Part shown: positions 1 to 64,000 of the stretch, one piece after another
Position numbering within the stretch: the first letter of the stretch is position 1
How the letters are laid out: the number at the start of each line of letters is the position of its first letter
Virus record (IMG/VR): IMGVR_UViG_3300027541_000009
Span: 124,001-188,000 of that record
Direction: 5' to 3' (one strand)
DNA: 64,000 nt
Program-made: the position numbers and the translations under genes
Notes under the pieces: model-generated
Told to the model about the DNA's origin: nothing
What the model saw: only the letters and a program-made list of their open reading frames with translations
Databases searched by the model: none

Positions 1-582
1 CCAAATTGTGGACAAAGATATATTGATATTCCTCTCCCCTATCAAAGGGATATGTATGCAAGAAATTATACTGCAGTCTCGATTGAAAAAGCAGGAGTGA
101 CTGATGATGATATTGTTATAACAAGTGATGCTGATGAAATTGTAAATCCATTAATTTTAGAAAATCTAAATTGGTTTAATCCTAATAATTTATATGTTGC
201 AATGCAGAGAGCATTTTATTATAATCTTAATACTCATTATCATGATAATTGGAGAGGTTCAAGAATTTGTACTTGGAAAAAAATAAAAAATCTTTCTATA
301 GACAAACTGAGAGATAGTATGTGGAATGAATCTTATCGAATTCAAGATGGTGGATGGCATTGGAGTTATTTTGGTGGTGTGGAAAGATATAAACAAAAAA
401 TGGTCGCAGGTGCCGATGCTCAACCTTCAATAATAGTGAATGCCGAAGATATAGTCAGTGAAAAGAAAGACCCTTTGGGTAGAGGTGTAAATTATTTTCC
501 TGTTCCTATAGATGAATCATTTCCACAGTACATTGTAGATAATCAAGAAAAATATTCAGAATTTATTACGCCATGGAATTGA
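1..582 (+). CDS. GT17-like glycosyltransferase (beta-1,4-GlcNAc transferase family), 5'-truncated by the window edge
   Basis: Frame is open from base 1. Contains SDADEI (DxD-like) and GGWHWSYFGG motifs typical of GT17. Confidence 0.7.
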   Translation, partial: PNCGQRYIDIPLPYQRDMYARNYTAVSIEKAGVTDDDIVITSDADEIVNPLILENLNWFNPNNLYVAMQRAFYYNLNTHYHDNWRGSRICTWKKIKNLSIDKLRDSMWNESYRIQDGGWHWSYFGGVERYKQKMVAGADAQPSIIVNAEDIVSEKKDPLGRGVNYFPVPIDESFPQYIVDNQEKYSEFITPWN

Positions 583-1505
583 TTGAAGGTGTAGCACTTT
601 CAAAACTATGTGATTATTCTTTCGGAGACCAGTCTGGTCAATGGGGGAATATTTTTACATCATTTATGAAAGATGCTAATTTATTGAATCTTGAATTCGT
701 TAATAGATTATTTGAGATTAAAAAAAGCAGAGATTATATGACTCTGTTTATTGATAATATTCGTTTATATAAAAGACATATTGTTGAGGTTAGTGATTCT
801 GATAGACCATATGTCAATTCATTAATGGAAAGGAGTGATTTATTAAATCTTTGCTCAAATTTTCCTGAAATGAATTTTATTATTTTCACAAATCTTGAGG
901 ATACTCCCATTGATGATTATATCTTTGACTTGATACCCAATAATGTTTTGTGCATTTCTGCAGTAAATGCTATTGCTAATGGTGGAAAAGTTATCCCAGC
1001 TCCTTATGGACTGCAGAGAGCAATGAATCCTAATGATATGAGAGTATCTGAAATTAAAGGCGCTTCAAAAAATCTTCCAAATAATCCTCCCGGACTTTTA
1101 TATGTGAGTCACAACGAATCTTCCAATGAAGAAAGGAAGGGAATAAAAGAAATGTTCAGGAATAAATCTTGGGCAGTGGTACATGAAAATAGAGTTTCTT
1201 TTTCTGTGTTTCTTTATAATCTTAGTCAATCAAAATTTATGATATGCCCAAGAGGAAATGCTATTGATTGTCATCGTAATTGGGAAGTTCTTTATATGAG
1301 AAGAGTTCCAATTATGAAGAGGCATCTTTATTTGGAAACTTTATTTGCAGATTACCCTGTTCTTTTTGTGGATAAATACTCCGAAGTAAATGAAAATCTA
1401 TTAATAGAAAACGATCATTTATTCCAAAAAGCTCAAAAAATGGATTTGTCTGGATTGACACTTCCAAAATTTTTTGATAATATCGTAAATAAGTACACGA
1501 ATTAA
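573..1505 (+). CDS. Exostosin/GT47-like glycosyltransferase
   Basis: C-terminal SKFMICPRGNAIDCHRNWEVLY..RVPI motif. Confidence 0.65.
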   Translation: MELIEGVALSKLCDYSFGDQSGQWGNIFTSFMKDANLLNLEFVNRLFEIKKSRDYMTLFIDNIRLYKRHIVEVSDSDRPYVNSLMERSDLLNLCSNFPEMNFIIFTNLEDTPIDDYIFDLIPNNVLCISAVNAIANGGKVIPAPYGLQRAMNPNDMRVSEIKGASKNLPNNPPGLLYVSHNESSNEERKGIKEMFRNKSWAVVHENRVSFSVFLYNLSQSKFMICPRGNAIDCHRNWEVLYMRRVPIMKRHLYLETLFADYPVLFVDKYSEVNENLLIENDHLFQKAQKMDLSGLTLPKFFDNIVNKYTN

Positions 1506-2102
1506 ATGAAGTATCTAACTGATTTTTGTAATAAAGCTTTAAACGGAAACCTAGATTCTGATAGGCATATTATTACAATTTTTTCAATCGCTTTGGCATC
1601 TAAAGGTTCTACATATGTTGAACTTGGTGTTAGGGAAGGACATACCACAGAACCTTTATATGAAGCAGCAAAGTTAAATAACGGACATCTGTGGTCTGTT
1701 GATCTTAATCCACCGTCAGAATTTAAACCAAATAATGGCAACTATACATTTCATCAAGGAGATAGTATCAAGTTCCTTGAAGATTGGCCTAAGGATAAAA
1801 AAATAGATGTTGTTTATGTCGATGACTGGCATTCATATCCTCATGTTAAAAAGCAGTTAGAACTTCTTGATGAATTAGTTGGTCCAACAAGTGTTATTCT
1901 TTTGCACGATTTGATGTATGGAAGCACTGACCCATTCTACCATTCTGATCTTACACTTAAAGATGGTCAATGGGCTGGTGGTGGTCCATATAGAGCAGTA
2001 GCAGAACTTGACCCACAATTCTGGGAATGGTCAACACTTCCTTGGAATAATGGTCTTACTATTTTGAGAAAAAAATACAGTAACAAATATCATCGGAGAT
2101 AA
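1506..2102 (+). CDS. Class I SAM-dependent methyltransferase (Methyltransf_24-like)
   Basis: YVELGVREG motif I, WSVD, GDS, IDVVYVDDWH, LHD. Confidence 0.8.
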   Translation: MKYLTDFCNKALNGNLDSDRHIITIFSIALASKGSTYVELGVREGHTTEPLYEAAKLNNGHLWSVDLNPPSEFKPNNGNYTFHQGDSIKFLEDWPKDKKIDVVYVDDWHSYPHVKKQLELLDELVGPTSVILLHDLMYGSTDPFYHSDLTLKDGQWAGGGPYRAVAELDPQFWEWSTLPWNNGLTILRKKYSNKYHRR

Positions 2103-2104
2103 TT

Positions 2105-3049
2105 ATGTTAGCAGTAAGTATTCATGAACACGCGGGTTTGGGAAACCAAATCTGGAGAGCGGTTTGTTGTCGTGTCTTTGCTGATCGTTTGGGTTATGAT
2201 TATGCGATTAGTTCACCCGGTTGGAGAGGTCCATTTTTAAATTTTGATTTTGGAAAAGATATCTCTCTTAATGTAGAACAAGCATCTGATTTTTATGACT
2301 GTAGAGAACTTCCCGATGGTATCTTACATTATTATGAAGAAGAAAGCATCCATCATAAAACTGCTCCTGGAGAAATTGGAGCAGCAGATAAAAATTTCTT
2401 TACAGTAAAGGATAATACTTATATTAATGGTAACTTCCAGAGGATGTCTTATATTGAAGATTATCGAGATAAAATATGTGACTGGTTATCTTATGACGAC
2501 AAATATAAAGTCCGGGACTATTCTTCGGAAAATATCTGTGTAATTCAAATTAGGGGTGGTGACTACAAAACTGGGCATTCGGTACTACCTGCTGAGTATT
2601 ATCGATTTGCTATGAAGCATATGAAAGAAAATAATCCAGATATTGAGTTTGTAATCATTACTGATGACCCAGAGTTTGCTGGTCAATTAGTTCCTGGTGT
2701 TAAGATTGTTGGATCTGCAATTTCTGAAGAAAAGGATCCTTACCAAAAGAATATCAGTTGGTATATTTATCCTGGTGGTCCAGTATCTATTGATTATAGT
2801 ATTTTGAATACTGCTAAGTATGCTATTATTTCAGCATCTACTTTTGCATTTTGGCCAGTTTGGACTAATAATGAACTTATTAATGTAATTGCACCTAAGT
2901 ATTGGTTTGATTGGTCTCGCTCTAATGGTTGGTGGAGACCTGAAGATGGAATCGTAAATGATGAAAGATGGTTATGGTTGGATACTGATGGAGATTTATA
3001 TCCGGGTAGTGTGTGTAAGGAAGAGCGGGATAATTATTACGTGAAATAA
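2105..3049 (+). CDS. GT11 alpha-1,2-fucosyltransferase-like protein
   Basis: GLGNQIW, IQIRGGDY, ITDD and SASTFAFW motifs. Confidence 0.75.
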   Translation: MLAVSIHEHAGLGNQIWRAVCCRVFADRLGYDYAISSPGWRGPFLNFDFGKDISLNVEQASDFYDCRELPDGILHYYEEESIHHKTAPGEIGAADKNFFTVKDNTYINGNFQRMSYIEDYRDKICDWLSYDDKYKVRDYSSENICVIQIRGGDYKTGHSVLPAEYYRFAMKHMKENNPDIEFVIITDDPEFAGQLVPGVKIVGSAISEEKDPYQKNISWYIYPGGPVSIDYSILNTAKYAIISASTFAFWPVWTNNELINVIAPKYWFDWSRSNGWWRPEDGIVNDERWLWLDTDGDLYPGSVCKEERDNYYVK

Positions 3050-3052
3050 TCT

Positions 3053-4126
3053 ATGAAAATCATTAAAGAAAAAGTATTAAGCGAGAAAGAGAAGCACTAT
3101 TCATATCCAATCAAGGTTGATAGTGATGAAGATGTAGTTTCTCTTAGTGATGCTAAGAGTACGGGAATGATTTTCTTGGGCGAGAGGGAAATAAACTATC
3201 CCAAGTTGTGGGATGGTGAAGAGTTTAAACTACCATTTAATGAATTTTTATTGAAAGAATATGATAATTCCTACTTTAGAATGATAGGTATTGAAAACTT
3301 TACTTATTATTGTGAGGGAAGTAGGGTAGAAGCTTTAAATATAGAACCATCATATGTTGACTTAGAGTTTGACCGAGTATTCTCTGCTCTAAATTATGGT
3401 GGTTATATATGGCAACACTTTGTTCAAGATGCTCTACCCATTATCGCATTTGCAAGAGAATTTCTTGAACAGAATCCTGATGTAACAATTTTATTATATG
3501 AAGGTGTTAATAAGAAATCTATATCTGACTTTTTTCTCAATAAATTAAATTTAAAAAACCCAGTATATTATGTTCCAAATTATACTCCATTTAGGTATGC
3601 TGAAATTTTAGCAAGAGCAAACAAGTTATATCTACTTGATTGTAATAATCATATGCCTTGTTATTGGTGGAATAACTTTTTCTATCAAGAGGCTAATGAG
3701 TTTATATTGAGAGATGAGAAATTTGAAAATAAAAATTTAATTTATCTGAACAGAAACAAAACAGCAACCTCAAGAATTTTTATTAATGAAGAAGAAACTG
3801 TTGATTACTTGAAACAATATGCAGAGAAAAACGATTTGAATTTTATAGATTATATTGACACAAATTATACGATTGAAGAAACATTTGATATTTTTAAAAA
3901 TGCACATACTGTAGTTGGGTGCCATGGCGGAGCAAATTATAATATAATATTCTGCCCTAAAGGTACAAAATTTATAGAGTATGTGTTTACAGATTGCATG
4001 TATACATTGTATAATATTGCTAGCTCTATAGAATTGGATTACTTTATAGTTCCTAATCGCGGAACTAATATGTCCGAAGGTGCTTTAGTAAAAATAAATA
4101 AACTGCAAAGATTATTGGAGAAATAG
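3053..4126 (+). CDS. GT61 (DUF563)-like glycosyltransferase
   Basis: WQHFVQDALP, IYLNR, FKNAHTVVGCHGGANYNIIFC motifs. Confidence 0.75.
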   Translation: MKIIKEKVLSEKEKHYSYPIKVDSDEDVVSLSDAKSTGMIFLGEREINYPKLWDGEEFKLPFNEFLLKEYDNSYFRMIGIENFTYYCEGSRVEALNIEPSYVDLEFDRVFSALNYGGYIWQHFVQDALPIIAFAREFLEQNPDVTILLYEGVNKKSISDFFLNKLNLKNPVYYVPNYTPFRYAEILARANKLYLLDCNNHMPCYWWNNFFYQEANEFILRDEKFENKNLIYLNRNKTATSRIFINEEETVDYLKQYAEKNDLNFIDYIDTNYTIEETFDIFKNAHTVVGCHGGANYNIIFCPKGTKFIEYVFTDCMYTLYNIASSIELDYFIVPNRGTNMSEGALVKINKLQRLLEK

Positions 4127-4127
4127 A

Positions 4128-4667
4128 ATGGATTTTTATTTGGATGGAATGCGTGAAGAGTATTCCAGAGAGTTGACTAATAGTGTGAAGCAAAATACTA
4201 ATGTTTATACTGTTGGATGGAGACCAGATTCTCATATGTGGCAGTATGATTTCTTTAAAGAGAGGAATTGTAATATAACTCTTATTGAAATTTTTGAACC
4301 TAATGCTAATGCATTTCCGAAGGAAGAATATAATGCTACTGTAGTATGTGATTCTGTTGAAAATTTCGCTCAGTATGTAAACAAAGAAGAGAAAGATAAA
4401 AATATTTTATATTGGTCTGATGGTCCAGAGCATCTGGAGATGGATGCTTCTAAAAAACTTTTGGAAGAAGCAAAAGAATATTTTTCTCTTATTATAATCC
4501 AAACTCCAAATGGTGTTTATGAGCAAGGTGAGATGTATGGTAATATTCATGAATCTCATCTGAGTTCTTGGTACGAATCTGATTATGAAGAACTTGGATT
4601 TAAGTTGGATAAAACCCATGGACCTGCTCATAATTTTGATGCTCTGATTGGTTTCTGGATTGGTTGA
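4128..4667 (+). CDS. Hypothetical protein, possibly methyltransferase-fold
   Basis: IEIFEPN, DGPEHL, TPNG..Q...GNIHESHLSSW resemble small class I methyltransferase-like proteins of glycan loci. Confidence 0.35.
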   Translation: MDFYLDGMREEYSRELTNSVKQNTNVYTVGWRPDSHMWQYDFFKERNCNITLIEIFEPNANAFPKEEYNATVVCDSVENFAQYVNKEEKDKNILYWSDGPEHLEMDASKKLLEEAKEYFSLIIIQTPNGVYEQGEMYGNIHESHLSSWYESDYEELGFKLDKTHGPAHNFDALIGFWIG

Positions 4668-4685
4668 GAATAATAAAAATAATAT

Positions 4686-5390
4686 ATGATTAATCTTCCT
4701 GATGTAACTCTGTTTACTATAGACACTACTGGAGAAATTGATAAAACCCTTCGTGCTTTATATACAAGTATGAGTGGTATTAATTATGGTGCTGTTAAAT
4801 TAGTAACAACAAAAGAGCAAATAGAAAAACATAAAGATCAACTTGAAAATGATGGAATTATCTTAGAAGAACCTACAATAGAAGTTAATAATTACAACGA
4901 TTATAATTATTATGTAATTTATAAAATTTGTGAACATATAGAAACATCTCACTGTTTGTTAGTTCAACCAGATGGATTTGTTTTGTTCCCCGAAAAGTGG
5001 GATGATAGTTGGTTGGAATATGATTACATAGGCGCTCCTTGGGAATATGTTGAGGATTCTTATATTGATCCTTTTGGAAATCATCATCGAGTTGGTAATG
5101 GTGGATTTTCTTTGAGAAGTAAAAAACTTCTAAATGTTCCAAATAAAGTTGAAGTTCCTTGGGAGGTAAACAATAGTGATTTCTATTGGATGCCCCCTGG
5201 AGTTGTTAACTATCATGAGGACGGAAACATATGTGTACACAACAGACACATATTTGTTGAGCAAGGATGTAAGTTTGCTCCGGTTGAAGTTGCTGTTAAA
5301 TTTTCTCAGGAAGCAAGAGTTCCTGAGTGTGAAGGGATCACTCCCTTCGGATTTCATTATAGATTGCCTCCAGGAGTTGTATTAGAATGA
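4686..5390 (+). CDS. DUF5672-like putative glycosyltransferase
   Basis: LLVQPDG, YDYIGAPW, VGNGGFSLRSKKLL, FGFH motifs. Confidence 0.75.
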   Translation: MINLPDVTLFTIDTTGEIDKTLRALYTSMSGINYGAVKLVTTKEQIEKHKDQLENDGIILEEPTIEVNNYNDYNYYVIYKICEHIETSHCLLVQPDGFVLFPEKWDDSWLEYDYIGAPWEYVEDSYIDPFGNHHRVGNGGFSLRSKKLLNVPNKVEVPWEVNNSDFYWMPPGVVNYHEDGNICVHNRHIFVEQGCKFAPVEVAVKFSQEARVPECEGITPFGFHYRLPPGVVLE

Positions 5391-6187
5391 TAGGACATAA
5401 TCACTTAGGTAAAAATGGGAGATTTGGGAATCAAATGTTCCAATATGCATCAACGAGGGGTATCGCTGCTGCTCGTGGATATGATTTTATTATTCCTGAT
5501 GGACCAAGAACCGATGAAGAGTTTTATGATGAAGAAAACCAACATAAACTTTTCATGGCATTTAAAATGTCGGGACTTAAAAATGTTGGATTATTGAAAG
5601 CACCATACAAACAAGAAAGTTCTTTCGGATATGATAAAGAACTTGTGAAAAGATGTCCTGATGATATTAATCTCTATGGATATTTTCAATCCGAAAGATA
5701 TTTCTGGCACATTGAAAATGAAATTCGCCAAGACTTTACTTGGAGAGATGATGTTTGGAATACCTGCAAAGAAATATTCGATCAAGTAGTTCCCGAAGGT
5801 AAAGCAATTTCTTTGCATGTAAGAAGAACCGATCAAGTGGAGAAAAAAGATTATCATTATCTTCAGACAGATGAATATTTTGCTGAAGCACTTTCTAAAC
5901 TTCCGCAAGATATTCCTGTAATTGTATTTTCCGATGAACCAAAGTGGTGTCAGAATAGTAATTTGTTTGAGGATGATAGATTTTTAATTTCGGAATCAAG
6001 TGATAATATTCATGATATGTGCCTCATGTCCATGTGCCAATATCATATCATTGCTGCAAGTACTTTTAGTTGGTGGGGTGCTTGGCTTGCTAAAAGTGAA
6101 AAAGTTATTTGTCCCAAGAATTGGTTTGGACCAAGTTCGGATGTTGATGATAAAGATTTAGTTCCTGATGGTTGGGAGAGAATCTGA
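5387..6187 (+). CDS. GT11 alpha-1,2-fucosyltransferase-like protein
   Basis: GRFGNQMFQYA, GYFQSERYF, LHVRRTD, FSD, STFSWWGAWL. Confidence 0.85.
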   Translation: MIGHNHLGKNGRFGNQMFQYASTRGIAAARGYDFIIPDGPRTDEEFYDEENQHKLFMAFKMSGLKNVGLLKAPYKQESSFGYDKELVKRCPDDINLYGYFQSERYFWHIENEIRQDFTWRDDVWNTCKEIFDQVVPEGKAISLHVRRTDQVEKKDYHYLQTDEYFAEALSKLPQDIPVIVFSDEPKWCQNSNLFEDDRFLISESSDNIHDMCLMSMCQYHIIAASTFSWWGAWLAKSEKVICPKNWFGPSSDVDDKDLVPDGWERI

Positions 6188-6942
6188 TGAGATTTTCTAT
6201 TGCTATTCCTGCCCATGACCGTGGAGAAAATGGTTCAATATGGATGAGAGAACTGCTTGATTCCATTAAGAGGCAAACTCTTCTTGATTTGGAAATTGTT
6301 GTTTCTGACCAGAGTAAAAATGATAATATCTTGAATGTCTGTCAAGAATACTCTGATGACTTTGAGTTTAAGTATGTGAGGTATGAAGGAAAAGTTCCCT
6401 GCGAAAATATTAATATTGCTTTAGATGAGTGTGAGGGAGAGATAATTAAGATTATGTTCTCTGATGATATTTTTGTGAACGATTCTGCTCTTGAAATAAT
6501 AGACCAAGAATATAAACAAACTAATTGTAAGTGGGCATTTAGTGGATTCTGTGGAACTAAAGATGGCAAACAATTTTATGATTACAAAACTCCAAAGTGG
6601 TCTGACTATATGTTGGAGGGAAGAAATCTTTTAAGTAGTCCAACAGTTGTCTCTTTTTTGAATACTTCTAAACAACACTTTGATGAAAATTTGAAACTAT
6701 TTTTAGACACAGAATTTTATCATCGCATGAGGTGGGAAAATGGTATGCCTCATATTATTGAAGATACATTAGTTGCAAATAGAGATCATGATGATAGAAT
6801 TAGTAGTCAACAAACCTCTCAATATGATGCTGCAATTGAACATCCGGAAGGTGGGTGGTTAATCAATACCAAAGAATATCATTATATACAGGATAAGCAT
6901 AGAGATTTTTGCATGAACAGGAAGTATCCAGATGAAAATTGA
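6187..6942 (+). CDS. GT2 family glycosyltransferase
   Basis: ATG overlaps the upstream TGA. FSIAIPAH, EIVVSDQS, FSDD (DxD) GT-A motifs. Confidence 0.75.
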   Translation: MRFSIAIPAHDRGENGSIWMRELLDSIKRQTLLDLEIVVSDQSKNDNILNVCQEYSDDFEFKYVRYEGKVPCENINIALDECEGEIIKIMFSDDIFVNDSALEIIDQEYKQTNCKWAFSGFCGTKDGKQFYDYKTPKWSDYMLEGRNLLSSPTVVSFLNTSKQHFDENLKLFLDTEFYHRMRWENGMPHIIEDTLVANRDHDDRISSQQTSQYDAAIEHPEGGWLINTKEYHYIQDKHRDFCMNRKYPDEN

Positions 6943-7747
6943 TTTAAAGGAAGCAACATTTATTATTCCTATTCGGATTGAATCTCAAGATAGGTTGCGT
7001 AATGTTATTACAACAACGGCGTTTCTTCTGGAAAATTTTGATACTAATATCACCATCAAAGAAGTAGATTCAGAATCAGTTTTTCAAAAGGATGCTCTTC
7101 CCATTCTCAAGGATATTTTGGATGTTGAAATAAATGTGAACCATATCTTTGAGAAGAGTGATGATCCTCTATTTCATCGTCAAAGAGTTCTGAATGAAAT
7201 GATTGCCGAATCCAAAACAGAAATCGTTGTAAATTATGACTGTGATGTTTTGCTTCCTTTAGATTCATATCATGAAGCATATCAATCTATTCTTCATCAT
7301 ACTCACGATGTAATCTATCCTTATGGACAAGGAATGCATCAGTATCAGGTTAGAGCAACTGATGAGATTGTCTCTGAATTTTTAGAAACAAAAGATTATC
7401 AAGTGCTCGATAAGAATTCTAATCTTCATACTTCTGACTTTGGTTGGGTTCAGTTCTTTAATCGTAAAGTCTACATTGATGGTGGGATGGAAAATGAAAA
7501 TTTCAAAGCATATGCACCAGAAGATAAAGAAAGATTTTACAGGTTTACTACTTTAGATTATAATGTAGGTAGGATTACTGATTATGTTTATCACTTAGAA
7601 CATAGTCGAGGGGAAAATTCTTGGTTTAGTAATCCACATATGCAATCAAATATGCAAGAGTGGGAAAAAATTCAAACTATGAATAAAGAGCAATTAAAAG
7701 AATATTATTCTAAGCAAAATTATCTTAAAAAATATGTTAGCATTTAA
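6932..7747 (+). CDS. GT-A glycosyltransferase (GT2/GT7 galactosyltransferase-like)
   Basis: TFIIPIR, NYDCDV (DxD), GGMENENF..YAPEDKE, YHLEH. Confidence 0.7.
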   Translation: MKIDLKEATFIIPIRIESQDRLRNVITTTAFLLENFDTNITIKEVDSESVFQKDALPILKDILDVEINVNHIFEKSDDPLFHRQRVLNEMIAESKTEIVVNYDCDVLLPLDSYHEAYQSILHHTHDVIYPYGQGMHQYQVRATDEIVSEFLETKDYQVLDKNSNLHTSDFGWVQFFNRKVYIDGGMENENFKAYAPEDKERFYRFTTLDYNVGRITDYVYHLEHSRGENSWFSNPHMQSNMQEWEKIQTMNKEQLKEYYSKQNYLKKYVSI

Positions 7748-8591
7748 TCAGATTGGAAATCTTGGTAGACTTGGAAATCAAATGTTCGAATATGCAGCAG
7801 TGAGAGGTATTGCTGCCAAGCATGGATATAATTGGTGTATCCCCCCATTCAACAGAAACGGTATTGAAAATTACAGTCTTCATCAGTGTTTTAAGTTAGA
7901 ATCTGTTAAGGAGGAAAACTTAGCAGTCAGAGATGATTTTGGATATGTTCAGGAAAGGTTCTTTCACTTTGATGATGAACTCTTTGAAAATTGCCCAAAT
8001 GATGTAAGTATTCACGGGTTCTTTCAATCTGAAAAATATTTCAAACATATTTCAGATGAAATTAGAAAAGACTTTACATTTCACGATGAGCATCTTGGAC
8101 CATGTAAAGAAATGATGAGTTCCCTTGAAGGACAAGAACCGATTATGCTTCATGTTCGTAGAGGTGATCCTAATCTTACAGACCCTCGTGGATTTAAGTG
8201 GAGTTATACTCAGTGTTCTTCGCAACATCCTCCACAAACAATTGAATACTATGAAAAAGCATTAGCAGAGTTTGATGATGAGCAACCAGTTGTTATTTTT
8301 TCCGACTCTCCCGAATGGGTAAAGGAACAGGAGTTTTTCTCTGGTGATCGCTTTCTTCATTCTGAACCACAGGAAAAATATGCAGATGGTTCCTATACTC
8401 CATACTCCGATTTGTGCTTGATGTCTCTGTGTTCTCATGCTATTATTGCTAATAGTAGTATGAGTTGGTGGGGTGCTTGGTTAATTTCTAATCCAAATAA
8501 AAAGGTCATTGCACCTAAAAATTGGTTTGGACCTTCTTATGCCGATAAAGATACTAAAGACCTTTATGTAGAAAACTGGATTGTGTTATGA
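7734..8591 (+). CDS. GT11 alpha-1,2-fucosyltransferase-like protein
   Basis: GRLGNQMF, GFFQSEKYF, LHVRRGD, ANSSMSWWGAWL. Confidence 0.85.
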   Translation: MLAFNQIGNLGRLGNQMFEYAAVRGIAAKHGYNWCIPPFNRNGIENYSLHQCFKLESVKEENLAVRDDFGYVQERFFHFDDELFENCPNDVSIHGFFQSEKYFKHISDEIRKDFTFHDEHLGPCKEMMSSLEGQEPIMLHVRRGDPNLTDPRGFKWSYTQCSSQHPPQTIEYYEKALAEFDDEQPVVIFSDSPEWVKEQEFFSGDRFLHSEPQEKYADGSYTPYSDLCLMSLCSHAIIANSSMSWWGAWLISNPNKKVIAPKNWFGPSYADKDTKDLYVENWIVL

Positions 8592-9346
8592 ACCGTATTA
8601 ATGATTACTCAGAATTAAAAAATAAAATAGTTTCTTGGATTCAAAATTATGCTTCTGAGAATAATATTAAATCTCTTGTAGTTGGAGTCTCTGGTGGAAT
8701 TGATTCTGCCGTTGTCTCTACTCTCTGTGCCGAGACAGGACTTCCAACATATGTTTTGTCTATGCCTCTTCATTCATCTTTTAAAAATGATGAACTATCT
8801 GATTCTTATTCCAATGTATTGGAAGATAAGTATGATAATGTAACTAAAGTTAGAATTGATTTGACTGGTACATACGATCAACTTATGAAGTCATTTGATT
8901 TCTGGACAGGGGAAGGAGAGTTTACCAAGAATAATCTTGCAAATGCAAATACAAAGTCACGCATTCGTATGGTTACTTTGTATCAAGTTGCTGGATGTGT
9001 TGGTGGTATTGTAGTTGGTACTGGGAACAAGGTTGAAGATTATGGTGTAGGATTCTATACTAAGTATGGTGATGGTGGAGTAGATATTGCTCCTATTGCC
9101 GACCTGTATAAAACTGAGGTTTGGATGTTGGGGGAACATCTTGGTGTTGATGAACGGATTATTTCTGCACCTCCTACTGATGGACTTTGGGAAGATGGTA
9201 GAAGTGATGAATCTCAAATTGGTGCTTCTTACGCAGAACTTGAAGAGGCAATGGAATTTGGGACGGGCAGTGCAGTAAAGATTCTGCAAAGATTTAATAC
9301 TCAAAACAAACATAAAATGATTCCTATTCCAACTTTTACTCTGTAA
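8588..9346 (+). CDS. nadE: NH3-dependent NAD+ synthetase
   Basis: GVSGGIDSAV P-loop, NTKSRIRM, GTGNKVE, GFYTKYGDGG, PIADLYKTEV. Confidence 0.93.
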   Translation: MNRINDYSELKNKIVSWIQNYASENNIKSLVVGVSGGIDSAVVSTLCAETGLPTYVLSMPLHSSFKNDELSDSYSNVLEDKYDNVTKVRIDLTGTYDQLMKSFDFWTGEGEFTKNNLANANTKSRIRMVTLYQVAGCVGGIVVGTGNKVEDYGVGFYTKYGDGGVDIAPIADLYKTEVWMLGEHLGVDERIISAPPTDGLWEDGRSDESQIGASYAELEEAMEFGTGSAVKILQRFNTQNKHKMIPIPTFTL

Positions 9347-9353
9347 TTATTAT

Positions 9354-10238
9354 ATGTCTTTACACTTATCGTTGGACATGAACGGAAATAAAACTGAGGG
9401 TGCGGGTGCTATGATGATGTACCCCATTATGCTCAGTTTTGTTTCCAAATTTTTTGGAGTTGAGTTTTCTTTTTCAGGAGTTAAAGACCTGTCTCACTTT
9501 GAGTATACTGATTATACTGGTGACAGTGAATCTTGGTCCAAATCATTTGAAGAGTTTTTTAATTTTCCTAAGTTAAAAAATCCAGATGAAATAATTAGAG
9601 GTTTTTCTTTTGATCAAAATCTTGTAAATTTTATTGCAGAAAATAGAAATACTAACAAAGAAATTTTAATTGAACTTCCTCAGCATGGTGCAACTTGGCC
9701 CATGATGTGTTTCTGTGAGCAGAATTCTGATATAATTTTTACTGAAGAGTTAGTAAAAGAGGCAAAGAATAATTTGCGATTTAGTGGAGAAAAATATTTC
9801 AATAATGATGAGGTAAATATTGCCCTACATATAAGGACGGAAAATCCAAAAGATGTTGATGCCTCTTCAACCGAAAGGGAACTTTATAATTATGAGAGAG
9901 ATTTCTCTAGATATTTGAATCTGATTGACAGGTTGAAACAAAAATATTATAATAAGAAGACAGTTCTTCATATTTACTCTCAGGGATTTACTAATTCATT
10001 TGAAGAATTTGTAAATCTAACAACAGAAATGTTTGAAGTTAAACTTCATATAGATGAACATCCAATCAGTGACTTATATCATATGATATACTCAGATTGC
10101 TTTATTATGGCAAACAGTGCTTTTTCATATATTGCTTCATTTATGAGAACTGATTTGACCTATGTGAGAGATAATTTTTGGTGTTTCACTTATCCGTCAA
10201 CAATTAAAGTAGACTATAATTTCAATATTCCATTATGA
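9354..10238 (+). CDS. Divergent GT11-like protein
   Basis: EGAGA N-terminal loop, ALHIR, FIMANSAFSY. Confidence 0.45.
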   Translation: MSLHLSLDMNGNKTEGAGAMMMYPIMLSFVSKFFGVEFSFSGVKDLSHFEYTDYTGDSESWSKSFEEFFNFPKLKNPDEIIRGFSFDQNLVNFIAENRNTNKEILIELPQHGATWPMMCFCEQNSDIIFTEELVKEAKNNLRFSGEKYFNNDEVNIALHIRTENPKDVDASSTERELYNYERDFSRYLNLIDRLKQKYYNKKTVLHIYSQGFTNSFEEFVNLTTEMFEVKLHIDEHPISDLYHMIYSDCFIMANSAFSYIASFMRTDLTYVRDNFWCFTYPSTIKVDYNFNIPL

Positions 10239-11008
10239 CTGCAACAATTACCGAAGTAAAAAAGTTTTGGGATGATCGTCCCTGCAATGTCAGACATTCT
10301 TCAAAAGAGGTTGGTACTAAAGAATATTTTAATGAGGTAGAAAGAAAGAAATTTTTTGTTGAACCTCACATCCTTGACTTCACTGAATTTTCCAAATGGG
10401 AAGGTAAAAAAGTTTTAGAGATTGGTTGTGGTCTTGCTACAGTTGGTTTGAACTTTGCTCTTAATGGGGCAGATTATACTGGAGTAGAACTTTCTGAATC
10501 AAGTCTTGAACTTGCTAAACAAAGATTTGAAGTATTTGAGCAGACTGGAAAGTTTTATTCTGGAAACGCTGAAGAACTTTCAACCTTTGTCCCTGCAGAG
10601 ACTTATGATTTGGTTTATTCTTTTGGGGTAATTCATCATAGTCCTCACCCAGAAAAGATTATTTCTGAGATTAAAAAGTATATGAACGAGAATAGTGTTC
10701 TCAAGATTATGCTTTATGCAAAAGACTCTTGGAAAAATTATATGATTGAGTCTGGTCTTGATCAACCAGAAGCACAGTATGGTTGTCCAATCGCTAATAC
10801 ATATACTAAGCAAGATGTGGTAGACTTGTTGGATGGATATGAAGTTCTATCAATTGAACAGGATCATATCTTCCCCTATCAAATAGAACCTTATAAGAAT
10901 GGTGAGTATGTGAGACAACCTTGGTTTGAATCCATGCCTCCGGAAATGTTTAGAGTTCTTGAAAAAAATCTTGGTTGGCATTTACTTATTACAGCAAAAC
11001 TAAAATGA
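10235..11008 (+). CDS. Class I SAM-dependent methyltransferase
   Basis: VLEIGCGLA, GVELS, GNAEEL, YDLVYSFGVIHH. Confidence 0.88.
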   Translation: MTATITEVKKFWDDRPCNVRHSSKEVGTKEYFNEVERKKFFVEPHILDFTEFSKWEGKKVLEIGCGLATVGLNFALNGADYTGVELSESSLELAKQRFEVFEQTGKFYSGNAEELSTFVPAETYDLVYSFGVIHHSPHPEKIISEIKKYMNENSVLKIMLYAKDSWKNYMIESGLDQPEAQYGCPIANTYTKQDVVDLLDGYEVLSIEQDHIFPYQIEPYKNGEYVRQPWFESMPPEMFRVLEKNLGWHLLITAKLK

Positions 11009-12159
11009 AAGTAGGAGTTATTGGGGCAGGTAGACTTGGTATTTGCTTTGCCCTTCTTTTAGAAAAAGCAGGTTATGAGGTTGTAGCCTCTGATGTTAGA
11101 GAAGACTATGTAAATGGTCTTCTACAAAGAACCATTGATACTCACGAACCAGAAGTTCAGCAACTTCTTTCTGAAGCAAAGAATATTACATTTAAAACTG
11201 GAAACTATGATGTTATCCGAGAGTGTGATGTTCTTTATACTCTGGTAGCGACGCCATCTCTTCCTGACGGAAGTTATGATGTTAGTGCTGTTTGGGGTGT
11301 TATCAATGATATTCAAAATGCTCCAGACCTTGGGATTGAAGTTAAAGGTAAATGTTTTGTAGTTGGATGTACAACTAATCCGGGTGATTGTGATAATTTT
11401 CAATCCCAACTCAATGCTTATGGCGTAGATGTTTACTATAATCCTGAGTTTATTGCTCAGGGAAATATTATTAAGGACCTGCAGAATGCAGATATGGTCC
11501 TTGTTGGTGGACCCGAAGGTCAGTATCGCCCATTCATTGAAGAAATTTATAATAGAATTCAAGTAACAGAACCAAGAATTTATTTTATGTCAACGACTGC
11601 TGCAGAGTTAGTTAAACTTGCAGTCAATTGTTTCTTAACTACCAAGATTAGTTATGCAAATATGGTTGGCGAAGTCATGTCTCTTGCTGGTCTTGAAGAA
11701 GAAATTGATCATGTTCTTAAAGCAATCGGTTCTGATACAAGAGTTGGTAGTAAATATCTGAAATATGGATATGGATTTGGTGGTCCGTGCTTACCAAGAG
11801 ACAATCGTTCTTTTGCTGCTTATGCAAAAAAACTTGGTTTAGAATATAACCTTGGAAAAACAACTGATGACTTTAATAATGAACACGCAAAGTTTTTGAA
11901 AACCTACTTTATCAAAAAGAACGAGAATAAAATTCCATTTGCTTTTCATTACATTTCATATAAAGAAGGAACTGATATCCTTACCGAGAGTCAGCAGTAT
12001 CGTCTTTGCTTAGACCTTCTCGATGAGGGTTATAAAGTATATGTACTTGACAATCAAGCAATTCTTGGTCAAGTAAAAGATTTCCTAGAATCAAAATATG
12101 GAGATAGAGTTGTGGTTGATGGAATTCCCAATGAAGAGGTATACTGGATTGATTTGTGA
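11005..12159 (+). CDS. ugd: UDP-glucose/GDP-mannose dehydrogenase family protein
   Basis: GAGRLG Rossmann motif, VATP, YNPEFIAQG, AELVKLAVN, GYGFGGPCLPRD. Confidence 0.85.
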   Translation: MKVGVIGAGRLGICFALLLEKAGYEVVASDVREDYVNGLLQRTIDTHEPEVQQLLSEAKNITFKTGNYDVIRECDVLYTLVATPSLPDGSYDVSAVWGVINDIQNAPDLGIEVKGKCFVVGCTTNPGDCDNFQSQLNAYGVDVYYNPEFIAQGNIIKDLQNADMVLVGGPEGQYRPFIEEIYNRIQVTEPRIYFMSTTAAELVKLAVNCFLTTKISYANMVGEVMSLAGLEEEIDHVLKAIGSDTRVGSKYLKYGYGFGGPCLPRDNRSFAAYAKKLGLEYNLGKTTDDFNNEHAKFLKTYFIKKNENKIPFAFHYISYKEGTDILTESQQYRLCLDLLDEGYKVYVLDNQAILGQVKDFLESKYGDRVVVDGIPNEEVYWIDL

Positions 12160-12971
12160 TGGATTTTAATAAATTGGATAAGAATAAATCAGCATACAAA
12201 CTAAAAAATATTGGACCCATTTATTATCTTAATCTTGATGGACAGCAAGAAAGGAGAGAATATATGGAGTCCCAATTTAAATATTGGGAAGTTGAAAATT
12301 ATACACGCATCTCTGCATACGATGGTCGTGAAGATGACTTAAGTGATATTATAATAGGTCGCTATCCTGAAAATATGACATCGGGTGAGATTGGATGTAT
12401 TACATCTCACCTTAAGGCAATAAAGCATTGGTATGAAACCTCAGATAGTCCATATGCAATCATCATGGAAGATGATTGTAATCTTGATTTGGTGAAATAC
12501 TGGGATTTTAATTGGTCAGATTTTTATGCACATATTCCATATGATTGGGATGTAGTTCAAATCGCAATCATTTGTACTGGTGATTTGCATGTTAGATTGC
12601 ATAAGAGATTTGTTAATGACTTTTCAACAGCTTGCTATCTTATTAATAGACATCATGCAGAAAAGTTATTGAAGTTCCATGTCCGTGGAGAAAAATATAA
12701 ACTGGATAATGGAGTCAAACCTCGTCCAGTTGCGGATGATTTGATTTATAATTCTGGAAATACATATTCAATTCCTCTTCTCTTTTATAGAATTGAACTT
12801 GGATCATCTATTCATCCGGAACATGTTGATATTTTTCATAAAGGAAATCACACTGCACTCTCCGAATTTTGGGAGCAAAATGGTTCTAAAATTAAAATAG
12901 AAGAATACATGGATTATGATCCATATCTGGGGAGAATAACCGAAAATTCTACTTCTCAGCAAAACACTTGA
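12156..12971 (+). CDS. GT25 glycosyltransferase (LPS/LOS biosynthesis-like)
   Basis: YYLNLD...RR, RISAYDG, GEIGCITSHLKA, IMEDD. Confidence 0.85.
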   Translation: MMDFNKLDKNKSAYKLKNIGPIYYLNLDGQQERREYMESQFKYWEVENYTRISAYDGREDDLSDIIIGRYPENMTSGEIGCITSHLKAIKHWYETSDSPYAIIMEDDCNLDLVKYWDFNWSDFYAHIPYDWDVVQIAIICTGDLHVRLHKRFVNDFSTACYLINRHHAEKLLKFHVRGEKYKLDNGVKPRPVADDLIYNSGNTYSIPLLFYRIELGSSIHPEHVDIFHKGNHTALSEFWEQNGSKIKIEEYMDYDPYLGRITENSTSQQNT

Positions 12972-13001
12972 CAAAATTTAAGAATCTCTCTATACTAAAT
13001 A
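12968..13001 (+). promoter_or_regulatory. Sigma70-type promoter (TTGACA-17-TATACT) overlapping a T4-type late promoter (TAAATA) for the porin gene
   Basis: TTGACA 12968-12973, TATACT 12991-12996, TAAATA 12996-13001. Confidence 0.75.
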
Positions 13002-13063
13002 AGTACTTAAGAATTCAGTTGTAATTCTTAACATTTGTCCTATAGTACATAAAAAATAATTTT

Positions 13064-14560
13064 ATGAAACTCAAACAACTGATGCTTGCACCTGTTGCTC
13101 TGGGAATGGTTGCTCCTGTTGCTGCGAATGCGGCAGACCTTAACATGGCAGCAGTCAACCAATATGCAACCTCTGAGCAGGTCACAAGCGTCTCACAACT
13201 GTCTGATGTTCAACCTACGGATTGGGCATATCAGGCACTCAGCAACCTTGTAGAGCGTTATGGTTGCGTTGCTGGTTATCCAAATGGCACCTTCAGTGGT
13301 GGCAAAGCAATGACTCGCTATGAGGCAGCAGCACTTCTGAATGCTTGCTTGGATCGCGTAACAGAAAATACTGATGAACTCAAGCGTCTTGCTAATGAGT
13401 TCCGTGATGAACTCACTGTTATTCAAGGTAAGGTTGCAAGTTTGGAAACCAAAGTAGGTGCTCTTGAAGCAACTCAGTTCTCTACCACCACAAAACTTCG
13501 CGGTGAAGCAAACTTTGTTCTTGGTGGTGTAGATAATGCTTGGACTCCCGGTTCAACTGCAAGTACGAATGTTGGTAATACTGCATTCAACTATGATCTT
13601 CGCCTGAACTTTGACACATCGTTCACTGGTAAAGATCTGCTCCGCACTCGTCTGCGTTCTGGCAACTTCTCCAGTCAACCCTTCGGTTCTTCTTCTTCTC
13701 TGTTCAAACTGGATAAGGCAGAGAGTACCGCAAATGCAGTTACTCTCGACCGTCTCTACTATCAGTTCCCTGCACTTGCTAAGGGTGTAACTCTGACTGC
13801 TGGTGCTCTGGTTCGTAACACTGAAATGACCTGGATTCCTACTGCATATAAGTCGGAAGTTCTTGACTTCTTCCAACTTGCTGGTGCTCCTGGCGTCTAT
13901 AACAAGGCAACTGGTGCTGGTTTTGGTGCCCAGTGGTCACAAGGTAAGAAAGGTTTTGTTGCTGGTCTGAACTATGTTGCTCAAAATGGTGGCGATTCCA
14001 CCAAAGGTGAGTTCAACGAAAAGGGTGCCCTGAACACTCTGGCACAGATTGGTTATCGTGCTCCTAACTACGGTATTGCATTCGGTTATCGTTATGGTAC
14101 TGAAGGCACTCGTGTTCGCACCTTTAATGGTGTTGCTGGTGCTTCTGGTGCTCTTGCTCCAGGTCAAACCTCCAACGGTTATGCTCTGAGTGCTTACTGG
14201 CAACCCTCTAAGTCTGGCATTGTTCCCTCGGTATCTGCTGGTTATGGTTGGAACACTGTAAGTCTGAATGCTGAAGGTGCAGCAACTCCTGCTGGTGCTA
14301 CCGATTCTCAAACTTGGTATGCTGGTCTTCAGTGGAGTGATGTACTTGCCAAGGGTAATTCTGCAGGTTTTGCTGTGGGTCAACCTGGTAATGCAGAAGG
14401 ACTGGATGAGGATGCAACGATGTGGGAAGTATTCTACAAGTATCGTGTAAGCGATAACATTACTATTACTCCTGCAGTGTTCTATGCTTCTAACAACCAA
14501 GCATTCACTGATGCTTCTTCCAACTTTGGTGGTGTAATCCAAACCAAATTTACTTTCTGA
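13064..14560 (+). CDS. Cyanobacterial SomA/B-type outer-membrane porin with SLH domain
   Basis: Signal peptide, SLH (SDVQPTDWAYQAL...TRYEAAALLNACL), coiled coil, FSTTTKLRGE barrel start, terminal TKFTF. Confidence 0.9.
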   Translation: MKLKQLMLAPVALGMVAPVAANAADLNMAAVNQYATSEQVTSVSQLSDVQPTDWAYQALSNLVERYGCVAGYPNGTFSGGKAMTRYEAAALLNACLDRVTENTDELKRLANEFRDELTVIQGKVASLETKVGALEATQFSTTTKLRGEANFVLGGVDNAWTPGSTASTNVGNTAFNYDLRLNFDTSFTGKDLLRTRLRSGNFSSQPFGSSSSLFKLDKAESTANAVTLDRLYYQFPALAKGVTLTAGALVRNTEMTWIPTAYKSEVLDFFQLAGAPGVYNKATGAGFGAQWSQGKKGFVAGLNYVAQNGGDSTKGEFNEKGALNTLAQIGYRAPNYGIAFGYRYGTEGTRVRTFNGVAGASGALAPGQTSNGYALSAYWQPSKSGIVPSVSAGYGWNTVSLNAEGAATPAGATDSQTWYAGLQWSDVLAKGNSAGFAVGQPGNAEGLDEDATMWEVFYKYRVSDNITITPAVFYASNNQAFTDASSNFGGVIQTKFTF

Positions 14561-14579
14561 TAAACTGAAAGTGTGATAA

Positions 14580-15872
<1,293 letters not shown>

Positions 15873-15942
15873 ACCTTAACCTTCTCTTAGTGGACTTTAA
15901 TTTTCATTTCCTTTAGAATTTCTTTGTAGTTATTCACTTTTT

Positions 15943-16905
15943 ATGAAACTCAAAAACTTTATTTCTATTAGTCTTGCTCTTGCTCCTGCTGCTGCATTTG
16001 CTGGGACTACTTTGAACGGTGCAGGTGCCACCTTCCCAGCACCTCTTTATCAACGATGGTTCCAAGATTATGCACGAACTTCTGGGAGTAGGGTTAATTA
16101 TCAGTCCGTTGGTTCTGGTGCTGGTGTTCGTCAATTCCTTGCGGGAACGGTTGATTTCGCAGCAAGTGACGAACCCATCAAACCCGCAGAAGCGGCAAAA
16201 GTGAAGCGTGGTGTTGTCCAGATCCCTATGATTGGTGGAACGATTGCTGTTGCTTACAACAATCCTAGTTGCACTCTGAAACTCACTCAAAAGCAAACTG
16301 TTGATATTTTTGCTGGTCGTATTAAAGACTGGAAGCAAGTCGGATGTGCTGCTGGTCCGATGAAAGTTGTTCATCGTTCTGATGGTTCTGGAACTACTTT
16401 TGCATTCACCAACTCTTTGGAAGCATTTGGTGGTTGGACTTATGGTGTAGGTAAGTCTATTAATTGGCCTACTGGTGTTGGTTCAAAAGGTAACGAAGGT
16501 GTTTCTGGTACTATCAAAAACACTCCTGGTGCTATTGGTTATGTGAATACTGGATTTGTTCGTGCCAACAAACTTAAAGCAGCAGTTATTCAAAACAAGG
16601 CAGGTAAGTTTGTCGGTCCTTCCGCTGTGACTGGTGCTGCTGCTCTGAATAGCATTACTCTGGATGCAAACCTTGCTGGCGAAAATCCCAATCCCTCTGG
16701 AACAAATGCATATCCAATTTCTACTCTGACTTGGATCCTTGCATATAAGAAAGGTAATGGTGCTAAGACTGATGATATCCGTGCTGCTCTGAACTATGCT
16801 TTGAGCACAAAAGCACAGATGATTGCTGATGATTTGGGTTATGTTCCTCTTGCAGGTTCGGTTCTCAACAAATCACGCATTGCTGTTGGGCGTATTGGTC
16901 AGTAA
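15943..16905 (+). CDS. pstS: Phosphate ABC transporter substrate-binding protein
   Basis: GAGATFPAPLY, YQSVGSGAG, VDFAASD, HRSDGSGTT, KGNEGV, YPISTLTWIL. Confidence 0.96.
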   Translation: MKLKNFISISLALAPAAAFAGTTLNGAGATFPAPLYQRWFQDYARTSGSRVNYQSVGSGAGVRQFLAGTVDFAASDEPIKPAEAAKVKRGVVQIPMIGGTIAVAYNNPSCTLKLTQKQTVDIFAGRIKDWKQVGCAAGPMKVVHRSDGSGTTFAFTNSLEAFGGWTYGVGKSINWPTGVGSKGNEGVSGTIKNTPGAIGYVNTGFVRANKLKAAVIQNKAGKFVGPSAVTGAAALNSITLDANLAGENPNPSGTNAYPISTLTWILAYKKGNGAKTDDIRAALNYALSTKAQMIADDLGYVPLAGSVLNKSRIAVGRIGQ

Positions 16906-16936
16906 TTCCTAACAAAACTAGGTATAAATGACTACG

Positions 16937-16973
16937 AGGGGTGCTTGACACCCCTTTATTTTTGCTATATAAT
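16937..16973 (+). promoter_or_regulatory. Terminator hairpin fused to a sigma70 promoter (TTGACA-17-TATAAT) for hli
   Basis: AGGGGTG/CACCCCT stem plus T-rich tail; TTGACA 16945-16950, TATAAT 16968-16973. Confidence 0.75.
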
Positions 16974-17001
16974 TGTGTAACAATTCGTAATAAAACGAAA
17001 A

Positions 17002-17211
17002 ATGACTGTAACAAAAAACGAGTTTGGGCAAATGAATATGTTTGCCAAAGAACCCGCGATGTATATGACCAAGGAAGACCTTGAGCGTTATGGCATCGAA
17101 CCCTATGCAGAAAAAGCGGAGAAAATGAATGGACGCTGGGCTATGGTCGGCATTGTTGCTGGCGCTATTTCTTATGCTCTCACTGGGCACCTCTTCTTTG
17201 GAGTAGTTTGA
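17002..17211 (+). CDS. hli: High-light inducible protein
   Basis: AEKMNGRWAMVG chlorophyll-binding helix motif. Confidence 0.92.
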   Translation: MTVTKNEFGQMNMFAKEPAMYMTKEDLERYGIEPYAEKAEKMNGRWAMVGIVAGAISYALTGHLFFGVV

Positions 17212-17220
17212 GACTTGACA

Positions 17221-17307
17221 ATGACTTCAACTATCTTTACAATAACATCAGTTGCCTTTTTTGTTTTACTGGCAGCATCCGTTGAAAAAATTTGCGAGAC
17301 TTACTAA
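17221..17307 (+). CDS. 28-aa single-helix membrane peptide (not in ORF track)
   Basis: [28 protein letters not shown]; its TAA overlaps the petF ATG (TAATG). Confidence 0.6.
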
Positions 17308-17600
17308 TGACCGTTTTTAATGTCACTCTCCAATCCCCTGATGGCACCGAAACTACTATCAAATGTCCTGATGACCAGTACATCCTTGAAGCAGCAGAAG
17401 AGGCAGGTGTTGACCTCCCTTCATCGTGTAAGGCAGGCGCTTGCTCTGCCTGTGCTGGCAAACTCATTTCTGGCACCGTTGACAACGAAGAACAATCGTT
17501 CCTTGATGATGATCAACAAGCAGAAGGTTGGGTTCTCACTTGCGTTGCTTATCCCACAAGTGATTGTGTAATTCTTACTGAACAGGAAGAGAATCTGTGA
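17307..17600 (+). CDS. petF: Plant-type [2Fe-2S] ferredoxin
   Basis: [36 protein letters not shown]. Confidence 0.96.
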
Positions 17601-17875
17601 GCACTGCTGGTATGCTAGGGCAGTTCGCAATTGCCCTTCAAGAACTTGGGTGGAATGCTGATGATGAAATCTCGGTGGAGATTGGAGGAGTAGCAGTAAC
17701 AGGAACTGCTACCAGTCCAAATGCAAATCCAAAATGGGCAAAACCATTTGGAACTGTATCCTACCAAAACGATGCTTTCATCGTAATTAAAAACAAATCG
17801 AGGAACCCAGTTGTTCCTTCACAACCAAATCCTGAACTTAAACAACACCACCTTTATCAAGGAGAAAACAAATGA
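17597..17875 (+). CDS. Hypothetical protein
   Basis: GTG start overlapping the petF stop, tight operon packing. Confidence 0.6.
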
Positions 17876-17991
17876 AAAATCTTTTTACTGAAAAAGCTGA
17901 GCGTATTAATGGTTGGTTTGCAATGATTGGTTTTGTTGCAGCCGCTGGTTCTTATCTTACTACCGGTCAAATTATCCCCGGTGTGTTTTGA
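17872..17991 (+). CDS. hli: Second high-light inducible protein, 39 aa (not in ORF track)
   Basis: [39 protein letters not shown]; AGGAG RBS upstream. Confidence 0.92.
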   Translation: MKNLFTEKAERINGWFAMIGFVAAAGSYLTTGQIIPGVF

Positions 17992-18002
17992 TAGAGGTCA
18001 AA

Positions 18003-18530
18003 ATGCGTAAAGAGCAATATCAAGTTCCACAAGTACAATTTGTATTCCGTGAGAATAGTGAGTTTGTAAATCGTACATCCGCAGAACTATTCAATGGAAA
18101 GCGTGTGGTCATTTTTAGCCTGCCTGGTGCTTTCACTCCTACTTGCAGTGCCTATCAGCTACCTGGATTCGAAGAGAAATACGACGACTTTATTGGTAGT
18201 GGCATCGACGCTATTTACTGCATCTCTGTTAATGATGGGTTTGTGATGAATGCCTGGGCACAAGACCAGAACATTGAGAAAGTAAAACTCATTCCAGATG
18301 GAAATGCATATTTCACACGCTCTATGGGAATGCTTGTTAGTAAGTCCAACCTTGGTTTCGGTGATCGCTCTTGGCGTTATGCTGCAGTCGTGGATAACGG
18401 AATCATCGAGAAACTGTTTGTTGAACCAGGACAGCGCGATAATGCCCCTGAAGATCCTTATGTTGAGACTACTCCAGAAAATGTTTTTGAATATGTAAAA
18501 TCTACGGTTCGAGAAACTGTTACTGCCTGA
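18003..18530 (+). CDS. Peroxiredoxin (Prx5/redoxin family)
   Basis: FSLPGAFTPTCS, ISVNDGFVMNAW, GFGDRSWRYAAVV. True start is probably 18003 rather than 17913. Confidence 0.92.
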   Translation: MRKEQYQVPQVQFVFRENSEFVNRTSAELFNGKRVVIFSLPGAFTPTCSAYQLPGFEEKYDDFIGSGIDAIYCISVNDGFVMNAWAQDQNIEKVKLIPDGNAYFTRSMGMLVSKSNLGFGDRSWRYAAVVDNGIIEKLFVEPGQRDNAPEDPYVETTPENVFEYVKSTVRETVTA

Positions 18531-18538
18531 AGATAATC

Positions 18539-18563
18539 AAGCGCCCAAAAAGGCGCTTTTTTT
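18539..18563 (+). terminator. Intrinsic terminator, immediately followed by late promoter TAAATA (18565-18570)
   Basis: AAGCGCC/GGCGCTT stem plus T run. Confidence 0.75.
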
Positions 18564-18595
18564 ATAAATATCTTCAGTGTTTATAGAGATAATCC

Positions 18596-19267
18596 ATGAC
18601 CCTAGATCTTCATAACTTTTTTAAGTTTTATGATGATAGCAATTCAAATCATGTTGCAGCGGTTCAGTGGTTAGAAGATAATCTTCCTCCCCAATTTTTA
18701 GACGATGCGGAGACAGATTGGATTGGAATTTTTAGAACCAAACCCCCTACACCAGCGGTTCTAAACGTTCCATATTTCAATCAAGTAGATAACTACAGAG
18801 ATGCACATAGAACTTGCAACTCTTCATCGTGCGCTATGTGTCTTGCGTTCCTCAAGCCAGGAAGCATTAAAGGTGACGATGAATACGTCAAGAAAGTATT
18901 TGCGATTGGTGATACAACGGACCATGCCGTACAGACGAAGGTTCTGGCAGGTTATGGCGTTAAGTCACACTTTAGTTACAATCTATCTTTTGCTGATATT
19001 GATAAAAGTTTGGACGCTGGGAAGCCCGTTGTTATTGGCATACTCCATAGGGGTTCTCTTTCTGCACCTACTGGTGGGCACATGTGCGTTGTAATTGGTA
19101 AGACTCCAGACGGAAAAGGATATTACGTTAATGACCCATATGGATCATTGAATGATAACTATACTGGTCCTGTAACTAACGGTAAGAAAACAATCTATAC
19201 CAAAGCAGTTCTTAAGCACCGTTGGTGTCCAGGAGGCAATGATGGGTGGGGCAGAATCTTCGATTAG
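18596..19267 (+). CDS. C39-like cysteine peptidase (putative lysin) with N-terminal domain shared with the downstream lysozyme
   Basis: YFNQVDN..TCNSSSCAM (Gln, Cys), GHMCVVIG (His), VNDPYG (Asp). Confidence 0.75.
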   Translation: MTLDLHNFFKFYDDSNSNHVAAVQWLEDNLPPQFLDDAETDWIGIFRTKPPTPAVLNVPYFNQVDNYRDAHRTCNSSSCAMCLAFLKPGSIKGDDEYVKKVFAIGDTTDHAVQTKVLAGYGVKSHFSYNLSFADIDKSLDAGKPVVIGILHRGSLSAPTGGHMCVVIGKTPDGKGYYVNDPYGSLNDNYTGPVTNGKKTIYTKAVLKHRWCPGGNDGWGRIFD

Positions 19268-19365
19268 ATTTAAGGCAAAAATGCTTAAAGTGATCAAAGA
19301 ACTTACAAATCATGGAAAGCACGTAGAAGCAAACGAACTTTATCAACGGTATTTCGGAGAAAACA

Positions 19366-20034
19366 ATGGCAAGAATCGATTTACATAACTTCTTCAAGTT
19401 TTATGACGAGAAGAACCCCAACCACGTTAAAGCAGTGCAGTGGTTGGAAGATAACCTCCCAGTCAAATATCTAGAAGATAATATTGATTGGGCGGAGATT
19501 TATAGAGGAAAAAAGACTAGTGCTGCACCAGCAACCACTGCTGCTGCAGCTCCTGTAACAGGTGGTGATGATGTTCCTCAAATGGGCATCAAGTTAATCA
19601 AAGAGTTTGAGGGATGTCATCTGAAGGCATACCCAGACCCCTTGACTGGTGGACTTCCAATCACTATTGGTTGGGGATCTACTCGCAAGAAGGATGGATC
19701 ACCCTTCAAAATGGGTGATACCCTAACACAGGCAGAAGCAGATGAACTTCTTATCGAACAATGTAAGAAAGAGTTCCTTCCTGCTCTGCGTAAAATCCCT
19801 CATTGGAATGAAATGTCAGATGGAAAAAGAGGCGCTCTGCTCAGCTTTGCTTATAATCTTGGTGCCGGTTTTTACGGTGGCGATAACTTTAATACTATTA
19901 CTAAACGCTTGAAAAATAAGGAGTGGGATTTAGTTCCTGATGCTCTTTATCTCTATCGCAATCCTGGTTCTAATGTAGAAGCAGGACTTGCACGTAGAAG
20001 AAAAGCAGAGGGTGAATCCTGGAAGAAGGGATAA
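19366..20034 (+). CDS. GH24 phage lysozyme (endolysin)
   Basis: IKEFEGCHLKAYPD..TIGWGST, ALLSFAYNLG, GLARRRKAE. Confidence 0.92.
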   Translation: MARIDLHNFFKFYDEKNPNHVKAVQWLEDNLPVKYLEDNIDWAEIYRGKKTSAAPATTAAAAPVTGGDDVPQMGIKLIKEFEGCHLKAYPDPLTGGLPITIGWGSTRKKDGSPFKMGDTLTQAEADELLIEQCKKEFLPALRKIPHWNEMSDGKRGALLSFAYNLGAGFYGGDNFNTITKRLKNKEWDLVPDALYLYRNPGSNVEAGLARRRKAEGESWKKG

Positions 20035-20037
20035 ATA
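20032..20037 (+). promoter_or_regulatory. T4-type late promoter TAAATA upstream of the structured leader of the 708-aa gene
   Basis: TAAATA matches the gp55 consensus core. Confidence 0.55.
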
Positions 20038-20092
20038 GTTACAATCATAACTGATTCTTGATCTTAAATGGTCTGAATCTACATAGTCCGAA

Positions 20093-20173
20093 TCCTCTGT
20101 GATTCGGTGATTACTTTACTTTTAAACATAACTTCGGTTTGTTTTGTTTAGTACACACTGAACTCACAGAGGA
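20093..20173 (+). ncRNA. Candidate cis-regulatory leader hairpin sequestering the RBS of the 708-aa gene
   Basis: TCCTCTGTGA-TTCGGTG (20093-20109) pairs with CACTGAA-C-TCACAGAGGA (20156-20173); internal C(UUCG)G hairpin. Confidence 0.55.
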
Positions 20174-20179
20174 CTTTCT

Positions 20180-22306
20180 ATGTCTTACGCTACAAGGGCG
20201 CTTGCTGTAGCGTCTGCTCTTTTAATGGGGGCATCAACAGCAGCATTAGCAGAAACAATATCTGGAACAGATTTCGAGACTGGAGATACTTCAGGATGGA
20301 ATACTGGAACTCAAACAGGAACATTAGATGCCACAATCGACGGAGGAGGAACTGGTGTTAGTGTCGTAGATAATCCAGTTATCTTTAATGCCGGTTCTTT
20401 CCCAGCACAAGGAAGTCCAACATTACAAGATGGTTCTCCTAATCCATATTACGCACCCGCAGTAACACCAACCACTTGGGAGTTTGCTCCTTACGGAACC
20501 GCAGGTGCAGCACTACAACCAAATGGACAGCAAACATTCGACCAGGCAACAGAAGCACTTGGTTTAACCGCAGAACAAAATCAAGCAATAAGAGACCTTC
20601 TTATTCAACAGCAACAAGCATCTGGACTTGGAAATCCAAATCCTACTGATGCTGCTTGGATTACAAAATCAGTCACTTTGGAGACTGGAAAAGTTTATAC
20701 AATGTCTTGGAACTACATTGGAACGGACTATGTTCCTTTCAATGATGGTTCTATTACTTCACTTGTTTATCAAGGAACTGGAACTTCTCCATCAGTAACA
20801 GTTAATAACCAACTTCAAAACTATGCATTACTTGGATTTACTAATCCAGGAACTGGTGATTATTCAACAGGTTCTTTTGGTTCTACTGGATGGCAGTATT
20901 CAACTTATCAAGTAGGTGCTAATGGTGATTATCTCTTGGGATTTGCAGTATTCAACCTTGGAGATACCGCACTATCACCAGTTCTTTTAGTTGATAGTCA
21001 ACCTGGAACTACAACAGCAAATGGTGAAGAATTCACTCCTGTTGCTCCAAATAATCCAGATGCTCCATCTGTTGATGAGGTAGCACCAACTCCAACTCCT
21101 ACACCAGAGCCAACTCCTGAACCTACACCAGAGCCAACTCCCGAACCAACTCCTGAACCTACACCAGAGCCAACTCCCGAACCAACTCCTGAACCTACAC
21201 CAGAACCAGAACCAACACCAGAGCCAACTCCTGAACCCACTCCTGCTCCTGCTCCTGAACCTACACCAGAGCCAACTCCTGAACCACAACCACCAACATT
21301 ATTAAACTCTGTGACTGTTCCTGCACCAGGACTTCCAGTTGTTGTTACCACAGAAGTAACTCATAAGGCATCTGAGAAGGATGGAGTTCAAAAGATTAGA
21401 AGAGACTTTGCAACCACAACTCAAACTCCTTTATTAAGACAGGATACTTATAGTGATGGAACCGTTGTAGCATCATTACTTCTTTCTGTTGATATTGAAA
21501 ATAATCATGATGTTCTTTCTGGACGCACTGACCAGCATGAAGTTTTAGATAAGATTGGTGGTGGATTACAAAATCTGTTTATTTACGAACCAACTGAACC
21601 AACCACAGACAGAGTAAGAGTATTCAATAACAACTATTATGCCTGGTCTTCTGGTGATTATGGATACAATGGTAAGACTTTAATCATTGGTGGTGGATTA
21701 GAGATTGATATTAAACCAACCTGGACTATAGGTGGTCAATATAATAATATGAACATTGATTTGGGTGGTGTTGATAGTACTTCTAAACTCCTCAAAAATC
21801 ATTATGGAATATTCAATATGTTCCGTGGAAATACATTCTCACTCTTAACAAATGCTGGATACTCCCAGAACAAATATAATGTATCCAGAAATGTTCAGAG
21901 TGTCTTCAATAATGAAAGTTCAACAGAAGGAAAAGAGTGGTTTGTAAATAACAGACTATTCTGGCATCTCAATAAGAATGTAACTCCATTTGTTGGATAC
22001 ACTGTTGGTAACTATCAGAGAGATGGATTTACTGAGAAAGGTTCTATTCAATCCAGAAGAACTGTTGATGCTATAAACAAAACTTCACATTCTGGTGAGG
22101 TAGGTCTAAATATTTCACACCGTTTTGGTGGAAAGAAAAAGGATTTATTTGGAGTAACTATTGGTGGTTCTTATGAAACCAGTGGAATGATTGAAGCATC
22201 TGCTTCTGTTGATTATAAGGAAATGGTTATTATTGAAGGAATACATCAAATTAATGATGGAGTTTCTAACACAGCAGTATCTGCAAAACTTAAATTTAAG
22301 TTCTGA
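20180..22306 (+). CDS. Exported protein with Pro/Thr/Glu repeat linker and autotransporter-like C-terminal beta-barrel
   Basis: Signal peptide (ALA-E), beta-rich N-domain, (PEPT)n, amphipathic beta-strands ending KLKFKF. Confidence 0.6.
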   Translation: MSYATRALAVASALLMGASTAALAETISGTDFETGDTSGWNTGTQTGTLDATIDGGGTGVSVVDNPVIFNAGSFPAQGSPTLQDGSPNPYYAPAVTPTTWEFAPYGTAGAALQPNGQQTFDQATEALGLTAEQNQAIRDLLIQQQQASGLGNPNPTDAAWITKSVTLETGKVYTMSWNYIGTDYVPFNDGSITSLVYQGTGTSPSVTVNNQLQNYALLGFTNPGTGDYSTGSFGSTGWQYSTYQVGANGDYLLGFAVFNLGDTALSPVLLVDSQPGTTTANGEEFTPVAPNNPDAPSVDEVAPTPTPTPEPTPEPTPEPTPEPTPEPTPEPTPEPTPEPTPEPEPTPEPTPEPTPAPAPEPTPEPTPEPQPPTLLNSVTVPAPGLPVVVTTEVTHKASEKDGVQKIRRDFATTTQTPLLRQDTYSDGTVVASLLLSVDIENNHDVLSGRTDQHEVLDKIGGGLQNLFIYEPTEPTTDRVRVFNNNYYAWSSGDYGYNGKTLIIGGGLEIDIKPTWTIGGQYNNMNIDLGGVDSTSKLLKNHYGIFNMFRGNTFSLLTNAGYSQNKYNVSRNVQSVFNNESSTEGKEWFVNNRLFWHLNKNVTPFVGYTVGNYQRDGFTEKGSIQSRRTVDAINKTSHSGEVGLNISHRFGGKKKDLFGVTIGGSYETSGMIEASASVDYKEMVIIEGIHQINDGVSNTAVSAKLKFKF
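21086..21286 (+). repeat. Degenerate 12-bp tandem repeat encoding (PEPT)n
   Basis: Units such as CCAGAGCCAACT, CCTGAACCTACA and CCCGAACCAACT. Confidence 0.95.
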
Positions 22307-22342
22307 AATCCTAAATAACAAAGACACTTCATCAAAAGACTG

Positions 22343-22687
22343 ATGGATAATCCAAATAAAAGAGAAAAGTGTATGAGTACTGTTATTCGTATAGCGATTT
22401 TGGGTTGGTCCGCTGCTCTTCTTACTGCCAGTTATGCTGGGGCTCTATCTAAGATGGATCCTACTTTTATTGCTACTGTATTCACAGCATCTGCTGCAAC
22501 TTTCGGTATTAATACAATGAAGAAGGGTGGCGATGAAGATGAGAAGAAAGAAGAACCACGCAGAGAAGTTGTAGTAGAACCTACTCCAGAACCACCAGCA
22601 CCAGAAGTTGCTGCTGAACCAACTCTTGAAGAAAGAGTTGAAGCACTTGAAGAAGGTCAAGTACAACCTCGCACAGGTGGCGCATAA
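22343..22687 (+). CDS. Hypothetical membrane protein (2 predicted TM segments, acidic/Pro-rich tail)
   Basis: Hydrophobic N-half; late promoter TAAATA at 22312-22317. Confidence 0.65.
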   Translation: MDNPNKREKCMSTVIRIAILGWSAALLTASYAGALSKMDPTFIATVFTASAATFGINTMKKGGDEDEKKEEPRREVVVEPTPEPPAPEVAAEPTLEERVEALEEGQVQPRTGGA

Positions 22688-22803
22688 TGGCAAAGTCAGC
22701 AAACAAAGGTAAGAAAGGTTCGGCAGGTTCTGCTAATAACAAAAAGCAGAATTCTGGCAATGCGAACGCCAAAAAGGCAAAGAATGGTGGAAAGAAAAAA
22801 TGA
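22687..22803 (+). CDS. 38-aa Lys/Asn/Gly-rich basic peptide (not in ORF track)
   Basis: MAKSANKGKKGSAGSANNKKQNSGNANAKKAKNGGKKK; start and stop overlap both neighbours. Confidence 0.55.
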   Translation: MAKSANKGKKGSAGSANNKKQNSGNANAKKAKNGGKKK

Positions 22804-22906
22804 TTGAATTTGTTACTTTGGTGGTTGTTGGTCATGTGTTAGTTGGACCTAACTTATGTCAAACTGATTTTTTAAGTGATAATCAAATTTACACATTTAT
22901 ATACCA

Positions 22907-23107
22907 ATGCCAAGAGAATGGAACACTCCAAAACGAGAGTGTTGGAATGCTCCCATCCACCAAATACTCAAAGCTATAGATAATCACACCCGTCTTCATA
23001 TGGAGACGGGTGATTTTTGGCATGAAGAACAGGCCCAGATCTTGAGAAAATATGTCAAAGATTTGAAAATCTGGATTCATAAACAAGAAGGATGGTGGGA
23101 TGAATGA
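22907..23107 (+). CDS. Hypothetical protein
   Basis: ORF in operon; stop overlaps the next start. Confidence 0.6.
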   Translation: MPREWNTPKRECWNAPIHQILKAIDNHTRLHMETGDFWHEEQAQILRKYVKDLKIWIHKQEGWWDE

Positions 23108-23850
23108 AAAAAATTCTCACAGCAATTAGTTTATCATTAGCATTGATTTCTCCAGTAGCAGCAGAATCAATAATTAAAACACAACCAACTGTAAAACCTT
23201 ATAGTTTATCAGCAATGGGTTGTATGATACTTTTGGAATGTACTGAAGGAGTAGAAAGACTTACAGTAGATTCTGAATTACTAAAAGATCCAGACTTTGA
23301 TCCATTTAGAGAAGAACTAAAAGCAATCATTGCAGGACTTGATAAACTTGGAGTTCCTGTTTATGTTGCACCAGAAAGATATTTCACACCAAGGACAGTA
23401 GGATTATATAAACCAGAATATAATCGTTTCTTTGTAAATGAAACTCTTCTTAAAGATCCTAGAGAGTTTCTAGGAACAATGAGACACGAAGGATGGCATA
23501 CAGTTCAAGACTGTATGGGTGGTGGATTAAAAACATCTTTTATGGCACAGGTTCATCAAGATAGTGAGATCCCTGCCTGGGTTATGAAATCTACAAGATT
23601 GACTTATGAAACGATGGGTCAAGGTCGTGCAGTTCCTTGGGAAGCAGATGCTAACTGGGCAGAAGAACAATCAAATGTCACTGCAGAAAAGTTAGAAATG
23701 TGTGCTAAGGGTCCACTGTGGGAACAGATGAGACCAACTCCAATGACAATGGATTGGCTGATTGGTTGTGGATGGATGAAACCACAAGAGGGTAAGTATC
23801 CATATTATCCAAACAAGAAAGCAGAATATTGTGTAGAAGGTAAGTTTTAA
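23104..23850 (+). CDS. Exported putative zinc metallopeptidase
   Basis: Signal peptide (PVAA-E) and HEGWH (HExxH) motif. Confidence 0.55.
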   Translation: MKKILTAISLSLALISPVAAESIIKTQPTVKPYSLSAMGCMILLECTEGVERLTVDSELLKDPDFDPFREELKAIIAGLDKLGVPVYVAPERYFTPRTVGLYKPEYNRFFVNETLLKDPREFLGTMRHEGWHTVQDCMGGGLKTSFMAQVHQDSEIPAWVMKSTRLTYETMGQGRAVPWEADANWAEEQSNVTAEKLEMCAKGPLWEQMRPTPMTMDWLIGCGWMKPQEGKYPYYPNKKAEYCVEGKF

Positions 23851-24002
23851 TGAGCGACTTTCCTTGGGGAGTAATTATAATATTGGGGTCTGGTCTTATC
23901 TTTACTTTATATGTAATCTACTACATATTACGATTAGCACACGAGGAAATGAAAAATGAAGAACCTAGCAATCATTCTGTCAACAACAAGTCTTCTCATT
24001 AG
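23850..24002 (+). CDS. 50-aa membrane peptide (not in ORF track)
   Basis: MSDFPWGVIIILGSGLIFTLYVIYYILRLA...; TAATG overlap. Confidence 0.5.
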   Translation: MSDFPWGVIIILGSGLIFTLYVIYYILRLAHEEMKNEEPSNHSVNNKSSH

Positions 24003-24168
24003 TGGAGCACTTTGCTATGGTGCTTATGTGACTTATAAAAAAGCGGAAGCAATTTTAAACAACCCAGAACAGTTCGTTGGTAAGGTTGTGGAGAATCAAG
24101 TGAATAAAGCATTTGAGAAACTACCAATTCCCAAACTAAATACTGGGAGTATTAAGTTTCCTTTCTAA
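23956..24168 (+). CDS. Hypothetical membrane-anchored protein
   Basis: N-terminal hydrophobic helix; GAGG RBS. Confidence 0.6.
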   Translation: MKNLAIILSTTSLLISGALCYGAYVTYKKAEAILNNPEQFVGKVVENQVNKAFEKLPIPKLNTGSIKFPF

Positions 24169-24608
24169 TGGCAGACAAAGACCCGTATATCTATAGAATC
24201 AAATCAGTATATAAGGTAGTAGATGGCGACACTATTGATGCTGCTATTGACCTTGGGTTTGATATCTCCCTTACTAAACGAATTCGTCTTGCTGGTGTCG
24301 ATACCCCAGAGAGCAGAACAACTGATGCTAAAGAAAAGGCACTTGGTCTTGAAGTTAAAGAATGGCTCAAGAAAAAGTTAGAAGGTCAAACTGACATTAT
24401 TGTCAAAACAGAACTCCCAGATTCTACCGAAAAGTACGGAAGAATTCTTGGACATTTGTTTATTGGGGATGCTGAAGTATCCGCAGTCAATAAAAAGAAA
24501 TCAGTCAATCAAATGATGATTGATGAAGGATTTGCTTGGGAATATTCTGGTGGCACTAAAAAGAAAGATTTTGCTCTATTAGAATCAAAAAGACAAGCGA
24601 GCAGATAA
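24168..24608 (+). CDS. Thermonuclease (SNase-like) nuclease
   Basis: VVDGDTID, RIRLAGVDTPE, EKYGRILG. Confidence 0.88.
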   Translation: MADKDPYIYRIKSVYKVVDGDTIDAAIDLGFDISLTKRIRLAGVDTPESRTTDAKEKALGLEVKEWLKKKLEGQTDIIVKTELPDSTEKYGRILGHLFIGDAEVSAVNKKKSVNQMMIDEGFAWEYSGGTKKKDFALLESKRQASR

Positions 24609-25484
24609 TTTCTTAGCAATCTTTTTAGGAGGGGCATAGAGAGACTTAAATCTTTCTTGCCCCTCTTTTGTGAATTTATCTTTTACTGGTTCATCAATAA
24701 TCACTTTATTCTCAATTTCATATAGGGTATTCTTTTCAATCTCATCACGGATATATTGTTCTACATTATCTGTTTGTGCAACAAGTCTTGTTCCCTCTGA
24801 TGAATATTCAAAAATATCAATATGACCTGCTTCTGCCATCACATAATGGAGAACAGGTTTAACTTGTTTGATTTTAATTTTAAACTTATTCTTTGTTGCT
24901 TCTTTGATAAATGGTTCAGCAGCATTCTTCAATACATTTAAAACTGCTGTGGATGCCATTGTAGCAGCAGTTGTGACTACTGCGACAGCACCAGCCGTAG
25001 CAACAAGAGAAGGGTCAGGTAAATTAATATCGACACCATAAACAGAAAATGTTGGTTGTGGTTTATCTGCTGGAACTTCTGCAACTGGAGTAACAACAGG
25101 AGTTTGAGTAGGGGGGGTTTGAGCAACCTGAGGCAGTTGAGGTGGGGGGGTAGTATCAGGCAACCCCCTTGTTTTTTCTTGTTGTTCTGTTGCTTGTTTT
25201 TCACGCTCTGCTTTTACAGCAGCATCAAACTCTGCTTGAGTTGGAACATTAATAACTGGATATTTAATCGTAGTATTTGGGGCATCAATAACAGGAACTT
25301 CAAGACCACGAACAACAGGTGCTTCTACAGAACGAACATTTGGTCTATCTATAGTTGAGATTATAGATGGACCAGATATTCTGTTGATACTTGCACTCGG
25401 TATGTTAATCGGATTATTTCCGATTATTTGCCTTAAGTTTGGATTATCAATAGGTTGTATTGGTTCCATTGACCACATCCTCAA
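24585..25484 (-). CDS. Hypothetical Pro/Thr-rich protein with one hydrophobic segment
   Basis: ORF track; TPPPQLPQVAQTPP linker and AGAVAVVTTAATMASTAV helix. Confidence 0.65.
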   Translation of the reverse strand: MRMWSMEPIQPIDNPNLRQIIGNNPINIPSASINRISGPSIISTIDRPNVRSVEAPVVRGLEVPVIDAPNTTIKYPVINVPTQAEFDAAVKAEREKQATEQQEKTRGLPDTTPPPQLPQVAQTPPTQTPVVTPVAEVPADKPQPTFSVYGVDINLPDPSLVATAGAVAVVTTAATMASTAVLNVLKNAAEPFIKEATKNKFKIKIKQVKPVLHYVMAEAGHIDIFEYSSEGTRLVAQTDNVEQYIRDEIEKNTLYEIENKVIIDEPVKDKFTKEGQERFKSLYAPPKKIAKKLSARLSF

Positions 25485-26025
25485 CTCTTGGGTACTTCAC
25501 AACAATATCTTCACAAACTTTGTAGTAAGGACTATCAGGATGGAACATAATTCCTGCTTTGTATGCTTCACCACATTTTAATAATCTTACAAGTTCAAAA
25601 TCTAATCTTGCTTTATCAGCTTCGGCTTGTTGTCTTGAGATTTCAACTCTTGCTCTTGATTTGCAGAGTTCTTGTAAAGAACCATCTAAGGGAATATTAA
25701 ATCCCATAGATAATCCAGCATTTCCAGAATAAGATGAAAACTGTTCTGGATCTTGACTAGCATTACCATTACCAATAATAAATGGTGCCAGGGAAAATGT
25801 TGGTCCTTGACAAGAAACACCAGCACCAAATGTATTCATAGCATAAGGGCCCTGAAGCACTTGAACTGCCTGGTTTGTTACATTACCAGTAGCAGATGCT
25901 GAAGGTCCTGCGATGTTTGTATTTGATGGAGCTTGCTGAGCAAATGCAGTCCCTGTTGAAATTATTGCGTAAAGACAGAGATTGATGTAGTAGTTGATTG
26001 AGTTTCTGTGGTGCGATCTATCCAT
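25447..26025 (-). CDS. Hypothetical exported protein
   Basis: Signal-like TAFA-Q; several Cys; exact start uncertain. Confidence 0.6.
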   Translation of the reverse strand: MDRSHHRNSINYYINLCLYAIISTGTAFAQQAPSNTNIAGPSASATGNVTNQAVQVLQGPYAMNTFGAGVSCQGPTFSLAPFIIGNGNASQDPEQFSSYSGNAGLSMGFNIPLDGSLQELCKSRARVEISRQQAEADKARLDFELVRLLKCGEAYKAGIMFHPDSPYYKVCEDIVVKYPRVEDVVNGTNTTY

Positions 26026-26327
26026 GTTTCTTTTGCCACTCCAGGTCCGAGATAGGTTTCACTGAACTGGAATGGAGCACCAGGAGTTGTAATACTATAA
26101 TTTGTATCCTTAGTAGGATTTCCAGGAATGTTGATGTTCGTACCAGTTACAGTATAAGATTCACCAGTTGTATATTCAACTTGGCGGATTGCTTCTACAA
26201 TTCTTGTTGTAGATTCTGTTGTTGCATTGATTGTGCCTCTAGTAAAATTAGGCACAACGCTCTCAGCATAAACGGGAGTACAAATGACTCCCGTTGCTAA
26301 AAGCAAAACGGGAGTTAAATGTCTCAT
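25962..26327 (-). CDS. Hypothetical exported protein
   Basis: Signal peptide PVYA-E; Thr-rich beta character. Confidence 0.65.
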   Translation of the reverse strand: MRHLTPVLLLATGVICTPVYAESVVPNFTRGTINATTESTTRIVEAIRQVEYTTGESYTVTGTNINIPGNPTKDTNYSITTPGAPFQFSETYLGPGVAKETWIDRTTETQSTTTSISVFTQ

Positions 26328-26785
26328 TTGAATACACTCAGTTCAATGGACCTTTGAGCAGTAGCACTTGTTCCAGCACCACCAGCAGTAACAGTAGGAA
26401 CACCAGTTGGTGAAAGAGTACCTGCAAGAGTTCCTTTCTCACCACCAACTTGAGTTACACTATCTCCGTAGAGATTTGGTGTTCCAATAACACCGTTAGT
26501 AACTGTTTGAGTATTAACTGGAGTATCAGCAGCATTGAAACTTTCAGAGAAAGTAAATGCTTGACCTGGAGTATTAATGTCATAGGTTCCAGCACCACCA
26601 ACACCTCCAAAGGATGTTGCTTGGATATTGGTTCCTGACGCCGAATAGGAAGCACCAATTCGAGTTGATTGAACTGCGGCACCATCAACTTTCAATTGAA
26701 CGGAATCAGTGATTTTTGATGTAATTTCAGCAGCATTAACTGGGATTGCGAAGAATAACGAAAAGGCTAATAGAAGTCTTTTCAT
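26324..26785 (-). CDS. Hypothetical exported protein
   Basis: Signal peptide PVNA-A; minus-strand late promoter TAAATA at 26815-26820. Confidence 0.7.
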   Translation of the reverse strand: MKRLLLAFSLFFAIPVNAAEITSKITDSVQLKVDGAAVQSTRIGASYSASGTNIQATSFGGVGGAGTYDINTPGQAFTFSESFNAADTPVNTQTVTNGVIGTPNLYGDSVTQVGGEKGTLAGTLSPTGVPTVTAGGAGTSATAQRSIELSVFK

Positions 26786-26848
26786 TTTCTTATTGTTGTG
26801 ATAAACACTATGAGTATTTAGGAGAGTGTCCCCATTTGGGGAGGGGGG

Positions 26849-26882
26849 TTGACACAGGCGGCAAACCGTAGTATGATAAATA
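26849..26882 (+). promoter_or_regulatory. psbA promoter: TTGACA-17-TATGAT overlapping late TAAATA
   Basis: TTGACA 26849-26854, TATGAT 26872-26877, TAAATA 26877-26882. Confidence 0.8.
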
Positions 26883-26934
26883 GGTAAACAAATGTTACGG
26901 AACGCAACGTTCCCTTAACATTGTTAGACACCCG

Positions 26935-27032
26935 ATAACCGAGACCTATGGGTGTATAAATTACGTCTCTCATATCCCCGCTAAGGGTGCGGGGAGCATA
27001 GTATCTCCACCATTTCCCTGATGGTCTTACTA
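26935..27032 (+). ncRNA. PhotoRC-II-like structured psbA leader RNA
   Basis: GAGAC/GTCTC pairing, CCCCGC-TAAGGGT-GCGGGG hairpin and CCAT/ATGG hairpin directly 5' of a phage psbA; similarity to the motif is recalled, not searched. Confidence 0.6.
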
Positions 27033-27045
27033 ACTGCTTAAAACA

Positions 27046-28125
27046 ATGACTGCTACAATTTCACGTCAACGACAATCGAATACTTGGGAACAATTCTGCA
27101 ACTGGGTCACATCAACCGATAATCGTCTTTATGTCGGTTGGTTCGGAGTCCTCATGATTCCTTGCCTGCTTGCTGCTACGACTTGTTTCATCATCGCATT
27201 CATCGGTGCTCCCCCAGTGGACATTGATGGTATCCGTGAACCCGTTGCTGGTTCACTCATGTACGGAAACAACATCATCTCTGGTGCTGTTATTCCTTCG
27301 TCCAACGCGATTGGACTGCACTTTTATCCCATCTGGGAAGCTGCTTCGCTTGATGAGTGGCTTTACAACGGTGGTCCTTTCCAACTTGTAGTGTTCCACT
27401 TCCTTATCGGTATCTACGCTTACATGGGTCGTGAATGGGAACTTTCATACCGTCTTGGTATGCGTCCTTGGATCTGTGTTGCTTACTCTGCACCTGTGGC
27501 TGCTGCTTCTGCTGTGTTCCTGGTGTATCCTTTCGGTCAAGGTTCTTTCTCTGATGCGATGCCTCTGGGTATCTCTGGTACGTTCAACTATATGCTTGTG
27601 TTCCAGGCAGAGCACAACATCCTGATGCACCCCTTCCACATGCTTGGTGTGGCTGGTGTCTTTGGAGGTTCTCTGTTCAGTGCTATGCACGGTTCTCTGG
27701 TTACTTCCTCACTGGTTCGTGAAACCACTGAGAACGAGTCACAGAACTATGGTTACAAGTTTGGTCAAGAAGAAGAGACCTATAACATCGTTGCTGCTCA
27801 CGGTTATTTCGGACGCCTTATTTTCCAATATGCTTCCTTTAATAACTCACGTTCGCTGCACTTCTTCCTTGCTGCATGGCCTGTAGTTGGTATCTGGTTC
27901 ACTGCTCTTGGTGTTAGCACCATGGCATTCAACCTCAACGGTTTCAACTTTAACCAGTCCATCATTGATTCACAGGGTCGTGTCCTCAACACTTGGGCAG
28001 ATGTTCTGAACCGTGCTGGACTCGGGCTCGAGGTGATGCACGAAAGGAATGCACACAATTTCCCTCTGGATCTTGCTGCTGCTAGCAACACTCCTGTTGC
28101 CCTTACTGCACCCGCAATCGGTTGA
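27046..28125 (+). CDS. psbA: Photosystem II D1 protein, intronless
   Basis: Unmistakable D1 sequence, with E130, H332, E333, H337 and A344. Confidence 0.99.
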
Positions 28126-28151
28126 GTTTTATAAAAACTGAATAAGAATGA

Positions 28152-28177
28152 AGAGACCTTTACAGGTCTCTTTTTTT
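28152..28177 (+). terminator. Intrinsic terminator after psbA
   Basis: AGAGACCT-TTAC-AGGTCTCT plus T run. Confidence 0.85.
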
Positions 28178-28222
28178 ATGGTATTATTCATAAATAGTTC
28201 CATACCAAACTTCCATACCATA

Positions 28223-28585
28223 ATGAAAACTTGTAGTAGATGTGGAGAAACAAAAGAACTTGATAGTTTCTCTAAAAGAAGTAGTAGACCTTCTGGGGTT
28301 CAATCAAAGTGTAAGGATTGTGAACGGGAAGTTCGTAGGCAATATTATAAGACTCACGAATATGCTAGACGCAGATTTAAACTTACAGAAGACCAATATA
28401 ATGACCTAATGAAGAATGAGAACTGCCAAATATGTGATGTGGAACTAACCAAGAAGTGTATAGACCACTGCCACTCTACAAATAAGGTTCGTGGTGTTCT
28501 CTGTAACAACTGCAACACTGCATTAGGTCTTGTAGGAGACAACATCAGCACTCTTCAAAAGATGATAGAATACCTAAATAACTAA
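28223..28585 (+). CDS. Endonuclease VII-family free-standing homing endonuclease (F-CphI-like)
   Basis: CSRC...CKDC zinc finger; CQIC...IDHCHSTNKVRGVLCNNCNTALG His-Me motif; late promoter TAAATA at 28191-28196; position directly after psbA. Confidence 0.8.
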   Translation: MKTCSRCGETKELDSFSKRSSRPSGVQSKCKDCEREVRRQYYKTHEYARRRFKLTEDQYNDLMKNENCQICDVELTKKCIDHCHSTNKVRGVLCNNCNTALGLVGDNISTLQKMIEYLNN

Positions 28586-28600
28586 AAAGTATTCATAAAA

Positions 28601-29335
28601 ATGGACGCACAAGAACTTCGCAATCTTCAAGAAGCATATATGGAAGTTGTTGAAAATCAGCAACTGGATGAAATCTCTGATAGAAAAGTCAAAGGAATGT
28701 TAAGAAAGAGAGATGCACAAGATGTAGATAGTGGTGGTATAAGTGGTGCTTGGATGGCAAGACGCCGCGCTCATCAGGCAGCAGCAAGAAGAAATGTAAG
28801 AACAGGTTCAAATGTTCGTGTCGATTCTGATTTAGCAAAAGAAGAAGTAGATGTTTACGATCTAATTCTTTCACACTTACTTGATGAAGGATATGCTGAT
28901 ACTCAACAAGCAGCAGAAGCAATTATGGTGAATATGAGTGAAGAGTGGAGAGACAATATTATAGAAAGAGAGGATAGTCCTTATGAGAAAGCATCTGATG
29001 CTGCATTAGATAAAAGATATGGATATGGTAGAGCATCTGGTGATAAGCGTTCTTTCGGTAGAGCAGCAAATCGTTCATCTGCTGCCGCTGCCCTTCGTGC
29101 TATTAGAAGAGGTGAAAGAAGTGGTAGTGGAACTTCAAGAGAAGCAGGTGCTGATGCAGTTCATCAGGGTTGGGCAAGAACTGCTAAAACAAGTACAGAC
29201 CAAACACCAGAAAAGAAACAAAGAAGAGCAAAACTTGCTAATACATCATATTCAAATCTTCCCGATGATGAAAAGGAAAAGGATAGAGTATCTTTTGATG
29301 CTGTAAGAGCAACTTATAATAGAAACAAAAGATAA
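28601..29335 (+). CDS. Hypothetical late protein with T4-like cyanophage repeat motifs
   Basis: MDAQELRNLQEAY and DLILSHLLDEGYADT..AAEAIMVNMSEEW segments; late promoter at 28575-28580. Confidence 0.7.
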   Translation: MDAQELRNLQEAYMEVVENQQLDEISDRKVKGMLRKRDAQDVDSGGISGAWMARRRAHQAAARRNVRTGSNVRVDSDLAKEEVDVYDLILSHLLDEGYADTQQAAEAIMVNMSEEWRDNIIEREDSPYEKASDAALDKRYGYGRASGDKRSFGRAANRSSAAAALRAIRRGERSGSGTSREAGADAVHQGWARTAKTSTDQTPEKKQRRAKLANTSYSNLPDDEKEKDRVSFDAVRATYNRNKR

Positions 29336-29367
29336 TAAAAAAGGAGGGATAAAACCCTCCTTTAACT

Positions 29368-29571
29368 TTATTTGGAACTTACAAAATCATTAATGATTTC
29401 TGCTTGTTCTAGAACTTGATTAAGTGTTGGAAACTCTGGATAATCCATTGCTACTTTTTTGTTCTCATCTTCATTCCAACGAACAGCAGTATCATATTCC
29501 ATGCTAAACTGGTCATTAAGCATATTATATGCTTGCTTAAAGATTTCAAATCGAAGTTCATAAGGTGTCAT
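29368..29571 (-). CDS. Hypothetical 67-aa protein with its own sigma70-like promoter
   Basis: MTPYELRFEIFKQA...; AGGAG RBS; minus-strand TTGACT (29641-29636) and TATAGT (29619-29614). Confidence 0.65.
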   Translation of the reverse strand: MTPYELRFEIFKQAYNMLNDQFSMEYDTAVRWNEDENKKVAMDYPEFPTLNQVLEQAEIINDFVSSK

Positions 29572-29671
29572 AGATATTCTCCTAATGTGTGTGATGTGTG
29601 TTTCCACTAAGAAACTATATCATAAATTATCAAAAAGTCAAGTAATAATAAAAACCTATCCTCAGTTTTCT

Positions 29672-29713
29672 GAAGCAACTCCTGTTGCTCTCACTGCACC
29701 TTCAATTGGTTGA
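29672..29713 (+). pseudogene. psbA: Stranded duplicate of the psbA 3' end ([13 protein letters not shown])
   Basis: Matches the D1 C-terminal extension ([11 protein letters not shown]) of the intact gene; followed by a shared AACTGAATAA and its own terminator. Confidence 0.85.
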
Positions 29714-29738
29714 TAACAACTGAATAACTGATATAATT

Positions 29739-29764
29739 AGAGGGTGTAACAACCCTCTTTTTTT
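29739..29764 (+). terminator. Intrinsic terminator after the psbA remnant
   Basis: AGAGGGT-GTAACA-ACCCTCT plus T run. Confidence 0.8.
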
Positions 29765-29887
29765 ATGTCTCATAATAATCAACATCATCCTATGGAACCC
29801 TGGATCATCTGGGCAGGTGTAGGTATGATGGTATTTACAGTTCTTGTATTTGTCTTATTCACTCTCGGTCAGATGTATTGGGGATAA
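29765..29887 (+). CDS. 40-aa membrane peptide (not in ORF track)
   Basis: MSHNNQHHPMEPWIIWAGVGMMVFTVLVFVLFTLGQMYWG. Confidence 0.5.
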   Translation: MSHNNQHHPMEPWIIWAGVGMMVFTVLVFVLFTLGQMYWG

Positions 29888-29900
29888 GCACAAACACTCA

Positions 29901-29934
29901 TTGACTACTTTGTTAAGGAATGTTAAGATAAATA
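29901..29934 (+). promoter_or_regulatory. psbD promoter: TTGACT-17-TAAGAT overlapping late TAAATA
   Basis: TTGACT 29901-29906, TAAGAT 29924-29929, TAAATA 29929-29934. Confidence 0.7.
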
Positions 29935-29955
29935 TGAGAAATAACTAAGGAGGTT

Positions 29956-31017
29956 ATGACTTCTTCTACACTTTCACAACCTATTCAACAACGAGGATGG
30001 TTTGATGTACTCGATGACTGGCTTAAAAGAGACCGTTTCGTTTTTGTTGGCTGGTCTGGACTTCTTCTTTTTCCCACTGCTTATCTTGCTCTTGGTGGTT
30101 GGATTACTGGGACAACTTTCGTCACGAGTTGGTATACTCACGGGCTTGCGAGTTCCTATCTTGAGGGTGCAAACTTTCTTACTGCAGCAGTTAGTACTCC
30201 AGCAGATTCTATGGGTCATTCTCTTCTTCTGCTCTGGGGTCCTGAGGCTCAAGGGGATATCGTCAGGTGGTTCCAACTTGGGGGACTATGGACTTTTGTG
30301 GCGCTCCACGGGGCCTTTAGTCTGATCGGATTTATGCTTCGCCAGTTTGAGATCTCACGACTGGTAGGCATCCGTCCTTACAACGCAATTGCATTCTCTG
30401 GTCCCATCGCAGTGTTTGTGAGCGTCTTCCTGATGTACCCTCTGGGTCAATCCAGTTGGTTCTTTGCACCTTCCTTTGGTGTTGCTGCTATCTTCAGGTT
30501 CCTTCTGTTCCTTCAGGGTTTTCACAACTGGACTCTTAACCCATTTCATATGATGGGTGTTGCTGGTATACTGGGTGGAGCACTGCTCTGTGCTATTCAC
30601 GGAGCAACTGTAGAAAACACACTATTTGAAGATAGTGATCAAGCAAATACATTCAAGGCATTCGAACCAACACAAGAGGAAGAAACCTATTCAATGGTTA
30701 CTGCTAACCGTTTCTGGTCGCAAATCTTTGGAATTGCTTTTAGTAACAAGCGTTGGTTACATTTCTTTATGCTCTTTGTTCCCGTCATGGGTCTCTGGAC
30801 ATCTTCTATCGGGATTATCGGTCTTGCTCTCAATCTTCGTGCTTACGACTTTGTTAGTCAGGAGATTGAAGCAGCCGTCAATCCGGAATACGAAACTTTC
30901 TACACGAAGAATATACTTCTTAACGAAGGGCTTCGTGCTTGGATGGCTCCCGTAGACCAACCACATGAAAATTTTGTTTTTCCAGAGGAAGTTTTGCCTC
31001 GGGGCAACGCACTTTGA
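29956..31017 (+). CDS. psbD: Photosystem II D2 protein
   Basis: Unmistakable D2 sequence ending EVLPRGNAL; AGGAGG RBS. Confidence 0.99.
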
Positions 31018-31021
31018 TTTT

Positions 31022-31048
31022 AAAGACCTCATTGTTGGGGTCTTTTTT
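31022..31048 (+). terminator. Intrinsic terminator after psbD
   Basis: AAAGACCTC/GGGGTCTTT stem plus T run. Confidence 0.75.
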
Positions 31049-31110
31049 ATTTACATAAGACCCAAAGTATGATAAAATATAAATAATAATAGATATTCAA
31101 AGTTAGGATA

Positions 31111-31680
31111 ATGCCCTTAAATAATAAATCAAAACCTTGTGGTGCTTTGATTGGTAAAAAATTTGGAAAACTTACTGTCCTGAAAGAAGAAGTAGTCTTT
31201 AAGAGTGGGAAGAATAGAGTTTATTCAACTTGTAAATGTGAATGTGGTGGAGAAAAAACTTGCGAGAGATATGGTCTTATGAATGGTTCAACTACTAGTT
31301 GTGGGTGTGTTAGGAGAGAAACTACTATTGCTTTTAATAAAACTAAAAAGAAACCAGAAGGTGAATTAAAAAAAGACGATAGAAGATATAGTATGTTTCA
31401 TAATGCTCAACATAGGGCAAAAAGAAAGGGTATTCCATTTAGTATAACTATAGATGATATTATTATTCCAGAAACTTGTCCTTTACTTGGAATACCTCTT
31501 GTATCTACTAATGATAAAAGAGATCCAAGAAATCCTAGTTTAGATCAAAAGGTTCCTGGTAAAGGATATACCCCCGATAATATTTGGGTTATATCTTCAA
31601 GAGCGAATGCCCTAAAATGGGACGCATCCCTACAAGAATTAGAACTCCTAGTAGAAAACCTCAAATGCTTCTCATCTTAG
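31111..31680 (+). CDS. HNH-like free-standing (putative homing) endonuclease
   Basis: KKFGKLTV..CKCECG..NGSTTSCGC N-domain; CPLLG..PSLDQKVPGKGYTPDNIWVISSRANALK His-Me-like core; late promoter at 31080-31085. Confidence 0.7.
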   Translation: MPLNNKSKPCGALIGKKFGKLTVLKEEVVFKSGKNRVYSTCKCECGGEKTCERYGLMNGSTTSCGCVRRETTIAFNKTKKKPEGELKKDDRRYSMFHNAQHRAKRKGIPFSITIDDIIIPETCPLLGIPLVSTNDKRDPRNPSLDQKVPGKGYTPDNIWVISSRANALKWDASLQELELLVENLKCFSS

Positions 31681-31863
31681 TTCTCTTCCAACTTTTTGGA
31701 ATCCTAATGTTTATATTATCTGTTATGCAGGACTTATGATAACTTCTACAACACCATACAAACTCGCAGAAATTATTCGTGATACATGGCCTGGACTTTA
31801 CAGACCACCAGTAAAGACTTATAATAAATCTTCTATAAATATTCCACAAAATTGCAGAAAAAA

Positions 31864-32100
31864 ATGAAGTTCACAGTTTATTCAAAAGATGGTTGCCCAT
31901 ATTGCACAAAAGTTCAACAGGTGCTAGAGTTGGCACAACTGCAACATGTAGTCTACAAATTGAATAGTGATTTTAGTAGAGAAGAATTTTATTCAGAATT
32001 CGGAGAGGGATCTACCTTTCCTCAAGTGATTGTAAATGACCAACACATTGGTGGATGCACCGATACTGTTCAATATCTAAAGGAGCAAAATCTAGTTTAA
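31864..32100 (+). CDS. nrdC: Glutaredoxin
   Basis: YSKDGCPYC, TFPQV, HIGGC. Confidence 0.9.
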   Translation: MKFTVYSKDGCPYCTKVQQVLELAQLQHVVYKLNSDFSREEFYSEFGEGSTFPQVIVNDQHIGGCTDTVQYLKEQNLV

Positions 32101-32459
32101 TGGAAAACACCATTCACGAAGTTTGTAACGATGTAGAAAAAGCAATTGATTATGCTTTCAATGGTCAATTTGTTTTGAGTTTTTATGATTATCTAAAAGT
32201 TCGTGGAACTAAAAAAGTAGAGGTTGAACAATTTATTGAAAGTAATACAGCACACGAGCTGAGTAATCTTGTAATGGATTTGGATGATTATCTTGAGGGT
32301 GGATCAGATGAGATTCATAAACAACTTCGTGAAGGATATGGACATATTCCAAAACCACAAGCAAGAAAAATAAGAAATTACCTTTACGGTATTCTTGAAG
32401 ATGCCTGGAGATATAATCATGACAAAAGACCAGGAAGGAGAAAGAAGCAAACTAAATAA
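32100..32459 (+). CDS. Hypothetical protein
   Basis: TAATG overlap with glutaredoxin; operon position. Confidence 0.7.
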   Translation: MENTIHEVCNDVEKAIDYAFNGQFVLSFYDYLKVRGTKKVEVEQFIESNTAHELSNLVMDLDDYLEGGSDEIHKQLREGYGHIPKPQARKIRNYLYGILEDAWRYNHDKRPGRRKKQTK

Positions 32460-32625
32460 GTCAGAACCTCAAATTAATAGGGGTGTTGAATTATTACTAC
32501 GCAATAGGAGGAGAAAATCATCAACGCCAAAGACTTTTCAAGTGAAGTTTGGTAAAATGATTTCTCTCTTCCGTAGAGAGTTTCATTTCTTTATAGAATT
32601 TCATTTTGATATTAGGAAAAAATAA
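32419..32625 (+). CDS. Hypothetical basic protein
   Basis: ORF track; start adjusted to the internal Met. Confidence 0.55.
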   Translation: MTKDQEGERSKLNKSEPQINRGVELLLRNRRRKSSTPKTFQVKFGKMISLFRREFHFFIEFHFDIRKK

Positions 32626-32643
32626 ACTCTCTGGAGAAGAAAA

Positions 32644-32877
32644 ATGGAAACAGCATATGTAATAACATTCGTTACAATGTTCACATTGCTCTTTTTTATG
32701 GTAGGAGGTATAATAGGTTGGTTAACTTATAGGCATTTGTTGGAGTCAAAACCTCCATATTTACATCCAGAGTTCTTTGATGAAAATGGGCAGGTGATTC
32801 CTGACGAAATAGTATCTGTACGATTTGAAAACGATTACGATTATGACTACGACGAAGACGAAGAAAGCGACGACTGA
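32644..32877 (+). CDS. Hypothetical membrane protein with acidic tail
   Basis: N-terminal TM helix; GGAG RBS. Confidence 0.7.
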   Translation: METAYVITFVTMFTLLFFMVGGIIGWLTYRHLLESKPPYLHPEFFDENGQVIPDEIVSVRFENDYDYDYDEDEESDD

Positions 32878-33418
32878 AAAACCGATTGAAACTCTTCCCA
32901 CAAATCCTTTTATATTTGAGATTTTAGAGCTTACATCAAAGCAAAGAAGTAATGCAAAGAAAGTGGAAGTTCTTAAAACTTATGAACATGATTCCCTAAA
33001 AGCAATTTTTATTTGGAATTTTGATGATACTGTGATTTCACTGCTTCCTGAAGGTGATGTTCCATATGCAAGCACTGGAGAACAAACCTCTTACAGTGGA
33101 ACTCTAAGTGGAAAAATTAATGATGCAGTTTCTAAAATGGATGAGTTAGACTCCAATTCTCTTGGATCTATGGACCAAGGGAAGTCTTCTATCCGAAGAG
33201 AGTATCATATGTTCTATAACTTTGTAAAAGGTGGCAATGATACACTAAGTTCTCTTCGTAGAGAAACCATGTTCATTAATATTTTGGAGGGACTTCATCC
33301 TAAAGAAGCGGAAGTTTTAGTTCTAACAAAAGATAAAAGACTTGAAACTAAATATAAAATAACTAAAGAAATTGTTTCCGAAGCCTACTCCGATATTCAA
33401 TGGGGGGGTCGTTCATGA
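32843..33418 (+). CDS. Conserved T4-like cyanophage hypothetical protein
   Basis: RRETMFINILEGLHPKEAEVL motif. Confidence 0.7.
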   Translation: MTTTKTKKATTEKPIETLPTNPFIFEILELTSKQRSNAKKVEVLKTYEHDSLKAIFIWNFDDTVISLLPEGDVPYASTGEQTSYSGTLSGKINDAVSKMDELDSNSLGSMDQGKSSIRREYHMFYNFVKGGNDTLSSLRRETMFINILEGLHPKEAEVLVLTKDKRLETKYKITKEIVSEAYSDIQWGGRS

Positions 33419-33753
33419 GTACAGCGGTAGGAGAAAAAAGTAAAATGGCAGAAAATAAGACTAAGATTAATAAAGTTCTGCCATATGAATATGGATGCGA
33501 AATTATTTTAGAAAAAACTACTGTAGAAAAAGCAAAAGATTCTTCTCTACCCAATGATGCATATTTAATTTGGTATCTTGTTGATGGTGAAGAATATATT
33601 GATTTGACTCGTTGCCCTAAACGAGTAAATCTTTTTGATATGTACTATGACAAGTATGGTCCAGGTGCTGTTAAAAAGATTGATTTTGGATATGGTAGAA
33701 CCAATCCAAAACTTTGGGGATACAAACAACCTGAGAAAAAGAAGAAAAAATGA
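33415..33753 (+). CDS. Hypothetical protein
   Basis: Overlapping start/stop with neighbours. Confidence 0.65.
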   Translation: MSTAVGEKSKMAENKTKINKVLPYEYGCEIILEKTTVEKAKDSSLPNDAYLIWYLVDGEEYIDLTRCPKRVNLFDMYYDKYGPGAVKKIDFGYGRTNPKLWGYKQPEKKKKK

Positions 33754-33962
33754 GCGCAGGATTTGGTGGTCAAGGAAAAGAAAATAGAATTGGTAAAGAT
33801 GCCAAAATTACTATTGACTTAGATAATATAGACATAGTTTTAAAACAATATAAGAAAATTAAAAAATATAAGAAATCATCTCTGTATGCTATCAAAACAA
33901 TGGATGGCACAGAAGATATTGTGAGTTCATTAATTAAAGAAGCAGAGGAGAATCCGTTGTAA
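33750..33962 (+). CDS. Hypothetical protein
   Basis: ATGA overlap; operon position. Confidence 0.6.
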   Translation: MSAGFGGQGKENRIGKDAKITIDLDNIDIVLKQYKKIKKYKKSSLYAIKTMDGTEDIVSSLIKEAEENPL

Positions 33963-34288
33963 TGGGGAAGCATTACCTACTTAATTTGTATGGATGCTCG
34001 TTTGTCCTTTTGGACGACGAGCGTTGTCTTATAGACTTATTGGAAAACGCGGCAGCAGCGAGCGGCGCTACTGTGGTTCAAACAATTTCAAAAAAGTTTG
34101 AACCACAAGGAGTTACTGTAATATGCTTGTTGTCCGAAAGTCACATCAGCATTCATACATGGCCAGAAGAAGGTAAGGCAGCAGTTGATGTTTATACTTG
34201 TGGTGATTGTAATCCAAAGATTGGATGTGATATTATTATCCAACAACTTTATGCTACCAATCATACATTAAGTTATATTGAGAGATAG
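33962..34288 (+). CDS. speD: S-adenosylmethionine decarboxylase proenzyme
   Basis: GKHY, FEPQGVT, LSESHISIHTWPE, DVYTCG. Confidence 0.95.
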   Translation: MGKHYLLNLYGCSFVLLDDERCLIDLLENAAAASGATVVQTISKKFEPQGVTVICLLSESHISIHTWPEEGKAAVDVYTCGDCNPKIGCDIIIQQLYATNHTLSYIER

Positions 34289-34293
34289 AAAAC

Positions 34294-34309
34294 TGTATCA
34301 GGAAATACA
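34294..34309 (+). promoter_or_regulatory. Candidate NtcA box (TGTA-N8-TACA)
   Basis: TGTA-TCAGGAAA-TACA, upstream of TATAAT at 34341-34346. Confidence 0.45.
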
Positions 34310-34356
34310 CACAAAACTTCCTATATAAGTTGAATAGAGGTATAATAATCCTCTAC

Positions 34357-34661
34357 CGTTCATCCTATGACTAAAGCACTCTTGCTTTTAGCATGGGTTC
34401 CTTTCCTCTTCGTTTCAGCGCCACAAGCATCTAGCATCCAACAGGTTGCAGTTTCTTGCGACACCGCGATGGAACTAATGGACATCGTTAAAAACGACGA
34501 TGTAGTAATTCAAAAGATAGAGGACCGATTGTTATTAGAACTCCGAAAGGATTTCATAGTAAAGTGCTAAAACCTAATAGGACGGAAGTAAGCCGACGCG
34601 GAACGCAATTCGTTCATTCGCTATTCGCAAATAGCGAACGGAAACGCCGACTGAAGGAACG
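34357..34661 (+). ncRNA. Tandem glutamine-riboswitch-like (glnA/Downstream-peptide type) RNA; first P2 loop contains an ORF
   Basis: Two CGTTC...GAACG units with GGAAGTAA and CTGAAG junction words and a repeated GCCGAC, upstream of a DUF4278-like ORF. Confidence 0.6.
34367..34570 (+). CDS. 67-aa putative exported peptide embedded in the RNA element
   Basis: ORF track; hydrophobic N-terminus; two Cys. Confidence 0.55.
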   Translation: MTKALLLLAWVPFLFVSAPQASSIQQVAVSCDTAMELMDIVKNDDVVIQKIEDRLLLELRKDFIVKC

Positions 34662-34693
34662 CTCTTTAACCTAAAAACTAAGGAGAAAACCTA

Positions 34694-34831
34694 ATGTCAA
34701 AAGTAGTTTATCGCGGTGTTGAATACGACAAGCAAAAGCGTCTTGAGTATCAACAGCAAATGATGCAACAACCCCAACAGTATAACGAAAACTATCGTGG
34801 TGTTAAGTTTGTAAAGGAGGGGCATAAGTGA
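34694..34831 (+). CDS. DUF4278-like small protein, 45 aa (not in ORF track)
   Basis: MSKVVYRGVEYD...YRGVKF (two YRGV motifs); AAGGAG RBS at 34680-34685. Confidence 0.7.
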   Translation: MSKVVYRGVEYDKQKRLEYQQQMMQQPQQYNENYRGVKFVKEGHK

Positions 34832-34929
34832 TGAAAAAACTAAACTTTCTTCAACTCATTAAAGAACAAAAACAAAAAGAAGAGAGGCGTCAAAAAGCAT
34901 CTCTTGCTACTCTGGTAGCAGCAAAATGA
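34831..34929 (+). CDS. 32-aa basic helical peptide (not in ORF track)
   Basis: MKKLNFLQLIKEQKQKEERRQKASLATLVAAK; TGATG coupling; GGAGG RBS. Confidence 0.6.
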   Translation: MKKLNFLQLIKEQKQKEERRQKASLATLVAAK

Positions 34930-34934
34930 CTTAA

Positions 34935-34972
34935 GAGGTGGACTTGACTCCACCTCTTTTTTTGTCTATAAT
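34935..34972 (+). promoter_or_regulatory. Terminator hairpin fused to a sigma70 promoter (TTGACT-17-TATAAT)
   Basis: GAGGTGGA/TCCACCTC stem plus T run; TTGACT 34944-34949, TATAAT 34967-34972. Confidence 0.75.
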
Positions 34973-34995
34973 ACCTTTGTCGAGGTTTATAAAAA

Positions 34996-35175
34996 ATGGA
35001 TAGAGAAAAACTTAAACTTATTGTCAGAAACCTTGAGTCTCTGGTAGATTGTTTAAAAGCAGAGATTGAACCTGAGACTGAGGTTAAAGATCCTGTCTAT
35101 GAAGAAATTAAAAATTTTTTAAGTGACTACGACGAAGTATTTTATGACGAGGAAGATGAATACGATGTACGATGA
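34996..35175 (+). CDS. Hypothetical acidic 59-aa protein (not in ORF track)
   Basis: MDREKLKLIVRNLESLVDCLKAEI...; GAGG RBS. Confidence 0.65.
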   Translation: MDREKLKLIVRNLESLVDCLKAEIEPETEVKDPVYEEIKNFLSDYDEVFYDEEDEYDVR

Positions 35176-35875
35176 TTTTGAGTTTATGAAACCAGAAGTA
35201 AAACTCATTAGTGTTACTCCCGATGCAGAAAAGCATATGGCATATTGTGCTCGGGTAAGTAATCCTGCTAATCAGGATAATGATAAGTTTTCTGGTCTTC
35301 TCAAGTATTGCATCCAACATCAACACTGGAGTATCTTTGAACAAGCTTCAATGACTGTTGAAATCAATACTACTCGTGGACTAGCAGCTCAGATTCTTCG
35401 CCATCGTTCATTTACATATCAAGAATTTTCGCAACGATATGCTGATACAAATCTTCTGAATAGCACTATTCCTCTGCCTGAACTGCGCCGCCAAGATACA
35501 AAGAACCGTCAGAACTCTATTGATGATATTCCCGACTATCTGAAACTGACACTGACAGAAGATATCCGCGTTCATTTTGAGCAGTCTCTACGCCTTTATA
35601 ACCGCCTTTTAGAGAAGGGTGTGGCAAAGGAGTGTGCAAGGTTTGTACTGCCCTTAGCGACGCCTACAAGACTCTATATGACCGGTTCTGTAAGGTCATG
35701 GATTCATTATATTGATCTTCGTTCTGCTCATGGTACACAGAAGGAACACATGGAAATTGCAGAACTTGTTCGTTGCATCTTTACTTGCCAGTTTCCTGCA
35801 GTGTCTGAAGCACTTGGTTGGTCTCGTGAAGGGTGTTCTGAGTGTGTTGATGCACCTTCCATCACTATTGAATAA
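35165..35875 (+). CDS. thyX: Flavin-dependent thymidylate synthase
   Basis: HWSIFEQ, RHRSFTYQEFSQRY, ECARFVLP, QKEH. Confidence 0.95.
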   Translation: MYDDFEFMKPEVKLISVTPDAEKHMAYCARVSNPANQDNDKFSGLLKYCIQHQHWSIFEQASMTVEINTTRGLAAQILRHRSFTYQEFSQRYADTNLLNSTIPLPELRRQDTKNRQNSIDDIPDYLKLTLTEDIRVHFEQSLRLYNRLLEKGVAKECARFVLPLATPTRLYMTGSVRSWIHYIDLRSAHGTQKEHMEIAELVRCIFTCQFPAVSEALGWSREGCSECVDAPSITIE

Positions 35876-35904
35876 ATATCCTTACATACAATGGAGGTGT
35901 AACA

Positions 35905-36153
35905 TTGGCAACATATCCAGTGATTAATAAACAAACTGGTGAACAAAAAGAAGTTGTTCTCAGTGTTCATGATTGGGATCAATGGAAAAAAGATAATCCC
36001 GAGTGGGATAGAGATTGGTCTGACCCAAGTACTTGCCCATCATCTGGTGATATTGGGGAAGTGTATGATAGACTTAAAAAATCTCATCCCGGATGGAATG
36101 ATGTTCTTAAAAAAGCATCACAAGTTCCAGGCTCTAAAGTAAAACCCGTTTAA
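35905..36153 (+). CDS. Conserved hypothetical protein
   Basis: TTG start after GGAGG; late promoter at 35873-35878. Confidence 0.65.
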   Translation: MATYPVINKQTGEQKEVVLSVHDWDQWKKDNPEWDRDWSDPSTCPSSGDIGEVYDRLKKSHPGWNDVLKKASQVPGSKVKPV

Positions 36154-36166
36154 ATCTTAAAATCTT

Positions 36167-36919
36167 ATGGCAAGAAGAAGAAGAGAGGATCAACCAATTG
36201 GTGTTGGGATGACTGCAAAACAAATGAAACGCAAGAAACCAATTGGTCTTGATTTGATGAGAGATATTGAACCTCTTACTGATAATCAAAAACTTTTATA
36301 TGGAGCATATGAGAAGGGACAAAATATTGTTGCTTATGGATGTGCAGGAACTGGTAAAACTTTTATCACTCTTTACAATGCACTTCAAGATGTTCTCGAT
36401 GAAAGAAGTCCTTACGAAAAAATTTATATTGTAAGGTCTCTTGTTGCTACTCGTGAGATTGGTTTTCTTCCCGGAGACCATGAAGACAAGTCAAGTCTTT
36501 ATCAGATTCCATATAAGAATATGGTAAAGTATATGTTCCAAATGCCAGACGACGCATCATTTGAGATGCTTTATGGCAATCTTAAAACTCAGGGAACGAT
36601 CAGTTTTTGGAGCACCTCTTTTATTCGCGGAACCACTTTAGATAATGCCATTGTGATTGTTGATGAATTCCAAAACTTGAATTTTCATGAACTTGATAGT
36701 ATAATTACTCGTGTAGGTGAAAACAGTAAGATTATGTTCTGTGGCGATGCTACTCAATCTGATCTTATTAAGACGAATGAGAAGAATGGAATCATTGACT
36801 TCATGAAAGTTCTTCGTGTGATGCCTTCAATTGATATTATTGAATTTGGAGTTGATGATATTGTTCGCTCTGGATTTGTGAAGGAATATATTCTTGCTAA
36901 AATGGAAGTTGGTGTATGA
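36167..36919 (+). CDS. phoH: PhoH-like ATPase
   Basis: GCAGTGKT, IGFLPG, IRGTTL, DEFQN, CGDATQSD. Confidence 0.95.
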   Translation: MARRRREDQPIGVGMTAKQMKRKKPIGLDLMRDIEPLTDNQKLLYGAYEKGQNIVAYGCAGTGKTFITLYNALQDVLDERSPYEKIYIVRSLVATREIGFLPGDHEDKSSLYQIPYKNMVKYMFQMPDDASFEMLYGNLKTQGTISFWSTSFIRGTTLDNAIVIVDEFQNLNFHELDSIITRVGENSKIMFCGDATQSDLIKTNEKNGIIDFMKVLRVMPSIDIIEFGVDDIVRSGFVKEYILAKMEVGV

Positions 36920-37596
36920 GTTTTGTTCATTGTAATTACCTAGGTGATTTGGAATTAGAAAAGAAAGAAACAAATGGCATCCGTCTGTACAATCTTCCTG
37001 ATGGTCAGTGGGTGCCTTCAATTACTTCAGTTACTTCATTCTATAATCGTCAAATCTTTATTGATTGGCGAAAGCGTGTAGGACTTGAAGAGGCAAATCG
37101 TATTACTAAAAAGGCAACAGCAAGAGGAACTGACTTTCACCAAGTCTGTCAGGATTACCTTGAAAATAAATCACTTGTCTGGGATGATTATCAACTCCTG
37201 ACAAAGCATATGTTTCATCATGCGAAACCTTATCTTGATAAGATAAATAATATTCATGCAATTGAGAGAACTCTTTATTCAGAATACCTTGGACTTGCTG
37301 GACGAGTTGACTGTATTGCTGAATATGAAGGAGAGTTAGCAGTTATTGACTTTAAGACTTCAGAAAAAATTAAACCAGAAGAATGGATTGAAAACTATTT
37401 TGTTCAAGAAACATTCTACGCTGCAGCATACTACGAACTTACTGGTAAGGTTGTCAAAAAACTTATTACTTTAATGGTTACTCCTGGCGGTGAAGTCAAA
37501 GTATTTGACAAAAGAAACAAAGGGGATTATATTAAACTATTAGTTCGTTATATTAAAGAATTTGTACATCACAATACTGGGTCAGATGGAGAATGA
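36916..37596 (+). CDS. PD-(D/E)XK exonuclease of T4-like cyanophages
   Basis: PSITSV, RGTDFH, LAGRVDCIAEY, IDFKTS. Confidence 0.85.
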   Translation: MSFVHCNYLGDLELEKKETNGIRLYNLPDGQWVPSITSVTSFYNRQIFIDWRKRVGLEEANRITKKATARGTDFHQVCQDYLENKSLVWDDYQLLTKHMFHHAKPYLDKINNIHAIERTLYSEYLGLAGRVDCIAEYEGELAVIDFKTSEKIKPEEWIENYFVQETFYAAAYYELTGKVVKKLITLMVTPGGEVKVFDKRNKGDYIKLLVRYIKEFVHHNTGSDGE

Positions 37597-37843
37597 ATTA
37601 GAAAAAGCATTAGAAAACAAGTTCTTTTGTCCATCACGATTTGCACAAGAAATTGAAAATCTTGTGCAAGTTAATGTTGAAATGAATTATATTGATGCTA
37701 TTGTTCATTTCTGTGAGCAAAACAATATTGATTTAGAATCAGTTCCTAAACTCATTTCAAAACCTTTGAAGGAAAAGATTAAGTATGAAGCAATGGAACT
37801 AAACTTTCTTAAAAAAACTTCCCGTGCAAAATTGGTTTTTTAA
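37586..37843 (+). CDS. gp33: Late transcription coactivator gp33
   Basis: YIDAIVHFCEQNNID...LISKPLKEKIKYEA..LNFL. Confidence 0.85.
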   Translation: MENELEKALENKFFCPSRFAQEIENLVQVNVEMNYIDAIVHFCEQNNIDLESVPKLISKPLKEKIKYEAMELNFLKKTSRAKLVF

Positions 37844-37898
37844 TCCATTTTTGGGCGGAAAAAATCCCGGCAAAAAAATCCCTATATTACTTTTTTGA

Positions 37899-38495
37899 AT
37901 GATGCCTTTTGATGCCTATAAGTGCTATTTGTCGTTGAAAAATCATTTTACCAAAGACAGTTATGATTATTTTAAGTACTGTGGTAAAAGTAGAGCGACA
38001 GTTCAGTCTTTTTATAAACGGAAGGACAGAATGTGGTTTGAAAAAATATCAAGGCAAAAATCTGATCAAGAAGTTATAGACTTTTTTGTTGCAAACTTTG
38101 TCTCTTGTCCAGATCCAGAAACTTTGTGGATTGGTGAAATGATGAAAGAGGGTGAAGGAAGATATCAAAATTGGCAAAAGAAAATTCAGTCTCTTTCTTA
38201 TGTTTTTAGAGAAGAGAGTCAATCTTTGTTTGAAGATAATAACTTTGAAGATGTTTTTAAGTGCTCAAAGGGACATCCACCTCTTCTAAAAAAGTTCCTG
38301 AGCGGGAAGATTAGTATAGAAACTATGGTGATCTATGACAAAATATTCCTGTTCGGGAACAAGTTTGATAAGAAACTTCAAGACCCAGTGTGGGAAACCG
38401 TCAGTCGTCGGATTAAAAAATATAATCCATTTCTAAATATTGATGTATTTCGTTTTAGGCGAATTTTAAAAGAAATTATTTTGGAGGGTCAATGA
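37899..38495 (+). CDS. gp59: Helicase loader gp59
   Basis: AYKCYLSLKNHFT..YDYFKY.GK, F.KRKD. Confidence 0.88.
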   Translation: MMPFDAYKCYLSLKNHFTKDSYDYFKYCGKSRATVQSFYKRKDRMWFEKISRQKSDQEVIDFFVANFVSCPDPETLWIGEMMKEGEGRYQNWQKKIQSLSYVFREESQSLFEDNNFEDVFKCSKGHPPLLKKFLSGKISIETMVIYDKIFLFGNKFDKKLQDPVWETVSRRIKKYNPFLNIDVFRFRRILKEIILEGQ

Positions 38496-38836
38496 GTTTC
38501 TTTAACTCCGAAGTCGTCCGCTCAGAGATGACTGAAATTGCAGAACTTCAAGAACAAATCTATGGAAATATTTTTAAATTTCCTACGATGAGTAAAGAAG
38601 AAAAACTTGAACATGTTGAAGTTCTTGAAACTCTATTAGATAAACAAAAAGTTCTTTATACAAGAATGAGTTTATCCGATGATCCCGAAGCAGTCGAAAT
38701 GAAAGAAAAAATTGTTAATTCTGCAATTATGATGGGAATGCCTCCGGGAACGGACATGAATATCATTCTCAATAATATGTCCAAAATGCTTGATATCATG
38801 AAGCAGCAGATTGACAAAACAGGTTCTGACCTGTAG
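38492..38836 (+). CDS. DUF1825-like conserved cyanophage protein
   Basis: FFNSEVV, LYTRMSLSDDPEA; syntenic between gp59 and gp32. Confidence 0.65.
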   Translation: MSFFNSEVVRSEMTEIAELQEQIYGNIFKFPTMSKEEKLEHVEVLETLLDKQKVLYTRMSLSDDPEAVEMKEKIVNSAIMMGMPPGTDMNIILNNMSKMLDIMKQQIDKTGSDL

Positions 38837-38884
38837 AATAACGAAGTACACAAAAGCCAAATCCTACTAATACGGAGAAATCTA

Positions 38885-39829
38885 ATGTCTTTTTCTGATC
38901 TTAAAAAGCAATCCAAACTTGGTTCTCTTACTTCTAAACTGGTAAAAGAAGTTGAGAAAATGAGTACAACTTCAGGTGGTGCAGATGAGCGTCTCTGGAA
39001 ACCCGAAGTTGATAAAGCAGGTAACGGTTTTGCAGTTATCCGTTTCCTTCCTGCCCCCGAAGGTGAAGAACTTCCTTGGGCAAAAATGTATTCACATGCC
39101 TTCCAAGGTAATGGTGGATGGTATATTGAAAACTCTCTGACTACTATTGGTCAGAAAGATCCTCTGGGAGAATATAACCGCGAACTGTGGAATAGTGGTA
39201 TTGAGTCTAACAAAGAAACTGTTCGCAAACAAAAGCGTAAACTGTCTTACTACAGCAACATCTATGTTGTAAAAGATCCTGCAAATCCTGCAAACGAAGG
39301 TAAGGTCTTTCTCTTTAAGTATGGTAAGAAGATCTTTGATAAACTTATGGAAGCAATGCAACCTGAGTTTGAGGATGAAACTCCTATCAATCCTTTTGAC
39401 TTCTGGCAAGGTGCAAACTTCAAACTGAAGATTGTGAAGAAAGATGGTTACTGGAACTATGATAAGTCTGAGTTTGGTTCGGTTGAACCTCTGCTGGATG
39501 ATGATGATGCTCTCGAAGCACTCTGGAAGAAAGAGTATTCTCTTACTGCCATCACTGCCCCAGACCAGTTCAAGTCTTATGAAGAACTTGAGCGTCGTAT
39601 GAATATGGTACTGGGTCTCAAGAACTCTTCTCCTGCTCGTTCCCGTGCAGTGGTTGAGCAAGAAGATGAACTCCAAGAGTTCACTCAAACTCCTACTGCT
39701 CAAGAGCGTGTAGTAGAAGAACTAGAACAGTCTTATGCTCGTTCTAAGTCTCCTTCACTTCCTCAAATCTCTCAAGATGATGATGAAGATGATGCTCTTT
39801 CTTATTTCCAGCGTCTTGCTGAAGATTGA
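38885..39829 (+). CDS. gp32: Single-stranded DNA-binding protein gp32
   Basis: DERLWK, AVIRFLP, WYIENSLTT, GKKIFDK, GANFKLK, acidic tail. Confidence 0.96.
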   Translation: MSFSDLKKQSKLGSLTSKLVKEVEKMSTTSGGADERLWKPEVDKAGNGFAVIRFLPAPEGEELPWAKMYSHAFQGNGGWYIENSLTTIGQKDPLGEYNRELWNSGIESNKETVRKQKRKLSYYSNIYVVKDPANPANEGKVFLFKYGKKIFDKLMEAMQPEFEDETPINPFDFWQGANFKLKIVKKDGYWNYDKSEFGSVEPLLDDDDALEALWKKEYSLTAITAPDQFKSYEELERRMNMVLGLKNSSPARSRAVVEQEDELQEFTQTPTAQERVVEELEQSYARSKSPSLPQISQDDDEDDALSYFQRLAED

Positions 39830-40534
39830 TTATTGATATAGTCTGATATTATCAGCTCTCTTCAAGGTGTCGCTCACATACTGAGTGGCACCTTTTTTAT
39901 ATTCCATCATATCTTCCATATCATTGATTACAACACTAATATATTCTGGTTTTAGGACAAAAATATTTCTTTTTTCATTTTCAATTTTTTCTTCATACTC
40001 ATAATTTGTTACCACTCTCACTGCCTCATAAATTGTTTCTATAGTATCCGTAGTTTCTTCATAATATTGCATACCTAATGCATAGTTAAATGGAACTTCA
40101 AGACCGGCGGGAATAATTACAACTCCTTGACTATTTTTAATTTCTATAGTTTCGTAGTGATGTACTCCATTATAGATGTTGTTGTAAATATCTTCTTCCG
40201 AACTTAAACCAGCATCAAATCCATATTTTTGTCTTAAATGGGAATCAAAAACATCTTGAGGTAATGGCCATTCTGTTTGTATGTTGGTAATATTATTTGA
40301 AAGAAGAATTATCCAATCTAAACTTGAGTCTTCATAAACTTTAAATGCTACATTATCTGGGCGGTCATCACCAATTATTTTATATTTTTCGAAAAAAGTT
40401 AAATTGTCTAAAATATCACTTCGTATTACTCCTCTCTTAAATAAATTTTTAACTAAAGAGTAGTCAGATATACCAGCATTTGGTAGTCTGCTAACATATT
40501 CAAAGTTTGGTAGTTTGCTGAAATATGAAGACAT
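39830..40534 (-). CDS. gp53: Baseplate wedge subunit gp53
   Basis: YFSKLPN, DRPDNVA..VY....LDWIILLSN, HHYET. Confidence 0.85.
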   Translation of the reverse strand: MSSYFSKLPNFEYVSRLPNAGISDYSLVKNLFKRGVIRSDILDNLTFFEKYKIIGDDRPDNVAFKVYEDSSLDWIILLSNNITNIQTEWPLPQDVFDSHLRQKYGFDAGLSSEEDIYNNIYNGVHHYETIEIKNSQGVVIIPAGLEVPFNYALGMQYYEETTDTIETIYEAVRVVTNYEYEEKIENEKRNIFVLKPEYISVVINDMEDMMEYKKGATQYVSDTLKRADNIRLYQ

Positions 40535-40535
40535 T

Positions 40536-41882
40536 TTAGTAACCTATGTTTGTAATTACTTGCTCATTACCATATTCATCATCAAATACTGGCTCAAGTT
40601 CTTGGAAAGATAATGTTAGATTATATGATATCATTGATCTTTCATTTATATTTGAGCTCATATATGTCATGTATTGACCATCTGGCGTATAATCAACATT
40701 CATTGATGTCAATGCACACTCCTTAAATTTATTTAAGTATGGATGTTGTTGATTAGATGACATATATGATATTGCAAATGTTCTTGGTGTTTTAAGTAAA
40801 ATAGAAGATTTGCTTCTTTTTACAGACATTGCTTGCTTAAAGTAACGAATAATTTTCATTACTTCTTTTGCTTCTGATGGACTTCTTGGGGATAATTTAA
40901 ATCCAAAAGAAAAAGTTCTAAGACCGGGCCCATTAAACAGCAGTTCTAGGTTATTATTGAACATAGTTCCATATACTCTCTGCTGCAGCTTATCTGTTTG
41001 GGCTGCATATCCCGCTAATGTGGCAGAGAGGGATCTTTGCAAATCTCCAGAATCTACTGAAGATTTCAGTGTGTCTGTCGCAGATCCTACTGCCGGTGTT
41101 GCAGCTTCCGTACCACCTATGATATATTTTTGAGTGATATTGCCGAGAGCTTCTTGAAAGTTATTAATAGGATCTTCTTGCCAACTCACCGAATTACTAT
41201 CAGAAATTCCTGCCGGAATTGGTAGAGTTATGGTTCCAAGTCTTTCTTTACCTATGGTTGGATTTCCTTTATCAATCGTGACAATTCTACTAACTTCTCC
41301 GGTGCTTCCTTGTCCACCTTTTCCCCCAGCTAAAGATGGTCTATAATTTAAAATTGTAAACTTTATACAATCCTGAAATTCTATTGATAAATCTAATGGA
41401 TATCTAGCATCTCCATAATTTAATCTTGTCTTCTCTCTGAAACTTTCGGATTCTCCAAATAGTGCTTCCTTTGCTTCATCACTCGGAAGAGATTCTGGGG
41501 ATTTATTCTGCTCTGGATTTATTGCTTGATTTCCAGATCCAAGACCACCTGCCTTATTATATGCTGCTTTTGCTGTTGGATCAGTGACTCCCAAAGGTGC
41601 TTCAAGTCCACTTTTTTGATTTCTTACTTCTTTTATTAATTGACTATTTGTATTGCTAATGTCTAATTTTTCTTGAGATGATGCATTTGCTGTTGGCTTT
41701 AACTTTCCTGAGGAATCTGTTGCCGCAATAACAGTTCCAGTTGCACTTGGGTTAGTTGCGCTATTTCTTACAACTTGTATGGAAAAATTATTATTTCCAT
41801 TGTCAGTGACAACAGTTTTTACTGCTACTTGTTGATTTCCTACAGTTACTAAACTTGGTTTGCTTGTTTTTGTATTTGCCAC
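40536..41882 (-). CDS. gp48: Baseplate tail-tube cap gp48
   Basis: RYPLD, LPIPAGISDSNSVSW, NNNLELLFNGPGLRTFSFGF.LSPRS, CALTSMNVDY. Confidence 0.8.
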   Translation of the reverse strand: MANTKTSKPSLVTVGNQQVAVKTVVTDNGNNNFSIQVVRNSATNPSATGTVIAATDSSGKLKPTANASSQEKLDISNTNSQLIKEVRNQKSGLEAPLGVTDPTAKAAYNKAGGLGSGNQAINPEQNKSPESLPSDEAKEALFGESESFREKTRLNYGDARYPLDLSIEFQDCIKFTILNYRPSLAGGKGGQGSTGEVSRIVTIDKGNPTIGKERLGTITLPIPAGISDSNSVSWQEDPINNFQEALGNITQKYIIGGTEAATPAVGSATDTLKSSVDSGDLQRSLSATLAGYAAQTDKLQQRVYGTMFNNNLELLFNGPGLRTFSFGFKLSPRSPSEAKEVMKIIRYFKQAMSVKRSKSSILLKTPRTFAISYMSSNQQHPYLNKFKECALTSMNVDYTPDGQYMTYMSSNINERSMISYNLTLSFQELEPVFDDEYGNEQVITNIGY

Positions 41883-41946
41883 TACTTTACTTTTGAGGGT
41901 GGAATTTCTCTAATCAAATATATTTTTACTTCGTAAATTGTGGGTT

Positions 41947-42333
41947 TTATTTATTTAGACGGAATTTTGCATAAGGTATAGATAACATTTCATCAAGTTC
42001 ATCATACTTTATTACATGAAGTTTGCCAGCAACTTCTTCCCAAGTATATTGCCTACCTTCTCTCCAATGAAAATTGATTGCTTTGAATCCCCATCTCTCT
42101 AATGAAGTACAAGCAATCAATGGATGTTGGTCATATTCAATTTCCGGTGTTTTGGGGTTGTATATAAAAGTATAAAATTTTCCTGGCTCTGGATATAATA
42201 CTTCTTCTTTTAAAGAATCCATAATAATTAACATCAAATCTTCTGGGTCATTAGTTCCAGCCTCAGCAATTTTCTTTTTGAGCTCTCTCATTCTTGGGGG
42301 AACACTTGCATATTGCCCGAAACCTTCTGCCAT
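41947..42333 (-). CDS. gp2-like DNA end protector homologue (short)
   Basis: PGKFYTFIYNPK...YDQHPLI...GFKAINFHW resembles the T4 gp2 core. Confidence 0.55.
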   Translation of the reverse strand: MAEGFGQYASVPPRMRELKKKIAEAGTNDPEDLMLIIMDSLKEEVLYPEPGKFYTFIYNPKTPEIEYDQHPLIACTSLERWGFKAINFHWREGRQYTWEEVAGKLHVIKYDELDEMLSIPYAKFRLNK

Positions 42334-42776
42334 TACCCTATACCCAGTTCGTTTTCTGTGATGATCTTGAATCCAATCATATTATCCTTACAGAATTCTT
42401 CTGCTGCTTTCCATTTTGCTTGGTTTGTAGCATAAGTATAGGCTTCGTAGATATATGATTTTGTTACTCTGGATTTCTGCTGTGGAGGAACTGTTTGTTT
42501 TTTCGGTTTAATCTCTACAATATACTTCTTAATTTCTCCAGACTGTTCTCTTACCTTAATAATAAAATCTGGAAAATAATTTCTTACTTTTTGCTTCACT
42601 GGGTCATAATACTTGATGCGAATTTCTTCTGAGCCCCAAGCAATTATATTTTCATTTAAATCACACCAACGGCAGAATTTTCTTTCCCAACTACTTCTAC
42701 AAATAATGTTATTTGGGTCTCCTATGTACTTTTTTGGATATGATGGTTTATATTTACTCTTAATACTTTCTGCCAT
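42333..42776 (-). CDS. gp4: Head completion nuclease gp4
   Basis: KYIGDPNNIICRSSWERKFC.WCD, YFPDF, VEIKP, KWKAA. Confidence 0.92.
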   Translation of the reverse strand: MAESIKSKYKPSYPKKYIGDPNNIICRSSWERKFCRWCDLNENIIAWGSEEIRIKYYDPVKQKVRNYFPDFIIKVREQSGEIKKYIVEIKPKKQTVPPQQKSRVTKSYIYEAYTYATNQAKWKAAEEFCKDNMIGFKIITENELGIG

Positions 42777-42818
42777 TATCCTTACTACATAATATATACG
42801 GTCAAAAAATATTTATAA

Positions 42819-43730
42819 ATGGTATTCGACCCAGTTAGAAGAACAGTAAGGTCAGTGTCGGACATTAAGTCCAAACTACTGAACCCAGCACTAACATCTC
42901 ATTTTGAGGTATCAATTCCCATTCCCCCTGGACTCTCTGGGACTAATGGCAGAAAGTATTTCGAAGCGAATGGAATATATCAATTTGAGGGAATTAAGCA
43001 AGATACTTTGAATTTGCTTTGTTGCGAAACAGTGCTTCCTGGATCTAATATTGCGACCATTGATATTAACAGCGATTATCACGGAACTACTCATAGACAC
43101 GCTTCAAGAAGAATTTATGATGATAGAATTGATATGACATTTTATGTCAACGCTGGCGAATATCTTCCAATTAGATTTTTTGAAGTATGGATGAAATATA
43201 TCGTTGGAGAAAGTGTAGCTCAAGGTCCAGAGAAAACTGAAGGTGTACGCAGACCTGGTTCTTTAGCTACAAATTATTTTTATAGAATAAATTATCCAAC
43301 CAATTATGTTTCTAAATCGGGATTATCTATCACAAAATTCGAAAGAACTGGTTCTAAAGATTTTTATTCTGGAGGAACATTGAGTTATCAATTTGTTAAC
43401 GCATTTCCTATTTCTATATCTTCAATGCCAGTTTCTTATGATACTTCATCTCTACTAAAATGTACCGTGTCTTTTTCTTATGTTAGGTATGTTCTTTACC
43501 CAACTGGAAGTAAAGAACCTCTTCATTCGGACGCCCAATCTTCTTTTGGCGATTTTGTGGACCCAGAAACTCAAGCAATATACAATAATGCACAATTTAG
43601 CATTGGTGATATGGCACTTCCTGGTCTTGATGGTGCTGGAGCTTTGGCAACTTCTTCTCCATCATCCTTTACAGTTGGTGGAGTATCTCAACAAGCAGCA
43701 AATTCTTCTGGAAATTCAGTCAGAGCATAA
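42819..43730 (+). CDS. Tail-tube initiator / gp54-like baseplate subunit
   Basis: LCCETVLPG, FYV, Y.F.NAFP.SI.SMPVSY..S.LLKCTV.F.Y tail-tube-like fold motifs. Confidence 0.65.
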   Translation: MVFDPVRRTVRSVSDIKSKLLNPALTSHFEVSIPIPPGLSGTNGRKYFEANGIYQFEGIKQDTLNLLCCETVLPGSNIATIDINSDYHGTTHRHASRRIYDDRIDMTFYVNAGEYLPIRFFEVWMKYIVGESVAQGPEKTEGVRRPGSLATNYFYRINYPTNYVSKSGLSITKFERTGSKDFYSGGTLSYQFVNAFPISISSMPVSYDTSSLLKCTVSFSYVRYVLYPTGSKEPLHSDAQSSFGDFVDPETQAIYNNAQFSIGDMALPGLDGAGALATSSPSSFTVGGVSQQAANSSGNSVRA

Positions 43731-43770
43731 GCATCTAAATAATCACATCTGATTTTCTCTATAGGTCATT

Positions 43771-44490
43771 ATGCCATTACCTAAGATTTCTACACCGACT
43801 TATGAACTTGAATTGCCTTCAAGTGGAAAAACAATTCTTTACCGACCATTTCTTGTTAAGGAAGAAAAGTTATTAGTAATTGCTTTAGAAAGCGAAGACA
43901 ATAAGCAAATTACTAATGCAATTAAGAATGTCATCAAAAGTTGTATTTTGACTAAAGACATTAAAGTAGAAAATTTACCAACTTTTGACATTGAGTTTTT
44001 ATTTCTCAATATTCGCGGCAAATCTGTCGGAGAAGATGTTGAGGTTAATATTATCTGCCCTGATGATAATGAAACTAATGTTTCTGTGAGTATTAACTTG
44101 GATGATATTAAAGTACAAAAAAATCCAGAACATACCAATAAAATTAAGGTAGATAGTAGTATTATGATGGAAATGAAATATCCATCACTTGACCAATTCA
44201 TCAAAACTAACTTCGATTTTAAAAATGAAAATGCAATGGAACAATCTTTTGATTTGATTGCATCTTGCATTGATAAAATCTATACTGAAGAAGAAGTATG
44301 GTCTACGGCAGATGTAACTAAAAAAGAGGTTACTGAATTTTTAGATCAAATGAATTCCTCACAGTTCAAAGAAATTGAAAAGTTCTTTGAAACAATGCCA
44401 AAACTTTCTCATAAAATCACTGTCAAGAACCCAACTACTGGTGTTGAAAGTGAAGTAGTTCTTGAAGGGTTAGCGTCTTTTTTCGCGTAG
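43771..44490 (+). CDS. gp26: Baseplate hub subunit gp26
   Basis: LPKI.TPTY.L.LPS, YRPFLVKEEKLL, IRGKSVGE, LEGLASFF. Confidence 0.9.
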   Translation: MPLPKISTPTYELELPSSGKTILYRPFLVKEEKLLVIALESEDNKQITNAIKNVIKSCILTKDIKVENLPTFDIEFLFLNIRGKSVGEDVEVNIICPDDNETNVSVSINLDDIKVQKNPEHTNKIKVDSSIMMEMKYPSLDQFIKTNFDFKNENAMEQSFDLIASCIDKIYTEEEVWSTADVTKKEVTEFLDQMNSSQFKEIEKFFETMPKLSHKITVKNPTTGVESEVVLEGLASFFA

Positions 44491-44492
44491 CC

Positions 44493-44675
44493 ATGGTCCA
44501 TATGGACCTCGAAAACTACTTCCGACTTAATTTTGCCTTAGTACAGTACCATAAATATTCTTTATGGGAGATTGAAAATATGATCCCGTGGGAAAGAGAT
44601 GTTTATGTTGGTCTTTTGGAGCAACATCTTGAAGAAGAGAGGATGAAGCAACAACAGCAAAGCTCACAACTGTAA
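44493..44675 (+). CDS. gp51: Baseplate hub assembly catalyst gp51
   Basis: LVQYHKYSL.EIENMIPWERDVYV.LL. Confidence 0.88.
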   Translation: MVHMDLENYFRLNFALVQYHKYSLWEIENMIPWERDVYVGLLEQHLEEERMKQQQQSSQL

Positions 44676-44681
44676 GGCATC

Positions 44682-47030
44682 ATGGCAACAGTAAATGCAC
44701 AAAAAATGATGGGTAGAACGACAACGGTTCGTTCTTCTGCTTTTGCTGCTCAACCTCAACAACAATTAATATCATCCCCTGCAGACACTGCCATCCTGCA
44801 GGACATATCTAAATCATTAACAAATATCATTCAACTTCTCTCTCAACAAAATGTTCAGACAAAGAGAGATGTTGATGAAACAAGAAAAAGTCAGGAAAGA
44901 AGTAGAAGACAGGGTATAGAACTTGGTCTGGAAAGATCTTTTGCAACCGTAAAGAATGTAGCACAATCTGTTGTTGCTCCAGTTAAAAGTATATTAGACC
45001 AGATAATACAATTTTTTGTTACCGTATTTCTTGGTAGAGCACTTATATTATTATTAAATTGGTTTGCGGACGAAAAAAATAGGAGCAAAATTCGCTCCAT
45101 AATGAGATTTTTGAGTGATTGGTGGCCATCTCTGGTTGCTGGTTATATTTTATTTGGTACTGGGTTTGGTAGAGTTGTAAGAAAAGTTGCTGGAGTTGCC
45201 GTTGGGTTAACAACCAGACTTATTGTAATTGCAGCAAGATTAGCAAAAGCAATTGCCACTGGACAAATACTAAAAAGAAAGGGGATTGCCTCCGTATTTG
45301 CTGGTGGTGGAAAAATTGGTGGATTGCGCGGTGGTCTTCTTCAACTTGGAGTTGCCGGTGCAGCTGCTGTTGGAACTGGTCTTGCAATCAATAAATTCAT
45401 GGGTGATGGAGAAGCACCACAAATAGCAGTTCCTGAACCTCAGTCAGTTCCCACAATGGAAGCTGCTGGTGGTGGTCTTGCCGACTTAAAAGGTATTTTA
45501 AAGTCAACTGGAGCAGAAGTATCTTCCCAACTCAATCCATTTACAGCATTTTTAGCTTCTGGTGGTCTTGCTAATATAACTCAAGGACTTGGTGGAAGCA
45601 TTTCTGGTCCAAAGGGAATTGATAAAGTCCCAGCAATGCTTACTGACGGTGAATTTGTTATGTCTCGTGGAGCAGTTCAGAAGTTTGGTGTGAGCACACT
45701 TGAAGCAATGAACTCTGCTGGTGGTGGAACTAATCGCCCCAAAATTGTAAGACATGCAGTTCATGCTGTAGGTGGTGGATTGATTGGAGAAGATCCTAAT
45801 TATAGAGATCCTGTTCTTGAAGATAATAAAAGATTATCTTTAGACCAAAGATTAAAGAGAATAGAAGACCAAGTAGGAGTTCAAAGAGCACTTTCATCCG
45901 GAAAAGGAGTAAAAACACCTCTTGGTGCTGGTTATGGAACAACTTATGGTGGTAGACAATCAATCCTTGTTAAAGGTGGAGTAAAAACCCTTGGTGCAGG
46001 AACGGGTGCCGATAGTATTCCTATTAATGAAATTAATGTCGGTGGAATGAGATATTTTGCTCAAAAAAGAGGAAAGGATATTATATACTCCTCTAATTTT
46101 GCAAAGGGTCTTTCTGGACAAGTTGATAAGTATGGTGCCAGAAATAAAGGATATAGTGGTAAAGGTGGTGGTTTGATGAGTAGTGGTCTTGGAAATGTAG
46201 ATAAAAAGAACCTACCAAAAACTAAAATTATGATGGGACCTGATGGACCTTTTGTTGCTTACTTGTCTTTTAAAGGAGGAGAACCAACTTATCAAAGAGC
46301 AACTGAAAGAAACAAAGGAATGTTGGAGTCTATTGCAGACTTCTTTGATCCAAAAGGTTCTACTGGCAGAGAGGAGACTTTAAACGCAAGAAAAATGCGT
46401 CTCACTGCTATTAGTGATTTGGAAGATATGAGAAGGCGTGGAATGAAAGAAGAAAATATTAAAAAAATGATGAATGAACGCCTTGGACCTAATGGATATT
46501 CAAGAGCAGTAAATGATTCAAATGCAAAGAAAAAGTTATCAATTTCAATTACCCCACAGCAAAGAGAAAGAGAAACTAATGCTAAGGTAAGAACTGCAAA
46601 TCAAGAATTTATGAATAGGGGTGGACTTCTTGGTGGAGTTGGTCGTGGATTAACCAGAATGTTTGGTACATATGACCAAATAGATAAAGCAAATGCTGCC
46701 GACAAAGCATCTGAGGCAAGAATAAAGCAATCTGGTGCTGCGGCAATGGGTAAATACTATTCATCTTCGGATGGAAAATATTATGGAAGTTATGCTGAGG
46801 CGAAGAGAGCAAGAGACTTGAGAATGGCAAAGATAGGTAAAACATCTCCAAACTCAAGACCAATCACCCCAACACCAAAACCAGCACCTAAAGTTGTTTC
46901 ATCTAAGCCAAAAGTTGCTGGAGGTGGAATGGGAGGAGGAAGAGGAAGTGGTTCAAATCCATCAGTTCCATCCTTCAGTGCTTCGTCAAGTTCAAATAGA
47001 AGAAATGCTAATATCTTAGGTATTAGATAA
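44682..47030 (+). CDS. Tape-measure-like / baseplate-associated structural protein
   Basis: Helical N-terminus, repeated A.GG motifs, VPAMLTDGEFVM motif; position after gp51. Confidence 0.55.
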   Translation: MATVNAQKMMGRTTTVRSSAFAAQPQQQLISSPADTAILQDISKSLTNIIQLLSQQNVQTKRDVDETRKSQERSRRQGIELGLERSFATVKNVAQSVVAPVKSILDQIIQFFVTVFLGRALILLLNWFADEKNRSKIRSIMRFLSDWWPSLVAGYILFGTGFGRVVRKVAGVAVGLTTRLIVIAARLAKAIATGQILKRKGIASVFAGGGKIGGLRGGLLQLGVAGAAAVGTGLAINKFMGDGEAPQIAVPEPQSVPTMEAAGGGLADLKGILKSTGAEVSSQLNPFTAFLASGGLANITQGLGGSISGPKGIDKVPAMLTDGEFVMSRGAVQKFGVSTLEAMNSAGGGTNRPKIVRHAVHAVGGGLIGEDPNYRDPVLEDNKRLSLDQRLKRIEDQVGVQRALSSGKGVKTPLGAGYGTTYGGRQSILVKGGVKTLGAGTGADSIPINEINVGGMRYFAQKRGKDIIYSSNFAKGLSGQVDKYGARNKGYSGKGGGLMSSGLGNVDKKNLPKTKIMMGPDGPFVAYLSFKGGEPTYQRATERNKGMLESIADFFDPKGSTGREETLNARKMRLTAISDLEDMRRRGMKEENIKKMMNERLGPNGYSRAVNDSNAKKKLSISITPQQRERETNAKVRTANQEFMNRGGLLGGVGRGLTRMFGTYDQIDKANAADKASEARIKQSGAAAMGKYYSSSDGKYYGSYAEAKRARDLRMAKIGKTSPNSRPITPTPKPAPKVVSSKPKVAGGGMGGGRGSGSNPSVPSFSASSSSNRRNANILGIR

Positions 47031-47032
47031 AA

Positions 47033-50000
47033 ATGAAAATAGTTTCTCCATTCACAACAACTCTTAAATCCGTAAAGGGACAATTTGTTGCAAAGGAAAA
47101 ACTTATTAAGTCATCATTAATTACTCAGAAAAAAAGTATTGATGATAAGAGAAAAAATTCTGAAAGAGAAAGATTTATTGATTATGAATCAAGACTTGAA
47201 AAAACATTAAAGTTTATAGGAAAACCAATAAAGAAGATAGGAAAAAAACTTGGTTTCTTAGATTCCTTAAAACAATTTATTGTTAATGTTTTATTAGGAT
47301 TTGTAGCAGTTCGTCTGTTAAAATATCTTCCACAAATGATGGGATTATTGACCACAATGTTTAAGGTCAGTGATTTTATTCTTGATATGAGTGGCAAATT
47401 ATTAAATGGATTAGTCACATTTGTAGATAAAGGATATCAAGCAGCCGAACATGCAAGAAAATTAGTAAAGACTATTGGCGGACAAAAAGCAGTTGATTCT
47501 TTGGATGGATTGAACAATCAAGCGAATTCTTTAATGAATTCTATCATGATTGCCGGAATGATATTCAGTGATTTTGGTGGAGTTGGTAGTGGAATACCTG
47601 CAGCAAGTCAAGCAATAGAATCTGGCACCGATATTATTCAACAAAAGATAAAAGGAGAAGCAGCAGCAAAAGCGGCAGAAGAAGGATCAAAGGTAGCAGC
47701 ACGAGCAGCAATTGGACCTTTGGGTGCTGCTGGAATAGTTCTTGGCGCAGGTCTATTATCCTCGGCTTTAGGTGAAGGAATATATCAAATTAAAAAATAT
47801 TCCAAAGGATTGAACCAATTCGGTGTTCTCTCCGCAATGTTTAAAGTTCCGATAGCATTCTTAAGTAGTGTTGGAACTCTTCTGGATATTATTGGTGCTC
47901 CTTTTAGATACGGTGTTGAGTTGATTCGTGCTGCAGCAATGAAAATTAATAATGATAAAAGAGGACTTGAAGAACAAAATAAAAATTTGGGAAAGTTTGA
48001 TGCAAGAGTGCGAGACAATATAAGAGAGGGTCTATCTGTATTTGCTCCTCTTTTCTCATTCTTCAAAATGGATAGCGTTGCCAATAAACTACAAACTCCT
48101 GGGTCATTTGGAAGTTTGTATGGGCAGAAAGCAGTTAAAGATATGGGATATTATAGTGGTGGGTTAGTAGTTAAAAAATTTGCTGGGGGTGGATATACTC
48201 AAAATAATAAAGGTAAAAAAGTAGAAATACCAAGAACATTCAATCCACAATCGAGTTCATTGCAACCTGGATCTGCAATAGGCGGAACTGGAATGATGAC
48301 ACAGATTTTTCCATATCCAAAAGAAAATGATAGAATGAATCAATATAACTATATGATTTCTTCTTATGAAAGTTTATATGATGGTGGTTCAATTGGACCT
48401 TTAATGGGGTTAACTGTAAAATCCATTCTTGGAGATAGAATTACGAATAGAGATTATTCTAATGCAAGTGGTTCATTGTCCTCTTTATTATTATCCGGAG
48501 TTTATGAAGAAAATAGGCAAGCGTATAATCAAATATACACATCTTTAGGAACTGATGAATTTAAGAATATTATCGAACAAGAAATCTCAAAAAGTTTGCA
48601 GGACAAATTTTCTCAGATACAAAATCAACTTAGAATTCAATTAGGTCTTCTTCCTCCACCGGGTGTTGCTGAAGAAACAAGTGCGGATGCTTGTGCTGCT
48701 GCTTGCGATACTGGTAGCGGGTTTGCTGTTGCTGGAGATGCAATTGATAAAGCAATTTTAGATTTGATTGCTTCAGTCGAATCTGGACCTAAAGAATATG
48801 ATGCATTTAATGTTTCTCGCGGTGCAACTGCAGGAAAACCAACTCAAATGAGTGTTTCTTGGTTGGCATCAAATGCAAATGGTGCTGTTGGTAGATATCA
48901 ACAAATGCCAGAATATCTTTTAGAGCGTGTAGTTGCAGCTGGTGGTAAAGGAAGTGATAAGTTTACGCCAGAATTGCAAGATAGAACAGCATTAAAAATG
49001 TTATATTCTGGACATGGATTTTCAAGGTGGAGAAGTGGTCAGATGAGTGATGAAGAGTTTGGTAATCGTCTTTCTGCGACTTGGAGAGGTCTTCCCCATA
49101 GTAGTGGTGGAACATATCCTGACAGACACGCTGGTGGAAATAGGGCTGGTATGTCAAGATCTAATTTTATGGCACGATTGGCACAAATAAAAAAAGGTGC
49201 AGGTCCGTCAACTGCAAAAATAGCACCAGGTTCCCCTGCCGCAAATGTAGATCCTTGCATTTGTGACCCAGAAACTCCTGATGGTAGTGGATTAAATATG
49301 GGTGCAGAGAGTGTCTCTACTTCAATTTCTGGTGTTGTAAACCCAGTTCCTTCTCAGAATATTGCTTCAAATAAAGGAGGATATGCTGCTGATACTGGTC
49401 TTGATATTTTAACGCCTATAGGTTCAAAAGTTGTTGCATCTGTTAGTGGAATTTTAGAGTATGCAGAGCGTGGACATGTTGCTCAAATGGGTCAAGATGC
49501 AAATCCAAATATGCCCGGTCAACAAGATCAGCATAGTGTAAGAATAAAATTGGATAAACCTTTTTCACACAAAGGCAAAACAGTTAATTTCTTTTATGCA
49601 ACTCACTTGTATGAACTATCGAGTGCTGTTAAGAATAAATCGGGAATCAAAATAAATGCAGGAACTCCGCTTGGATTATCTGGTGTAGCAAATAAAGTTC
49701 CTCATGTTCATGTTGGTTATGTGGGCGACAGAAATCAAACTTCATTCTTGAATTATCTTGAAGTTAAATCTATGTTAAGTTCTTCTCGTCAGAGTGGTGG
49801 ACCTACTTTATCTGGTGGTATTAGACTATTGCACGAAGGTGAATATGTGATTGATAAAGATTCTGTTGATTTGTTTGGTGGAGTCCAATTCTTCAGTATG
49901 ATCAATGGCATTGAGAATGAAAAACAAAGAAATGAAAAATCATCTCAACTGATAAAGCATTTGAGTAAATATACCGGTAGAAAAATAGACCAAAGACCAG

Positions 50001-50131
50001 AAATAATCGTTGATAATAGTGAAGTGGACTTTATAATGTCTCCTTCGATTCTGACCAAACCTCAGTCCTCTACTACAATTATTGATGAAGAAATTAATTG
50101 GGAACAAGACATACTAAGTATGAGAGGATAA
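47033..50131 (+). CDS. Tape-measure-like virion protein with lysozyme-like and M23-like domains
   Basis: LDLIASVESG..YDAFN..AVGRYQ..QDRTA..TWRGLP; GLDI.TPIGSKV.A..HL..GLSG...HVHVG. Confidence 0.6.
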   Translation: MKIVSPFTTTLKSVKGQFVAKEKLIKSSLITQKKSIDDKRKNSERERFIDYESRLEKTLKFIGKPIKKIGKKLGFLDSLKQFIVNVLLGFVAVRLLKYLPQMMGLLTTMFKVSDFILDMSGKLLNGLVTFVDKGYQAAEHARKLVKTIGGQKAVDSLDGLNNQANSLMNSIMIAGMIFSDFGGVGSGIPAASQAIESGTDIIQQKIKGEAAAKAAEEGSKVAARAAIGPLGAAGIVLGAGLLSSALGEGIYQIKKYSKGLNQFGVLSAMFKVPIAFLSSVGTLLDIIGAPFRYGVELIRAAAMKINNDKRGLEEQNKNLGKFDARVRDNIREGLSVFAPLFSFFKMDSVANKLQTPGSFGSLYGQKAVKDMGYYSGGLVVKKFAGGGYTQNNKGKKVEIPRTFNPQSSSLQPGSAIGGTGMMTQIFPYPKENDRMNQYNYMISSYESLYDGGSIGPLMGLTVKSILGDRITNRDYSNASGSLSSLLLSGVYEENRQAYNQIYTSLGTDEFKNIIEQEISKSLQDKFSQIQNQLRIQLGLLPPPGVAEETSADACAAACDTGSGFAVAGDAIDKAILDLIASVESGPKEYDAFNVSRGATAGKPTQMSVSWLASNANGAVGRYQQMPEYLLERVVAAGGKGSDKFTPELQDRTALKMLYSGHGFSRWRSGQMSDEEFGNRLSATWRGLPHSSGGTYPDRHAGGNRAGMSRSNFMARLAQIKKGAGPSTAKIAPGSPAANVDPCICDPETPDGSGLNMGAESVSTSISGVVNPVPSQNIASNKGGYAADTGLDILTPIGSKVVASVSGILEYAERGHVAQMGQDANPNMPGQQDQHSVRIKLDKPFSHKGKTVNFFYATHLYELSSAVKNKSGIKINAGTPLGLSGVANKVPHVHVGYVGDRNQTSFLNYLEVKSMLSSSRQSGGPTLSGGIRLLHEGEYVIDKDSVDLFGGVQFFSMINGIENEKQRNEKSSQLIKHLSKYTGRKIDQRPEIIVDNSEVDFIMSPSILTKPQSSTTIIDEEINWEQDILSMRG

Positions 50132-50135
50132 GTAA

Positions 50136-53024
50136 ATGGCATACATTACACTCAAGAATCCAACAACTTTCATACTTAAAAAGCAAGTAGTTCGAGTCGA
50201 AAAACTTGTTGGACAAAAAAACAAATTTAAGGATATTGCGTTCAAGCGTCAAAATTTACTGAACGAAAGAAAGAGATTTGAAGAAAAGGAAAGAAAATTA
50301 GAGGATACAACGGATAGTTCTGAAAGACAAGTATCCACTAAGATGCCTGTCAAAAAACTTGGATTTCTTGATGTTGTAAAAAATTTCCTATTCAAAGTTC
50401 TTTTAGGGGCATTTGCAATTAAACTTTTACCCCATGCACCAAAACTAAAAGGTGTTTTGGTGGGTGCAATGAAGTTTAGTGATTTCATTCTTCAGTTTTC
50501 TGGTGCATTACTAAATTCATTTGTCACATTTGTCGATAAAGTTTATCAGATAGTTGATTTTGGTAAAAAACAAGCAAAATTATTAGGTGGCGATAAAGGT
50601 CTACAAAATTATGAGAAAGCATTAGGGACCGCAAAAAATGTAATGAATTCCATGCTTATTGCTGGAATGCTTTTTTCCGATCTGATTGAAATCGATTCTC
50701 AGTCAGGTGTTCAAAGGCAAGCAGTTGATACTATTCAAGAAAAAGTTACTCAAGAGGTTGTTAAAAGGCAAGGATTTAGAGCTTCTATGCAAGCTATTGC
50801 TCAAAGAATAGCAAGCTCCACTGTCGGAGTTGTTGGTCTCGTTGGACTTGCATCATCTCTTGTTGGTGAATTACTTTTTCAACAGAGAAAATTTACTACA
50901 AAACTTGAATCAGATGCTTACAAGAAAGTGGAGGAAGCACAAAAAGATCCAAATCTCATTACGAGGTCAGCCAAACTTGCTTTTTACAATACATTTGCTA
51001 TTCCCGGACTCAGATTTTATAATTTTCTTTCTACCGGTATAGGAACATTGCTTGATATTATTGGTGCTCCCTTTAGATATGCAGTTGAGTTAATAAATTT
51101 TGCGGTGATGTCCTTAATGGGGGATAGTAAAGGAATAAGAACCCAAAGAGAGAATCTTGGAAAACTTGATGCCAGAATTAGAGAGCAACTAAGACAAATG
51201 GTTAATGTTCTTAGTTTTGGACTTCTTGCTAAAAAGAAAGGTTCTTTTGGAAGTTTATATGGTAAAGGTGCCACAGAAGCAATGGGATACGCTGAAGGAG
51301 GAGAGGTTACCAGAGGCGGAATGTATATGGGGGCAGTCACAAGAACAGCAGGTAAAGGAGTTAAGGCAAGAAGAACTGAGGTTATTTCAACTTCTCCGCT
51401 ACAGCCTGGTGTTGATGTTGGAGGTTTATCTCCATATCAAAATTCAACTAATACAAAAATATCAACTTTCTATCAGAATTTTTCTGATGTCAGTATAACA
51501 AATCCATACGAATACTTAGAAAAATCTTATGATATTGTTGGCACTACAAAATTTGTACATCCTTTGCTTGAAATGAGTGTTAAAACTTTAATGGGAGACA
51601 AACCACCAGAGAGTGATTTTAAAGCAGTTGGTGTAGGTCTTAATAATCTTCTGAATGATATTTTAGATACTGCAAAATCTCCAGATGTTAAAGGTGGAGT
51701 AATCAGTGATAAGACAGGACCTATTGATATATCAAATTGGATTAGTTCTATAGTAAAAGATGCTATTACTGATCCAATTAATTCAATTATATCTAATTTA
51801 TCAAATCAATTAACACTGAAGGCAAATAGCACACAAGGTGGGGCAGTAAGTCCTTCCGCACAAAAAGTAGGGGACACCCAAGAAAATCCACTCGCACAAT
51901 TTGGTGGACAAGCACAATTTGTTATTGGTGATAGTATAGCACATGGATTTGCCGGTAGGAGTGGAAAGGGAACTGATAGTGACGACACTCAAGTTGGCAG
52001 GAGTGCGGCAAATGTTTTAAAGATTTTAAAAGCAAAAGGCGATGCCCTTCAGGGGAAATTGATTGACCTTTCAACTGGCATTGCAAATTCTAAGGATGAC
52101 TTTTCTTCTGTTGAATCTCAACTTTCATATTTAAAATCTATAGGAGCAAAAGTTAGAGTTCTTGGAGTTTCTGATACATTCAGTCAGAAAAATGGTGGTA
52201 TTAATGAAAAGTTAAATGAATTGGTTAGAAAGTATGGATTTTACTTTTATGGTGGATTTAGAGGTGGAAAAGACCAAATACATGGAACAGCGGAAGATTA
52301 TTCTAAATTAAAACAAAAAAGAGAAGTCGATACCGCACCAACTTCTGGTGCTGAAGGTATGGGTGGTTTAGACCTCGGAAAAGGATATGGAAGTCTTGGT
52401 AGTAAGATTGCAGGAGAACTTGGAAGATATGTTCAGAAATTGGGTGTTGTTCCGGGAAGTATTCATGAGCATCCAGAATTTGGTGGAGTTCTTGGTAGAC
52501 ACGCTGCAAACTCTTACCATTATCAAGGTAGAGCAATTGATTTAGGTGCGTATGCTTATGAACAAGGTCCGATTCTTGCTGCTATCGCAGAGTTTAATAA
52601 AATGAAAGGTGTTAAACCAGTTCAACTACTACATGCAAGAAATGAACCATCTGAACACAGTGATCATGTGCATGTTGCTTATGAACATGGTGGTTTAATT
52701 AGAAAAACCGATTATGCAGTCACGCACCCAGGAGAATATGTTGTTGATGCTGATTCCGTTAAACTATTTGGAATTCCATTTTATGATTTGATTAATAAGA
52801 CAGAAACTGTTTCTCAAAGAAAAAGAGCATCAGAAAGTTTAATATCCATGTTGAGTCAATATACCGAAGATGGATTTCCAGAAACTGAGGAAGATTATAT
52901 GTATCATGTTCCAGAACAACCAATAACTGCCGTTGTTCCGCCAAGAGTATTGCCTTCACCACCAAAAAATTCCTCTTATATTAGTGGAAGTGAAGATCCA
53001 TCTAAAGACATACTTTTCATGTAG
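50136..53024 (+). CDS. Paralogous virion protein with SGNH-like and M15-like (HAANSYHY/AID/HVH) domains
   Basis: N-terminal similarity to 47033 ORF; VIGDSIAHG; HAANSYHYQGRAIDL...HSDHVHVA. Confidence 0.55.
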   Translation: MAYITLKNPTTFILKKQVVRVEKLVGQKNKFKDIAFKRQNLLNERKRFEEKERKLEDTTDSSERQVSTKMPVKKLGFLDVVKNFLFKVLLGAFAIKLLPHAPKLKGVLVGAMKFSDFILQFSGALLNSFVTFVDKVYQIVDFGKKQAKLLGGDKGLQNYEKALGTAKNVMNSMLIAGMLFSDLIEIDSQSGVQRQAVDTIQEKVTQEVVKRQGFRASMQAIAQRIASSTVGVVGLVGLASSLVGELLFQQRKFTTKLESDAYKKVEEAQKDPNLITRSAKLAFYNTFAIPGLRFYNFLSTGIGTLLDIIGAPFRYAVELINFAVMSLMGDSKGIRTQRENLGKLDARIREQLRQMVNVLSFGLLAKKKGSFGSLYGKGATEAMGYAEGGEVTRGGMYMGAVTRTAGKGVKARRTEVISTSPLQPGVDVGGLSPYQNSTNTKISTFYQNFSDVSITNPYEYLEKSYDIVGTTKFVHPLLEMSVKTLMGDKPPESDFKAVGVGLNNLLNDILDTAKSPDVKGGVISDKTGPIDISNWISSIVKDAITDPINSIISNLSNQLTLKANSTQGGAVSPSAQKVGDTQENPLAQFGGQAQFVIGDSIAHGFAGRSGKGTDSDDTQVGRSAANVLKILKAKGDALQGKLIDLSTGIANSKDDFSSVESQLSYLKSIGAKVRVLGVSDTFSQKNGGINEKLNELVRKYGFYFYGGFRGGKDQIHGTAEDYSKLKQKREVDTAPTSGAEGMGGLDLGKGYGSLGSKIAGELGRYVQKLGVVPGSIHEHPEFGGVLGRHAANSYHYQGRAIDLGAYAYEQGPILAAIAEFNKMKGVKPVQLLHARNEPSEHSDHVHVAYEHGGLIRKTDYAVTHPGEYVVDADSVKLFGIPFYDLINKTETVSQRKRASESLISMLSQYTEDGFPETEEDYMYHVPEQPITAVVPPRVLPSPPKNSSYISGSEDPSKDILFM

Positions 53025-53052
53025 TAAATACTAATATAGAACATACAGAAGC

Positions 53053-54444
53053 ATGGCAAATACACCAATTACTGTTGCACAATCCAGAGATTATAATATT
53101 AAACAGTTTCTTATTGAATCTAATAATAAGTCTAAGAAAAAGGATATCTCAAAAATAATTACTGACTTATATTATTATGAAAGTATTTTAAATCCAGCTA
53201 TCAAATTGGATTTGATGTATGTTGAAAGTGGTAAGACTGTAGAATCAGAAAATGCGTATAAGACTTTGATTGAGGGTATGCCTTTAGTTGGAACTGAAAA
53301 AGCAACAATTAAGATGACTGATCCAAATGATGTTGAATTAAAATTAGACTTGTATATTGACAATATAAAACCAATTGGTCAAGATACTCAAAGAACTGTA
53401 GTTTCTTTAAATCTTGTTTCTAAGGAATCTATTTTTAACTATAAAACAGTAGTTAACTCTCGGTTTGATGGCAAAATATCTGACCATGTTAGGAAAATAT
53501 TAACGGAATCAAAATATCTTGGAACTCAAAAAAATGTAGATATAGAAGAAACCGAGAATAATTATAATTTTATAGGAAATAATCGCAGACCTTTTTATGT
53601 TTTACTTTGGCTTGCTAAAAAATCAATTCCAAAACTACAAACGGCAATAGGAAATAGTGCAGGTTTCTTTTTCTATGAGACCTCAGATGGATTTAAATTC
53701 AAATCAATAGAAAATCTCTTGTCGGAGAATACTCCTTCTGGTTCTAAAAAAAATTATAAAAGTTTAATATTTAATCAAACACCTGATAGTAGGGGAGCAA
53801 ATGTTCCTTCAGGATATGATGGAAAGATATTAGAACATAATATTGACACCGCTACAGGAAATGTTCAGTCCAAATTTGAGATAGGATCTTACTCAACGAG
53901 GACAATTTTATTCGATCCATTTAATTGTTACTATCAAGTCATAAATGCAAATGCGAATTCAAGTGGAACTCCTGGTTCAGAATCAAATTTGCAAAAAGCT
54001 GGTAAAGAATTTCCAAAGTATAATAGTGAATTTTTTAGAGATGGAAAAAATAAAGATTTTACAAGAACACAGTACATGCTAATTGACAGGGGAACATTGC
54101 CAACTGGTCCAGTTTCTGAGCAAATTAATAAATCAAGAGATCCAAATTTTGATCCAAAAAATATTTTGAATCAATCTGTGATGAGATATAATCAGTTTTT
54201 TTCAACTAAGGTTACAATAACAATTAGTGCAGATTTTAGTTTACATGCGGGCGATTTAATTTTCATTGACTCTCCAGAACTATCAAGCAAGGATACTCAA
54301 GAACTTAATAAACAATTTGGCGGGTTTTATGTTATTGCTGAACTATGCCATTATTTAAGTTTAAAGGATGGTGGTTATACTAAGTTAACTTTAGTTAGAG
54401 ATTCTTTAGGAAAAAGGGGAAGTCCATCTTATAATGCAATATAA
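53053..54444 (+). CDS. Baseplate hub protein (gp27/late control D-like)
   Basis: IITDLYYYESI, FFFYETSDGFKFKSIE, GDL.AGD.I, G.Y.I..LCH; late promoter at 53025-53030. Confidence 0.6.
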   Translation: MANTPITVAQSRDYNIKQFLIESNNKSKKKDISKIITDLYYYESILNPAIKLDLMYVESGKTVESENAYKTLIEGMPLVGTEKATIKMTDPNDVELKLDLYIDNIKPIGQDTQRTVVSLNLVSKESIFNYKTVVNSRFDGKISDHVRKILTESKYLGTQKNVDIEETENNYNFIGNNRRPFYVLLWLAKKSIPKLQTAIGNSAGFFFYETSDGFKFKSIENLLSENTPSGSKKNYKSLIFNQTPDSRGANVPSGYDGKILEHNIDTATGNVQSKFEIGSYSTRTILFDPFNCYYQVINANANSSGTPGSESNLQKAGKEFPKYNSEFFRDGKNKDFTRTQYMLIDRGTLPTGPVSEQINKSRDPNFDPKNILNQSVMRYNQFFSTKVTITISADFSLHAGDLIFIDSPELSSKDTQELNKQFGGFYVIAELCHYLSLKDGGYTKLTLVRDSLGKRGSPSYNAI

Positions 54445-54480
54445 AGTTGTTAAATAGTAATAGCATAAAAAAATTCTACT

Positions 54481-54693
54481 ATGGATAATGTAGAACAACA
54501 CATTAAGCATGACAGAAAAATTCTTGACGACCCAACAGTGTCTTCGCAATCAAGAAGACATGCTCAAGATGAATTAGAATCTTTAGAAAGATGGGTTAAA
54601 AACCATCCAGATGATGATCATGACCCTACTGGGTTAGAACTTTATTGTAATGATAACCCAAATGCTCTGGAATGTAGAATTTACGAGGATTGA
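54481..54693 (+). CDS. cp12: Phage-type CP12 Calvin cycle inhibitor
   Basis: C-terminal LELYCNDNPNALECRIYED (CxxxPxxxEC motif); lacks the N-terminal Cys pair. Confidence 0.85.
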   Translation: MDNVEQHIKHDRKILDDPTVSSQSRRHAQDELESLERWVKNHPDDDHDPTGLELYCNDNPNALECRIYED

Positions 54694-56423
54694 TGTCTGA
54701 AGGAACCTTATTTAATCCAGGATTTCTTGGAGCACATTTCAATTGGTGGATAGGGCAAATTGCCAGCGATTCCACTTGGAGAGATAATATGCTCTCAAGC
54801 AAATTTGAGTCTAAAGAGCAAATATCTGGACAATCTCGCAGATATAAAGTTAGAATTATAGGTCTTCATGATCAAGGTGAAGAAGAAATAAGTTCTCAAG
54901 ACCTTCCTTGGGCACAGGTAATGTATCCCGTGACTGGTGGTGGAGGACAAGCAAATGCAGGAGCAACCTCTGCATTAAGGCAGGGGATGTTTGTTTTTGG
55001 ATTTTTCCTTGATGGACAGGATCAGCAAGTTCCTGTTATCATGGGAGTTCTTGGTAATAATGCACAAACGCAACTTGCAACATCAATTGGCGGTAGCAAG
55101 GTAACAAACACTCAACCAGGAAGTCTTGCTGTAAGCGGATATGCAAATCCTGCTGATGGTAATAAAGATCCATATATTAAAGTTCCGGATGAAGGTCTTG
55201 TAATTACCAAACCAAAAGACCAAGATACATCTCAAGAATGTGCTGATATTCCACCGGGAGTTCAAGTAGACCAATATGGATTAAGAAGAGATAGGCAACC
55301 AACTTCTTTCCAATTAAGAGATATTCAAAGTGCTTCTGCTGAAGCAGAGGCAAGAAATCTAACTCGCGGAACTCCAGAGTTTATTAATTTTGTAAAAACA
55401 GCAGTTCAAAATGGAATTAAGGCAAGATGTGAAGCAGCAAATTCTCCAACATCTCCCACAAAACCTGGAGCAACAAAGGAAAATGTAGATGCTGTTCATG
55501 AGCAGTCAAAAGCGGATATTGTTAGAAATGACTATTATCACAGAAAGACTGCTATTCTTTCACCATGCGATAAAGTCAAATCTGCATTAAAAGCAATTCA
55601 AGTTGCTTTAGAAAACCTAACGAAGGATATTGATAAGATTTTGAATGCTGTCCAAAGTTATGTTGATGCAGTTTCTTTAATTTTTAGCCAGATACAAGAA
55701 TTGATTAACAATTTTGCATGTGAAATTGCAAAATACATGAAAATAATCTTTGATAAGATTATGGAATATATAATGAAACAGATTAATAAATCTTTAGCAA
55801 AAACTGTAAATTTGATACCACCAAATCAAAGGAATAAGTATTTTGATGTAAAAAAAAGAATAACCGAATTAATTACTTGTTTATTCAGTAAAATAACCAA
55901 TAATTTGTGTGATCAAATAAGAGGATTTTTGAACGGTCAATTAAAAAAAGAATTGCCGATAAAAACAAAACCATCGACCCCAACAACTCCAATTTGCTCC
56001 GTAGAAGGATTAACTGGAAATATAATATCCGGACAGATGCCAGAAATAAATAAGACAGTTACTAAAATATTAGACAATGTGAATAATTTTCTTTATGATA
56101 TATTGTCTGGAATTGGAGAAATTACCAAGTTTGTAAAAGATAAGAAAAATTTAATAGGAGATGTAACTGGAAGTATTACTTCAGCTTTAAGTTTCAGAAA
56201 TATATCTTTAAATATTTTTGGATGTGAGTTAACTCCAAGTTGTCCTGCATCAGATTATTTTATCATCCAAAATGGAAGTGGTGCAGCAGCAAACTCTCAA
56301 CAACCAAGAGTTGGTGAAGTTGACTCTAAGGCACAAAACCCAACCACAAAAATAACTCCAGAACCAGCTAAACCATTTGCTTCTCCTGGACAAAATCAAG
56401 AAGATTTAAAATCGGATTCATAG
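54693..56423 (+). CDS. gp5: Baseplate hub / gp5 N-terminal OB-fold protein
   Basis: WWIGQI, RYKVRIIGLH, LPWAQVMYP, VFGFFLDG..QQVPVIMG. Confidence 0.8.
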   Translation: MSEGTLFNPGFLGAHFNWWIGQIASDSTWRDNMLSSKFESKEQISGQSRRYKVRIIGLHDQGEEEISSQDLPWAQVMYPVTGGGGQANAGATSALRQGMFVFGFFLDGQDQQVPVIMGVLGNNAQTQLATSIGGSKVTNTQPGSLAVSGYANPADGNKDPYIKVPDEGLVITKPKDQDTSQECADIPPGVQVDQYGLRRDRQPTSFQLRDIQSASAEAEARNLTRGTPEFINFVKTAVQNGIKARCEAANSPTSPTKPGATKENVDAVHEQSKADIVRNDYYHRKTAILSPCDKVKSALKAIQVALENLTKDIDKILNAVQSYVDAVSLIFSQIQELINNFACEIAKYMKIIFDKIMEYIMKQINKSLAKTVNLIPPNQRNKYFDVKKRITELITCLFSKITNNLCDQIRGFLNGQLKKELPIKTKPSTPTTPICSVEGLTGNIISGQMPEINKTVTKILDNVNNFLYDILSGIGEITKFVKDKKNLIGDVTGSITSALSFRNISLNIFGCELTPSCPASDYFIIQNGSGAAANSQQPRVGEVDSKAQNPTTKITPEPAKPFASPGQNQEDLKSDS

Positions 56424-56427
56424 AATA

Positions 56428-59400
56428 ATGACTTTTAATTTATTTTCTAATCCAACAAAAGATGATATTAAAGTCGGATATGTAGACCCAAACTTTGGAT
56501 ATATTACGGAAATAACTATTTGTGAAGCAAATAATTACGCTAAAGATAATCCAGGAACAACTTTTATTTTTACTGATGGCAATAATAACATTAGATATCT
56601 GAATATCAATGAAGTTAATGATTTAACTCCTAACGACTTACTCAATGCAACTGGAGAATGTGACGGAATTCAATCTTACCGTGAGTGTGGACCCCCAAAA
56701 ATTATATTTTTTGGTGGAGATGGTGTAGGTGCTGCAGCAAATCCTATTATTGGTAGAGACGGTTCTTTACTTGCTGTTGATGTTGTTAGAGGTGGTCATG
56801 GATATAAGTATCCACCAATCACTATTGCAAAGGATGATTGTTTATTTGGCAACGGAACTGTTTTAAGATCTATTCTTGGAGAAACTCCAGACCAAATAGA
56901 AGTATTTGAGGGAGAAGAAGATTTTGAGGAATATGAATTATGCGAAGATACTGATGTTGGATATGGAGAATCTTTTGGAGTAAATGGCGAAAATCTTGGT
57001 AGATGGGATCCATCTGGATACACATCAATAACCGAAGACCCCATTAGAAGAGAGATTGATTTATACCAAAGCGTATTAAAAAATCCTTACTGGACTTCGA
57101 GACAAACTAATCCAAGGTCAATTACAGACTCTAATGGAGAAATTTACGAAGTAAATCAAGTTACCTTCCCGAGATGGGGAGAGCATATGAACAAATATGC
57201 AGTTTCTCCAGTTCCTCCATCCGATTTAAAGGGAAGTGATTATAGTGGTCTTGTTTTTAATTTAGAATGGGAAGAGTATTTTCCGATTACTGGAGAATAT
57301 ATCTTTAGAGGCAATTGTGATAATATTGCAACTCTTTTTATTGACGATAATCAAGTTGGCAAGTTAAATGGATTTGCAGAAAATCCAAAACCAATCCAAA
57401 AAACAGTTCAAGAAGGAAGTCATATAATAAGAGTTGAATTGCGTAATCAGGAAATATATGAATCTACAACTACCACTAAACCAAATTTTGTTGAGGTAGA
57501 TTTCACAGTATATGGTCAGGGTGCCTTTAGAGATTTATCTTTTTCATTCACATCCGAAGACGGCAAAGATTCATTTACTATCTTAGGGGCTCAGAGCAAC
57601 AGACAAACAAGAATAGAGAAGATAAAGGTAAGACCTGGAGTAAAATACAAAGTAAAGGCAAAAGAGGACTCTACAAAATTTAAAGGAGTTGAGCAGGGAT
57701 TAGTTAGAAATGGGGTAAAAAGTAAGGAACTTCCTGCGGGTAATGGTAACAAAATTTTTGCGGATTATACTTCAACTAGAAATGACAATGATGATATTCA
57801 GGTTACCACTTCTTTAGGAACTTTTACATCTTCGAATAGAAGAAAGACACCTTACGGAAGAAACACTTATGATCTTACCTTTGAAGTTCCAGGATCCGCA
57901 GTAACTTCCCAGACAGAAACTACAATTTCTCCAAAATCTTGGAATGAAAATCCAATGGGAGTTTCTTTATCTATGGTTGCTCCAATGCCAAACATCCCTC
58001 AAGAGCAACCACCAATACAAACTGGAAGATGTCCACCTAATCCAATTTGGTCTACCAGATTTCCGGGTTCTTCTCAAAAATGGTATCCAGTGAGATTTAC
58101 CAGAGGAAATGCTTGGAGTCCATTCATGAATAGATATGCAATATCTCCGGTTCTTCCTCTCAATACTCCGGGAAGCGATACTGCAGGAGTTACTTTCAGT
58201 AATTCTTGGGAAGTTGATCTTCCTTATGCTGGATTTTATGGTGTTAAAGGAACCAGAGATAATACTGGAAGATTATTAATCGATGGGCAAGAAGTATCGA
58301 CTTTAGATGGATTTAATGTAACCAATCCAAAATTAGCAAAGAAATATCTAACTAAAGGTAGACATACAATTACAGTTGAGGTTAACAATAAACCACAAGA
58401 AATAAAAAAATATGTAGATACTAAAGTTTTTAGTACACAAGATTGGGCATCTCCACCAACTGCCGCTCAGAGCACAGAAGTCTCTTTCAATGTATATGGA
58501 GAAGGGGCAATAAGAGATTTATCCTTTTCATTTACATCTGAAGACGGTAAAGATTCATTTACCATCTTGGGTGCCCAAAAGGTTAAAGAAACAAGAACGG
58601 AAAAAATAAAAGTAAGACCTGGTATTAATTATAGAGTAGTTGCAAAAGAAAATTCTGCAAAATTTAAAAGTGTTGAGCAAGGATTAATTAAAAACGGAAC
58701 TAAGGCAAAAGAAGCCGGTGAAGGTGAAAGTAATAAAATTTTTGCAGACTACATTGCAACCAACAATGATAATGACGACATTCAAATTACAGCTTCATCG
58801 GGTATTTTTAAATCTTCAAATAGAAGAAGAACTCCTTTGGGAAGAAATACTTATGATCTTATTTTTAGAGTTGAAGCGGGAGCTCCAGCAGGAGGTTCTA
58901 CTACAAAAAATGGAGTAACCTACAGCGGTCCAACACTTTTTAAATATCAGGATAGTCGTTGGAGTACATACATGAACGACTTCTCTATTTCTCCAAAAGT
59001 TTTTAAATCTATAAGTCAAGAAGATGAAGCAATTATTGGAGATTTTACATTAAAATGGACTAATGTTAATTTCCCTCAGGGTGGAGTTTATAAATTCAAT
59101 TTTCAAGCAGATAATGCTGCCATATTTAAAGTTGATGGTGTAGAAGTTTATAGCACATCCGATTTTGTTGGGCAAAAAGTTCAATATACATTTAATGCAA
59201 CAGCTGGAAACCATACTATTGAGATAATATTGCAGAATACTAAGTCTGAGGCAAAAATTCGCGATGAGTTTATTTTTGAAAAGAATCCGATGGGAGTTGC
59301 ACTATACATCAGTAAAGATATTCAAAGTTCTTCTTCAGATACAATTGCTTGGACAGACAATCCTATGGCAGTTTCTGCAATTCTGATTCCACCACCATGT

Positions 59401-60057
59401 GCGAAAAAAATAAGTGGTAGAGGAGTTATTGAAAGAGTAGAAATTTTAGATCCAGGAAATGGATATACTCCTCCACCACCACAAGGTGGAGAATATACAG
59501 TTCTACTTGTTTTAGATAGAATTATTGTAGAGAATTCGGGAATTAATTATAACTGTGGGGTTGATCAGATAAAAATTACTCCGAGCAATGGTGCAGTGCT
59601 TGATTATAATTGCGATTCTTTTGGTAGAATTGTTGGAGTTTCAGTTGTTACTCCGGGAATTGGATTTGATGTATATCCAGAAATTACTATTGAGTCAGAA
59701 ACTGGTGTTAATGCCACATTTAGACCAGTGTTTCGTGTTGTTAGAGATCCAATATTAGAAGTCCAACAAATTCCAGAAAAATTAATTCAAGTTACAGATT
59801 TGGTTGGTCTCAAGCAAACTGGATATGTAGATGGAAGAGCATACTATGGTGCCGTTTACTACGATAATGGCATTCCATATGCTGGATTCTATAAGACTGT
59901 TGGAACTCAAGTCAGAGTTTACAACACTCTACAAGAAAGCATTACTGCTCAGGTTACTACAGCTCCAAGCGCAATTCAGAGATCTGGTACTGATATTAAT
60001 AGTAACAATCCAAGACTCAATATTCCAGGAACTCCGCAATCGACAACGGAGCAATAA
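56428..60057 (+). CDS. Large virion structural protein with repeated PA14-like domains
   Basis: Repeats of G.Y.F...DN.A.L.ID..V..G.H.I.VE; internal duplication; GYVDGR..YG C-terminus. Confidence 0.6.
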   Translation: MTFNLFSNPTKDDIKVGYVDPNFGYITEITICEANNYAKDNPGTTFIFTDGNNNIRYLNINEVNDLTPNDLLNATGECDGIQSYRECGPPKIIFFGGDGVGAAANPIIGRDGSLLAVDVVRGGHGYKYPPITIAKDDCLFGNGTVLRSILGETPDQIEVFEGEEDFEEYELCEDTDVGYGESFGVNGENLGRWDPSGYTSITEDPIRREIDLYQSVLKNPYWTSRQTNPRSITDSNGEIYEVNQVTFPRWGEHMNKYAVSPVPPSDLKGSDYSGLVFNLEWEEYFPITGEYIFRGNCDNIATLFIDDNQVGKLNGFAENPKPIQKTVQEGSHIIRVELRNQEIYESTTTTKPNFVEVDFTVYGQGAFRDLSFSFTSEDGKDSFTILGAQSNRQTRIEKIKVRPGVKYKVKAKEDSTKFKGVEQGLVRNGVKSKELPAGNGNKIFADYTSTRNDNDDIQVTTSLGTFTSSNRRKTPYGRNTYDLTFEVPGSAVTSQTETTISPKSWNENPMGVSLSMVAPMPNIPQEQPPIQTGRCPPNPIWSTRFPGSSQKWYPVRFTRGNAWSPFMNRYAISPVLPLNTPGSDTAGVTFSNSWEVDLPYAGFYGVKGTRDNTGRLLIDGQEVSTLDGFNVTNPKLAKKYLTKGRHTITVEVNNKPQEIKKYVDTKVFSTQDWASPPTAAQSTEVSFNVYGEGAIRDLSFSFTSEDGKDSFTILGAQKVKETRTEKIKVRPGINYRVVAKENSAKFKSVEQGLIKNGTKAKEAGEGESNKIFADYIATNNDNDDIQITASSGIFKSSNRRRTPLGRNTYDLIFRVEAGAPAGGSTTKNGVTYSGPTLFKYQDSRWSTYMNDFSISPKVFKSISQEDEAIIGDFTLKWTNVNFPQGGVYKFNFQADNAAIFKVDGVEVYSTSDFVGQKVQYTFNATAGNHTIEIILQNTKSEAKIRDEFIFEKNPMGVALYISKDIQSSSSDTIAWTDNPMAVSAILIPPPCAKKISGRGVIERVEILDPGNGYTPPPPQGGEYTVLLVLDRIIVENSGINYNCGVDQIKITPSNGAVLDYNCDSFGRIVGVSVVTPGIGFDVYPEITIESETGVNATFRPVFRVVRDPILEVQQIPEKLIQVTDLVGLKQTGYVDGRAYYGAVYYDNGIPYAGFYKTVGTQVRVYNTLQESITAQVTTAPSAIQRSGTDINSNNPRLNIPGTPQSTTEQ

Positions 60058-60097
60058 TAACCCTATTAAATAATAGTATATTGAATTTTTACTACTA

Positions 60098-60763
60098 ATG
60101 GCAACAGCCCAAAATACTTTTAATACAAAGGTTGCAACACCGCCTAGAGCAGGTAGAGAGGAACTTCTTGCAGATAATATCTCAAGAAATAATACTGCTA
60201 AGCAGAATTATACTGCAATGAGGTATGGTAATGATCATGGGTCGATTAGTTTCGGTCACATTCACAAAAATGCTGATGTAACTGCCGGTGTTATGGTTCA
60301 GGCATTTGATGCCAGACATTCTGTCATTTTGGATAATGATGGTCCAAGAAAAGGTTGTAGTCAAATTACGGCACCAGGAAGAGTTGTTATTGAGTCTGGA
60401 CAAGATTTAACAGAATCTGAAGAGACTCTTTTTATTCATTCTTGGAATGGTAGTATTGCTATCATTGCTTCTAACGGAAAACTCAGACTTCAAGGAACTG
60501 ATATCGAATTAGTCGCTGTTGGTGAAGGTGGTAGCAAAGGAAACATTCGCATCAATGCAAGCGAAAATATCGAATTAGATGCGAAAAAAGTTTTAGTTAA
60601 TGCCAAATCTTTATATAAATTGGCGACACCGGGAACAGCAGAAATTGTTGCAAATACTGTCATGGAAATTTATGCTCCAATAATTAGAGGGGTAAGCGAT
60701 TCTGTTGCCAACAAAGATTCTAAAGTTGGCGGAAGATCTGTACAATCAAGAAACAACAAATAA
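60098..60763 (+). CDS. Hypothetical baseplate/spike-associated protein (gp5 C-terminal-like beta repeats)
   Basis: Beta-strand-rich; late promoter at 60067-60072. Confidence 0.45.
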   Translation: MATAQNTFNTKVATPPRAGREELLADNISRNNTAKQNYTAMRYGNDHGSISFGHIHKNADVTAGVMVQAFDARHSVILDNDGPRKGCSQITAPGRVVIESGQDLTESEETLFIHSWNGSIAIIASNGKLRLQGTDIELVAVGEGGSKGNIRINASENIELDAKKVLVNAKSLYKLATPGTAEIVANTVMEIYAPIIRGVSDSVANKDSKVGGRSVQSRNNK

Positions 60764-60773
60764 GGAGAAAATT

Positions 60774-61436
60774 ATGGCATTTTTAATGGATGATAATGCA
60801 GTTGGTGGACAATTGATGGTTGGGTCAGGTTTCCCCAAAGCACTTGGGGTTGCTGATGAAAAAATAAGAGGGTCTGGATTTTGTGAAGGACCATTTCAAG
60901 TTGGTGCAGCAGGAGAACATAGCACAGCAAAGGCATCTTTAATGATTGGGCAATTAAAAAATCCCGACGCAAAAACGCAACCACTTTATTCATTGTGGTC
61001 AAGATTATATTCAAGATTTCAAAGCTTTGTAAGAGTTGATTTACTCTTAAAAGCAAAATATGTTGAAGCTGAAGTTGTAAGGACAAAAGTTCTTCAAGCA
61101 TCAATTAAAAACTTTGTAATTGACCACCCATCTAAAGCAGGTAAAAAATTAGTTCATACTTGCCTTGAAGGACCAGAAAATGGTGTTTATGTTCGTGGTA
61201 GAGCATTAAATCAAACAGTAATTGAGTTGCCAGAATACTGGACAGAACTTGTAGATAGTGATACAATTACAGTATCATTAACTCCCGTTGGATCACATCA
61301 GGATATTATAGTAAAAAGAATACAAGACAACAAAATTTATCTTCAAGCAAAAGCAGGAATTCCTATAAATTGTTTTTATCATGTTTTTGCTACAAGAAAG
61401 GATGTTCCAAGATTGATAGTGGAAATTGATTCTTGA
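60774..61436 (+). CDS. Tail-associated protein with FxIxHP...EGP...IELPEYW C-terminal domain
   Basis: AGGAG RBS; C-domain shared with 62824-63597. Confidence 0.55.
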   Translation: MAFLMDDNAVGGQLMVGSGFPKALGVADEKIRGSGFCEGPFQVGAAGEHSTAKASLMIGQLKNPDAKTQPLYSLWSRLYSRFQSFVRVDLLLKAKYVEAEVVRTKVLQASIKNFVIDHPSKAGKKLVHTCLEGPENGVYVRGRALNQTVIELPEYWTELVDSDTITVSLTPVGSHQDIIVKRIQDNKIYLQAKAGIPINCFYHVFATRKDVPRLIVEIDS

Positions 61437-61502
61437 TTGTGAAAATTTGATTTGGATTTTAATACTAAATAACTACTAAATCAGCATAAAAGTAAAAATA
61501 AA

Positions 61503-62423
61503 ATGAGTAGATTAAGTCAATTTGGATTTGGGGGAACAATACCATTTAAAGTAGATCCTAGAGCCATTCCTGTTGAAATTTTGGTAGTAGGTGGTGGAGG
61601 TGGGGGTGGAGTATCATTAGGTGGTGGTGGTGGTGCAGGTAGAGTTGTCTATACCTCAGATACTTTGGTTATTCCTGCAACAGATTATTCAGTAGTTATT
61701 GGTGCAGGTGGAGCTGGAGGAAATTGGTCTGGTTCTCGATATGATGGACTTACTGGATCGGATTCATATTTTTCCAAATTAATAGCTCAAGGTGGTGGTG
61801 GAGGTGGTAGTGGTTCCGGTGGAGCATCCATAACTACTGGTGGGAAATCGGGCGGATCTGGAGGAGGTGCTTCTAATAATAATTCTAGTAGTGTTGGAGG
61901 AACTCTTTACCAATCAATTGCAAGTTATAATTTCGTTTCTTCTGTAGACACTGCGGCTTTCTTAATTAGTTCTGGAAATAATGGAGGACAAGGAAATAGT
62001 GGCGGTGGTGGTGGTGGCGGAGCTGGCGCTGATGGAGGAAGTCAAACCTATGGTGGAAGTGGTGGAAATGGACTCCAATATTCAATTACAGGAACACAAA
62101 CTTATTATGGTGGTGGAGGAGGTGGTGGAGCATATCATCCATACCAATCACAAACTTCTGGTGGATTAGGTGGTGGTGGTAATGGTAATTGGTATACTGT
62201 TGCTGGCGGTAATGGAACTGTTAACACCGGAGGTGGTGGTGGAGGAAATGATAGATATAGTAATGGAGAACCTGCTGGTAATGGTGGATCTGGCATTGTA
62301 ATTATTGCATACAAAGACAGTTATCCAGCTGCCACTGTAGTAAGTGGAACTGTAACCAATCCAACTCGTTCCGGATATAGGGTTTATAGATTTACAACTT
62401 CTGGTTCTATTCGTTTTAATTAA
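61503..62423 (+). CDS. Glycine-rich fibre/adhesin-like protein
   Basis: LVVGGGGGGG, YYGGGGGGG, NTGGGGGG, GGSGIVII glycine-rich motifs. Confidence 0.65.
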   Translation: MSRLSQFGFGGTIPFKVDPRAIPVEILVVGGGGGGGVSLGGGGGAGRVVYTSDTLVIPATDYSVVIGAGGAGGNWSGSRYDGLTGSDSYFSKLIAQGGGGGGSGSGGASITTGGKSGGSGGGASNNNSSSVGGTLYQSIASYNFVSSVDTAAFLISSGNNGGQGNSGGGGGGGAGADGGSQTYGGSGGNGLQYSITGTQTYYGGGGGGGAYHPYQSQTSGGLGGGGNGNWYTVAGGNGTVNTGGGGGGNDRYSNGEPAGNGGSGIVIIAYKDSYPAATVVSGTVTNPTRSGYRVYRFTTSGSIRFN

Positions 62424-62437
62424 TTAAGGAGAAAAAT

Positions 62438-62824
62438 ATGGCACATTTTGCAGAAATTAATCACGAAAATCAAGTTCTTCGTGTAGTCGTTGTCGGAAAC
62501 GATGATTGTAGAGACCAATATGGTCAAGAATCTGAAGAAGTAGGAATTGCATTTTGCAAGTCTCTCTTTGGAGATTATACAAACTGGAGACAAGCAAGCT
62601 ATAATGGCAGTCTAAGGAAAAATTATCCATCAGTTGGATACACTTATGATGATATGAGAAATGCTTTTATTCCACCAAAACCTTATGAAAGTTGGAGATT
62701 AAATGAGGCAACTTGTTTATGGGAATCTCCAGTGCCCATGCCAGAGCGAGATCCAGAAAATCCAGCAATCTATAACTGGGATGAGCAAAATCAAGAATGG
62801 AAGAAGGTGGAGATTAGTCAATAA
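62438..62824 (+). CDS. Hypothetical partner of glycine-rich fibre proteins
   Basis: MAHFAEI, W.QASYN...RKNYPSVGYTYD...AFIPPKPYESW.LNE.TC.WESPVP.P. Confidence 0.65.
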   Translation: MAHFAEINHENQVLRVVVVGNDDCRDQYGQESEEVGIAFCKSLFGDYTNWRQASYNGSLRKNYPSVGYTYDDMRNAFIPPKPYESWRLNEATCLWESPVPMPERDPENPAIYNWDEQNQEWKKVEISQ

Positions 62825-63597
62825 TGGCATATACTTTTGAAAAATATGGGACCTTTACTGGTCCCGGAACAAATGTTGAATTTAGAGATAATGACGATTT
62901 TTCATTAGACCCATTTGATGGTTACTTTAACCTAAGCGATGTTTCAATGCTTTTGGTTAACACTACAGCATCTCCATCAGATTATGTTACTCTGCATTTG
63001 GATGGAAGTAGTACTTCCAATGTAACTCTAGAGAGAAACAGTGGTCCTATTCCAACTTTTAACATTGAGGCAGATCTAACTAACTTTAGTAAAGATGTTT
63101 ATATTGATCGCAATCTTGAAGTACAAAAAACTCTAACAGCAGAGAATTTAATATGGGGAGGAAGATCATTAAATTCTGCAGCTAGTAGCTGGGATGGAAA
63201 AAAAGGATTTGATATTCCCCATCCAACAAAACAAGACCACAGGCTAAGATATATTTGCGTAGAAGGTCCATCTGCAGAAGTTTATTTGAGGGGAAAACTT
63301 AAAGATTCAAATACAATTGAACTTCCAGAATACTGGAGAAATCTTGTAGATTTTGAAACACTTGGAGTAACATTAACTCCTGTTGGACATTATCAAGAAT
63401 TGTTTGTTGATAAAATTGAATGGGGTACAAAGATTATTGTAAAAAATAATTCTGGTGCCACAATCAATTGCGATTACACTGTCTTTGCTGAAAGAAAAGA
63501 TACAACTAAAAATATACCAGAATATGAAGGCTTGACACCTGAAGACTATCCAGGAGATAATAGAGAGTATGTTATTAATGGAAAAAGATATACTTGA
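62824..63597 (+). CDS. Tail-associated protein with FDIPHP...EGP...IELPEYW C-terminal domain
   Basis: TAATG overlap; paralogous C-domain. Confidence 0.55.
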   Translation: MAYTFEKYGTFTGPGTNVEFRDNDDFSLDPFDGYFNLSDVSMLLVNTTASPSDYVTLHLDGSSTSNVTLERNSGPIPTFNIEADLTNFSKDVYIDRNLEVQKTLTAENLIWGGRSLNSAASSWDGKKGFDIPHPTKQDHRLRYICVEGPSAEVYLRGKLKDSNTIELPEYWRNLVDFETLGVTLTPVGHYQELFVDKIEWGTKIIVKNNSGATINCDYTVFAERKDTTKNIPEYEGLTPEDYPGDNREYVINGKRYT

Positions 63598-64000
63598 GTA
63601 AAATACACGAATTATTTCCTTTGATAATTTATCAAGGTGATGTCCAATGTCATGAAGAATTTAAAAAAAATAATTTAGATCGTCTTCGTGATTATTGGTT
63701 TAATGGATATGAGAACGAAAGTCCTGAGTACTCTGGAAAAATATTTGTCCATTCAAAAGAAGAATATAAGTCTTTTTTTAAAGAACTTCGTACTCACATA
63801 GACAATTACTTCAAAATTCTCAATGTAGATTATAGTAAACTGAGTTATCACAACATCAAATCGTGGGTTGGATGCCATTTTAGTGATGAAGAACCACCAT
63901 TAAAACCACATACGCACAATGAATCTAATTTAAGTTATGTTTATTATCTAAAGACTGACGAAACTTCTGATAGATTGTGTATTGTTCAGGATAAAAATAA
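63594..64000 (+). CDS. 2OG-Fe(II) oxygenase-like protein, 3'-truncated (not in ORF track)
   Basis: TTG start overlapping the upstream TGA; LFPLIIY...KSWV...PHTHNESNLSYVYYL; open to the window edge. Confidence 0.6.
   Translation, partial: MSKIHELFPLIIYQGDVQCHEEFKKNNLDRLRDYWFNGYENESPEYSGKIFVHSKEEYKSFFKELRTHIDNYFKILNVDYSKLSYHNIKSWVGCHFSDEEPPLKPHTHNESNLSYVYYLKTDETSDRLCIVQDKN

What the first reader, a model, noticed from the sequence alone, without database searches (positions are those of the whole stretch)
28018..28585. Locally recoded psbA patch at codons ~325-338 beside an F-CphI-like endonuclease, with no intron
Seen: the rest of psbA uses CGT/AAC/GGT-type codons, but 28018-28060 switches to gga ctc ggg ctc gag gtg atg cac gaa agg aat gca cac aat and encodes L at position 328. 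The ORF is uninterrupted. Established: D1 normally has M328 (LGMEVMHERN). In phage S-PM2 a group I intron sits near codons 334/335 and the downstream EndoVII-type F-CphI cuts intronless psbA there. Inference: here immunity is achieved by synonymous and non-synonymous recoding instead of an intron (intronless homing).
Basis: partly seen in the sequence, partly recalled or inferred. Interest (0 to 1): 0.62.

Follow-up and report, generated by a model that had tools for sequence, protein, structure and literature searches.

The report
Homing endonuclease beside a recoded psbA target
A cyanophage photosystem gene (psbA) carries a short stretch of unusual codons and a Met-to-Leu change exactly where a neighbouring selfish DNA-cutting enzyme family is known to cut, which looks like self-protection without the intron that the textbook example uses.

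Summary
psbA (27046-28125) is uninterrupted, with no group I intron. Codons 325-338 (28018-28059) form its most codon-atypical 14-codon window and encode L328. The ORF at 28223-28585 is an intact F-CphI-family (EndoVII/DHHRN) endonuclease under strong purifying selection.

The patch coincides with the published 60-bp F-CphI substrate and differs from it at 14 of 60 positions.

In 30 related viral contigs with such an endonuclease beside an intronless psbA, 19 have L328 (coded CTC or TTA, never CTG or TTG). Six replace M331, and 27 have AGR at Arg334 (29 of the 30 have CGN at Arg323). Other relatives carry group I introns at three sites within 16 nt, in or after codons 331, 334 and 336.

In an unselected sample of 120 viral psbA genes, a modified site is associated with a downstream endonuclease (6/15 against 7/90, p=0.003). 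The association survives a phylogenetic pair test (p about 0.03).

A relic of the original psbA 3' end and terminator (29672-29765) lies behind the cassette.

The best reading is intronless homing with immunity from target-site variation. Cleavage resistance is untested. An endonuclease-free relative shares several of the synonymous codons. This is a new variant of a known kind, of moderate interest.

The parts
27046..28125 (+). psbA (D1), 359 codons, uninterrupted
   Evidence: ORF; Pfam Photo_RC 1.7e-89; no Rfam group I intron in the window.
28018..28059 (+). Codon-atypical patch, codons 325-338. It contains L328 (CTC, 28027-28029) and R334 (AGG, 28045-28047). It is the presumed endonuclease target region in a resistant form.
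   Evidence: Codon counts; lowest-scoring window of the gene. It matches the S-BM4 60-mer F-CphI substrate region with 14 differences over 28017-28076, 12 of them inside the patch (compared by eye). Sites that separate endonuclease-linked alleles cluster from 326-3 to 339-3.
28150..28180 (+). Terminator-like hairpin and T-run after psbA, brought in with the cassette. A promoter-like site at 28159-28187 overlaps it.
   Evidence: Its sequence differs from the native terminator kept downstream.
28223..28585 (+). Free-standing F-CphI-family (EndoVII motif, DHHRN) endonuclease, 120 aa. It has an N-terminal CxxC...CxxC zinc ribbon and a C-terminal beta-beta-alpha-metal nuclease domain.
   Evidence: Pfam PF02945; phrog_2633 7e-37; 36% full-length identity to F-CphI. 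Invariant C7 C30 C33 C68 C71 D81 H82 H84 R90 C94 C97 N98 in 32 homologues. dN/dS 0.03-0.15. AF2 pLDDT 90, with best fold matches Hpy99I and T4 EndoVII.
28601..29335 (+). ORF of 244 aa, function unknown; cargo between the endonuclease and the psbA relic
   Evidence: No Pfam hit; weak phrog_3708. Parts of it recur in other contexts.
29340..29363 (.). Bidirectional terminator-like hairpin between the 244-aa ORF and the 79-aa ORF
29368..29607 (-). ORF of 79 aa, function unknown; cargo
   Evidence: no family match.
29672..29713 (+). Relic of the displaced original psbA 3' end: codons 347-359 ([13 protein letters not shown]) plus the stop codon
   Evidence: It is 78.6% identical to the functional 3' end. 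The relic with its terminator is 88.7% identical to the genuine psbA 3' end and terminator of the endonuclease-free relative L110.
29739..29765 (+). Native psbA terminator, now downstream of the cassette
   Evidence: The same terminator follows the endonuclease gene directly in L028 and L037, and follows the ORF244-like region in L048.
29765..29887 (+). Conserved 40-aa ORF (phrog_7358) that normally lies between psbA and psbD
29956..31017 (+). psbD (D2), the conserved right flank of the insertion site

Best explanation
The locus is a free-standing F-CphI-family homing endonuclease cassette lodged at the 3' end of a cyanophage psbA gene, travelling with a psbA allele whose target region has been altered.

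Inferred mechanism. The enzyme recognises the highly conserved stretch coding [13 protein letters not shown] (D1 residues 326-338) in psbA of phages that lack the cassette, and cuts it. The break is repaired from the cassette-bearing genome during co-infection. That repair copies the altered target, the donor's psbA 3' end and the endonuclease gene into the recipient.

The carrier's own psbA would escape cutting because of M328L (ATG to CTC, two base changes), R334 recoded from CGY to AGG, and further wobble changes. In relatives the same zone is instead broken up by group I introns or changed at M331. Met has only one codon, so a Met codon read by the enzyme can only be changed by replacing the amino acid. 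This would explain why both replaced residues are methionines.

Shown here: the anatomy, the intact and selected nuclease, the coincidence with the published F-CphI substrate, the association with endonuclease presence, and the relic of the original 3' end.

Inferred, not shown: that this enzyme cuts psbA at this place, and that the patch blocks cutting.
For: Patch and substrate. The patch equals the 60-bp S-BM4 substrate of F-CphI (PMC6083498 Table S3) and differs from it at 14 of 60 positions. The S-PM2 intron lies between codons 334 and 335.

The enzyme. It has all DHHRN and zinc residues, dN/dS of 0.03-0.15 at dS 0.55-1.1 and an Hpy99I/EndoVII fold.

Endonuclease-linked alleles. Of 30 other contigs with such an endonuclease beside an intronless psbA:
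- 19 have L328, coded CTC or TTA and never the one-step CTG or TTG.
- 5 have S331 and 1 has V331.
- 27 have AGR at codon 334; codon 323 is CGN in 29 of the 30.
All 7 alleles with the 334/335 intron keep CGT334. Introns occur at three sites within 16 nt.

Unselected sample of 120 viral psbA genes. Modified sites have an endonuclease in 6/15 cases, unmodified in 7/90 (Fisher p=0.003). The combination CGN323+AGR334 is found in 6/10 endonuclease-linked against 13/87 endonuclease-free alleles (p=0.003).

Phylogenetic control. Of 11 independent pairs on a tree of codons 1-300, the substitution goes with the endonuclease in about 6, against it in 0, and does not differ in about 5 (median p 0.03). Endonuclease presence changes at least 13 times on that tree.

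Mosaic pattern. The patch is 93% identical to L014 while both flanks are 75%. It is 64-74% identical to endonuclease-free relatives that are 87-91% identical over codons 1-300.

Cellular comparison. Cellular D1 genes with L328 mostly use CTG and keep CGC or CGG at 334, with no endonuclease nearby.

Mobility. Empty-site relatives exist (L108, L110, L147), and some co-occur in the same riverine metagenomes (joints 28125->29765 and 28179->29765). Relics of the psbA 3' end or its terminator lie downstream of the cassette in the window, L028, L035, L037, L048 and L169.
Against: - No cleavage data exist for this enzyme. It is only 36% identical to F-CphI and its N-terminal half differs, so it could have another target.
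- L108 has no endonuclease, with psbA directly followed by psbD, yet shares GGA325, GGG327, AGG334, GCA336 and AAT338. Much of the synonymous pattern is therefore not exclusive to carriers.
- Seven endonuclease-linked alleles in the unselected sample have an unmodified protein sequence. At least L101, L144 and L169 also keep CGY at codon 334.
- L328 also occurs without an endonuclease (L096, L170, L204).
- The within-gene codon test is only p=0.096 once corrected for choosing the window.
- The 3' half of the patch resembles ordinary low-GC psbA alleles, so it could have been imported by recombination.
- The associations rest on small numbers.
Confidence: 0.6

Rival explanations
1. Hitchhiking without a protective role. 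The patch is a piece of the donor lineage's psbA that was co-converted or inherited together with the cassette. The enzyme's real recognition site is elsewhere (another part of psbA, psbD or the intergenic region), or the enzyme no longer homes.
For: - The relic at 29672-29713 shows that the cassette arrived with its own psbA 3' end, so linked polymorphisms are expected whether or not they protect.
- L108 carries most of the synonymous codons without an endonuclease.
- Some endonuclease-linked alleles look unmodified.
Against: - The sites that separate endonuclease-linked alleles concentrate in about 40 nt centred on the known F-CphI site, rather than spreading evenly over the co-converted 3' end.
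- Different solutions (L328, S/I/V331, three intron sites) hit the same 16-30 nt in lineages with different endonuclease N-terminal types.
- Strong purifying selection on the enzyme argues that it is active.
Confidence: 0.2
2. Ordinary psbA mosaicism. The patch is a short tract exchanged with another, lower-GC psbA lineage, of the kind long described for cyanophage and host psbA. It has no connection to the endonuclease.
For: - The 3' half (GAA AGR AAT GCA CAC AAY) is the usual sequence in low-GC alleles such as L084, L117 and L134.
- psbA segments differ in which relative is their nearest neighbour.
Against: - No endonuclease-free allele matches the whole patch better than 88%, and that best match is the close relative L108 rather than a low-GC allele.
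- L328 coded CTC or TTA is not a feature of low-GC alleles, which have M or F.
- This reading does not explain the association with endonuclease presence.
Confidence: 0.12
3. The rare codons serve expression. They might be a translational pause near the D1 C-terminus for assembly of the Mn-cluster ligands, or a binding site for an antisense or regulatory RNA.
For: - Rare codons cluster beside the ligand residues H332, E333 and H337.
- S-PM2 has an antisense RNA (CfrI) that links the psbA 3' end and F-CphI (annotation; PMC2984593).
Against: - The pattern is lineage-specific and tracks the endonuclease rather than psbA in general.
- It includes an amino-acid change.
- CfrI in S-PM2 covers the last ~75 nt of exon 2 and the start of F-CphI, not codons 325-338.
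- No Rfam family matches the patch.
Confidence: 0.05

Closest known systems
F-CphI of cyanophage S-PM2 with the psbA group I intron ('collaborative homing'; Zeng, Bonocora and Shub 2009; Fang et al. 2018, PMC6083498)
   Same: - Same enzyme family: EndoVII motif at the C-terminus, DHHRN residues, and full-length alignment.
- Same position directly downstream of psbA.
- Same target zone, D1 codons 325-344.
   Different: - No intron here. The carrier's site is changed by substitutions instead (M328L, AGG334, wobble changes).
- Only 36% identity, with a different N-terminal half.
- Cleavage has not been tested.
- A 2012 paper states that all F-CphI-like enzymes known at that time lay beside intron-containing psbA (PMC3428280).
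Intronless homing by free-standing endonucleases of T-even phages (SegF, SegG, MobE; Belle et al. 2002; Wilson and Edgell 2009, PMC2790892)
   Same: - A free-standing endonuclease gene lies between conserved genes.
- The enzyme is expected to cut the neighbouring conserved gene in genomes that lack it.
- The carrier genome is protected by nucleotide polymorphisms at the site (stated for MobE).
- The gene is present in some relatives and absent in others.
   Different: - Different nuclease family: EndoVII/DHHRN rather than GIY-YIG or HNH.
- The target is a photosynthesis gene.
- Protection appears to need amino-acid replacements at Met codons.
- The same site is alternatively protected by introns in sister lineages.
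Hpy99I restriction endonuclease and T4 endonuclease VII (solved structures 3fc3, 1e7l)
   Same: Shared beta-beta-alpha-metal fold, zinc-binding cysteines and D-H-x-H...R...N active site.
   Different: Hpy99I is paired with a methylase. T4 EndoVII is a Holliday-junction resolvase with the motif at its N-terminus. The window's enzyme has neither context.
Mobile endonuclease elements that bring a replacement 3' end of the gene they invade, such as the element in atp6 of Allomyces mitochondria. This is recalled from memory and was not checked here.
   Same: The inserted element supplies a new C-terminal coding end for the host gene and leaves the displaced original end as a relic downstream.
   Different: Different organisms and nuclease family. 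Here the displaced part encodes only the D1 C-terminal extension, which is removed from mature D1 (established knowledge), so the insertion point is probably harmless.

Membership tests
F-CphI / DHHRN (EndoVII-motif) homing endonucleases | EndoVII catalytic motif located in the C-terminal half of the protein | tested here: met
   Pfam PF02945 at residues 49-120, 5.7e-18; phrog_2633 endonuclease VII, 7e-37.
F-CphI / DHHRN (EndoVII-motif) homing endonucleases | Conserved CX2-4C ... D-H-x-H ... R ... CX2C-N residues (F-CphI C84, D101, H102, H104, R110, N118) | tested here: met
   C68, C71, D81, H82, H84, R90, C94, C97 and N98 are invariant in 32 homologues and align with F-CphI. The second Asp of DHDH is Cys here; the paper says that residue is not essential.
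F-CphI / DHHRN (EndoVII-motif) homing endonucleases | Aligns over its whole length with F-CphI (the 'endonuclease clade', not the resolvase clade) | tested here: met
   BLASTP covers residues 2-118 against 10-138, 36% identity, E 1e-22. The protein also aligns over residues 2-119 with Hpy99I. The best fold match is Hpy99I.
F-CphI / DHHRN (EndoVII-motif) homing endonucleases | Site-specific cleavage of psbA alleles that lack the protective feature, with no cleavage of the carrier's own allele | not testable with these tools
   Needs an in vitro cleavage assay. Only indirect support is available: the patch coincides with the F-CphI substrate and a modified site is associated with endonuclease presence.
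Collaborative homing (free-standing endonuclease plus ORF-less group I intron at its target) | A group I intron interrupts the recognition site in the genome that carries the endonuclease | tested here: not met
   There is no Intron_gpI match in the window, while relatives L010, L012, L031-L033, L038, L040 and L047 score 56-95 bits. psbA is one open frame.
Intronless homing (free-standing homing endonuclease gene) | An optional gene between conserved genes, present in some relatives and absent in others with the same flanks | tested here: met
   L108 and L147 have psbA followed directly by psbD. L110 has psbA, the native terminator, then psbD. Endonuclease presence changes at least 13 times on the psbA tree. 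Co-occurring empty-site contigs were seen.
Intronless homing (free-standing homing endonuclease gene) | Sequence differences at the target site in the carrier genome, relative to genomes without the gene | tested here: met
   14/60 differences from the S-BM4 substrate. Sites that separate the two groups cluster from 326-3 to 339-3. Whether these differences block cleavage was not tested.
Intronless homing (free-standing homing endonuclease gene) | Unidirectional gene conversion with co-conversion of flanking markers in mixed infection | not testable with these tools
   Only indirect traces exist: mosaic identity (patch 93%, flanks 75% against L014) and the relic of the original psbA 3' end.

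The most novel reading that the evidence does not exclude
D1 codons 328-337 of cyanophage psbA are a crowded battleground between selfish elements and their target. F-CphI-family endonucleases with at least four interchangeable N-terminal (presumed DNA-reading) modules all sit behind psbA. Their carriers escape by one or more of three group I intron insertion sites within 16 nt, replacement of the single-codon residues M328 and M331 that sit beside the Mn-cluster ligands H332 and E333, or recoding of R334 in a way that also removes the U an intron would need at its 5' splice site. The cassette entered through the dispensable C-terminal extension of D1 and left relics. On this reading, selfish-element conflict, rather than photosynthetic function, shapes part of the protein sequence of phage D1. 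Intron-bearing and intron-free carriers of nearly identical enzymes (93% identity) would then form a natural series for testing how collaborative homing arises.
Probability: 0.4. Interest if true: 0.7.

Novelty: new variant of a known kind. Interest (0 to 1): 0.55.

Why it matters
F-CphI is the textbook case of 'collaborative homing', in which an intron protects the endonuclease's own genome. This locus and its relatives show the same enzyme family at the same target protected in another way. Near-identical enzymes sit beside intron-bearing and intron-free alleles.

That gives a direct way to test three questions. Did intron and endonuclease meet by convergence on one site, or by endonuclease turnover? 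How much of a target must change to escape? Does a selfish element force amino-acid changes next to the water-splitting site of a photosystem protein that phages express during infection?

It also bears on reading psbA diversity in marine and river viromes. Part of that diversity at the 3' end may reflect endonuclease conflict rather than host adaptation.

Tried and rejected
1. Within-gene codon test. After correction for choosing the worst window, p is only 0.096, so I do not rest the case on it.

2. Window-wise divergence between L328 alleles and endonuclease-free alleles. It peaks at the patch, but the result is largely circular because the groups were defined by codon 328. I replaced it with grouping by endonuclease presence.

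3. Key papers. Zeng et al. 2009, Millard et al. 2004 and Bonocora and Shub 2009 are not held. The exact F-CphI cut positions are therefore not cited; only the 60-bp substrate from Fang et al. 2018 is used.

4. The 244-aa and 79-aa ORFs. No informative family was found, and the 244-aa ORF is not related to S-PM2 p181.

5. Reads. Only assembled contigs were available, so there are no allele frequencies. The joints come from contigs about 86% like the window, with 30-33 letters on the shorter side. They show co-occurring relatives with an empty site, not excision in this phage. A third joint (28022->29696, 20 letters on the shorter side) was ignored as too weak.

6. Whether L328 is phage-specific. 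It is not: about ten cyanobacterial genomes have it.

7. Import of the patch from a low-GC lineage. Neither shown nor excluded.

8. No simple one-to-one rule links the endonuclease N-terminal type to the kind of site modification.
Full report
**What is in the window.** psbA runs from 27046 to 28125 as one open frame of 359 codons (Pfam Photo_RC). A PhotoRC-II RNA motif precedes it at 26916-27009, and Rfam finds no group I intron anywhere in the 64 kb. After a terminator-like hairpin (28150-28173 plus a T-run) comes a 120-codon ORF at 28223-28585. Then follow a 244-codon ORF (28601-29335), a two-way terminator, a 79-codon ORF on the other strand (29368-29607), a short psbA-like fragment, a second terminator, a conserved 40-codon ORF and psbD (29956-31017). 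The window is part of a 99-kb viral record. The same sequence is present in many riverine metagenomes.

Codons 325-338 (28018-28059) read GGA CTC GGG CTC GAG GTG ATG CAC GAA AGG AAT GCA CAC AAT.
- Elsewhere in the gene GGG is used 0 of 31 times, AGG 0 of 12, CTC 4 of 30, AAT 3 of 21 and GGA 5 of 31.
- The lowest-scoring 14-codon window of the whole gene starts exactly at codon 325.
- A permutation that allows for having picked the worst window gives p=0.096.
- Codon usage alone is therefore suggestive rather than decisive.

**Why this place matters.** Fang et al. 2018 list the 60-bp duplex from phage S-BM4 psbA that F-CphI binds and cuts (PMC6083498, Table S3). It codes for residues 325-344, which is the patch plus 18 nt. 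The window differs from it at 14 of 60 positions, 12 of them inside the patch. These include two changes in codon 328 (ATG to CTC) and two in codon 334 (CGC to AGG). In S-PM2 the intron lies between codon 334 (CGT) and 335.

**The enzyme.**
- The 120-aa protein matches Pfam Endonuclease_7 in its C-terminal half.
- It aligns over its full length with F-CphI at 36% identity and over residues 2-119 with the restriction enzyme Hpy99I.
- In 32 homologues the N-terminal cysteines C7, C30 and C33 are invariant (C4 nearly so). The zinc cysteines C68, C71, C94 and C97 and the active-site residues D81, H82, H84, R90 and N98 are also invariant. These correspond to the residues shown to be essential in F-CphI and T4 EndoVII.
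- An AlphaFold model (pLDDT 90) is most similar to Hpy99I and T4 EndoVII.
- Against eleven relatives dN/dS is 0.03-0.15 at dS 0.55-1.1. The gene is therefore maintained by selection and is not decaying.

**Relatives found through the endonuclease.** A scan of viral contigs gave 80 loci. In about 45 of them the endonuclease lies directly downstream of psbA. Among 30 such loci with an intronless psbA (other than copies of the window itself), searches show:
- 19 have L328, always coded CTC or TTA (two steps from ATG) and never CTG or TTG.
- 5 have S331 (TCC) and 1 has V331. S-SKS1, counted among the 19 L328 alleles, also has I331.
- 1 has F328 only, and 4 keep the usual protein sequence.
- 27 of 30 have AGA or AGG at codon 334, and Arg323 eleven codons upstream is CGN in 29 of the 30 (AGA in L042).

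The remaining loci have group I introns, confirmed by Rfam at 56-95 bits, at three places:
- after the second base of codon 331;
- between codons 334 and 335;
- between codons 336 and 337.

All three lie within 16 nt. All seven alleles with the 334/335 intron keep CGT at codon 334. This fits the U that group I introns need before the 5' splice site (established knowledge). AGG at 334 removes that U. Some alleles stack several features: L010 has L328 plus an intron, and L012 has an intron plus AGA334.

**An unselected control.** I scanned viral contigs for the invariant N338-A344 coding stretch and took the first 120 hits.
- In 105 hits with enough downstream sequence, a modified site (L328, non-Met 331, or an intron in codons 331-337) has an EndoVII-type gene within 2 kb downstream in 6 of 15 cases. 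An unmodified site has one in 7 of 90 (Fisher p=0.003).
- The combination CGN323+AGR334 is found in 6 of 10 endonuclease-linked against 13 of 87 endonuclease-free intronless alleles (p=0.003).
- On a tree built from codons 1-300 only, 11 independent pairs differ in endonuclease presence. The substitution goes the same way in about 6, the opposite way in 0, and does not differ in about 5 (median p 0.03). Endonuclease presence changes at least 13 times on that tree.
- Site by site, 7 of the 25 nucleotide positions that best separate endonuclease-linked from comparable endonuclease-free alleles lie in codons 325-338, where about 1 is expected (p=2e-5). The best single site is 339-3.
- The differentiated span, 326-3 to 339-3, is about 40 nt, a plausible size for a homing endonuclease site.

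**Mosaic structure.** Against L014 (endonuclease 93% identical) psbA is 92.8% identical in codons 1-300, 75% in 301-324, 92.9% in the patch and 74.6% in 339-359. Against the endonuclease-free relatives L147 and L110 the gene is 91% and 87% identical over codons 1-300, but the patch is only 74% and 64% identical. The patch therefore behaves as a unit that goes with the endonuclease.

**Cautions.**
- L108 has psbA followed directly by psbD with no endonuclease. It still shares GGA325, GGG327, AGG334, GCA336 and AAT338 with the window while keeping ATG328. It may have lost the cassette, or received the patch by repair without the gene, or the synonymous pattern may simply be ancestral in this lineage.
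- L328 occurs without an endonuclease in L096, L170 and L204.
- About ten cyanobacterial genomes have L328, mostly as CTG with CGC or CGG at codon 334. The amino-acid change is therefore tolerated by D1 and is not unique to carriers.

**How the cassette got there.**
- At 29672-29713 there is a psbA fragment coding [13 protein letters not shown] plus a stop, followed by a terminator at 29739-29765.
- This fragment and terminator are 88.7% identical to the genuine psbA 3' end and terminator of the endonuclease-free relative L110. They are only 78.6% identical to the window's own functional 3' end.
- The original 3' end was therefore displaced by an incoming block. That block carried its own psbA 3' end and terminator, the endonuclease and, in this lineage, two further ORFs.
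- Similar relics occur elsewhere. In L035 the endonuclease ORF reads into a decayed psbA tail, and in L169 it ends in [12 protein letters not shown]. In L028 and L037 the native terminator follows the endonuclease gene directly, with the last psbA codons still recognisable in L037. In L048 it follows the ORF244-like region.
- The right-hand junctions fall at or after codon 343. That is within or after the part of D1 removed after Ala344 during maturation (established knowledge), which may be why insertion there is harmless (inference).

**Shuffled enzymes.** The N-terminal 52 residues and the C-terminal 68 residues have uncoupled similarity. L028, L030, L032 and L033 are about 50% identical to the window in the N-terminal part but 90-93% in the C-terminal part. 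L048 is 89% identical in DNA from 28461 into the next ORF, although its N-terminus is of another type. At least four N-terminal types occur behind psbA. No simple rule links the type to the kind of site modification.

**Co-occurrence.** In four riverine metagenomes the main contigs equal the window. Minor contigs about 86% like the window join 28125 or 28179 directly to 29765. Relatives with an empty site are therefore present in the same water. These are assemblies, not reads, and they say nothing about frequencies.

**Interpretation.** The best reading is classical intronless homing by an F-CphI-family enzyme, with the carrier's site protected by substitutions instead of an intron (confidence 0.6).
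- The principle is known from T-even phages. For MobE, polymorphisms in the carrier are thought to prevent nicking (PMC2790892).
- For cyanophage psbA, a 2012 paper states that all F-CphI-like enzymes known then lie beside intron-containing psbA (PMC3428280). I found no description of the substituted alleles, the three intron sites or the relic in the papers I could search. I could not read Zeng et al. 2009, which may mention environmental homologues.
- The rival readings are hitchhiking without protection (0.2), unrelated psbA mosaicism (0.12) and an expression-related role for the rare codons (0.05).

**Verdict.** This is a new variant of a known kind, of moderate interest (0.55). The decisive experiment is a simple cleavage assay on the own, reverted and naive sites.

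Noticed in passing
window 29672-29765: A relic of a displaced psbA 3' end ([13 protein letters not shown] plus stop) with its native terminator lies 1.5 kb downstream of the functional psbA stop. It marks the right edge of the inserted cassette.
   Followed up: yes
L032:1-2900 and L038:280-2900: Some related phage psbA genes are packed with group I introns. Rfam finds six matches in L032 and four in L038, including two introns only about 16 nt of exon apart around codons 331-337.
   Followed up: partly
L035:3001-3405 and L169 (endonuclease ORF about 91 nt after the psbA stop): Endonuclease ORFs run into, and end in, remnants of the psbA C-terminal extension (..DATPVALPAPTK and ..[12 protein letters not shown]). 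This suggests insertion inside the extension-coding part of psbA.
   Followed up: partly
window 28223-28585 compared with L028, L033, L047, L048: The endonuclease genes are modular. N-terminal zinc-ribbon halves of at least four types are combined with near-identical C-terminal nuclease halves and downstream DNA, which points to recombination inside the gene.
   Followed up: partly
window 26916-27009: A PhotoRC-II RNA motif (Rfam RF01717, 84 bits) lies just upstream of psbA. A strong promoter-like site lies at 26849-26877.
   Followed up: no
window 28510-28740 and 28852-28965: Two segments of the 244-aa ORF have 2-5 times the contig depth of their surroundings in all four metagenomes, and they recur in other loci (L044, L047, L048, L050). 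They look like conserved modules shared by several phages or several places.
   Followed up: no
L046:2971-3779, L035:3001-4441, L001:4323-5202: Several relatives carry two endonuclease genes behind psbA. L046 has two EndoVII-type genes in tandem, L035 has two about 670 nt apart, and S-SKS1 has an EndoVII-type gene followed by an HNH gene. These are small endonuclease islands.
   Followed up: no
L108:3595-5979 and L147:2397-4687: In these relatives psbA is followed almost directly by psbD, without the terminator, the 40-aa ORF or any endonuclease. In L147 the terminator sits after psbD instead.
   Followed up: partly
L042 and L127: In two loci the endonuclease gene lies on the opposite strand to psbA, yet psbA still has L328.
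   Followed up: no

What the first reader, a model, noticed from the sequence alone, without database searches (positions are those of the whole stretch)
29672..29764. Orphaned copy of the psbA 3' end marks the far edge of a ~1.55-kb inserted cassette
Seen: 29672-29713 encodes [13 protein letters not shown] and the intact psbA ends [13 protein letters not shown] (to 28125). Both are followed within about 15 nt by AACTGAATAA and then by separate terminators. Between the copies lie the EndoVII gene, a 244-aa late ORF and a divergent 67-aa ORF. Inference: the cassette entered by recombination inside psbA, bringing a new immune 3' end and stranding the original. This is a molecular scar of a homing event that also carried passenger genes.
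Basis: partly seen in the sequence, partly recalled or inferred. Interest (0 to 1): 0.7.

Follow-up and report, generated by a model that had tools for sequence, protein, structure and literature searches.

The report
Stranded psbA tail marks endonuclease cassette
A 42-base leftover of the end of a cyanophage photosynthesis gene (psbA) lies 1.5 kb downstream of the intact gene and marks where a block carrying a selfish DNA-cutting enzyme gene and two hitch-hiking genes was spliced in by imprecise repair; the scar is clear and well documented here, but scars of this type are already known.

Summary
Window 29676-29713 matches the last 12 codons plus stop of psbA (31/36 nt identical to 28090-28125). 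It is still joined to psbA's native downstream module: a sigma70-like promoter overlapping the stop codon, hairpin T2, a 40-aa ORF and psbD.

The far edge is an in-frame join at a 6-nt microhomology (CTGAAG, 29670-29675). It links psbA codons 346-348 to codon 8-10 of an unrelated small gene (orfX, start codon now ATA). In other phages orfX sits divergent to the 67-aa gene, far from psbA.

The endonuclease belongs to the F-CphI/Endo VII family. In about 45 loci it lies roughly 100 nt after psbA, usually without any remnant. The remnant traces to one founding event (two contig types, same junction).

The passenger block plus remnant later moved horizontally: it is 93-100% identical between two phages whose backbones are about 70% identical, and they carry different endonucleases.

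Likely cause: endonuclease-induced break repair with homology on one side only. Target immunity is suggested, not shown. The closest analogue is the fungal mitochondrial C-terminal replacement by mobile endonuclease ORFs.

The parts
27046..28125 (+). Intact, intron-less psbA (D1, 359 aa), ending ...[16 protein letters not shown]
   Evidence: ORF list; 92-98% aa identity to cyanophage psbA.
28017..28076 (+). Homologue of the 60-bp F-CphI substrate of S-BM4 psbA, spanning the group I intron insertion site (about 28047-28056). This is the presumed endonuclease target, present here in a variant form.
   Evidence: Substrate oligo from PMC6083498 Table S3; 14 of 60 nt differ. Arg334 codon is AGG here and CGC in the substrate. 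Endonuclease-associated SNPs cluster at 28023-28066.
28090..28145 (+). Repeat copy 1: the last 12 psbA codons, the stop, and the AACTGAATAA motif
   Evidence: 31/36 nt identical to 29678-29713. The motif occurs exactly twice in the window.
28150..28173 (+). Hairpin T1 (GAGACC...GGTCTC type) with T-run. It is followed by an early-like promoter (28159-28187) and a weakened late-promoter-like CATAAATA (28189-28196).
   Evidence: A T1-type hairpin follows psbA in 22 of 27 loci with this endonuclease type.
28223..28585 (+). Free-standing homing-endonuclease gene (HEG-1), F-CphI/Endo VII family, 120 aa
   Evidence: Pfam PF02945 E=6e-18; PHROG 2633 E=7e-37. 38% identical to F-CphI, with the counterparts of C84, D101, H102, R110 and N118 conserved (PMC6083498). 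Relatives lie about 100 nt after psbA in about 45 loci.
28575..28579 (+). Junction J1 (TAAAT). The end of the endonuclease ORF runs into the truncated late-promoter leader of the 244-aa gene. This is an older junction shared by several endonuclease variants.
   Evidence: The native leader TATAAATAACTAAAAAGTATT... is seen upstream of family members away from psbA. The same 23-mer lies behind other Endo VII genes.
28601..29335 (+). 244-aa passenger ORF, a viral protein family of unknown function with many paralogues
   Evidence: 448 relatives in IMG/VR. No Pfam hit, only weak PHROG hits; protein-atlas hits are all 'hypothetical protein'. It looks like a recombinant of the two tandem paralogues seen in L022.
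29340..29363 (.). Bidirectional terminator hairpin between the convergent 244-aa and 67-aa ORFs
   Evidence: z = -4.4.
29368..29571 (-). 67-aa passenger ORF (orf67), with a sigma70-like promoter at 29641-29614 on the minus strand
   Evidence: 196 relatives in IMG/VR, almost all away from psbA. Promoter scan 10/12 with TG. Single copy in the near-identical 205-kb contig.
29648..29675 (+). orfX': the first 9 codons of a small gene that is natively divergent to orf67 (MKT[YF]QQF[SN]ED...). The start codon is mutated from ATG to ATA (29648-29650).
   Evidence: In non-psbA loci (L221, L224, L232, L290, L241, L233), homology to the window runs from about 29330 to 29675 and then continues into a 65-122-aa ORF.
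29670..29675 (+). Junction J2: microhomology CTGAAG shared by orfX codons 8-10 and psbA codons 346-348. The fusion is in frame.
   Evidence: orfX-side homology ends at 29675. psbA-side homology begins at 29670-29678.
29676..29713 (+). Orphaned psbA 3' end (codons 348-359 and the stop). It encodes only the cleaved C-terminal extension of pre-D1 and no mature D1 residues.
   Evidence: An orphan copy occurs in only two contig types, both with the same junction.
29710..29737 (+). Sigma70-like promoter (TTGATA-16 nt-TATAAT, extended -10). Its -35 box overlaps the psbA/remnant stop codon and AACTGAATAA is its spacer.
   Evidence: Promoter scan 11/12. The 21-mer is conserved directly after intact psbA in about 23 distinct relatives.
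29739..29764 (+). Hairpin T2 with T-run, immediately after the -10 box. Together with the promoter it forms a PeSL-like promoter/terminator module.
   Evidence: z = -4.6.
29765..29887 (+). 40-aa membrane-type ORF (orf40), native neighbour between psbA and psbD
   Evidence: PHROG 7358 E=5e-17. Same position in relatives.
29956..31017 (+). psbD (D2). Its 5' end is the right limit of the block exchanged between phage backbones.

Best explanation
SHOWN
- Window 29676-29713 is the stranded last 12 codons plus stop of a cyanomyovirus psbA.
- It is still attached to its native downstream module: a promoter overlapping the stop codon, hairpin T2, orf40 and psbD.
- On its left it is fused in frame, through a 6-nt microhomology (CTGAAG), to the first 9 codons of an unrelated small gene, orfX.
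- orfX, orf67, the bidirectional terminator and the 244-aa family gene form a contiguous neighbourhood at other, non-psbA sites of cyanophage genomes.
- Upstream of that block sits an F-CphI-family free-standing homing endonuclease gene with its own hairpin T1. This unit is tightly linked to the 3' end of psbA in many phages.

INFERRED: how the scar arose
1. An endonuclease-less phage (psbA-promoter/T2-orf40-psbD) was cut by the endonuclease of a co-infecting phage, near the intron-insertion site (codons 334-337).
2. The left end was repaired by homology within psbA. It copied the donor's psbA end, T1, the endonuclease gene and whatever lay behind it: 244-aa gene, orf67 and the start of orfX.
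3. The donor had no homology to the recipient's right side. The copied strand was therefore joined by microhomology to the right break end, which had been nibbled back about 20-35 nt.
4. This stranded the recipient's last 13 codons.

AFTER THE FOUNDING EVENT
The 1.55-kb cassette is flanked by homology on both sides: psbA on the left, and remnant plus promoter/T2-orf40-psbD on the right. It can therefore spread by ordinary homing or homologous exchange, passengers included. Exchange of the passenger-remnant block between different backbones, and replacement or loss of the endonuclease, are both shown by relatives.
For: Native state:
- About 23 distinct endonuclease-less loci have intact psbA, then within 2-5 nt the identical 21-mer, T2, orf40 and psbD.
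- Colinear identity with the window is 86-92% starting at 29670-29678.

Junction:
- In loci far from psbA, homology to the window runs 29330-29675 and continues into orfX.
- The fusion is in frame, with ATG mutated to ATA.

Endonuclease:
- Endo VII motif present, with all residues shown essential in F-CphI conserved.
- It lies about 100 nt after psbA in about 45 loci.
- T1 is linked to it in 22 of 27 loci.
- T1 and the 5' part of the gene are 94-97% identical to simple psbA-T1-HEG-orf40 loci.

Target:
- The F-CphI substrate homologue is 28017-28076.
- 9 of the 17 psbA positions most associated with the endonuclease fall in nt 978-1021.
- The Arg334 codon is AGR in 15/16 loci with the endonuclease and 10/28 without.
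- J2 lies 16-35 nt downstream of this cluster.

Variable right junctions in other loci, as expected for variably resected break ends:
- at the -35 box (L092, L119/L125, L134);
- in the spacer (L016);
- at the -10 box (L300/L302).

Single founding event: the orphan C-terminus occurs in only two contig types, with the same junction.

Later mobility:
- The block 28880-29979 is 93-100% identical to L093, against about 85% for psbA/psbD and about 70% for the backbone.
- L022 carries a different endonuclease (32% aa).
- L016 has lost the gene, keeping 12-15 nt of its tail.

Physical reality.
Against: - No donor with psbA-T1-endonuclease-244-orf67-intact orfX was found among the 76 orf67 loci examined (only the best 80 of 196 were kept). 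A multi-step history or template switching therefore remains possible.
- The cleavage site and specificity of this endonuclease are unknown. It is only 38% identical to F-CphI, and the original mapping paper (Zeng 2009) was not available.
- The mosaic test failed to single out the window's psbA 3' end as foreign. The last 180 nt are about 80% identical in all comparably related pairs.
- The last 60 nt of psbA are only 75% identical to loci that share 95% identical T1/endonuclease, so later gene conversion has blurred the left side.
- The SNP association is not corrected for shared ancestry, and the endonuclease-less sample was selected through the 21-mer.
- Because the block moved horizontally, the event may not have happened in this genome's own lineage.
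Confidence: 0.68

Rival explanations
1. A single, ordinary homing event moved a pre-assembled cassette (new psbA 3' end, endonuclease and both passenger genes) into psbA by homologous recombination on both sides. This genome's own original 3' end was left behind.
For: The right edge lies inside psbA, and the remnant keeps its native downstream context. T1 is linked to the endonuclease. The target-region variants are associated with the endonuclease. Once the scar exists, the cassette does have homology arms on both sides.
Against: The far junction is a 6-nt microhomology with the 5' end of an unrelated gene, not a homologous crossover. Normal spread of this endonuclease leaves no remnant. Endonuclease and passengers have different histories, and the passenger-remnant block was exchanged between dissimilar backbones. 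The remnant here therefore need not be this genome's original end.
Confidence: 0.2
2. Promoter/stem-loop (PeSL)-type shuffling without endonuclease involvement. A circular or linear intermediate carrying one psbA-end/promoter copy recombined with the resident psbA end/promoter (Campbell-type single crossover). This duplicated the homologous segment on both sides of the insert.
For: Both repeat copies comprise the psbA end plus a promoter-like spacer (AACTGAATAA) and a hairpin. Such promoter-plus-hairpin modules (PeSLs) mediate insertion, deletion and mini-circle formation in T4-type phages (PMC2839356). Several other inserts end exactly at the -35 box, spacer or -10 box of this module. A native short paralogue of the 244-aa family ends with the same 13 nt as psbA (L052).
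Against: This does not explain how orfX' first became fused to psbA codon 346, which still needs an illegitimate event. The 29-mer promoter has no other copy in the window within 3 mismatches, so it is not a dispersed repeat family here. Every insert at this site contains an Endo VII gene, or carries or adjoins traces of one.
Confidence: 0.1
3. Local tandem duplication of the psbA end followed by divergence and insertion, or an assembly chimera.
For: Two direct copies lie 1.55 kb apart.
Against: The two copies are followed by different hairpin types, each matching a distinct allele class in other phages. The junction is to orfX, not to psbA-flanking sequence. The arrangement recurs in 5 + 2 independent contigs and more than 20 runs, with unitigs bridging the junction.
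Confidence: 0.02

Closest known systems
F-CphI of cyanophage S-PM2 (free-standing Endo VII-family homing endonuclease next to psbA; 'collaborative homing', Zeng et al. 2009; Fang et al. 2018, PMC6083498)
   Same: The gene family and catalytic residues are the same. The position, directly downstream of psbA behind a hairpin, is the same. The presumed target lies around the psbA intron-insertion site. The gene is present only sporadically among relatives.
   Different: Only 38% aa identity. psbA here has no intron, so any self-protection must come from sequence variants in the target (inferred only). Here the gene is followed by a passenger block and a stranded psbA end, which S-PM2 lacks (one search found no orf244 or remnant in L005).
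Mobile-endonuclease ORF (mORF) C-terminal replacement in fungal mitochondria (Allomyces macrogynus atp6; Glomus atp6/atp9/cox2/nad3; PMC3630166)
   Same: A gene's 3' end is present twice. A functional 'inserted' copy is contiguous with the gene, then comes an endonuclease ORF, then the displaced native C-terminus. The native copy matches relatives' intact genes.
   Different: There the inserted C-terminus and the endonuclease are one element, often in frame with the host gene. Here the endonuclease is free-standing behind a terminator with its own promoters, and 1.1 kb of unrelated cargo lies between it and the native end. The native end is fused to the 5' end of another gene by microhomology.
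Intron-less homing of free-standing endonucleases in T4 (e.g. SegF; Belle et al. 2002, as cited in PMC3037559)
   Same: An optional endonuclease gene sits between conserved genes. It is thought to cut the endonuclease-less allele of a neighbouring gene and to spread by break repair, with co-conversion of flanking markers.
   Different: Classical cases leave no duplicated gene fragment. Activity, target and marker exclusion are untested here.
PeSL promoter-early/stem-loop cassettes of T4-type phages (PMC2839356, PMC4122927)
   Same: A strong sigma70-like promoter is combined with a terminator hairpin in an intergenic position at the edge of variable inserts. Several insert junctions fall inside the module.
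   Different: The hairpin lies after the -10 box rather than between or over the boxes. The module is specific to the psbA-orf40 junction and is not a dispersed repeat in this window. Promoter and terminator function are untested.

Membership tests
F-CphI / Endo VII-motif homing endonucleases | Endo VII catalytic motif with the residues shown essential in F-CphI (C84, D101, H102, R110, N118) | tested here: met
   Pfam PF02945 E=6e-18. The alignment with F-CphI shows all five positions conserved; residue list from PMC6083498.
F-CphI / Endo VII-motif homing endonucleases | Free-standing gene adjacent to its target gene, with patchy presence among close relatives | tested here: met
   About 45 loci have a homologue about 100 nt after psbA. 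About 23 distinct related loci lack it. One locus shows its deletion and another its replacement.
F-CphI / Endo VII-motif homing endonucleases | Site-specific cleavage of the endonuclease-less allele, with resistance of its own allele | not testable with these tools
   Indirect only. Endonuclease-associated variants cluster at psbA nt 978-1021, inside the F-CphI substrate homologue.
mORF-type C-terminal replacement (Allomyces/Glomus gene hybrids) | Duplicated gene 3' end flanking an endonuclease ORF, with the downstream copy being the native one | tested here: met
   The copies are at 28090-28125 and 29678-29713. The downstream copy is colinear with relatives' intact psbA end and its native neighbours.
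mORF-type C-terminal replacement (Allomyces/Glomus gene hybrids) | The upstream (inserted) C-terminus is demonstrably foreign | tested here: inconclusive
   The T1 hairpin after it is linked to the endonuclease. However, the psbA 3' 180 nt are equally diverged in all comparable pairs and are finely mosaic.
mORF-type C-terminal replacement (Allomyces/Glomus gene hybrids) | Inserted C-terminus and endonuclease ORF form one contiguous element, often in phase with the host gene | tested here: not met
   A stop codon, hairpin T1 and promoter-like sites separate psbA from the endonuclease gene.
PeSL regulatory cassettes | Sigma70-like promoter plus stable stem-loop in an intergenic region bordering variable genes | tested here: met
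   Promoter scan 11/12 with extended -10 at 29710-29737. Hairpin at 29739-29758, z = -4.6. Insert junctions of other loci fall inside the module.
PeSL regulatory cassettes | Many dispersed, similar copies within one genome's hyperplastic regions | tested here: not met
   There is no second copy of the 29-mer within 3 mismatches in the 64-kb window. Only copy 1 shares the AACTGAATAA spacer.

The most novel reading that the evidence does not exclude
The stranded psbA tail may be more than a scar. It would be the start of the right-hand homology arm that lets a psbA-targeting homing endonuclease drive a 1.1-kb cargo (an early and a late gene of unknown function) into naive photosynthesis loci. 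On this reading the psbA 3' end and its promoter module form a general endonuclease-powered entry point for new genes into cyanophage genomes, with right junctions set by how far the break end was resected. A further possibility is that a late transcript from the orfX promoter, ending at T2, yields a small sense RNA carrying the psbA tail.
Probability: 0.3. Interest if true: 0.6.

Novelty: new member of a known kind. Interest (0 to 1): 0.45.

Why it matters
psbA is the best-known host-derived metabolic gene of marine cyanophages, and its patchwork evolution is usually ascribed to homologous exchange.

This locus gives a base-pair-resolved example of how a psbA-linked homing endonuclease can also bring in unrelated genes by imprecise break repair. 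It also shows that the resulting composite then spreads between quite different phages, while the endonuclease itself is swapped or lost.

The locus supplies concrete junctions, natural 'before' and 'after' alleles, and candidate target variants. These make homing, cargo hitch-hiking and target immunity directly testable in cyanophage crosses.

Tried and rejected
- **Mosaic / co-conversion test.** The window's nearest relatives are 92-95% identical over psbA nt 1-900 but only 70-88% over the last 180 nt. A control showed the same drop in all comparably related pairs (79.5% vs 91.5%). It therefore says nothing specific about this genome.
- **ORF 29585-29713 as a gene.** I considered the 42-aa ORF (MCVMCV...) as real and rejected it. 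It has no ribosome-binding site and overlaps the orf67 promoter. The true reading is orfX' (start lost) fused to the psbA tail.
- **Faster decay of the remnant.** Compared with L093, the remnant has 5/38 mismatches against 26/542 in its flanks. This is only weakly significant (p=0.044) and is not used.
- **Function of the 244-aa and 67-aa ORFs.** Pfam, PHROGs and the protein atlas gave nothing informative.
- **Rfam.** No RNA family hit in the cassette above threshold. The only real hit is PhotoRC-II upstream of psbA.
- **Zeng et al. 2009 (F-CphI cut-site mapping).** The paper is not held. The target was placed using the 60-bp substrate in PMC6083498.
- **Search for a donor** with psbA-endonuclease-244-orf67-intact orfX. 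None was found among the loci kept.
- **First reading of junction J1.** I first took it as specific to this lineage. One search showed that the same endonuclease tail plus leader occurs behind other Endo VII variants, so J1 is older and shared.
- **Metatranscriptome word depths** (psbA far above endonuclease, which is above the passengers). Noted, but not used as proof of transcription, because contig depths and DNA carry-over are uncontrolled.

Full report
**What is there**

The window comes from a 99-kb IMG/VR contig of a T4-like cyanomyovirus. The features in order are:
- psbA (27046-28125), intact and intron-less;
- hairpin T1 (28150-28173);
- a 120-aa Endo VII-family gene (28223-28585);
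- a 244-aa ORF (28601-29335);
- a bidirectional terminator (29340-29363);
- a 67-aa ORF on the minus strand (29368-29571);
- the psbA-like remnant (to 29713);
- hairpin T2 (29739-29758);
- a 40-aa ORF (29765-29887);
- psbD (29956-31017).

The two psbA ends share 31 of 36 nt. AACTGAATAA occurs exactly twice in 64 kb, once after each copy. The remnant is recognised as a psbA 3' end by searches within the contig (E=1.8e-8) and against other phages.

The arrangement is identical in four other IMG/VR contigs. It is held by at least 20 riverine metagenome and metatranscriptome runs. Error-free unitigs bridge it in two DNA and two RNA runs.

**The native state**

The 21-mer that follows the remnant (AACTGAATAACTGATATAATT) was searched in IMG/VR. 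In about 23 distinct loci without any endonuclease, an intact psbA stops 2-5 nt before this 21-mer. The same hairpin, the 40-aa ORF and psbD then follow.

Alignment of these loci to the window starts at 29670-29678 and runs colinearly to psbD at 86-92% identity. Some of these psbA genes end ...[13 protein letters not shown]. Neither of the stated refutations was met.

The conserved motif is a sigma70-like promoter (TTGATA-16 nt-TATAAT with extended -10; 11/12). Its -35 box overlaps the psbA stop codon, and the hairpin follows the -10 box directly.
- Inference: transcripts from psbA end at the hairpin, while transcripts started at this promoter begin inside its left arm and read on into orf40.
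- This resembles the PeSL promoter/terminator cassettes of T4-type phages (PMC2839356). However, it is not a dispersed repeat in this window.

**The far junction**

orf67 has 196 relatives in IMG/VR, and almost all are far from psbA. In several such loci, nucleotide homology to the window runs from the bidirectional terminator (about 29330) through orf67 and its promoter to 29675. It then continues into a small divergent gene that begins MKT[YF]QQF[SN]ED... (65-122 aa).

In the window the first nine codons of this gene (orfX) are present at 29648-29675. Its ATG has changed to ATA. At CTGAAG (29670-29675) the sequence switches in frame to psbA codons 346-348 onward.

The right edge of the insert is therefore an illegitimate, microhomology-mediated join between the 5' end of orfX and psbA. 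Only the cleaved C-terminal extension of pre-D1 is stranded. The 42-aa ORF 29585-29713 is an accident of this fusion.

**The endonuclease**

- The 120-aa protein is 38% identical to F-CphI of S-PM2. It keeps the counterparts of all residues shown to be essential there (C84, D101, H102, R110, N118).
- Homologues of at least 40% identity lie about 100 nt after the psbA stop in about 45 IMG/VR loci and in S-SKS1.
- In 22 of 27 loci of this subtype, psbA is followed by the T1-type hairpin (GAGACC...GGTCTC) and a TATAAATA late promoter, never by T2.
- The commonest form is psbA-T1-endonuclease-orf40-psbD, with no remnant. Ordinary homing, with homology on both sides, therefore leaves no scar.
- A scan of all 299 fetched loci found orphan psbA C-termini in only two contig types, the window type and the L022 type. 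Both have the same KTYPQFSEA|TP junction. This points to one founding event.

**Target and immunity**

The 60-bp F-CphI substrate from S-BM4 psbA (PMC6083498 Table S3) corresponds to window 28017-28076 and spans the intron-insertion site. The window differs from it at 14 of 60 positions. Five of these lie in the 12 nt around the insertion site and are synonymous (Arg334 is CGC in the substrate and AGG here).
- Across loci, AGR at Arg334 occurs in 15/16 intron-less psbA genes followed by this endonuclease subtype, and in 10/28 without an endonuclease.
- Of the 17 psbA positions most associated with endonuclease presence, nine fall in nt 978-1021.

This fits a target in that interval and protective variants in carriers. 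It is uncorrected for shared ancestry and untested biochemically. Junction J2 lies 16-35 nt downstream of this cluster, where a slightly resected right break end would be.

**History of the pieces**

The region is a fine mosaic.
- *Endonuclease and T1.* T1 and the 5' two-thirds of the endonuclease gene are 94-97% identical to simple-form loci (L147, L149). The last 60 nt of psbA are only 75% identical to those loci, and the endonuclease 3' end 76-79%.
- *Endonuclease tail and leader.* The endonuclease tail and the leader of the 244-aa gene (junction J1, TAAAT at 28575-28579) recur behind other Endo VII variants. Natively, the 244-aa family has a TATAAATA late promoter, which is truncated here.
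- *L022/L093 type.* This phage has the same 244-aa C-terminal part, orf67, orfX', remnant, promoter/T2 and orf40 at 93-100% identity. Its psbA and psbD are about 85% identical to the window's, its backbone beyond psbD about 70%, and its endonuclease is a different Endo VII gene (32% aa). The passenger-remnant block has therefore moved horizontally as a unit, and the endonuclease has been replaced.
- *L016.* This locus has lost the endonuclease but keeps 12-15 nt of its tail. It lacks orf67 and the remnant.
- *Other loci.* Other loci carry other endonuclease/244-like inserts. Their right junctions fall at the -35 box (L092, L119/L125, L134), in the spacer (L016) or at the -10 box (L300/L302) of the same module.

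**Mechanism**

The best reading is as follows.
1. An endonuclease-less psbA was cut near the intron-insertion site.
2. Repair from an endonuclease-bearing donor copied the psbA end, T1, the endonuclease gene and the donor's downstream genes.
3. Lacking right-hand homology, the copied strand was sealed by microhomology to the nibbled right break end.
4. Afterwards the cassette has homology arms on both sides and can spread with its passengers.

Shown: the native state, both junctions, the linkage of T1 to the endonuclease, a single origin, and later horizontal movement. Inferred: the break, its position, one-sided repair, and immunity.

No donor with intact orfX behind a psbA-linked endonuclease was found. 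The mosaic test for a foreign 3' end was uninformative, because the psbA 3' 180 nt are about 80% identical in all comparable pairs.

Rivals:
- PeSL/Campbell-type shuffling without an endonuclease (possible for later moves, but it does not create the orfX-psbA fusion);
- tandem duplication or assembly artefact (excluded).

**Comparison with what is known**

- The endonuclease is a new member of the F-CphI family at the known psbA site.
- The scar works like the C-terminal replacements by mobile endonuclease ORFs in fungal mitochondria (Allomyces atp6; Glomus atp6/atp9/cox2/nad3; PMC3630166). In those, an inserted C-terminus and an endonuclease ORF precede the displaced native C-terminus.
- It differs in three ways: the endonuclease is free-standing behind a terminator, unrelated cargo lies in between, and the native end is fused to another gene's start.
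- I found no report of such a stranded psbA end in cyanophages. The ingredients are established: homing endonucleases as makers of recombinogenic regions and mobile cassettes in cyanophages (PMC3037559; PMC10448857).

**Verdict**

The finding is real, well resolved and mechanistically informative, but it is of a known kind.

Noticed in passing
window 26916-27009 (+): PhotoRC-II RNA motif (Rfam RF01717, 84 bits, E=2e-14) lies directly upstream of psbA. This is the known cis-regulatory element of cyanophage psbA genes.
   Followed up: no
window 31111-31680 (+): A second free-standing endonuclease-like gene (189 aa) lies just downstream of psbD behind a hairpin. It hits PHROG 3322 'endonuclease' (E=2e-31) and also Endo VII/HNH PHROGs. 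It is 47% identical to the 'endonuclease' at the same position after psbD in S-SKS1.
   Followed up: partly
psbA nt 901-1080 (window 27946-28125) across loci: Among related cyanophages, the last 180 nt of psbA are far more diverged at the DNA level (about 80%) than the first 900 nt (about 92%), although the protein is conserved. This could reflect repeated co-conversion or an arms race around the endonuclease target.
   Followed up: partly
L022/L093 (IMGVR_UViG_3300021961_008723) and L016/L094 (IMGVR_UViG_3300044617_000333): Endonuclease turnover at the same site. L022 has a different Endo VII gene (32% aa) in front of the same passenger block. L016 has a deletion that leaves only ...MIEYLNN* (12-15 nt of the endonuclease tail) between T1 and the 244-aa gene.
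   Followed up: yes
L301 (IMGVR_UViG_3300042987_003051), L300/L302: Chimeric endonucleases. An Endo VII gene only 43% identical overall shares an identical C-terminal approximately 25 codons (…ALGLVGDNISTLQKMIEYLNN*) and downstream leader with the window's gene, which suggests recombination within the conserved catalytic motif. L300/L302 carry a triplicated TACCTAAA at the same spot.
   Followed up: partly
L052 vs psbA ends; L119, L125: A native short paralogue of the 244-aa family ends ...IIG* with ATTGGTTGATAAA, the same 13 nt as the end of psbA plus the -35 box. In L119/L125 such a paralogue is joined to the psbA-downstream promoter exactly there.
   Followed up: partly
L104, L126, L131, L164, L165, L171, L173, L180 (IMG/VR loci): These psbA genes are interrupted by one to several large insertions (introns, some long enough to carry ORFs), at residues about 61, 77, 108, 185, 231, 298 and 334-337. 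Several have an Endo VII gene downstream.
   Followed up: no
window 28659-28871: Low-depth unitigs in two DNA runs join 28659 to 28871, skipping 211 nt inside the 244-aa ORF (shorter side only 24 nt). This may be a variant or a cross-link to a paralogue.
   Followed up: no
window 26900-31200 in RNA runs X4, X18: Metatranscriptome unitig word depth is 6,000-21,000 over psbA, 1,000-2,400 over T1/endonuclease, and 280-470 over the passengers and remnant. DNA runs are flat (about 40 and about 110). This suggests strong termination at T1, but contig depths and DNA carry-over are uncontrolled.
   Followed up: partly
window 29765-29887: Homologues of the 40-aa ORF lie next to petE (plastocyanin) rather than psbA in S-RSM4, S-H9-1, S-RIM2 and S-H25 (about 72% nt identity). 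This small gene is therefore itself mobile among photosynthesis-gene neighbourhoods.
   Followed up: no

What the first reader, a model, noticed from the sequence alone, without database searches (positions are those of the whole stretch)
30862..31680. psbD carries clustered non-conservative changes in a normally invariant lumenal segment, next to a late HNH-like endonuclease
Seen: D2 reads [18 protein letters not shown] (att gaa gca gcc gtc aat ccg gaa tac, 30865-91). An HNH-like ORF with its own TAAATA promoter follows immediately. Established: the canonical D2 is SQEIRAAEDPEFETFYTK, so this allele has R304E, E307V, D308N and F311Y (352-aa numbering), beside E310/E312/K317 of the chloride/proton-exit region near PsbO. 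Free-standing homing endonucleases protect their own allele by target-site divergence. Inference: a psbD-targeting homing endonuclease has driven amino-acid change in the PSII donor-side lumenal surface. The known cyanophage precedent I recall targets psbA, not psbD.
Basis: partly seen in the sequence, partly recalled or inferred. Interest (0 to 1): 0.75.

Follow-up and report, generated by a model that had tools for sequence, protein, structure and literature searches.

The report
Homing endonuclease reshaping cyanophage psbD
A selfish nuclease gene sits just after the photosystem II D2 gene of this river cyanophage, and every D2 gene linked to the long-loop form of this nuclease has amino-acid changes in one short stretch that is otherwise constant, most likely because those changes protect the gene from being cut.

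Summary
psbD (29956-31017) encodes [18 protein letters not shown]. Ninety-three bases downstream lies ORF189 (31111-31680), preceded by a terminator and a TATAAATA motif.

ORF189 is a mobile cassette: window ~31018-31664 replaces about 40 nt in otherwise collinear relatives. Its C-terminal domain is a beta-beta-alpha-metal nuclease closest to PacI. It lacks the usual catalytic His but keeps an invariant loop Tyr. It is under purifying selection.

I compared dereplicated phage psbD haplotypes from IMG/VR, JGI/ENA metagenomes and GenBank:
- All 25 haplotypes with a long-loop ORF189-type gene carry at least one replacement in D2 304-316.
- All 60 nuclease-less canonical haplotypes encode RAAEDPEFETFYTK despite heavy synonymous variation.
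- The exact window allele was never found without the gene.
- E312 and K317 never change. E307, D308 and E310 are reported to be mutation-tolerant.

Nine variant haplotypes lack the gene; three of them have an empty site and one a remnant. The cultured phage S-SKS1 shows the same arrangement.

Cleavage, the exact target and the direction of causality remain inferred. The case is a new variant of intronless homing, with immunity written into a conserved photosystem protein.

The parts
29956..31017 (+). psbD (photosystem II D2, 353 aa), intact
   Evidence: ORF. Pfam PF00124 at 2.3e-72. 94-98% amino-acid identity to 80 IMG/VR phage psbD genes.
30868..30905 (+). Inferred target and immunity patch: D2 codons 304-316. 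The window's own private bases are 30868-69, 30876, 30878-80 and 30890.
   Evidence: Bases never seen in 71 nuclease-less alleles cluster here in every allele linked to a long-loop gene. pN is 0.196 in linked alleles against 0.014 in nuclease-less ones.
31018..31664 (+). Mobile cassette (terminator, promoter and nuclease gene). It replaces about 40 nt (AAATAAATAA plus a terminator) found in nuclease-less relatives.
   Evidence: Junction alignment with L002, L075, L079, L056, L028 and L034. A nuclease-less junction is also present at low depth in the same samples.
31022..31045 (+). Intrinsic-terminator-like hairpin plus T-run after psbD, carried by the cassette
   Evidence: The same element is in L088. 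A related one remains in L229 without the nuclease gene.
31078..31085 (+). TATAAATA, the T4 late-promoter consensus, 25 nt upstream of the start codon. AGGA at 31105-31108 is the likely ribosome-binding site.
   Evidence: Conserved upstream of the homologous genes in L088, L131, L133, L143, L010, L032, L033, L055, L070 and S-SKS1. Late transcription is inferred from the T4 consensus.
31111..31680 (+). ORF189, a free-standing endonuclease. Residues ~5-62 form a Tudor/SH3-like barrel with a Cys4 site (C43, C45, C64, C66). Residues ~82-171 form a PacI-like beta-beta-alpha-metal domain (SLDQ...KGY153...N157...RAN166..K169.D171).
   Evidence: phrog_3322 at 1.8e-31, phrog_1035 (endonuclease VII) at 4e-18, and HNH phrogs. 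AF2 model pLDDT 84. PacI Z 7.1 over 90 aa, Hpy99I Z 5.0, Gme HNH Z 4.7. Foldseek PacI probability 0.97. dN/dS 0.08-0.37.
31665..31739 (+). Conserved 24-aa membrane-type ORF (MLLILVLFQLFGILMFILSVMQDL). It marks the right-hand border of the insertion, and its first 16 nt overlap the end of ORF189.
   Evidence: Homology with nuclease-less loci resumes exactly at 31665.

Best explanation
ORF189 is a free-standing (intronless) homing endonuclease of an uncharacterised PacI-like beta-beta-alpha-metal family.

Proposed mechanism:
- It is probably transcribed late from its own TATAAATA promoter.
- In a mixed infection it cuts the psbD of a related phage that lacks the gene, within or next to D2 codons ~304-316. 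That site is about 110-150 bp upstream of where the cassette sits.
- Recombinational repair from the nuclease-carrying genome copies the psbD 3' end and the cassette into the cut genome.
- The carrier's own psbD must be uncuttable.
- Nuclease-less alleles vary freely at third codon positions, so the enzyme apparently reads the protein-constrained first and second positions. Only amino-acid replacements then give immunity.
- These replacements accumulate at functionally tolerant lumenal residues (R304, E307, D308, P309, E310, F311, T316), while E312 and K317 stay fixed.

Shown: presence/absence at a precise site; nuclease fold; purifying selection on the ORF; complete association of long-loop genes with replaced alleles; clustering and recurrence of replacements; coexistence of both genotypes in one sample.

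Inferred: cleavage, the exact site, homing, and the direction of causality.
For: - Cassette indel with exact borders.
- All ORF189 relatives of at least 61% identity for which the upstream DNA was recovered lie 64-103 nt after a psbD.
- Haplotype table. Canonical alleles: 60 without a gene, 4 with a short-loop gene, 0 with a long-loop gene. Variant alleles: 25 long-loop, 1 GIY-YIG/NUMOD3, 9 none. An earlier 2x2 on IMG/VR alone gave 15/4/4/60, Fisher p = 1e-9.
- Private nucleotides cluster at 30868-30905.
- Private amino-acid changes fall in the segment for gene-linked alleles, for example the window 4 of 4, L068 1 of 1 and L039 5 of 7. For nuclease-less alleles the figure is 1 of 35.
- Segment pN/pS is 0.262 against 0.019, while the rest of the gene gives 0.097 against 0.058.
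- Synonymous identity between linked and unlinked alleles drops from about 0.55 to 0.39-0.48 from the patch to the stop codon. This is consistent with linkage or co-conversion.
- psbA with its EndoVII-type gene shows no such cluster and serves as a negative control.
- Fold and profile evidence for a nuclease.
- PacI uses a loop Tyr in place of His (PMC5714182), and Y153 is invariant in 61 homologues.
- ORF189 orthologues have dN/dS 0.08-0.37.
- The cultured phage S-SKS1 has psbD with EDGSY plus a homologue 60 nt downstream.
- A nuclease-less relative coexists in the same riverine samples.
- Mutations of E307, D308 and E310 are reported not to alter FTIR spectra, whereas E312 and K317 lie in the Cl-1/broad channel (bioRxiv 10.1101/2021.01.29.428861).
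Against:
- The canonical general-base His is absent (Q/R/K at that position). Equivalence of Y153 to the PacI Tyr was not verified residue by residue, and PacI Z 7.1 is only moderate.
- Four homologous genes, all lacking a ~9-11-residue loop, sit beside canonical psbD. At least that subgroup has another target or is inactive.
- Nine variant haplotypes have no gene.
- F311Y with E307 changes occurs naturally in some cellular D2s. Resistant states could therefore pre-exist rather than be driven.
- The samples were ascertained in three different ways and the statistics are not phylogeny-corrected.
- Gene-linked 3' ends are diverse among themselves, so the co-conversion signal is modest.
Confidence: 0.7

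Rival explanations
1. ORF189 is a mobile endonuclease, but its target is elsewhere, for example the psbD-stop/intergenic junction that its own insertion disrupts. On this view the D2 patch is a by-product: hitch-hiking of a divergent psbD 3' end, or error-prone repair near repeated breaks. It would not be the immunity determinant.
For: - The short-loop relatives sit next to canonical psbD.
- Some cassettes are flanked by a duplicated psbD 3' end, which points to events at the very end of the gene.
- Synonymous divergence of gene-linked alleles extends over the whole 3' end, not only the patch.
- A few extra private changes occur at residues 338-342 in L088, L039, L070 and L091.
Against: - Replacements are concentrated in 8 codons. 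They recur as different residues and different codons in separate lineages, which hitch-hiking does not predict.
- Random mutagenic repair would not spare E312 and K317 and hit only tolerant residues without selection.
- Empty-site variant alleles (L138, L239, L261) keep the patch although the junction is the canonical one.
Confidence: 0.12
2. The D2 replacements are adaptive or neutral lineage-specific PSII variation, for example tuning of the lumenal surface or PsbO contact in certain phages. They would be associated with the nuclease gene only through shared ancestry.
For: - F311Y with E307 variants exists in cellular D2 lineages and in other phage types without the gene (L120, L264, L230, L242).
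- Gene-linked alleles are not phylogenetically independent.
Against: - Gene-linked alleles sit on psbD backgrounds that differ by up to 13% at the amino-acid level. Their 5' parts mix with nuclease-less alleles at synonymous sites.
- The replacements show no common direction (Y or W; S, V or Y; A, S or G).
- No canonical allele is next to a long-loop gene.
- The same patch ([10 protein letters not shown]) occurs with nuclease genes only 61% identical, and with an L124-type gene. This implies transfer of the patch together with a nuclease gene.
Confidence: 0.08
3. ORF189 is not an active nuclease. Because the catalytic His is lost, it would be a DNA-binding remnant or regulator that merely marks an old insertion, and the association is historical.
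For: - Q/R/K occupies the general-base position.
- No Pfam, NCBIfam or PDB sequence match was found.
- His-Me finger groups that lack both His and Tyr are considered inactive (PMC5714182).
Against: - Y153, N157, N166, K169 and D171 are invariant or nearly so across 61 homologues.
- PacI is an active enzyme with the same His-to-loop-Tyr arrangement and is the best structural match.
- Selection is purifying.
- The presence/absence pattern, the module shuffling and the abundance of the family (423 clusters) are those of an active mobile gene.
Confidence: 0.07
4. Assembly or sequencing artefact.
For: None found.
Against: - Identical sequence in at least 5 assemblies from different samples.
- Zero-difference contigs in DNA and RNA libraries.
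- An analogous arrangement in a cultured, sequenced phage.
Confidence: 0.01

Closest known systems
F-CphI of cyanophage S-PM2 (Zeng, Bonocora and Shub 2009; cited in PMC3037559 and PMC2984593)
   Same: A free-standing endonuclease gene immediately downstream of a phage photosystem II gene, which it targets in relatives lacking the element. The window has an F-CphI-type gene of its own after psbA (ORF145, PF02945 at 8e-18).
   Different: - F-CphI targets psbA, belongs to the endonuclease VII type, and the carrier is protected by a group I intron splitting the site.
- Here the target is inferred to be psbD, the enzyme is PacI-like with a Tudor-like N-domain, and protection is by amino-acid replacement.
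- psbA alleles next to EndoVII-type genes show no replacement cluster.
T4 intronless homing / marker exclusion: SegF, SegG, MobE (Belle 2002 and Liu 2003, cited in PMC3037559)
   Same: An endonuclease ORF inserted between conserved genes. The cut lies some distance away in a neighbouring gene of the naive phage. Flanking markers are co-converted, and the carrier allele is resistant through sequence differences.
   Different: - Those enzymes are GIY-YIG or canonical HNH.
- As I recall (not checked here), their resistance differences are described at nucleotide level.
- Here at least 12 different protein-level alleles of a highly conserved protein accompany the gene.
PacI restriction endonuclease (PDB 3ldy/3m7k; His-Me finger group 20, PMC5714182)
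   Same: PacI is the best structural match of the C-terminal domain (Z 7.1, 90 residues). Both lack the catalytic His, and a Tyr sits in the loop between the two strands.
   Different: - 16% identity and no sequence-level match.
- PacI is a dimeric restriction enzyme with two Cys4 zinc sites and a palindromic 8-bp site (from memory, not checked with tools here).
- ORF189 has an extra N-terminal barrel with a Cys4 module and behaves as a mobile gene.
- Tyr equivalence is not verified.
Homing endonucleases that read conserved codon positions of essential genes (I-TevI and thymidylate synthase, I-AniI and others; from memory, not checked here)
   Same: The target sits in the most protein-constrained part of a conserved gene. 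Synonymous variation is apparently tolerated by the enzyme.
   Different: In those cases the host gene is protected by the intron or intein insertion itself. Here the coding sequence itself has had to change.

Membership tests
Free-standing (intronless) homing endonuclease system | Endonuclease ORF outside any intron or intein, present or absent at one precise site between otherwise collinear genomes | tested here: met
   Window 31018-31664 corresponds to ~40 nt in L002, L075, L079, L056, L028 and L034. Both forms occur in the same samples.
Free-standing (intronless) homing endonuclease system | Site-specific cleavage of the allele that lacks the gene, near the insertion | not testable with these tools
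   Needs a cleavage assay. Complex prediction does not fold protein-DNA jobs.
Free-standing (intronless) homing endonuclease system | The carrier's own allele differs at the target (immunity) | tested here: met
   At sequence level only. All 25 long-loop haplotypes are replaced in D2 304-316 and none is canonical. Private bases cluster at 30868-30905. Resistance itself was not measured.
Free-standing (intronless) homing endonuclease system | Co-conversion of flanking markers, seen as a linkage gradient around the gene | tested here: inconclusive
   Third-position identity between linked and unlinked alleles falls from ~0.55 to 0.39-0.48 from the patch to the stop codon. The signal is modest and linked alleles are diverse among themselves.
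His-Me finger / HNH (beta-beta-alpha-metal) nuclease superfamily | Beta-hairpin plus helix metal-finger fold | tested here: met
   PacI Z 7.1, Hpy99I Z 5.0, Gme HNH Z 4.7. Foldseek PacI probability 0.97. PHROG endonuclease VII and HNH profiles. Moderate strength.
His-Me finger / HNH (beta-beta-alpha-metal) nuclease superfamily | General-base His at the end of the first strand | tested here: not met
   The position is Q in the window and R or K in relatives (SLD[QRK]).
PacI-like subgroup (His-Me group 20) | His replaced functionally by a Tyr in the omega loop | tested here: inconclusive
   Y153 (KGY) is invariant in 61 homologues and lies between the two strands. Residue-level superposition on the PacI Tyr could not be done.
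Pfam HNH (PF01844) and Endonuclease_7 (PF02945, the F-CphI type) | Match to the family model above threshold | tested here: not met
   No Pfam family at E <= 0.1 for ORF189. ORF145 after psbA does match PF02945.
Photosystem II D2 (PsbD) | Full-length Photo_RC domain with the functional residues E312 and K317 retained | tested here: met
   PF00124 at 2.3e-72. ETFY(T/S/L)K is retained in every allele. Function in PSII was not tested.

The most novel reading that the evidence does not exclude
psbD and a diversifying family of PacI-like homing endonucleases are in an ongoing arms race.

Observations behind this reading:
- N-terminal modules are shuffled among the nuclease genes.
- Loop variants differ (Q, K and R types).
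- A GIY-YIG/NUMOD3 gene occupies the same spot in one relative.

The reading itself: successive nuclease specificities select successive resistant D2 alleles, in carriers and non-carriers alike. That would produce an allelic series of at least 12 protein variants on the lumenal, PsbO-facing surface of PSII. Because phage and host photosystem genes are reported to exchange (Zeidner 2005 and Sullivan 2006, cited in PMC3037559), a selfish nuclease could then be a source of amino-acid diversity in a core photosynthetic protein, including in hosts.
Probability: 0.25. Interest if true: 0.85.

Novelty: new variant of a known kind. Interest (0 to 1): 0.72.

Why it matters
Homing endonucleases are usually treated as neutral passengers that exploit conserved sites without changing the host protein. 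Here the comparative data indicate that the price of carrying, or resisting, one is amino-acid change in D2, one of the most conserved proteins known.

The changes are confined to residues that PSII tolerates, right next to the Cl-1/proton-exit residues E312 and K317.

Three things follow:
- A natural 'mutational scan' of that surface.
- A candidate new, abundant family of His-less, PacI-like site-specific nucleases (423 protein clusters in metagenomes, none named).
- A tractable system, because the cultured phage S-SKS1 on Synechococcus WH7803 carries a homologue.

No report of a psbD-directed endonuclease was found in the searchable literature.

Tried and rejected
- Complex prediction of ORF189 with 66 bp of canonical target DNA was not folded by the tool and gives no evidence either way.
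- Sequence searches of ORF189 against Pfam, NCBIfam and PDB sequences found nothing. Only PHROG profiles and fold comparison placed it.
- TATAAATA is not enriched in the window (4 against 6 expected). The promoter call rests on positional conservation across cassettes, not on statistics.
- The idea that any adjacent endonuclease produces replacements was tested on psbA and rejected. The 14 alleles next to EndoVII-type genes show no clustered private amino-acid or nucleotide changes.
- 'The variant is an artefact' was rejected.
- 'The segment is invariant' was rejected as too strong.
- A simple match between nuclease phylogeny and target allele was looked for and not found. The same patch occurs with different nuclease lineages.
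- A megablast of the cassette against GenBank phages found only the psbD part.

Full report
**What is there**

The window is part of a T4-like Synechococcus cyanophage recovered from riverine metagenomes. It is a 99-kb IMG/VR record.

- psbA lies at 27046-28125 and is followed by an endonuclease-VII-type ORF at 28148-28585 (PF02945).
- psbD lies at 29956-31017 and encodes ...[18 protein letters not shown]...
- After the psbD stop come a terminator hairpin (31022-31045), a TATAAATA motif (31078-31085), AGGA, and ORF189 (31111-31680).

**The ORF is a mobile cassette**

In collinear relatives the psbD stop is followed by AAATAAATAA, a terminator, and a 24-codon membrane-type ORF. In the window that ~40-nt spacer is replaced by 31018-31664, and homology resumes at 31665, inside the last 16 nt of ORF189.

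Contigs laid on the region give three results:
- The window form has zero differences in DNA, with a 2167-nt contig at depth 272.
- It also has zero differences in RNA libraries.
- Lower-depth contigs carry the cassette-less junction, so both genotypes coexist in the same samples.

**What the ORF is**

No Pfam, NCBIfam or PDB sequence match was found. It does match PHROG 'endonuclease' (phrog_3322, 1.8e-31), endonuclease VII and HNH profiles.

An AF2 model (pLDDT 84) shows two domains:
- An N-terminal Tudor/SH3-like barrel with four invariant Cys.
- A C-terminal beta-beta-alpha-metal domain. Its best structural match is PacI (Z 7.1 over 90 residues), followed by Hpy99I and a Geobacter HNH nickase.

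The position of the HNH general-base His is Q here and R or K in relatives. An invariant Tyr153 sits in the loop between the strands. PacI is the known His-Me enzyme in which a loop Tyr replaces the His (PMC5714182). The equivalence is inferred, not verified.

Orthologues are under purifying selection, with dN/dS 0.08-0.37. The family is abundant and unnamed, with 423 clusters.

**The association: three differently ascertained samples**

- *By psbD similarity*. Of 80 IMG/VR loci, 70 with enough downstream sequence to judge lack the gene and all are canonical, apart from A305T in two and I/V at 303. They vary heavily at synonymous sites. Nine loci carry a homologue, and four of those have replacements in the segment.
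- *By the nuclease*. Every relative of at least 61% identity for which the upstream DNA was recovered lies 64-103 nt after a psbD. Every such psbD has a replacement in codons 304-316.
- *By a pattern for a non-Phe residue at 311*. In IMG/VR, 20 of 25 loci carry the gene. In general metagenomes the gene-less hits are cellular D2s, other phage types, or empty-site or remnant alleles.

The dereplicated table:

| psbD allele | No gene | Short-loop gene | Long-loop gene | GIY-YIG/NUMOD3 gene |
|---|---|---|---|---|
| Canonical | 60 | 4 | 0 | 0 |
| Variant | 9 | 0 | 25 | 1 |

The exact window allele was never found without a nuclease gene. Cultured phage S-SKS1 has EDGSY plus a homologue 60 nt downstream.

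**Where the changes fall**

- Bases never seen in nuclease-less alleles cluster at window 30868-30905.
- The window's four private amino-acid changes are all in this segment, against 1 of 35 for nuclease-less alleles.
- Segment pN is 0.196 in linked alleles and 0.014 in unlinked ones. The rest of the gene differs little.
- At least 14 independent replacement events affect eight codons: F311Y/W; E310S by AGT and by TCA; P309A/S/G; E307V/S/Y; D308N; R304E; T316S/L.
- E312 and K317 never change.
- Mutations of E307, D308 and E310 are reported not to alter FTIR spectra, whereas E312 and K317 belong to the Cl-1/broad channel.
- F311Y with E307 variants also occurs in some cellular D2s, so 'invariant' is too strong.

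**Controls and complications**

- psbA alleles next to EndoVII-type genes show no private cluster.
- The four genes beside canonical psbD all lack a ~9-11-residue loop, insert 29-40 nt after the stop, and are basal in the tree. They either have another target or are inactive.
- Variant alleles without a gene include three with a canonical empty site (L138, L239, L261). One more (L229) retains a cassette-type terminator. This fits loss of the gene or spread of resistance.
- Synonymous differentiation of linked from unlinked alleles rises from the patch to the stop codon. This is a modest linkage or co-conversion signal.
- The statistics are not phylogeny-corrected.

**Verdict**

The case is a new variant of intronless homing for three reasons:
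- a new target gene (psbD);
- a new nuclease family acting as a homing endonuclease;
- immunity encoded as amino-acid change in a core photosystem protein.

No prior report was found in the searchable literature.

Noticed in passing
window 28126-29713: Window 29677-29713 is a degenerate direct repeat of the last 37 nt of psbA (28089-28125) and encodes ...[12 protein letters not shown]. The 1.55-kb block holding the EndoVII-type gene ORF145, ORF244 and an antisense ORF therefore sits between two copies of the psbA 3' end. This looks like an insertion footprint.
   Followed up: partly
window 27046-28585; loci L147-L226: psbA is intron-less and is followed by an F-CphI-type (PF02945) endonuclease gene. 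Across 14 psbA alleles with such a gene and 55-59 without, there is no cluster of private amino-acid or nucleotide changes. How this psbA escapes its neighbour is therefore unexplained. L223 has an interrupted psbA, possibly by an intron.
   Followed up: partly
L055:2056-2559 and L033 about 130 nt after its nuclease gene: In two relatives the short-loop nuclease cassette is flanked by a duplicated psbD 3' end. The L055 protein itself ends in ...[10 protein letters not shown], the D2 C-terminus.
   Followed up: partly
L231:10518-10922 (-): A different endonuclease class sits after a psbD with the EDASY allele, also behind a TATAAATA motif. It has a GIY-YIG-like N-terminus and a NUMOD3 motif (4.5e-8), and it seems to be split into two ORFs. 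The psbD 3' flank appears to be a hotspot for several homing endonuclease types.
   Followed up: partly
L237 (metagenome contig, psbD partial at the contig end): This psbD reads IRAEENP*CETFYTK, with an in-frame TAG at codon 310 inside the same segment. It may be a broken psbD or a misrepaired site.
   Followed up: no
L229, L138, L239, L261: These are variant (EDPSY or EDPEY) psbD alleles without a nuclease gene. L138, L239 and L261 have the canonical empty intergenic site. L229 keeps a cassette-type terminator but no gene. They are candidates for gene loss or for free-standing resistant alleles.
   Followed up: partly
nuclease proteins of L041, L121, L127, L131, L135 (alignment): N-terminal barrel/Cys4 modules and C-terminal nuclease modules are shuffled between genes. 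For example, L041 shares its N-terminus with L127 and its C-terminus with L121. The same [10 protein letters not shown] patch occurs with three different nuclease types.
   Followed up: partly
window 31665-31739: A conserved 24-codon hydrophobic ORF (MLLILVLFQLFGILMFILSVMQDL) follows psbD in most relatives. Here its start overlaps the end of ORF189 in another frame.
   Followed up: no
window 29765-29887: A 40-aa membrane-type ORF just upstream of psbD matches phrog_7358 (5e-17, unknown function) over its full length.
   Followed up: no
runs X3, X16, X19 laid on window 29700-32300: Metatranscriptome libraries from the same river hold zero-difference contigs covering the psbD 3' end and ORF189. 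This is compatible with transcription in situ, but DNA carry-over is not excluded.
   Followed up: no
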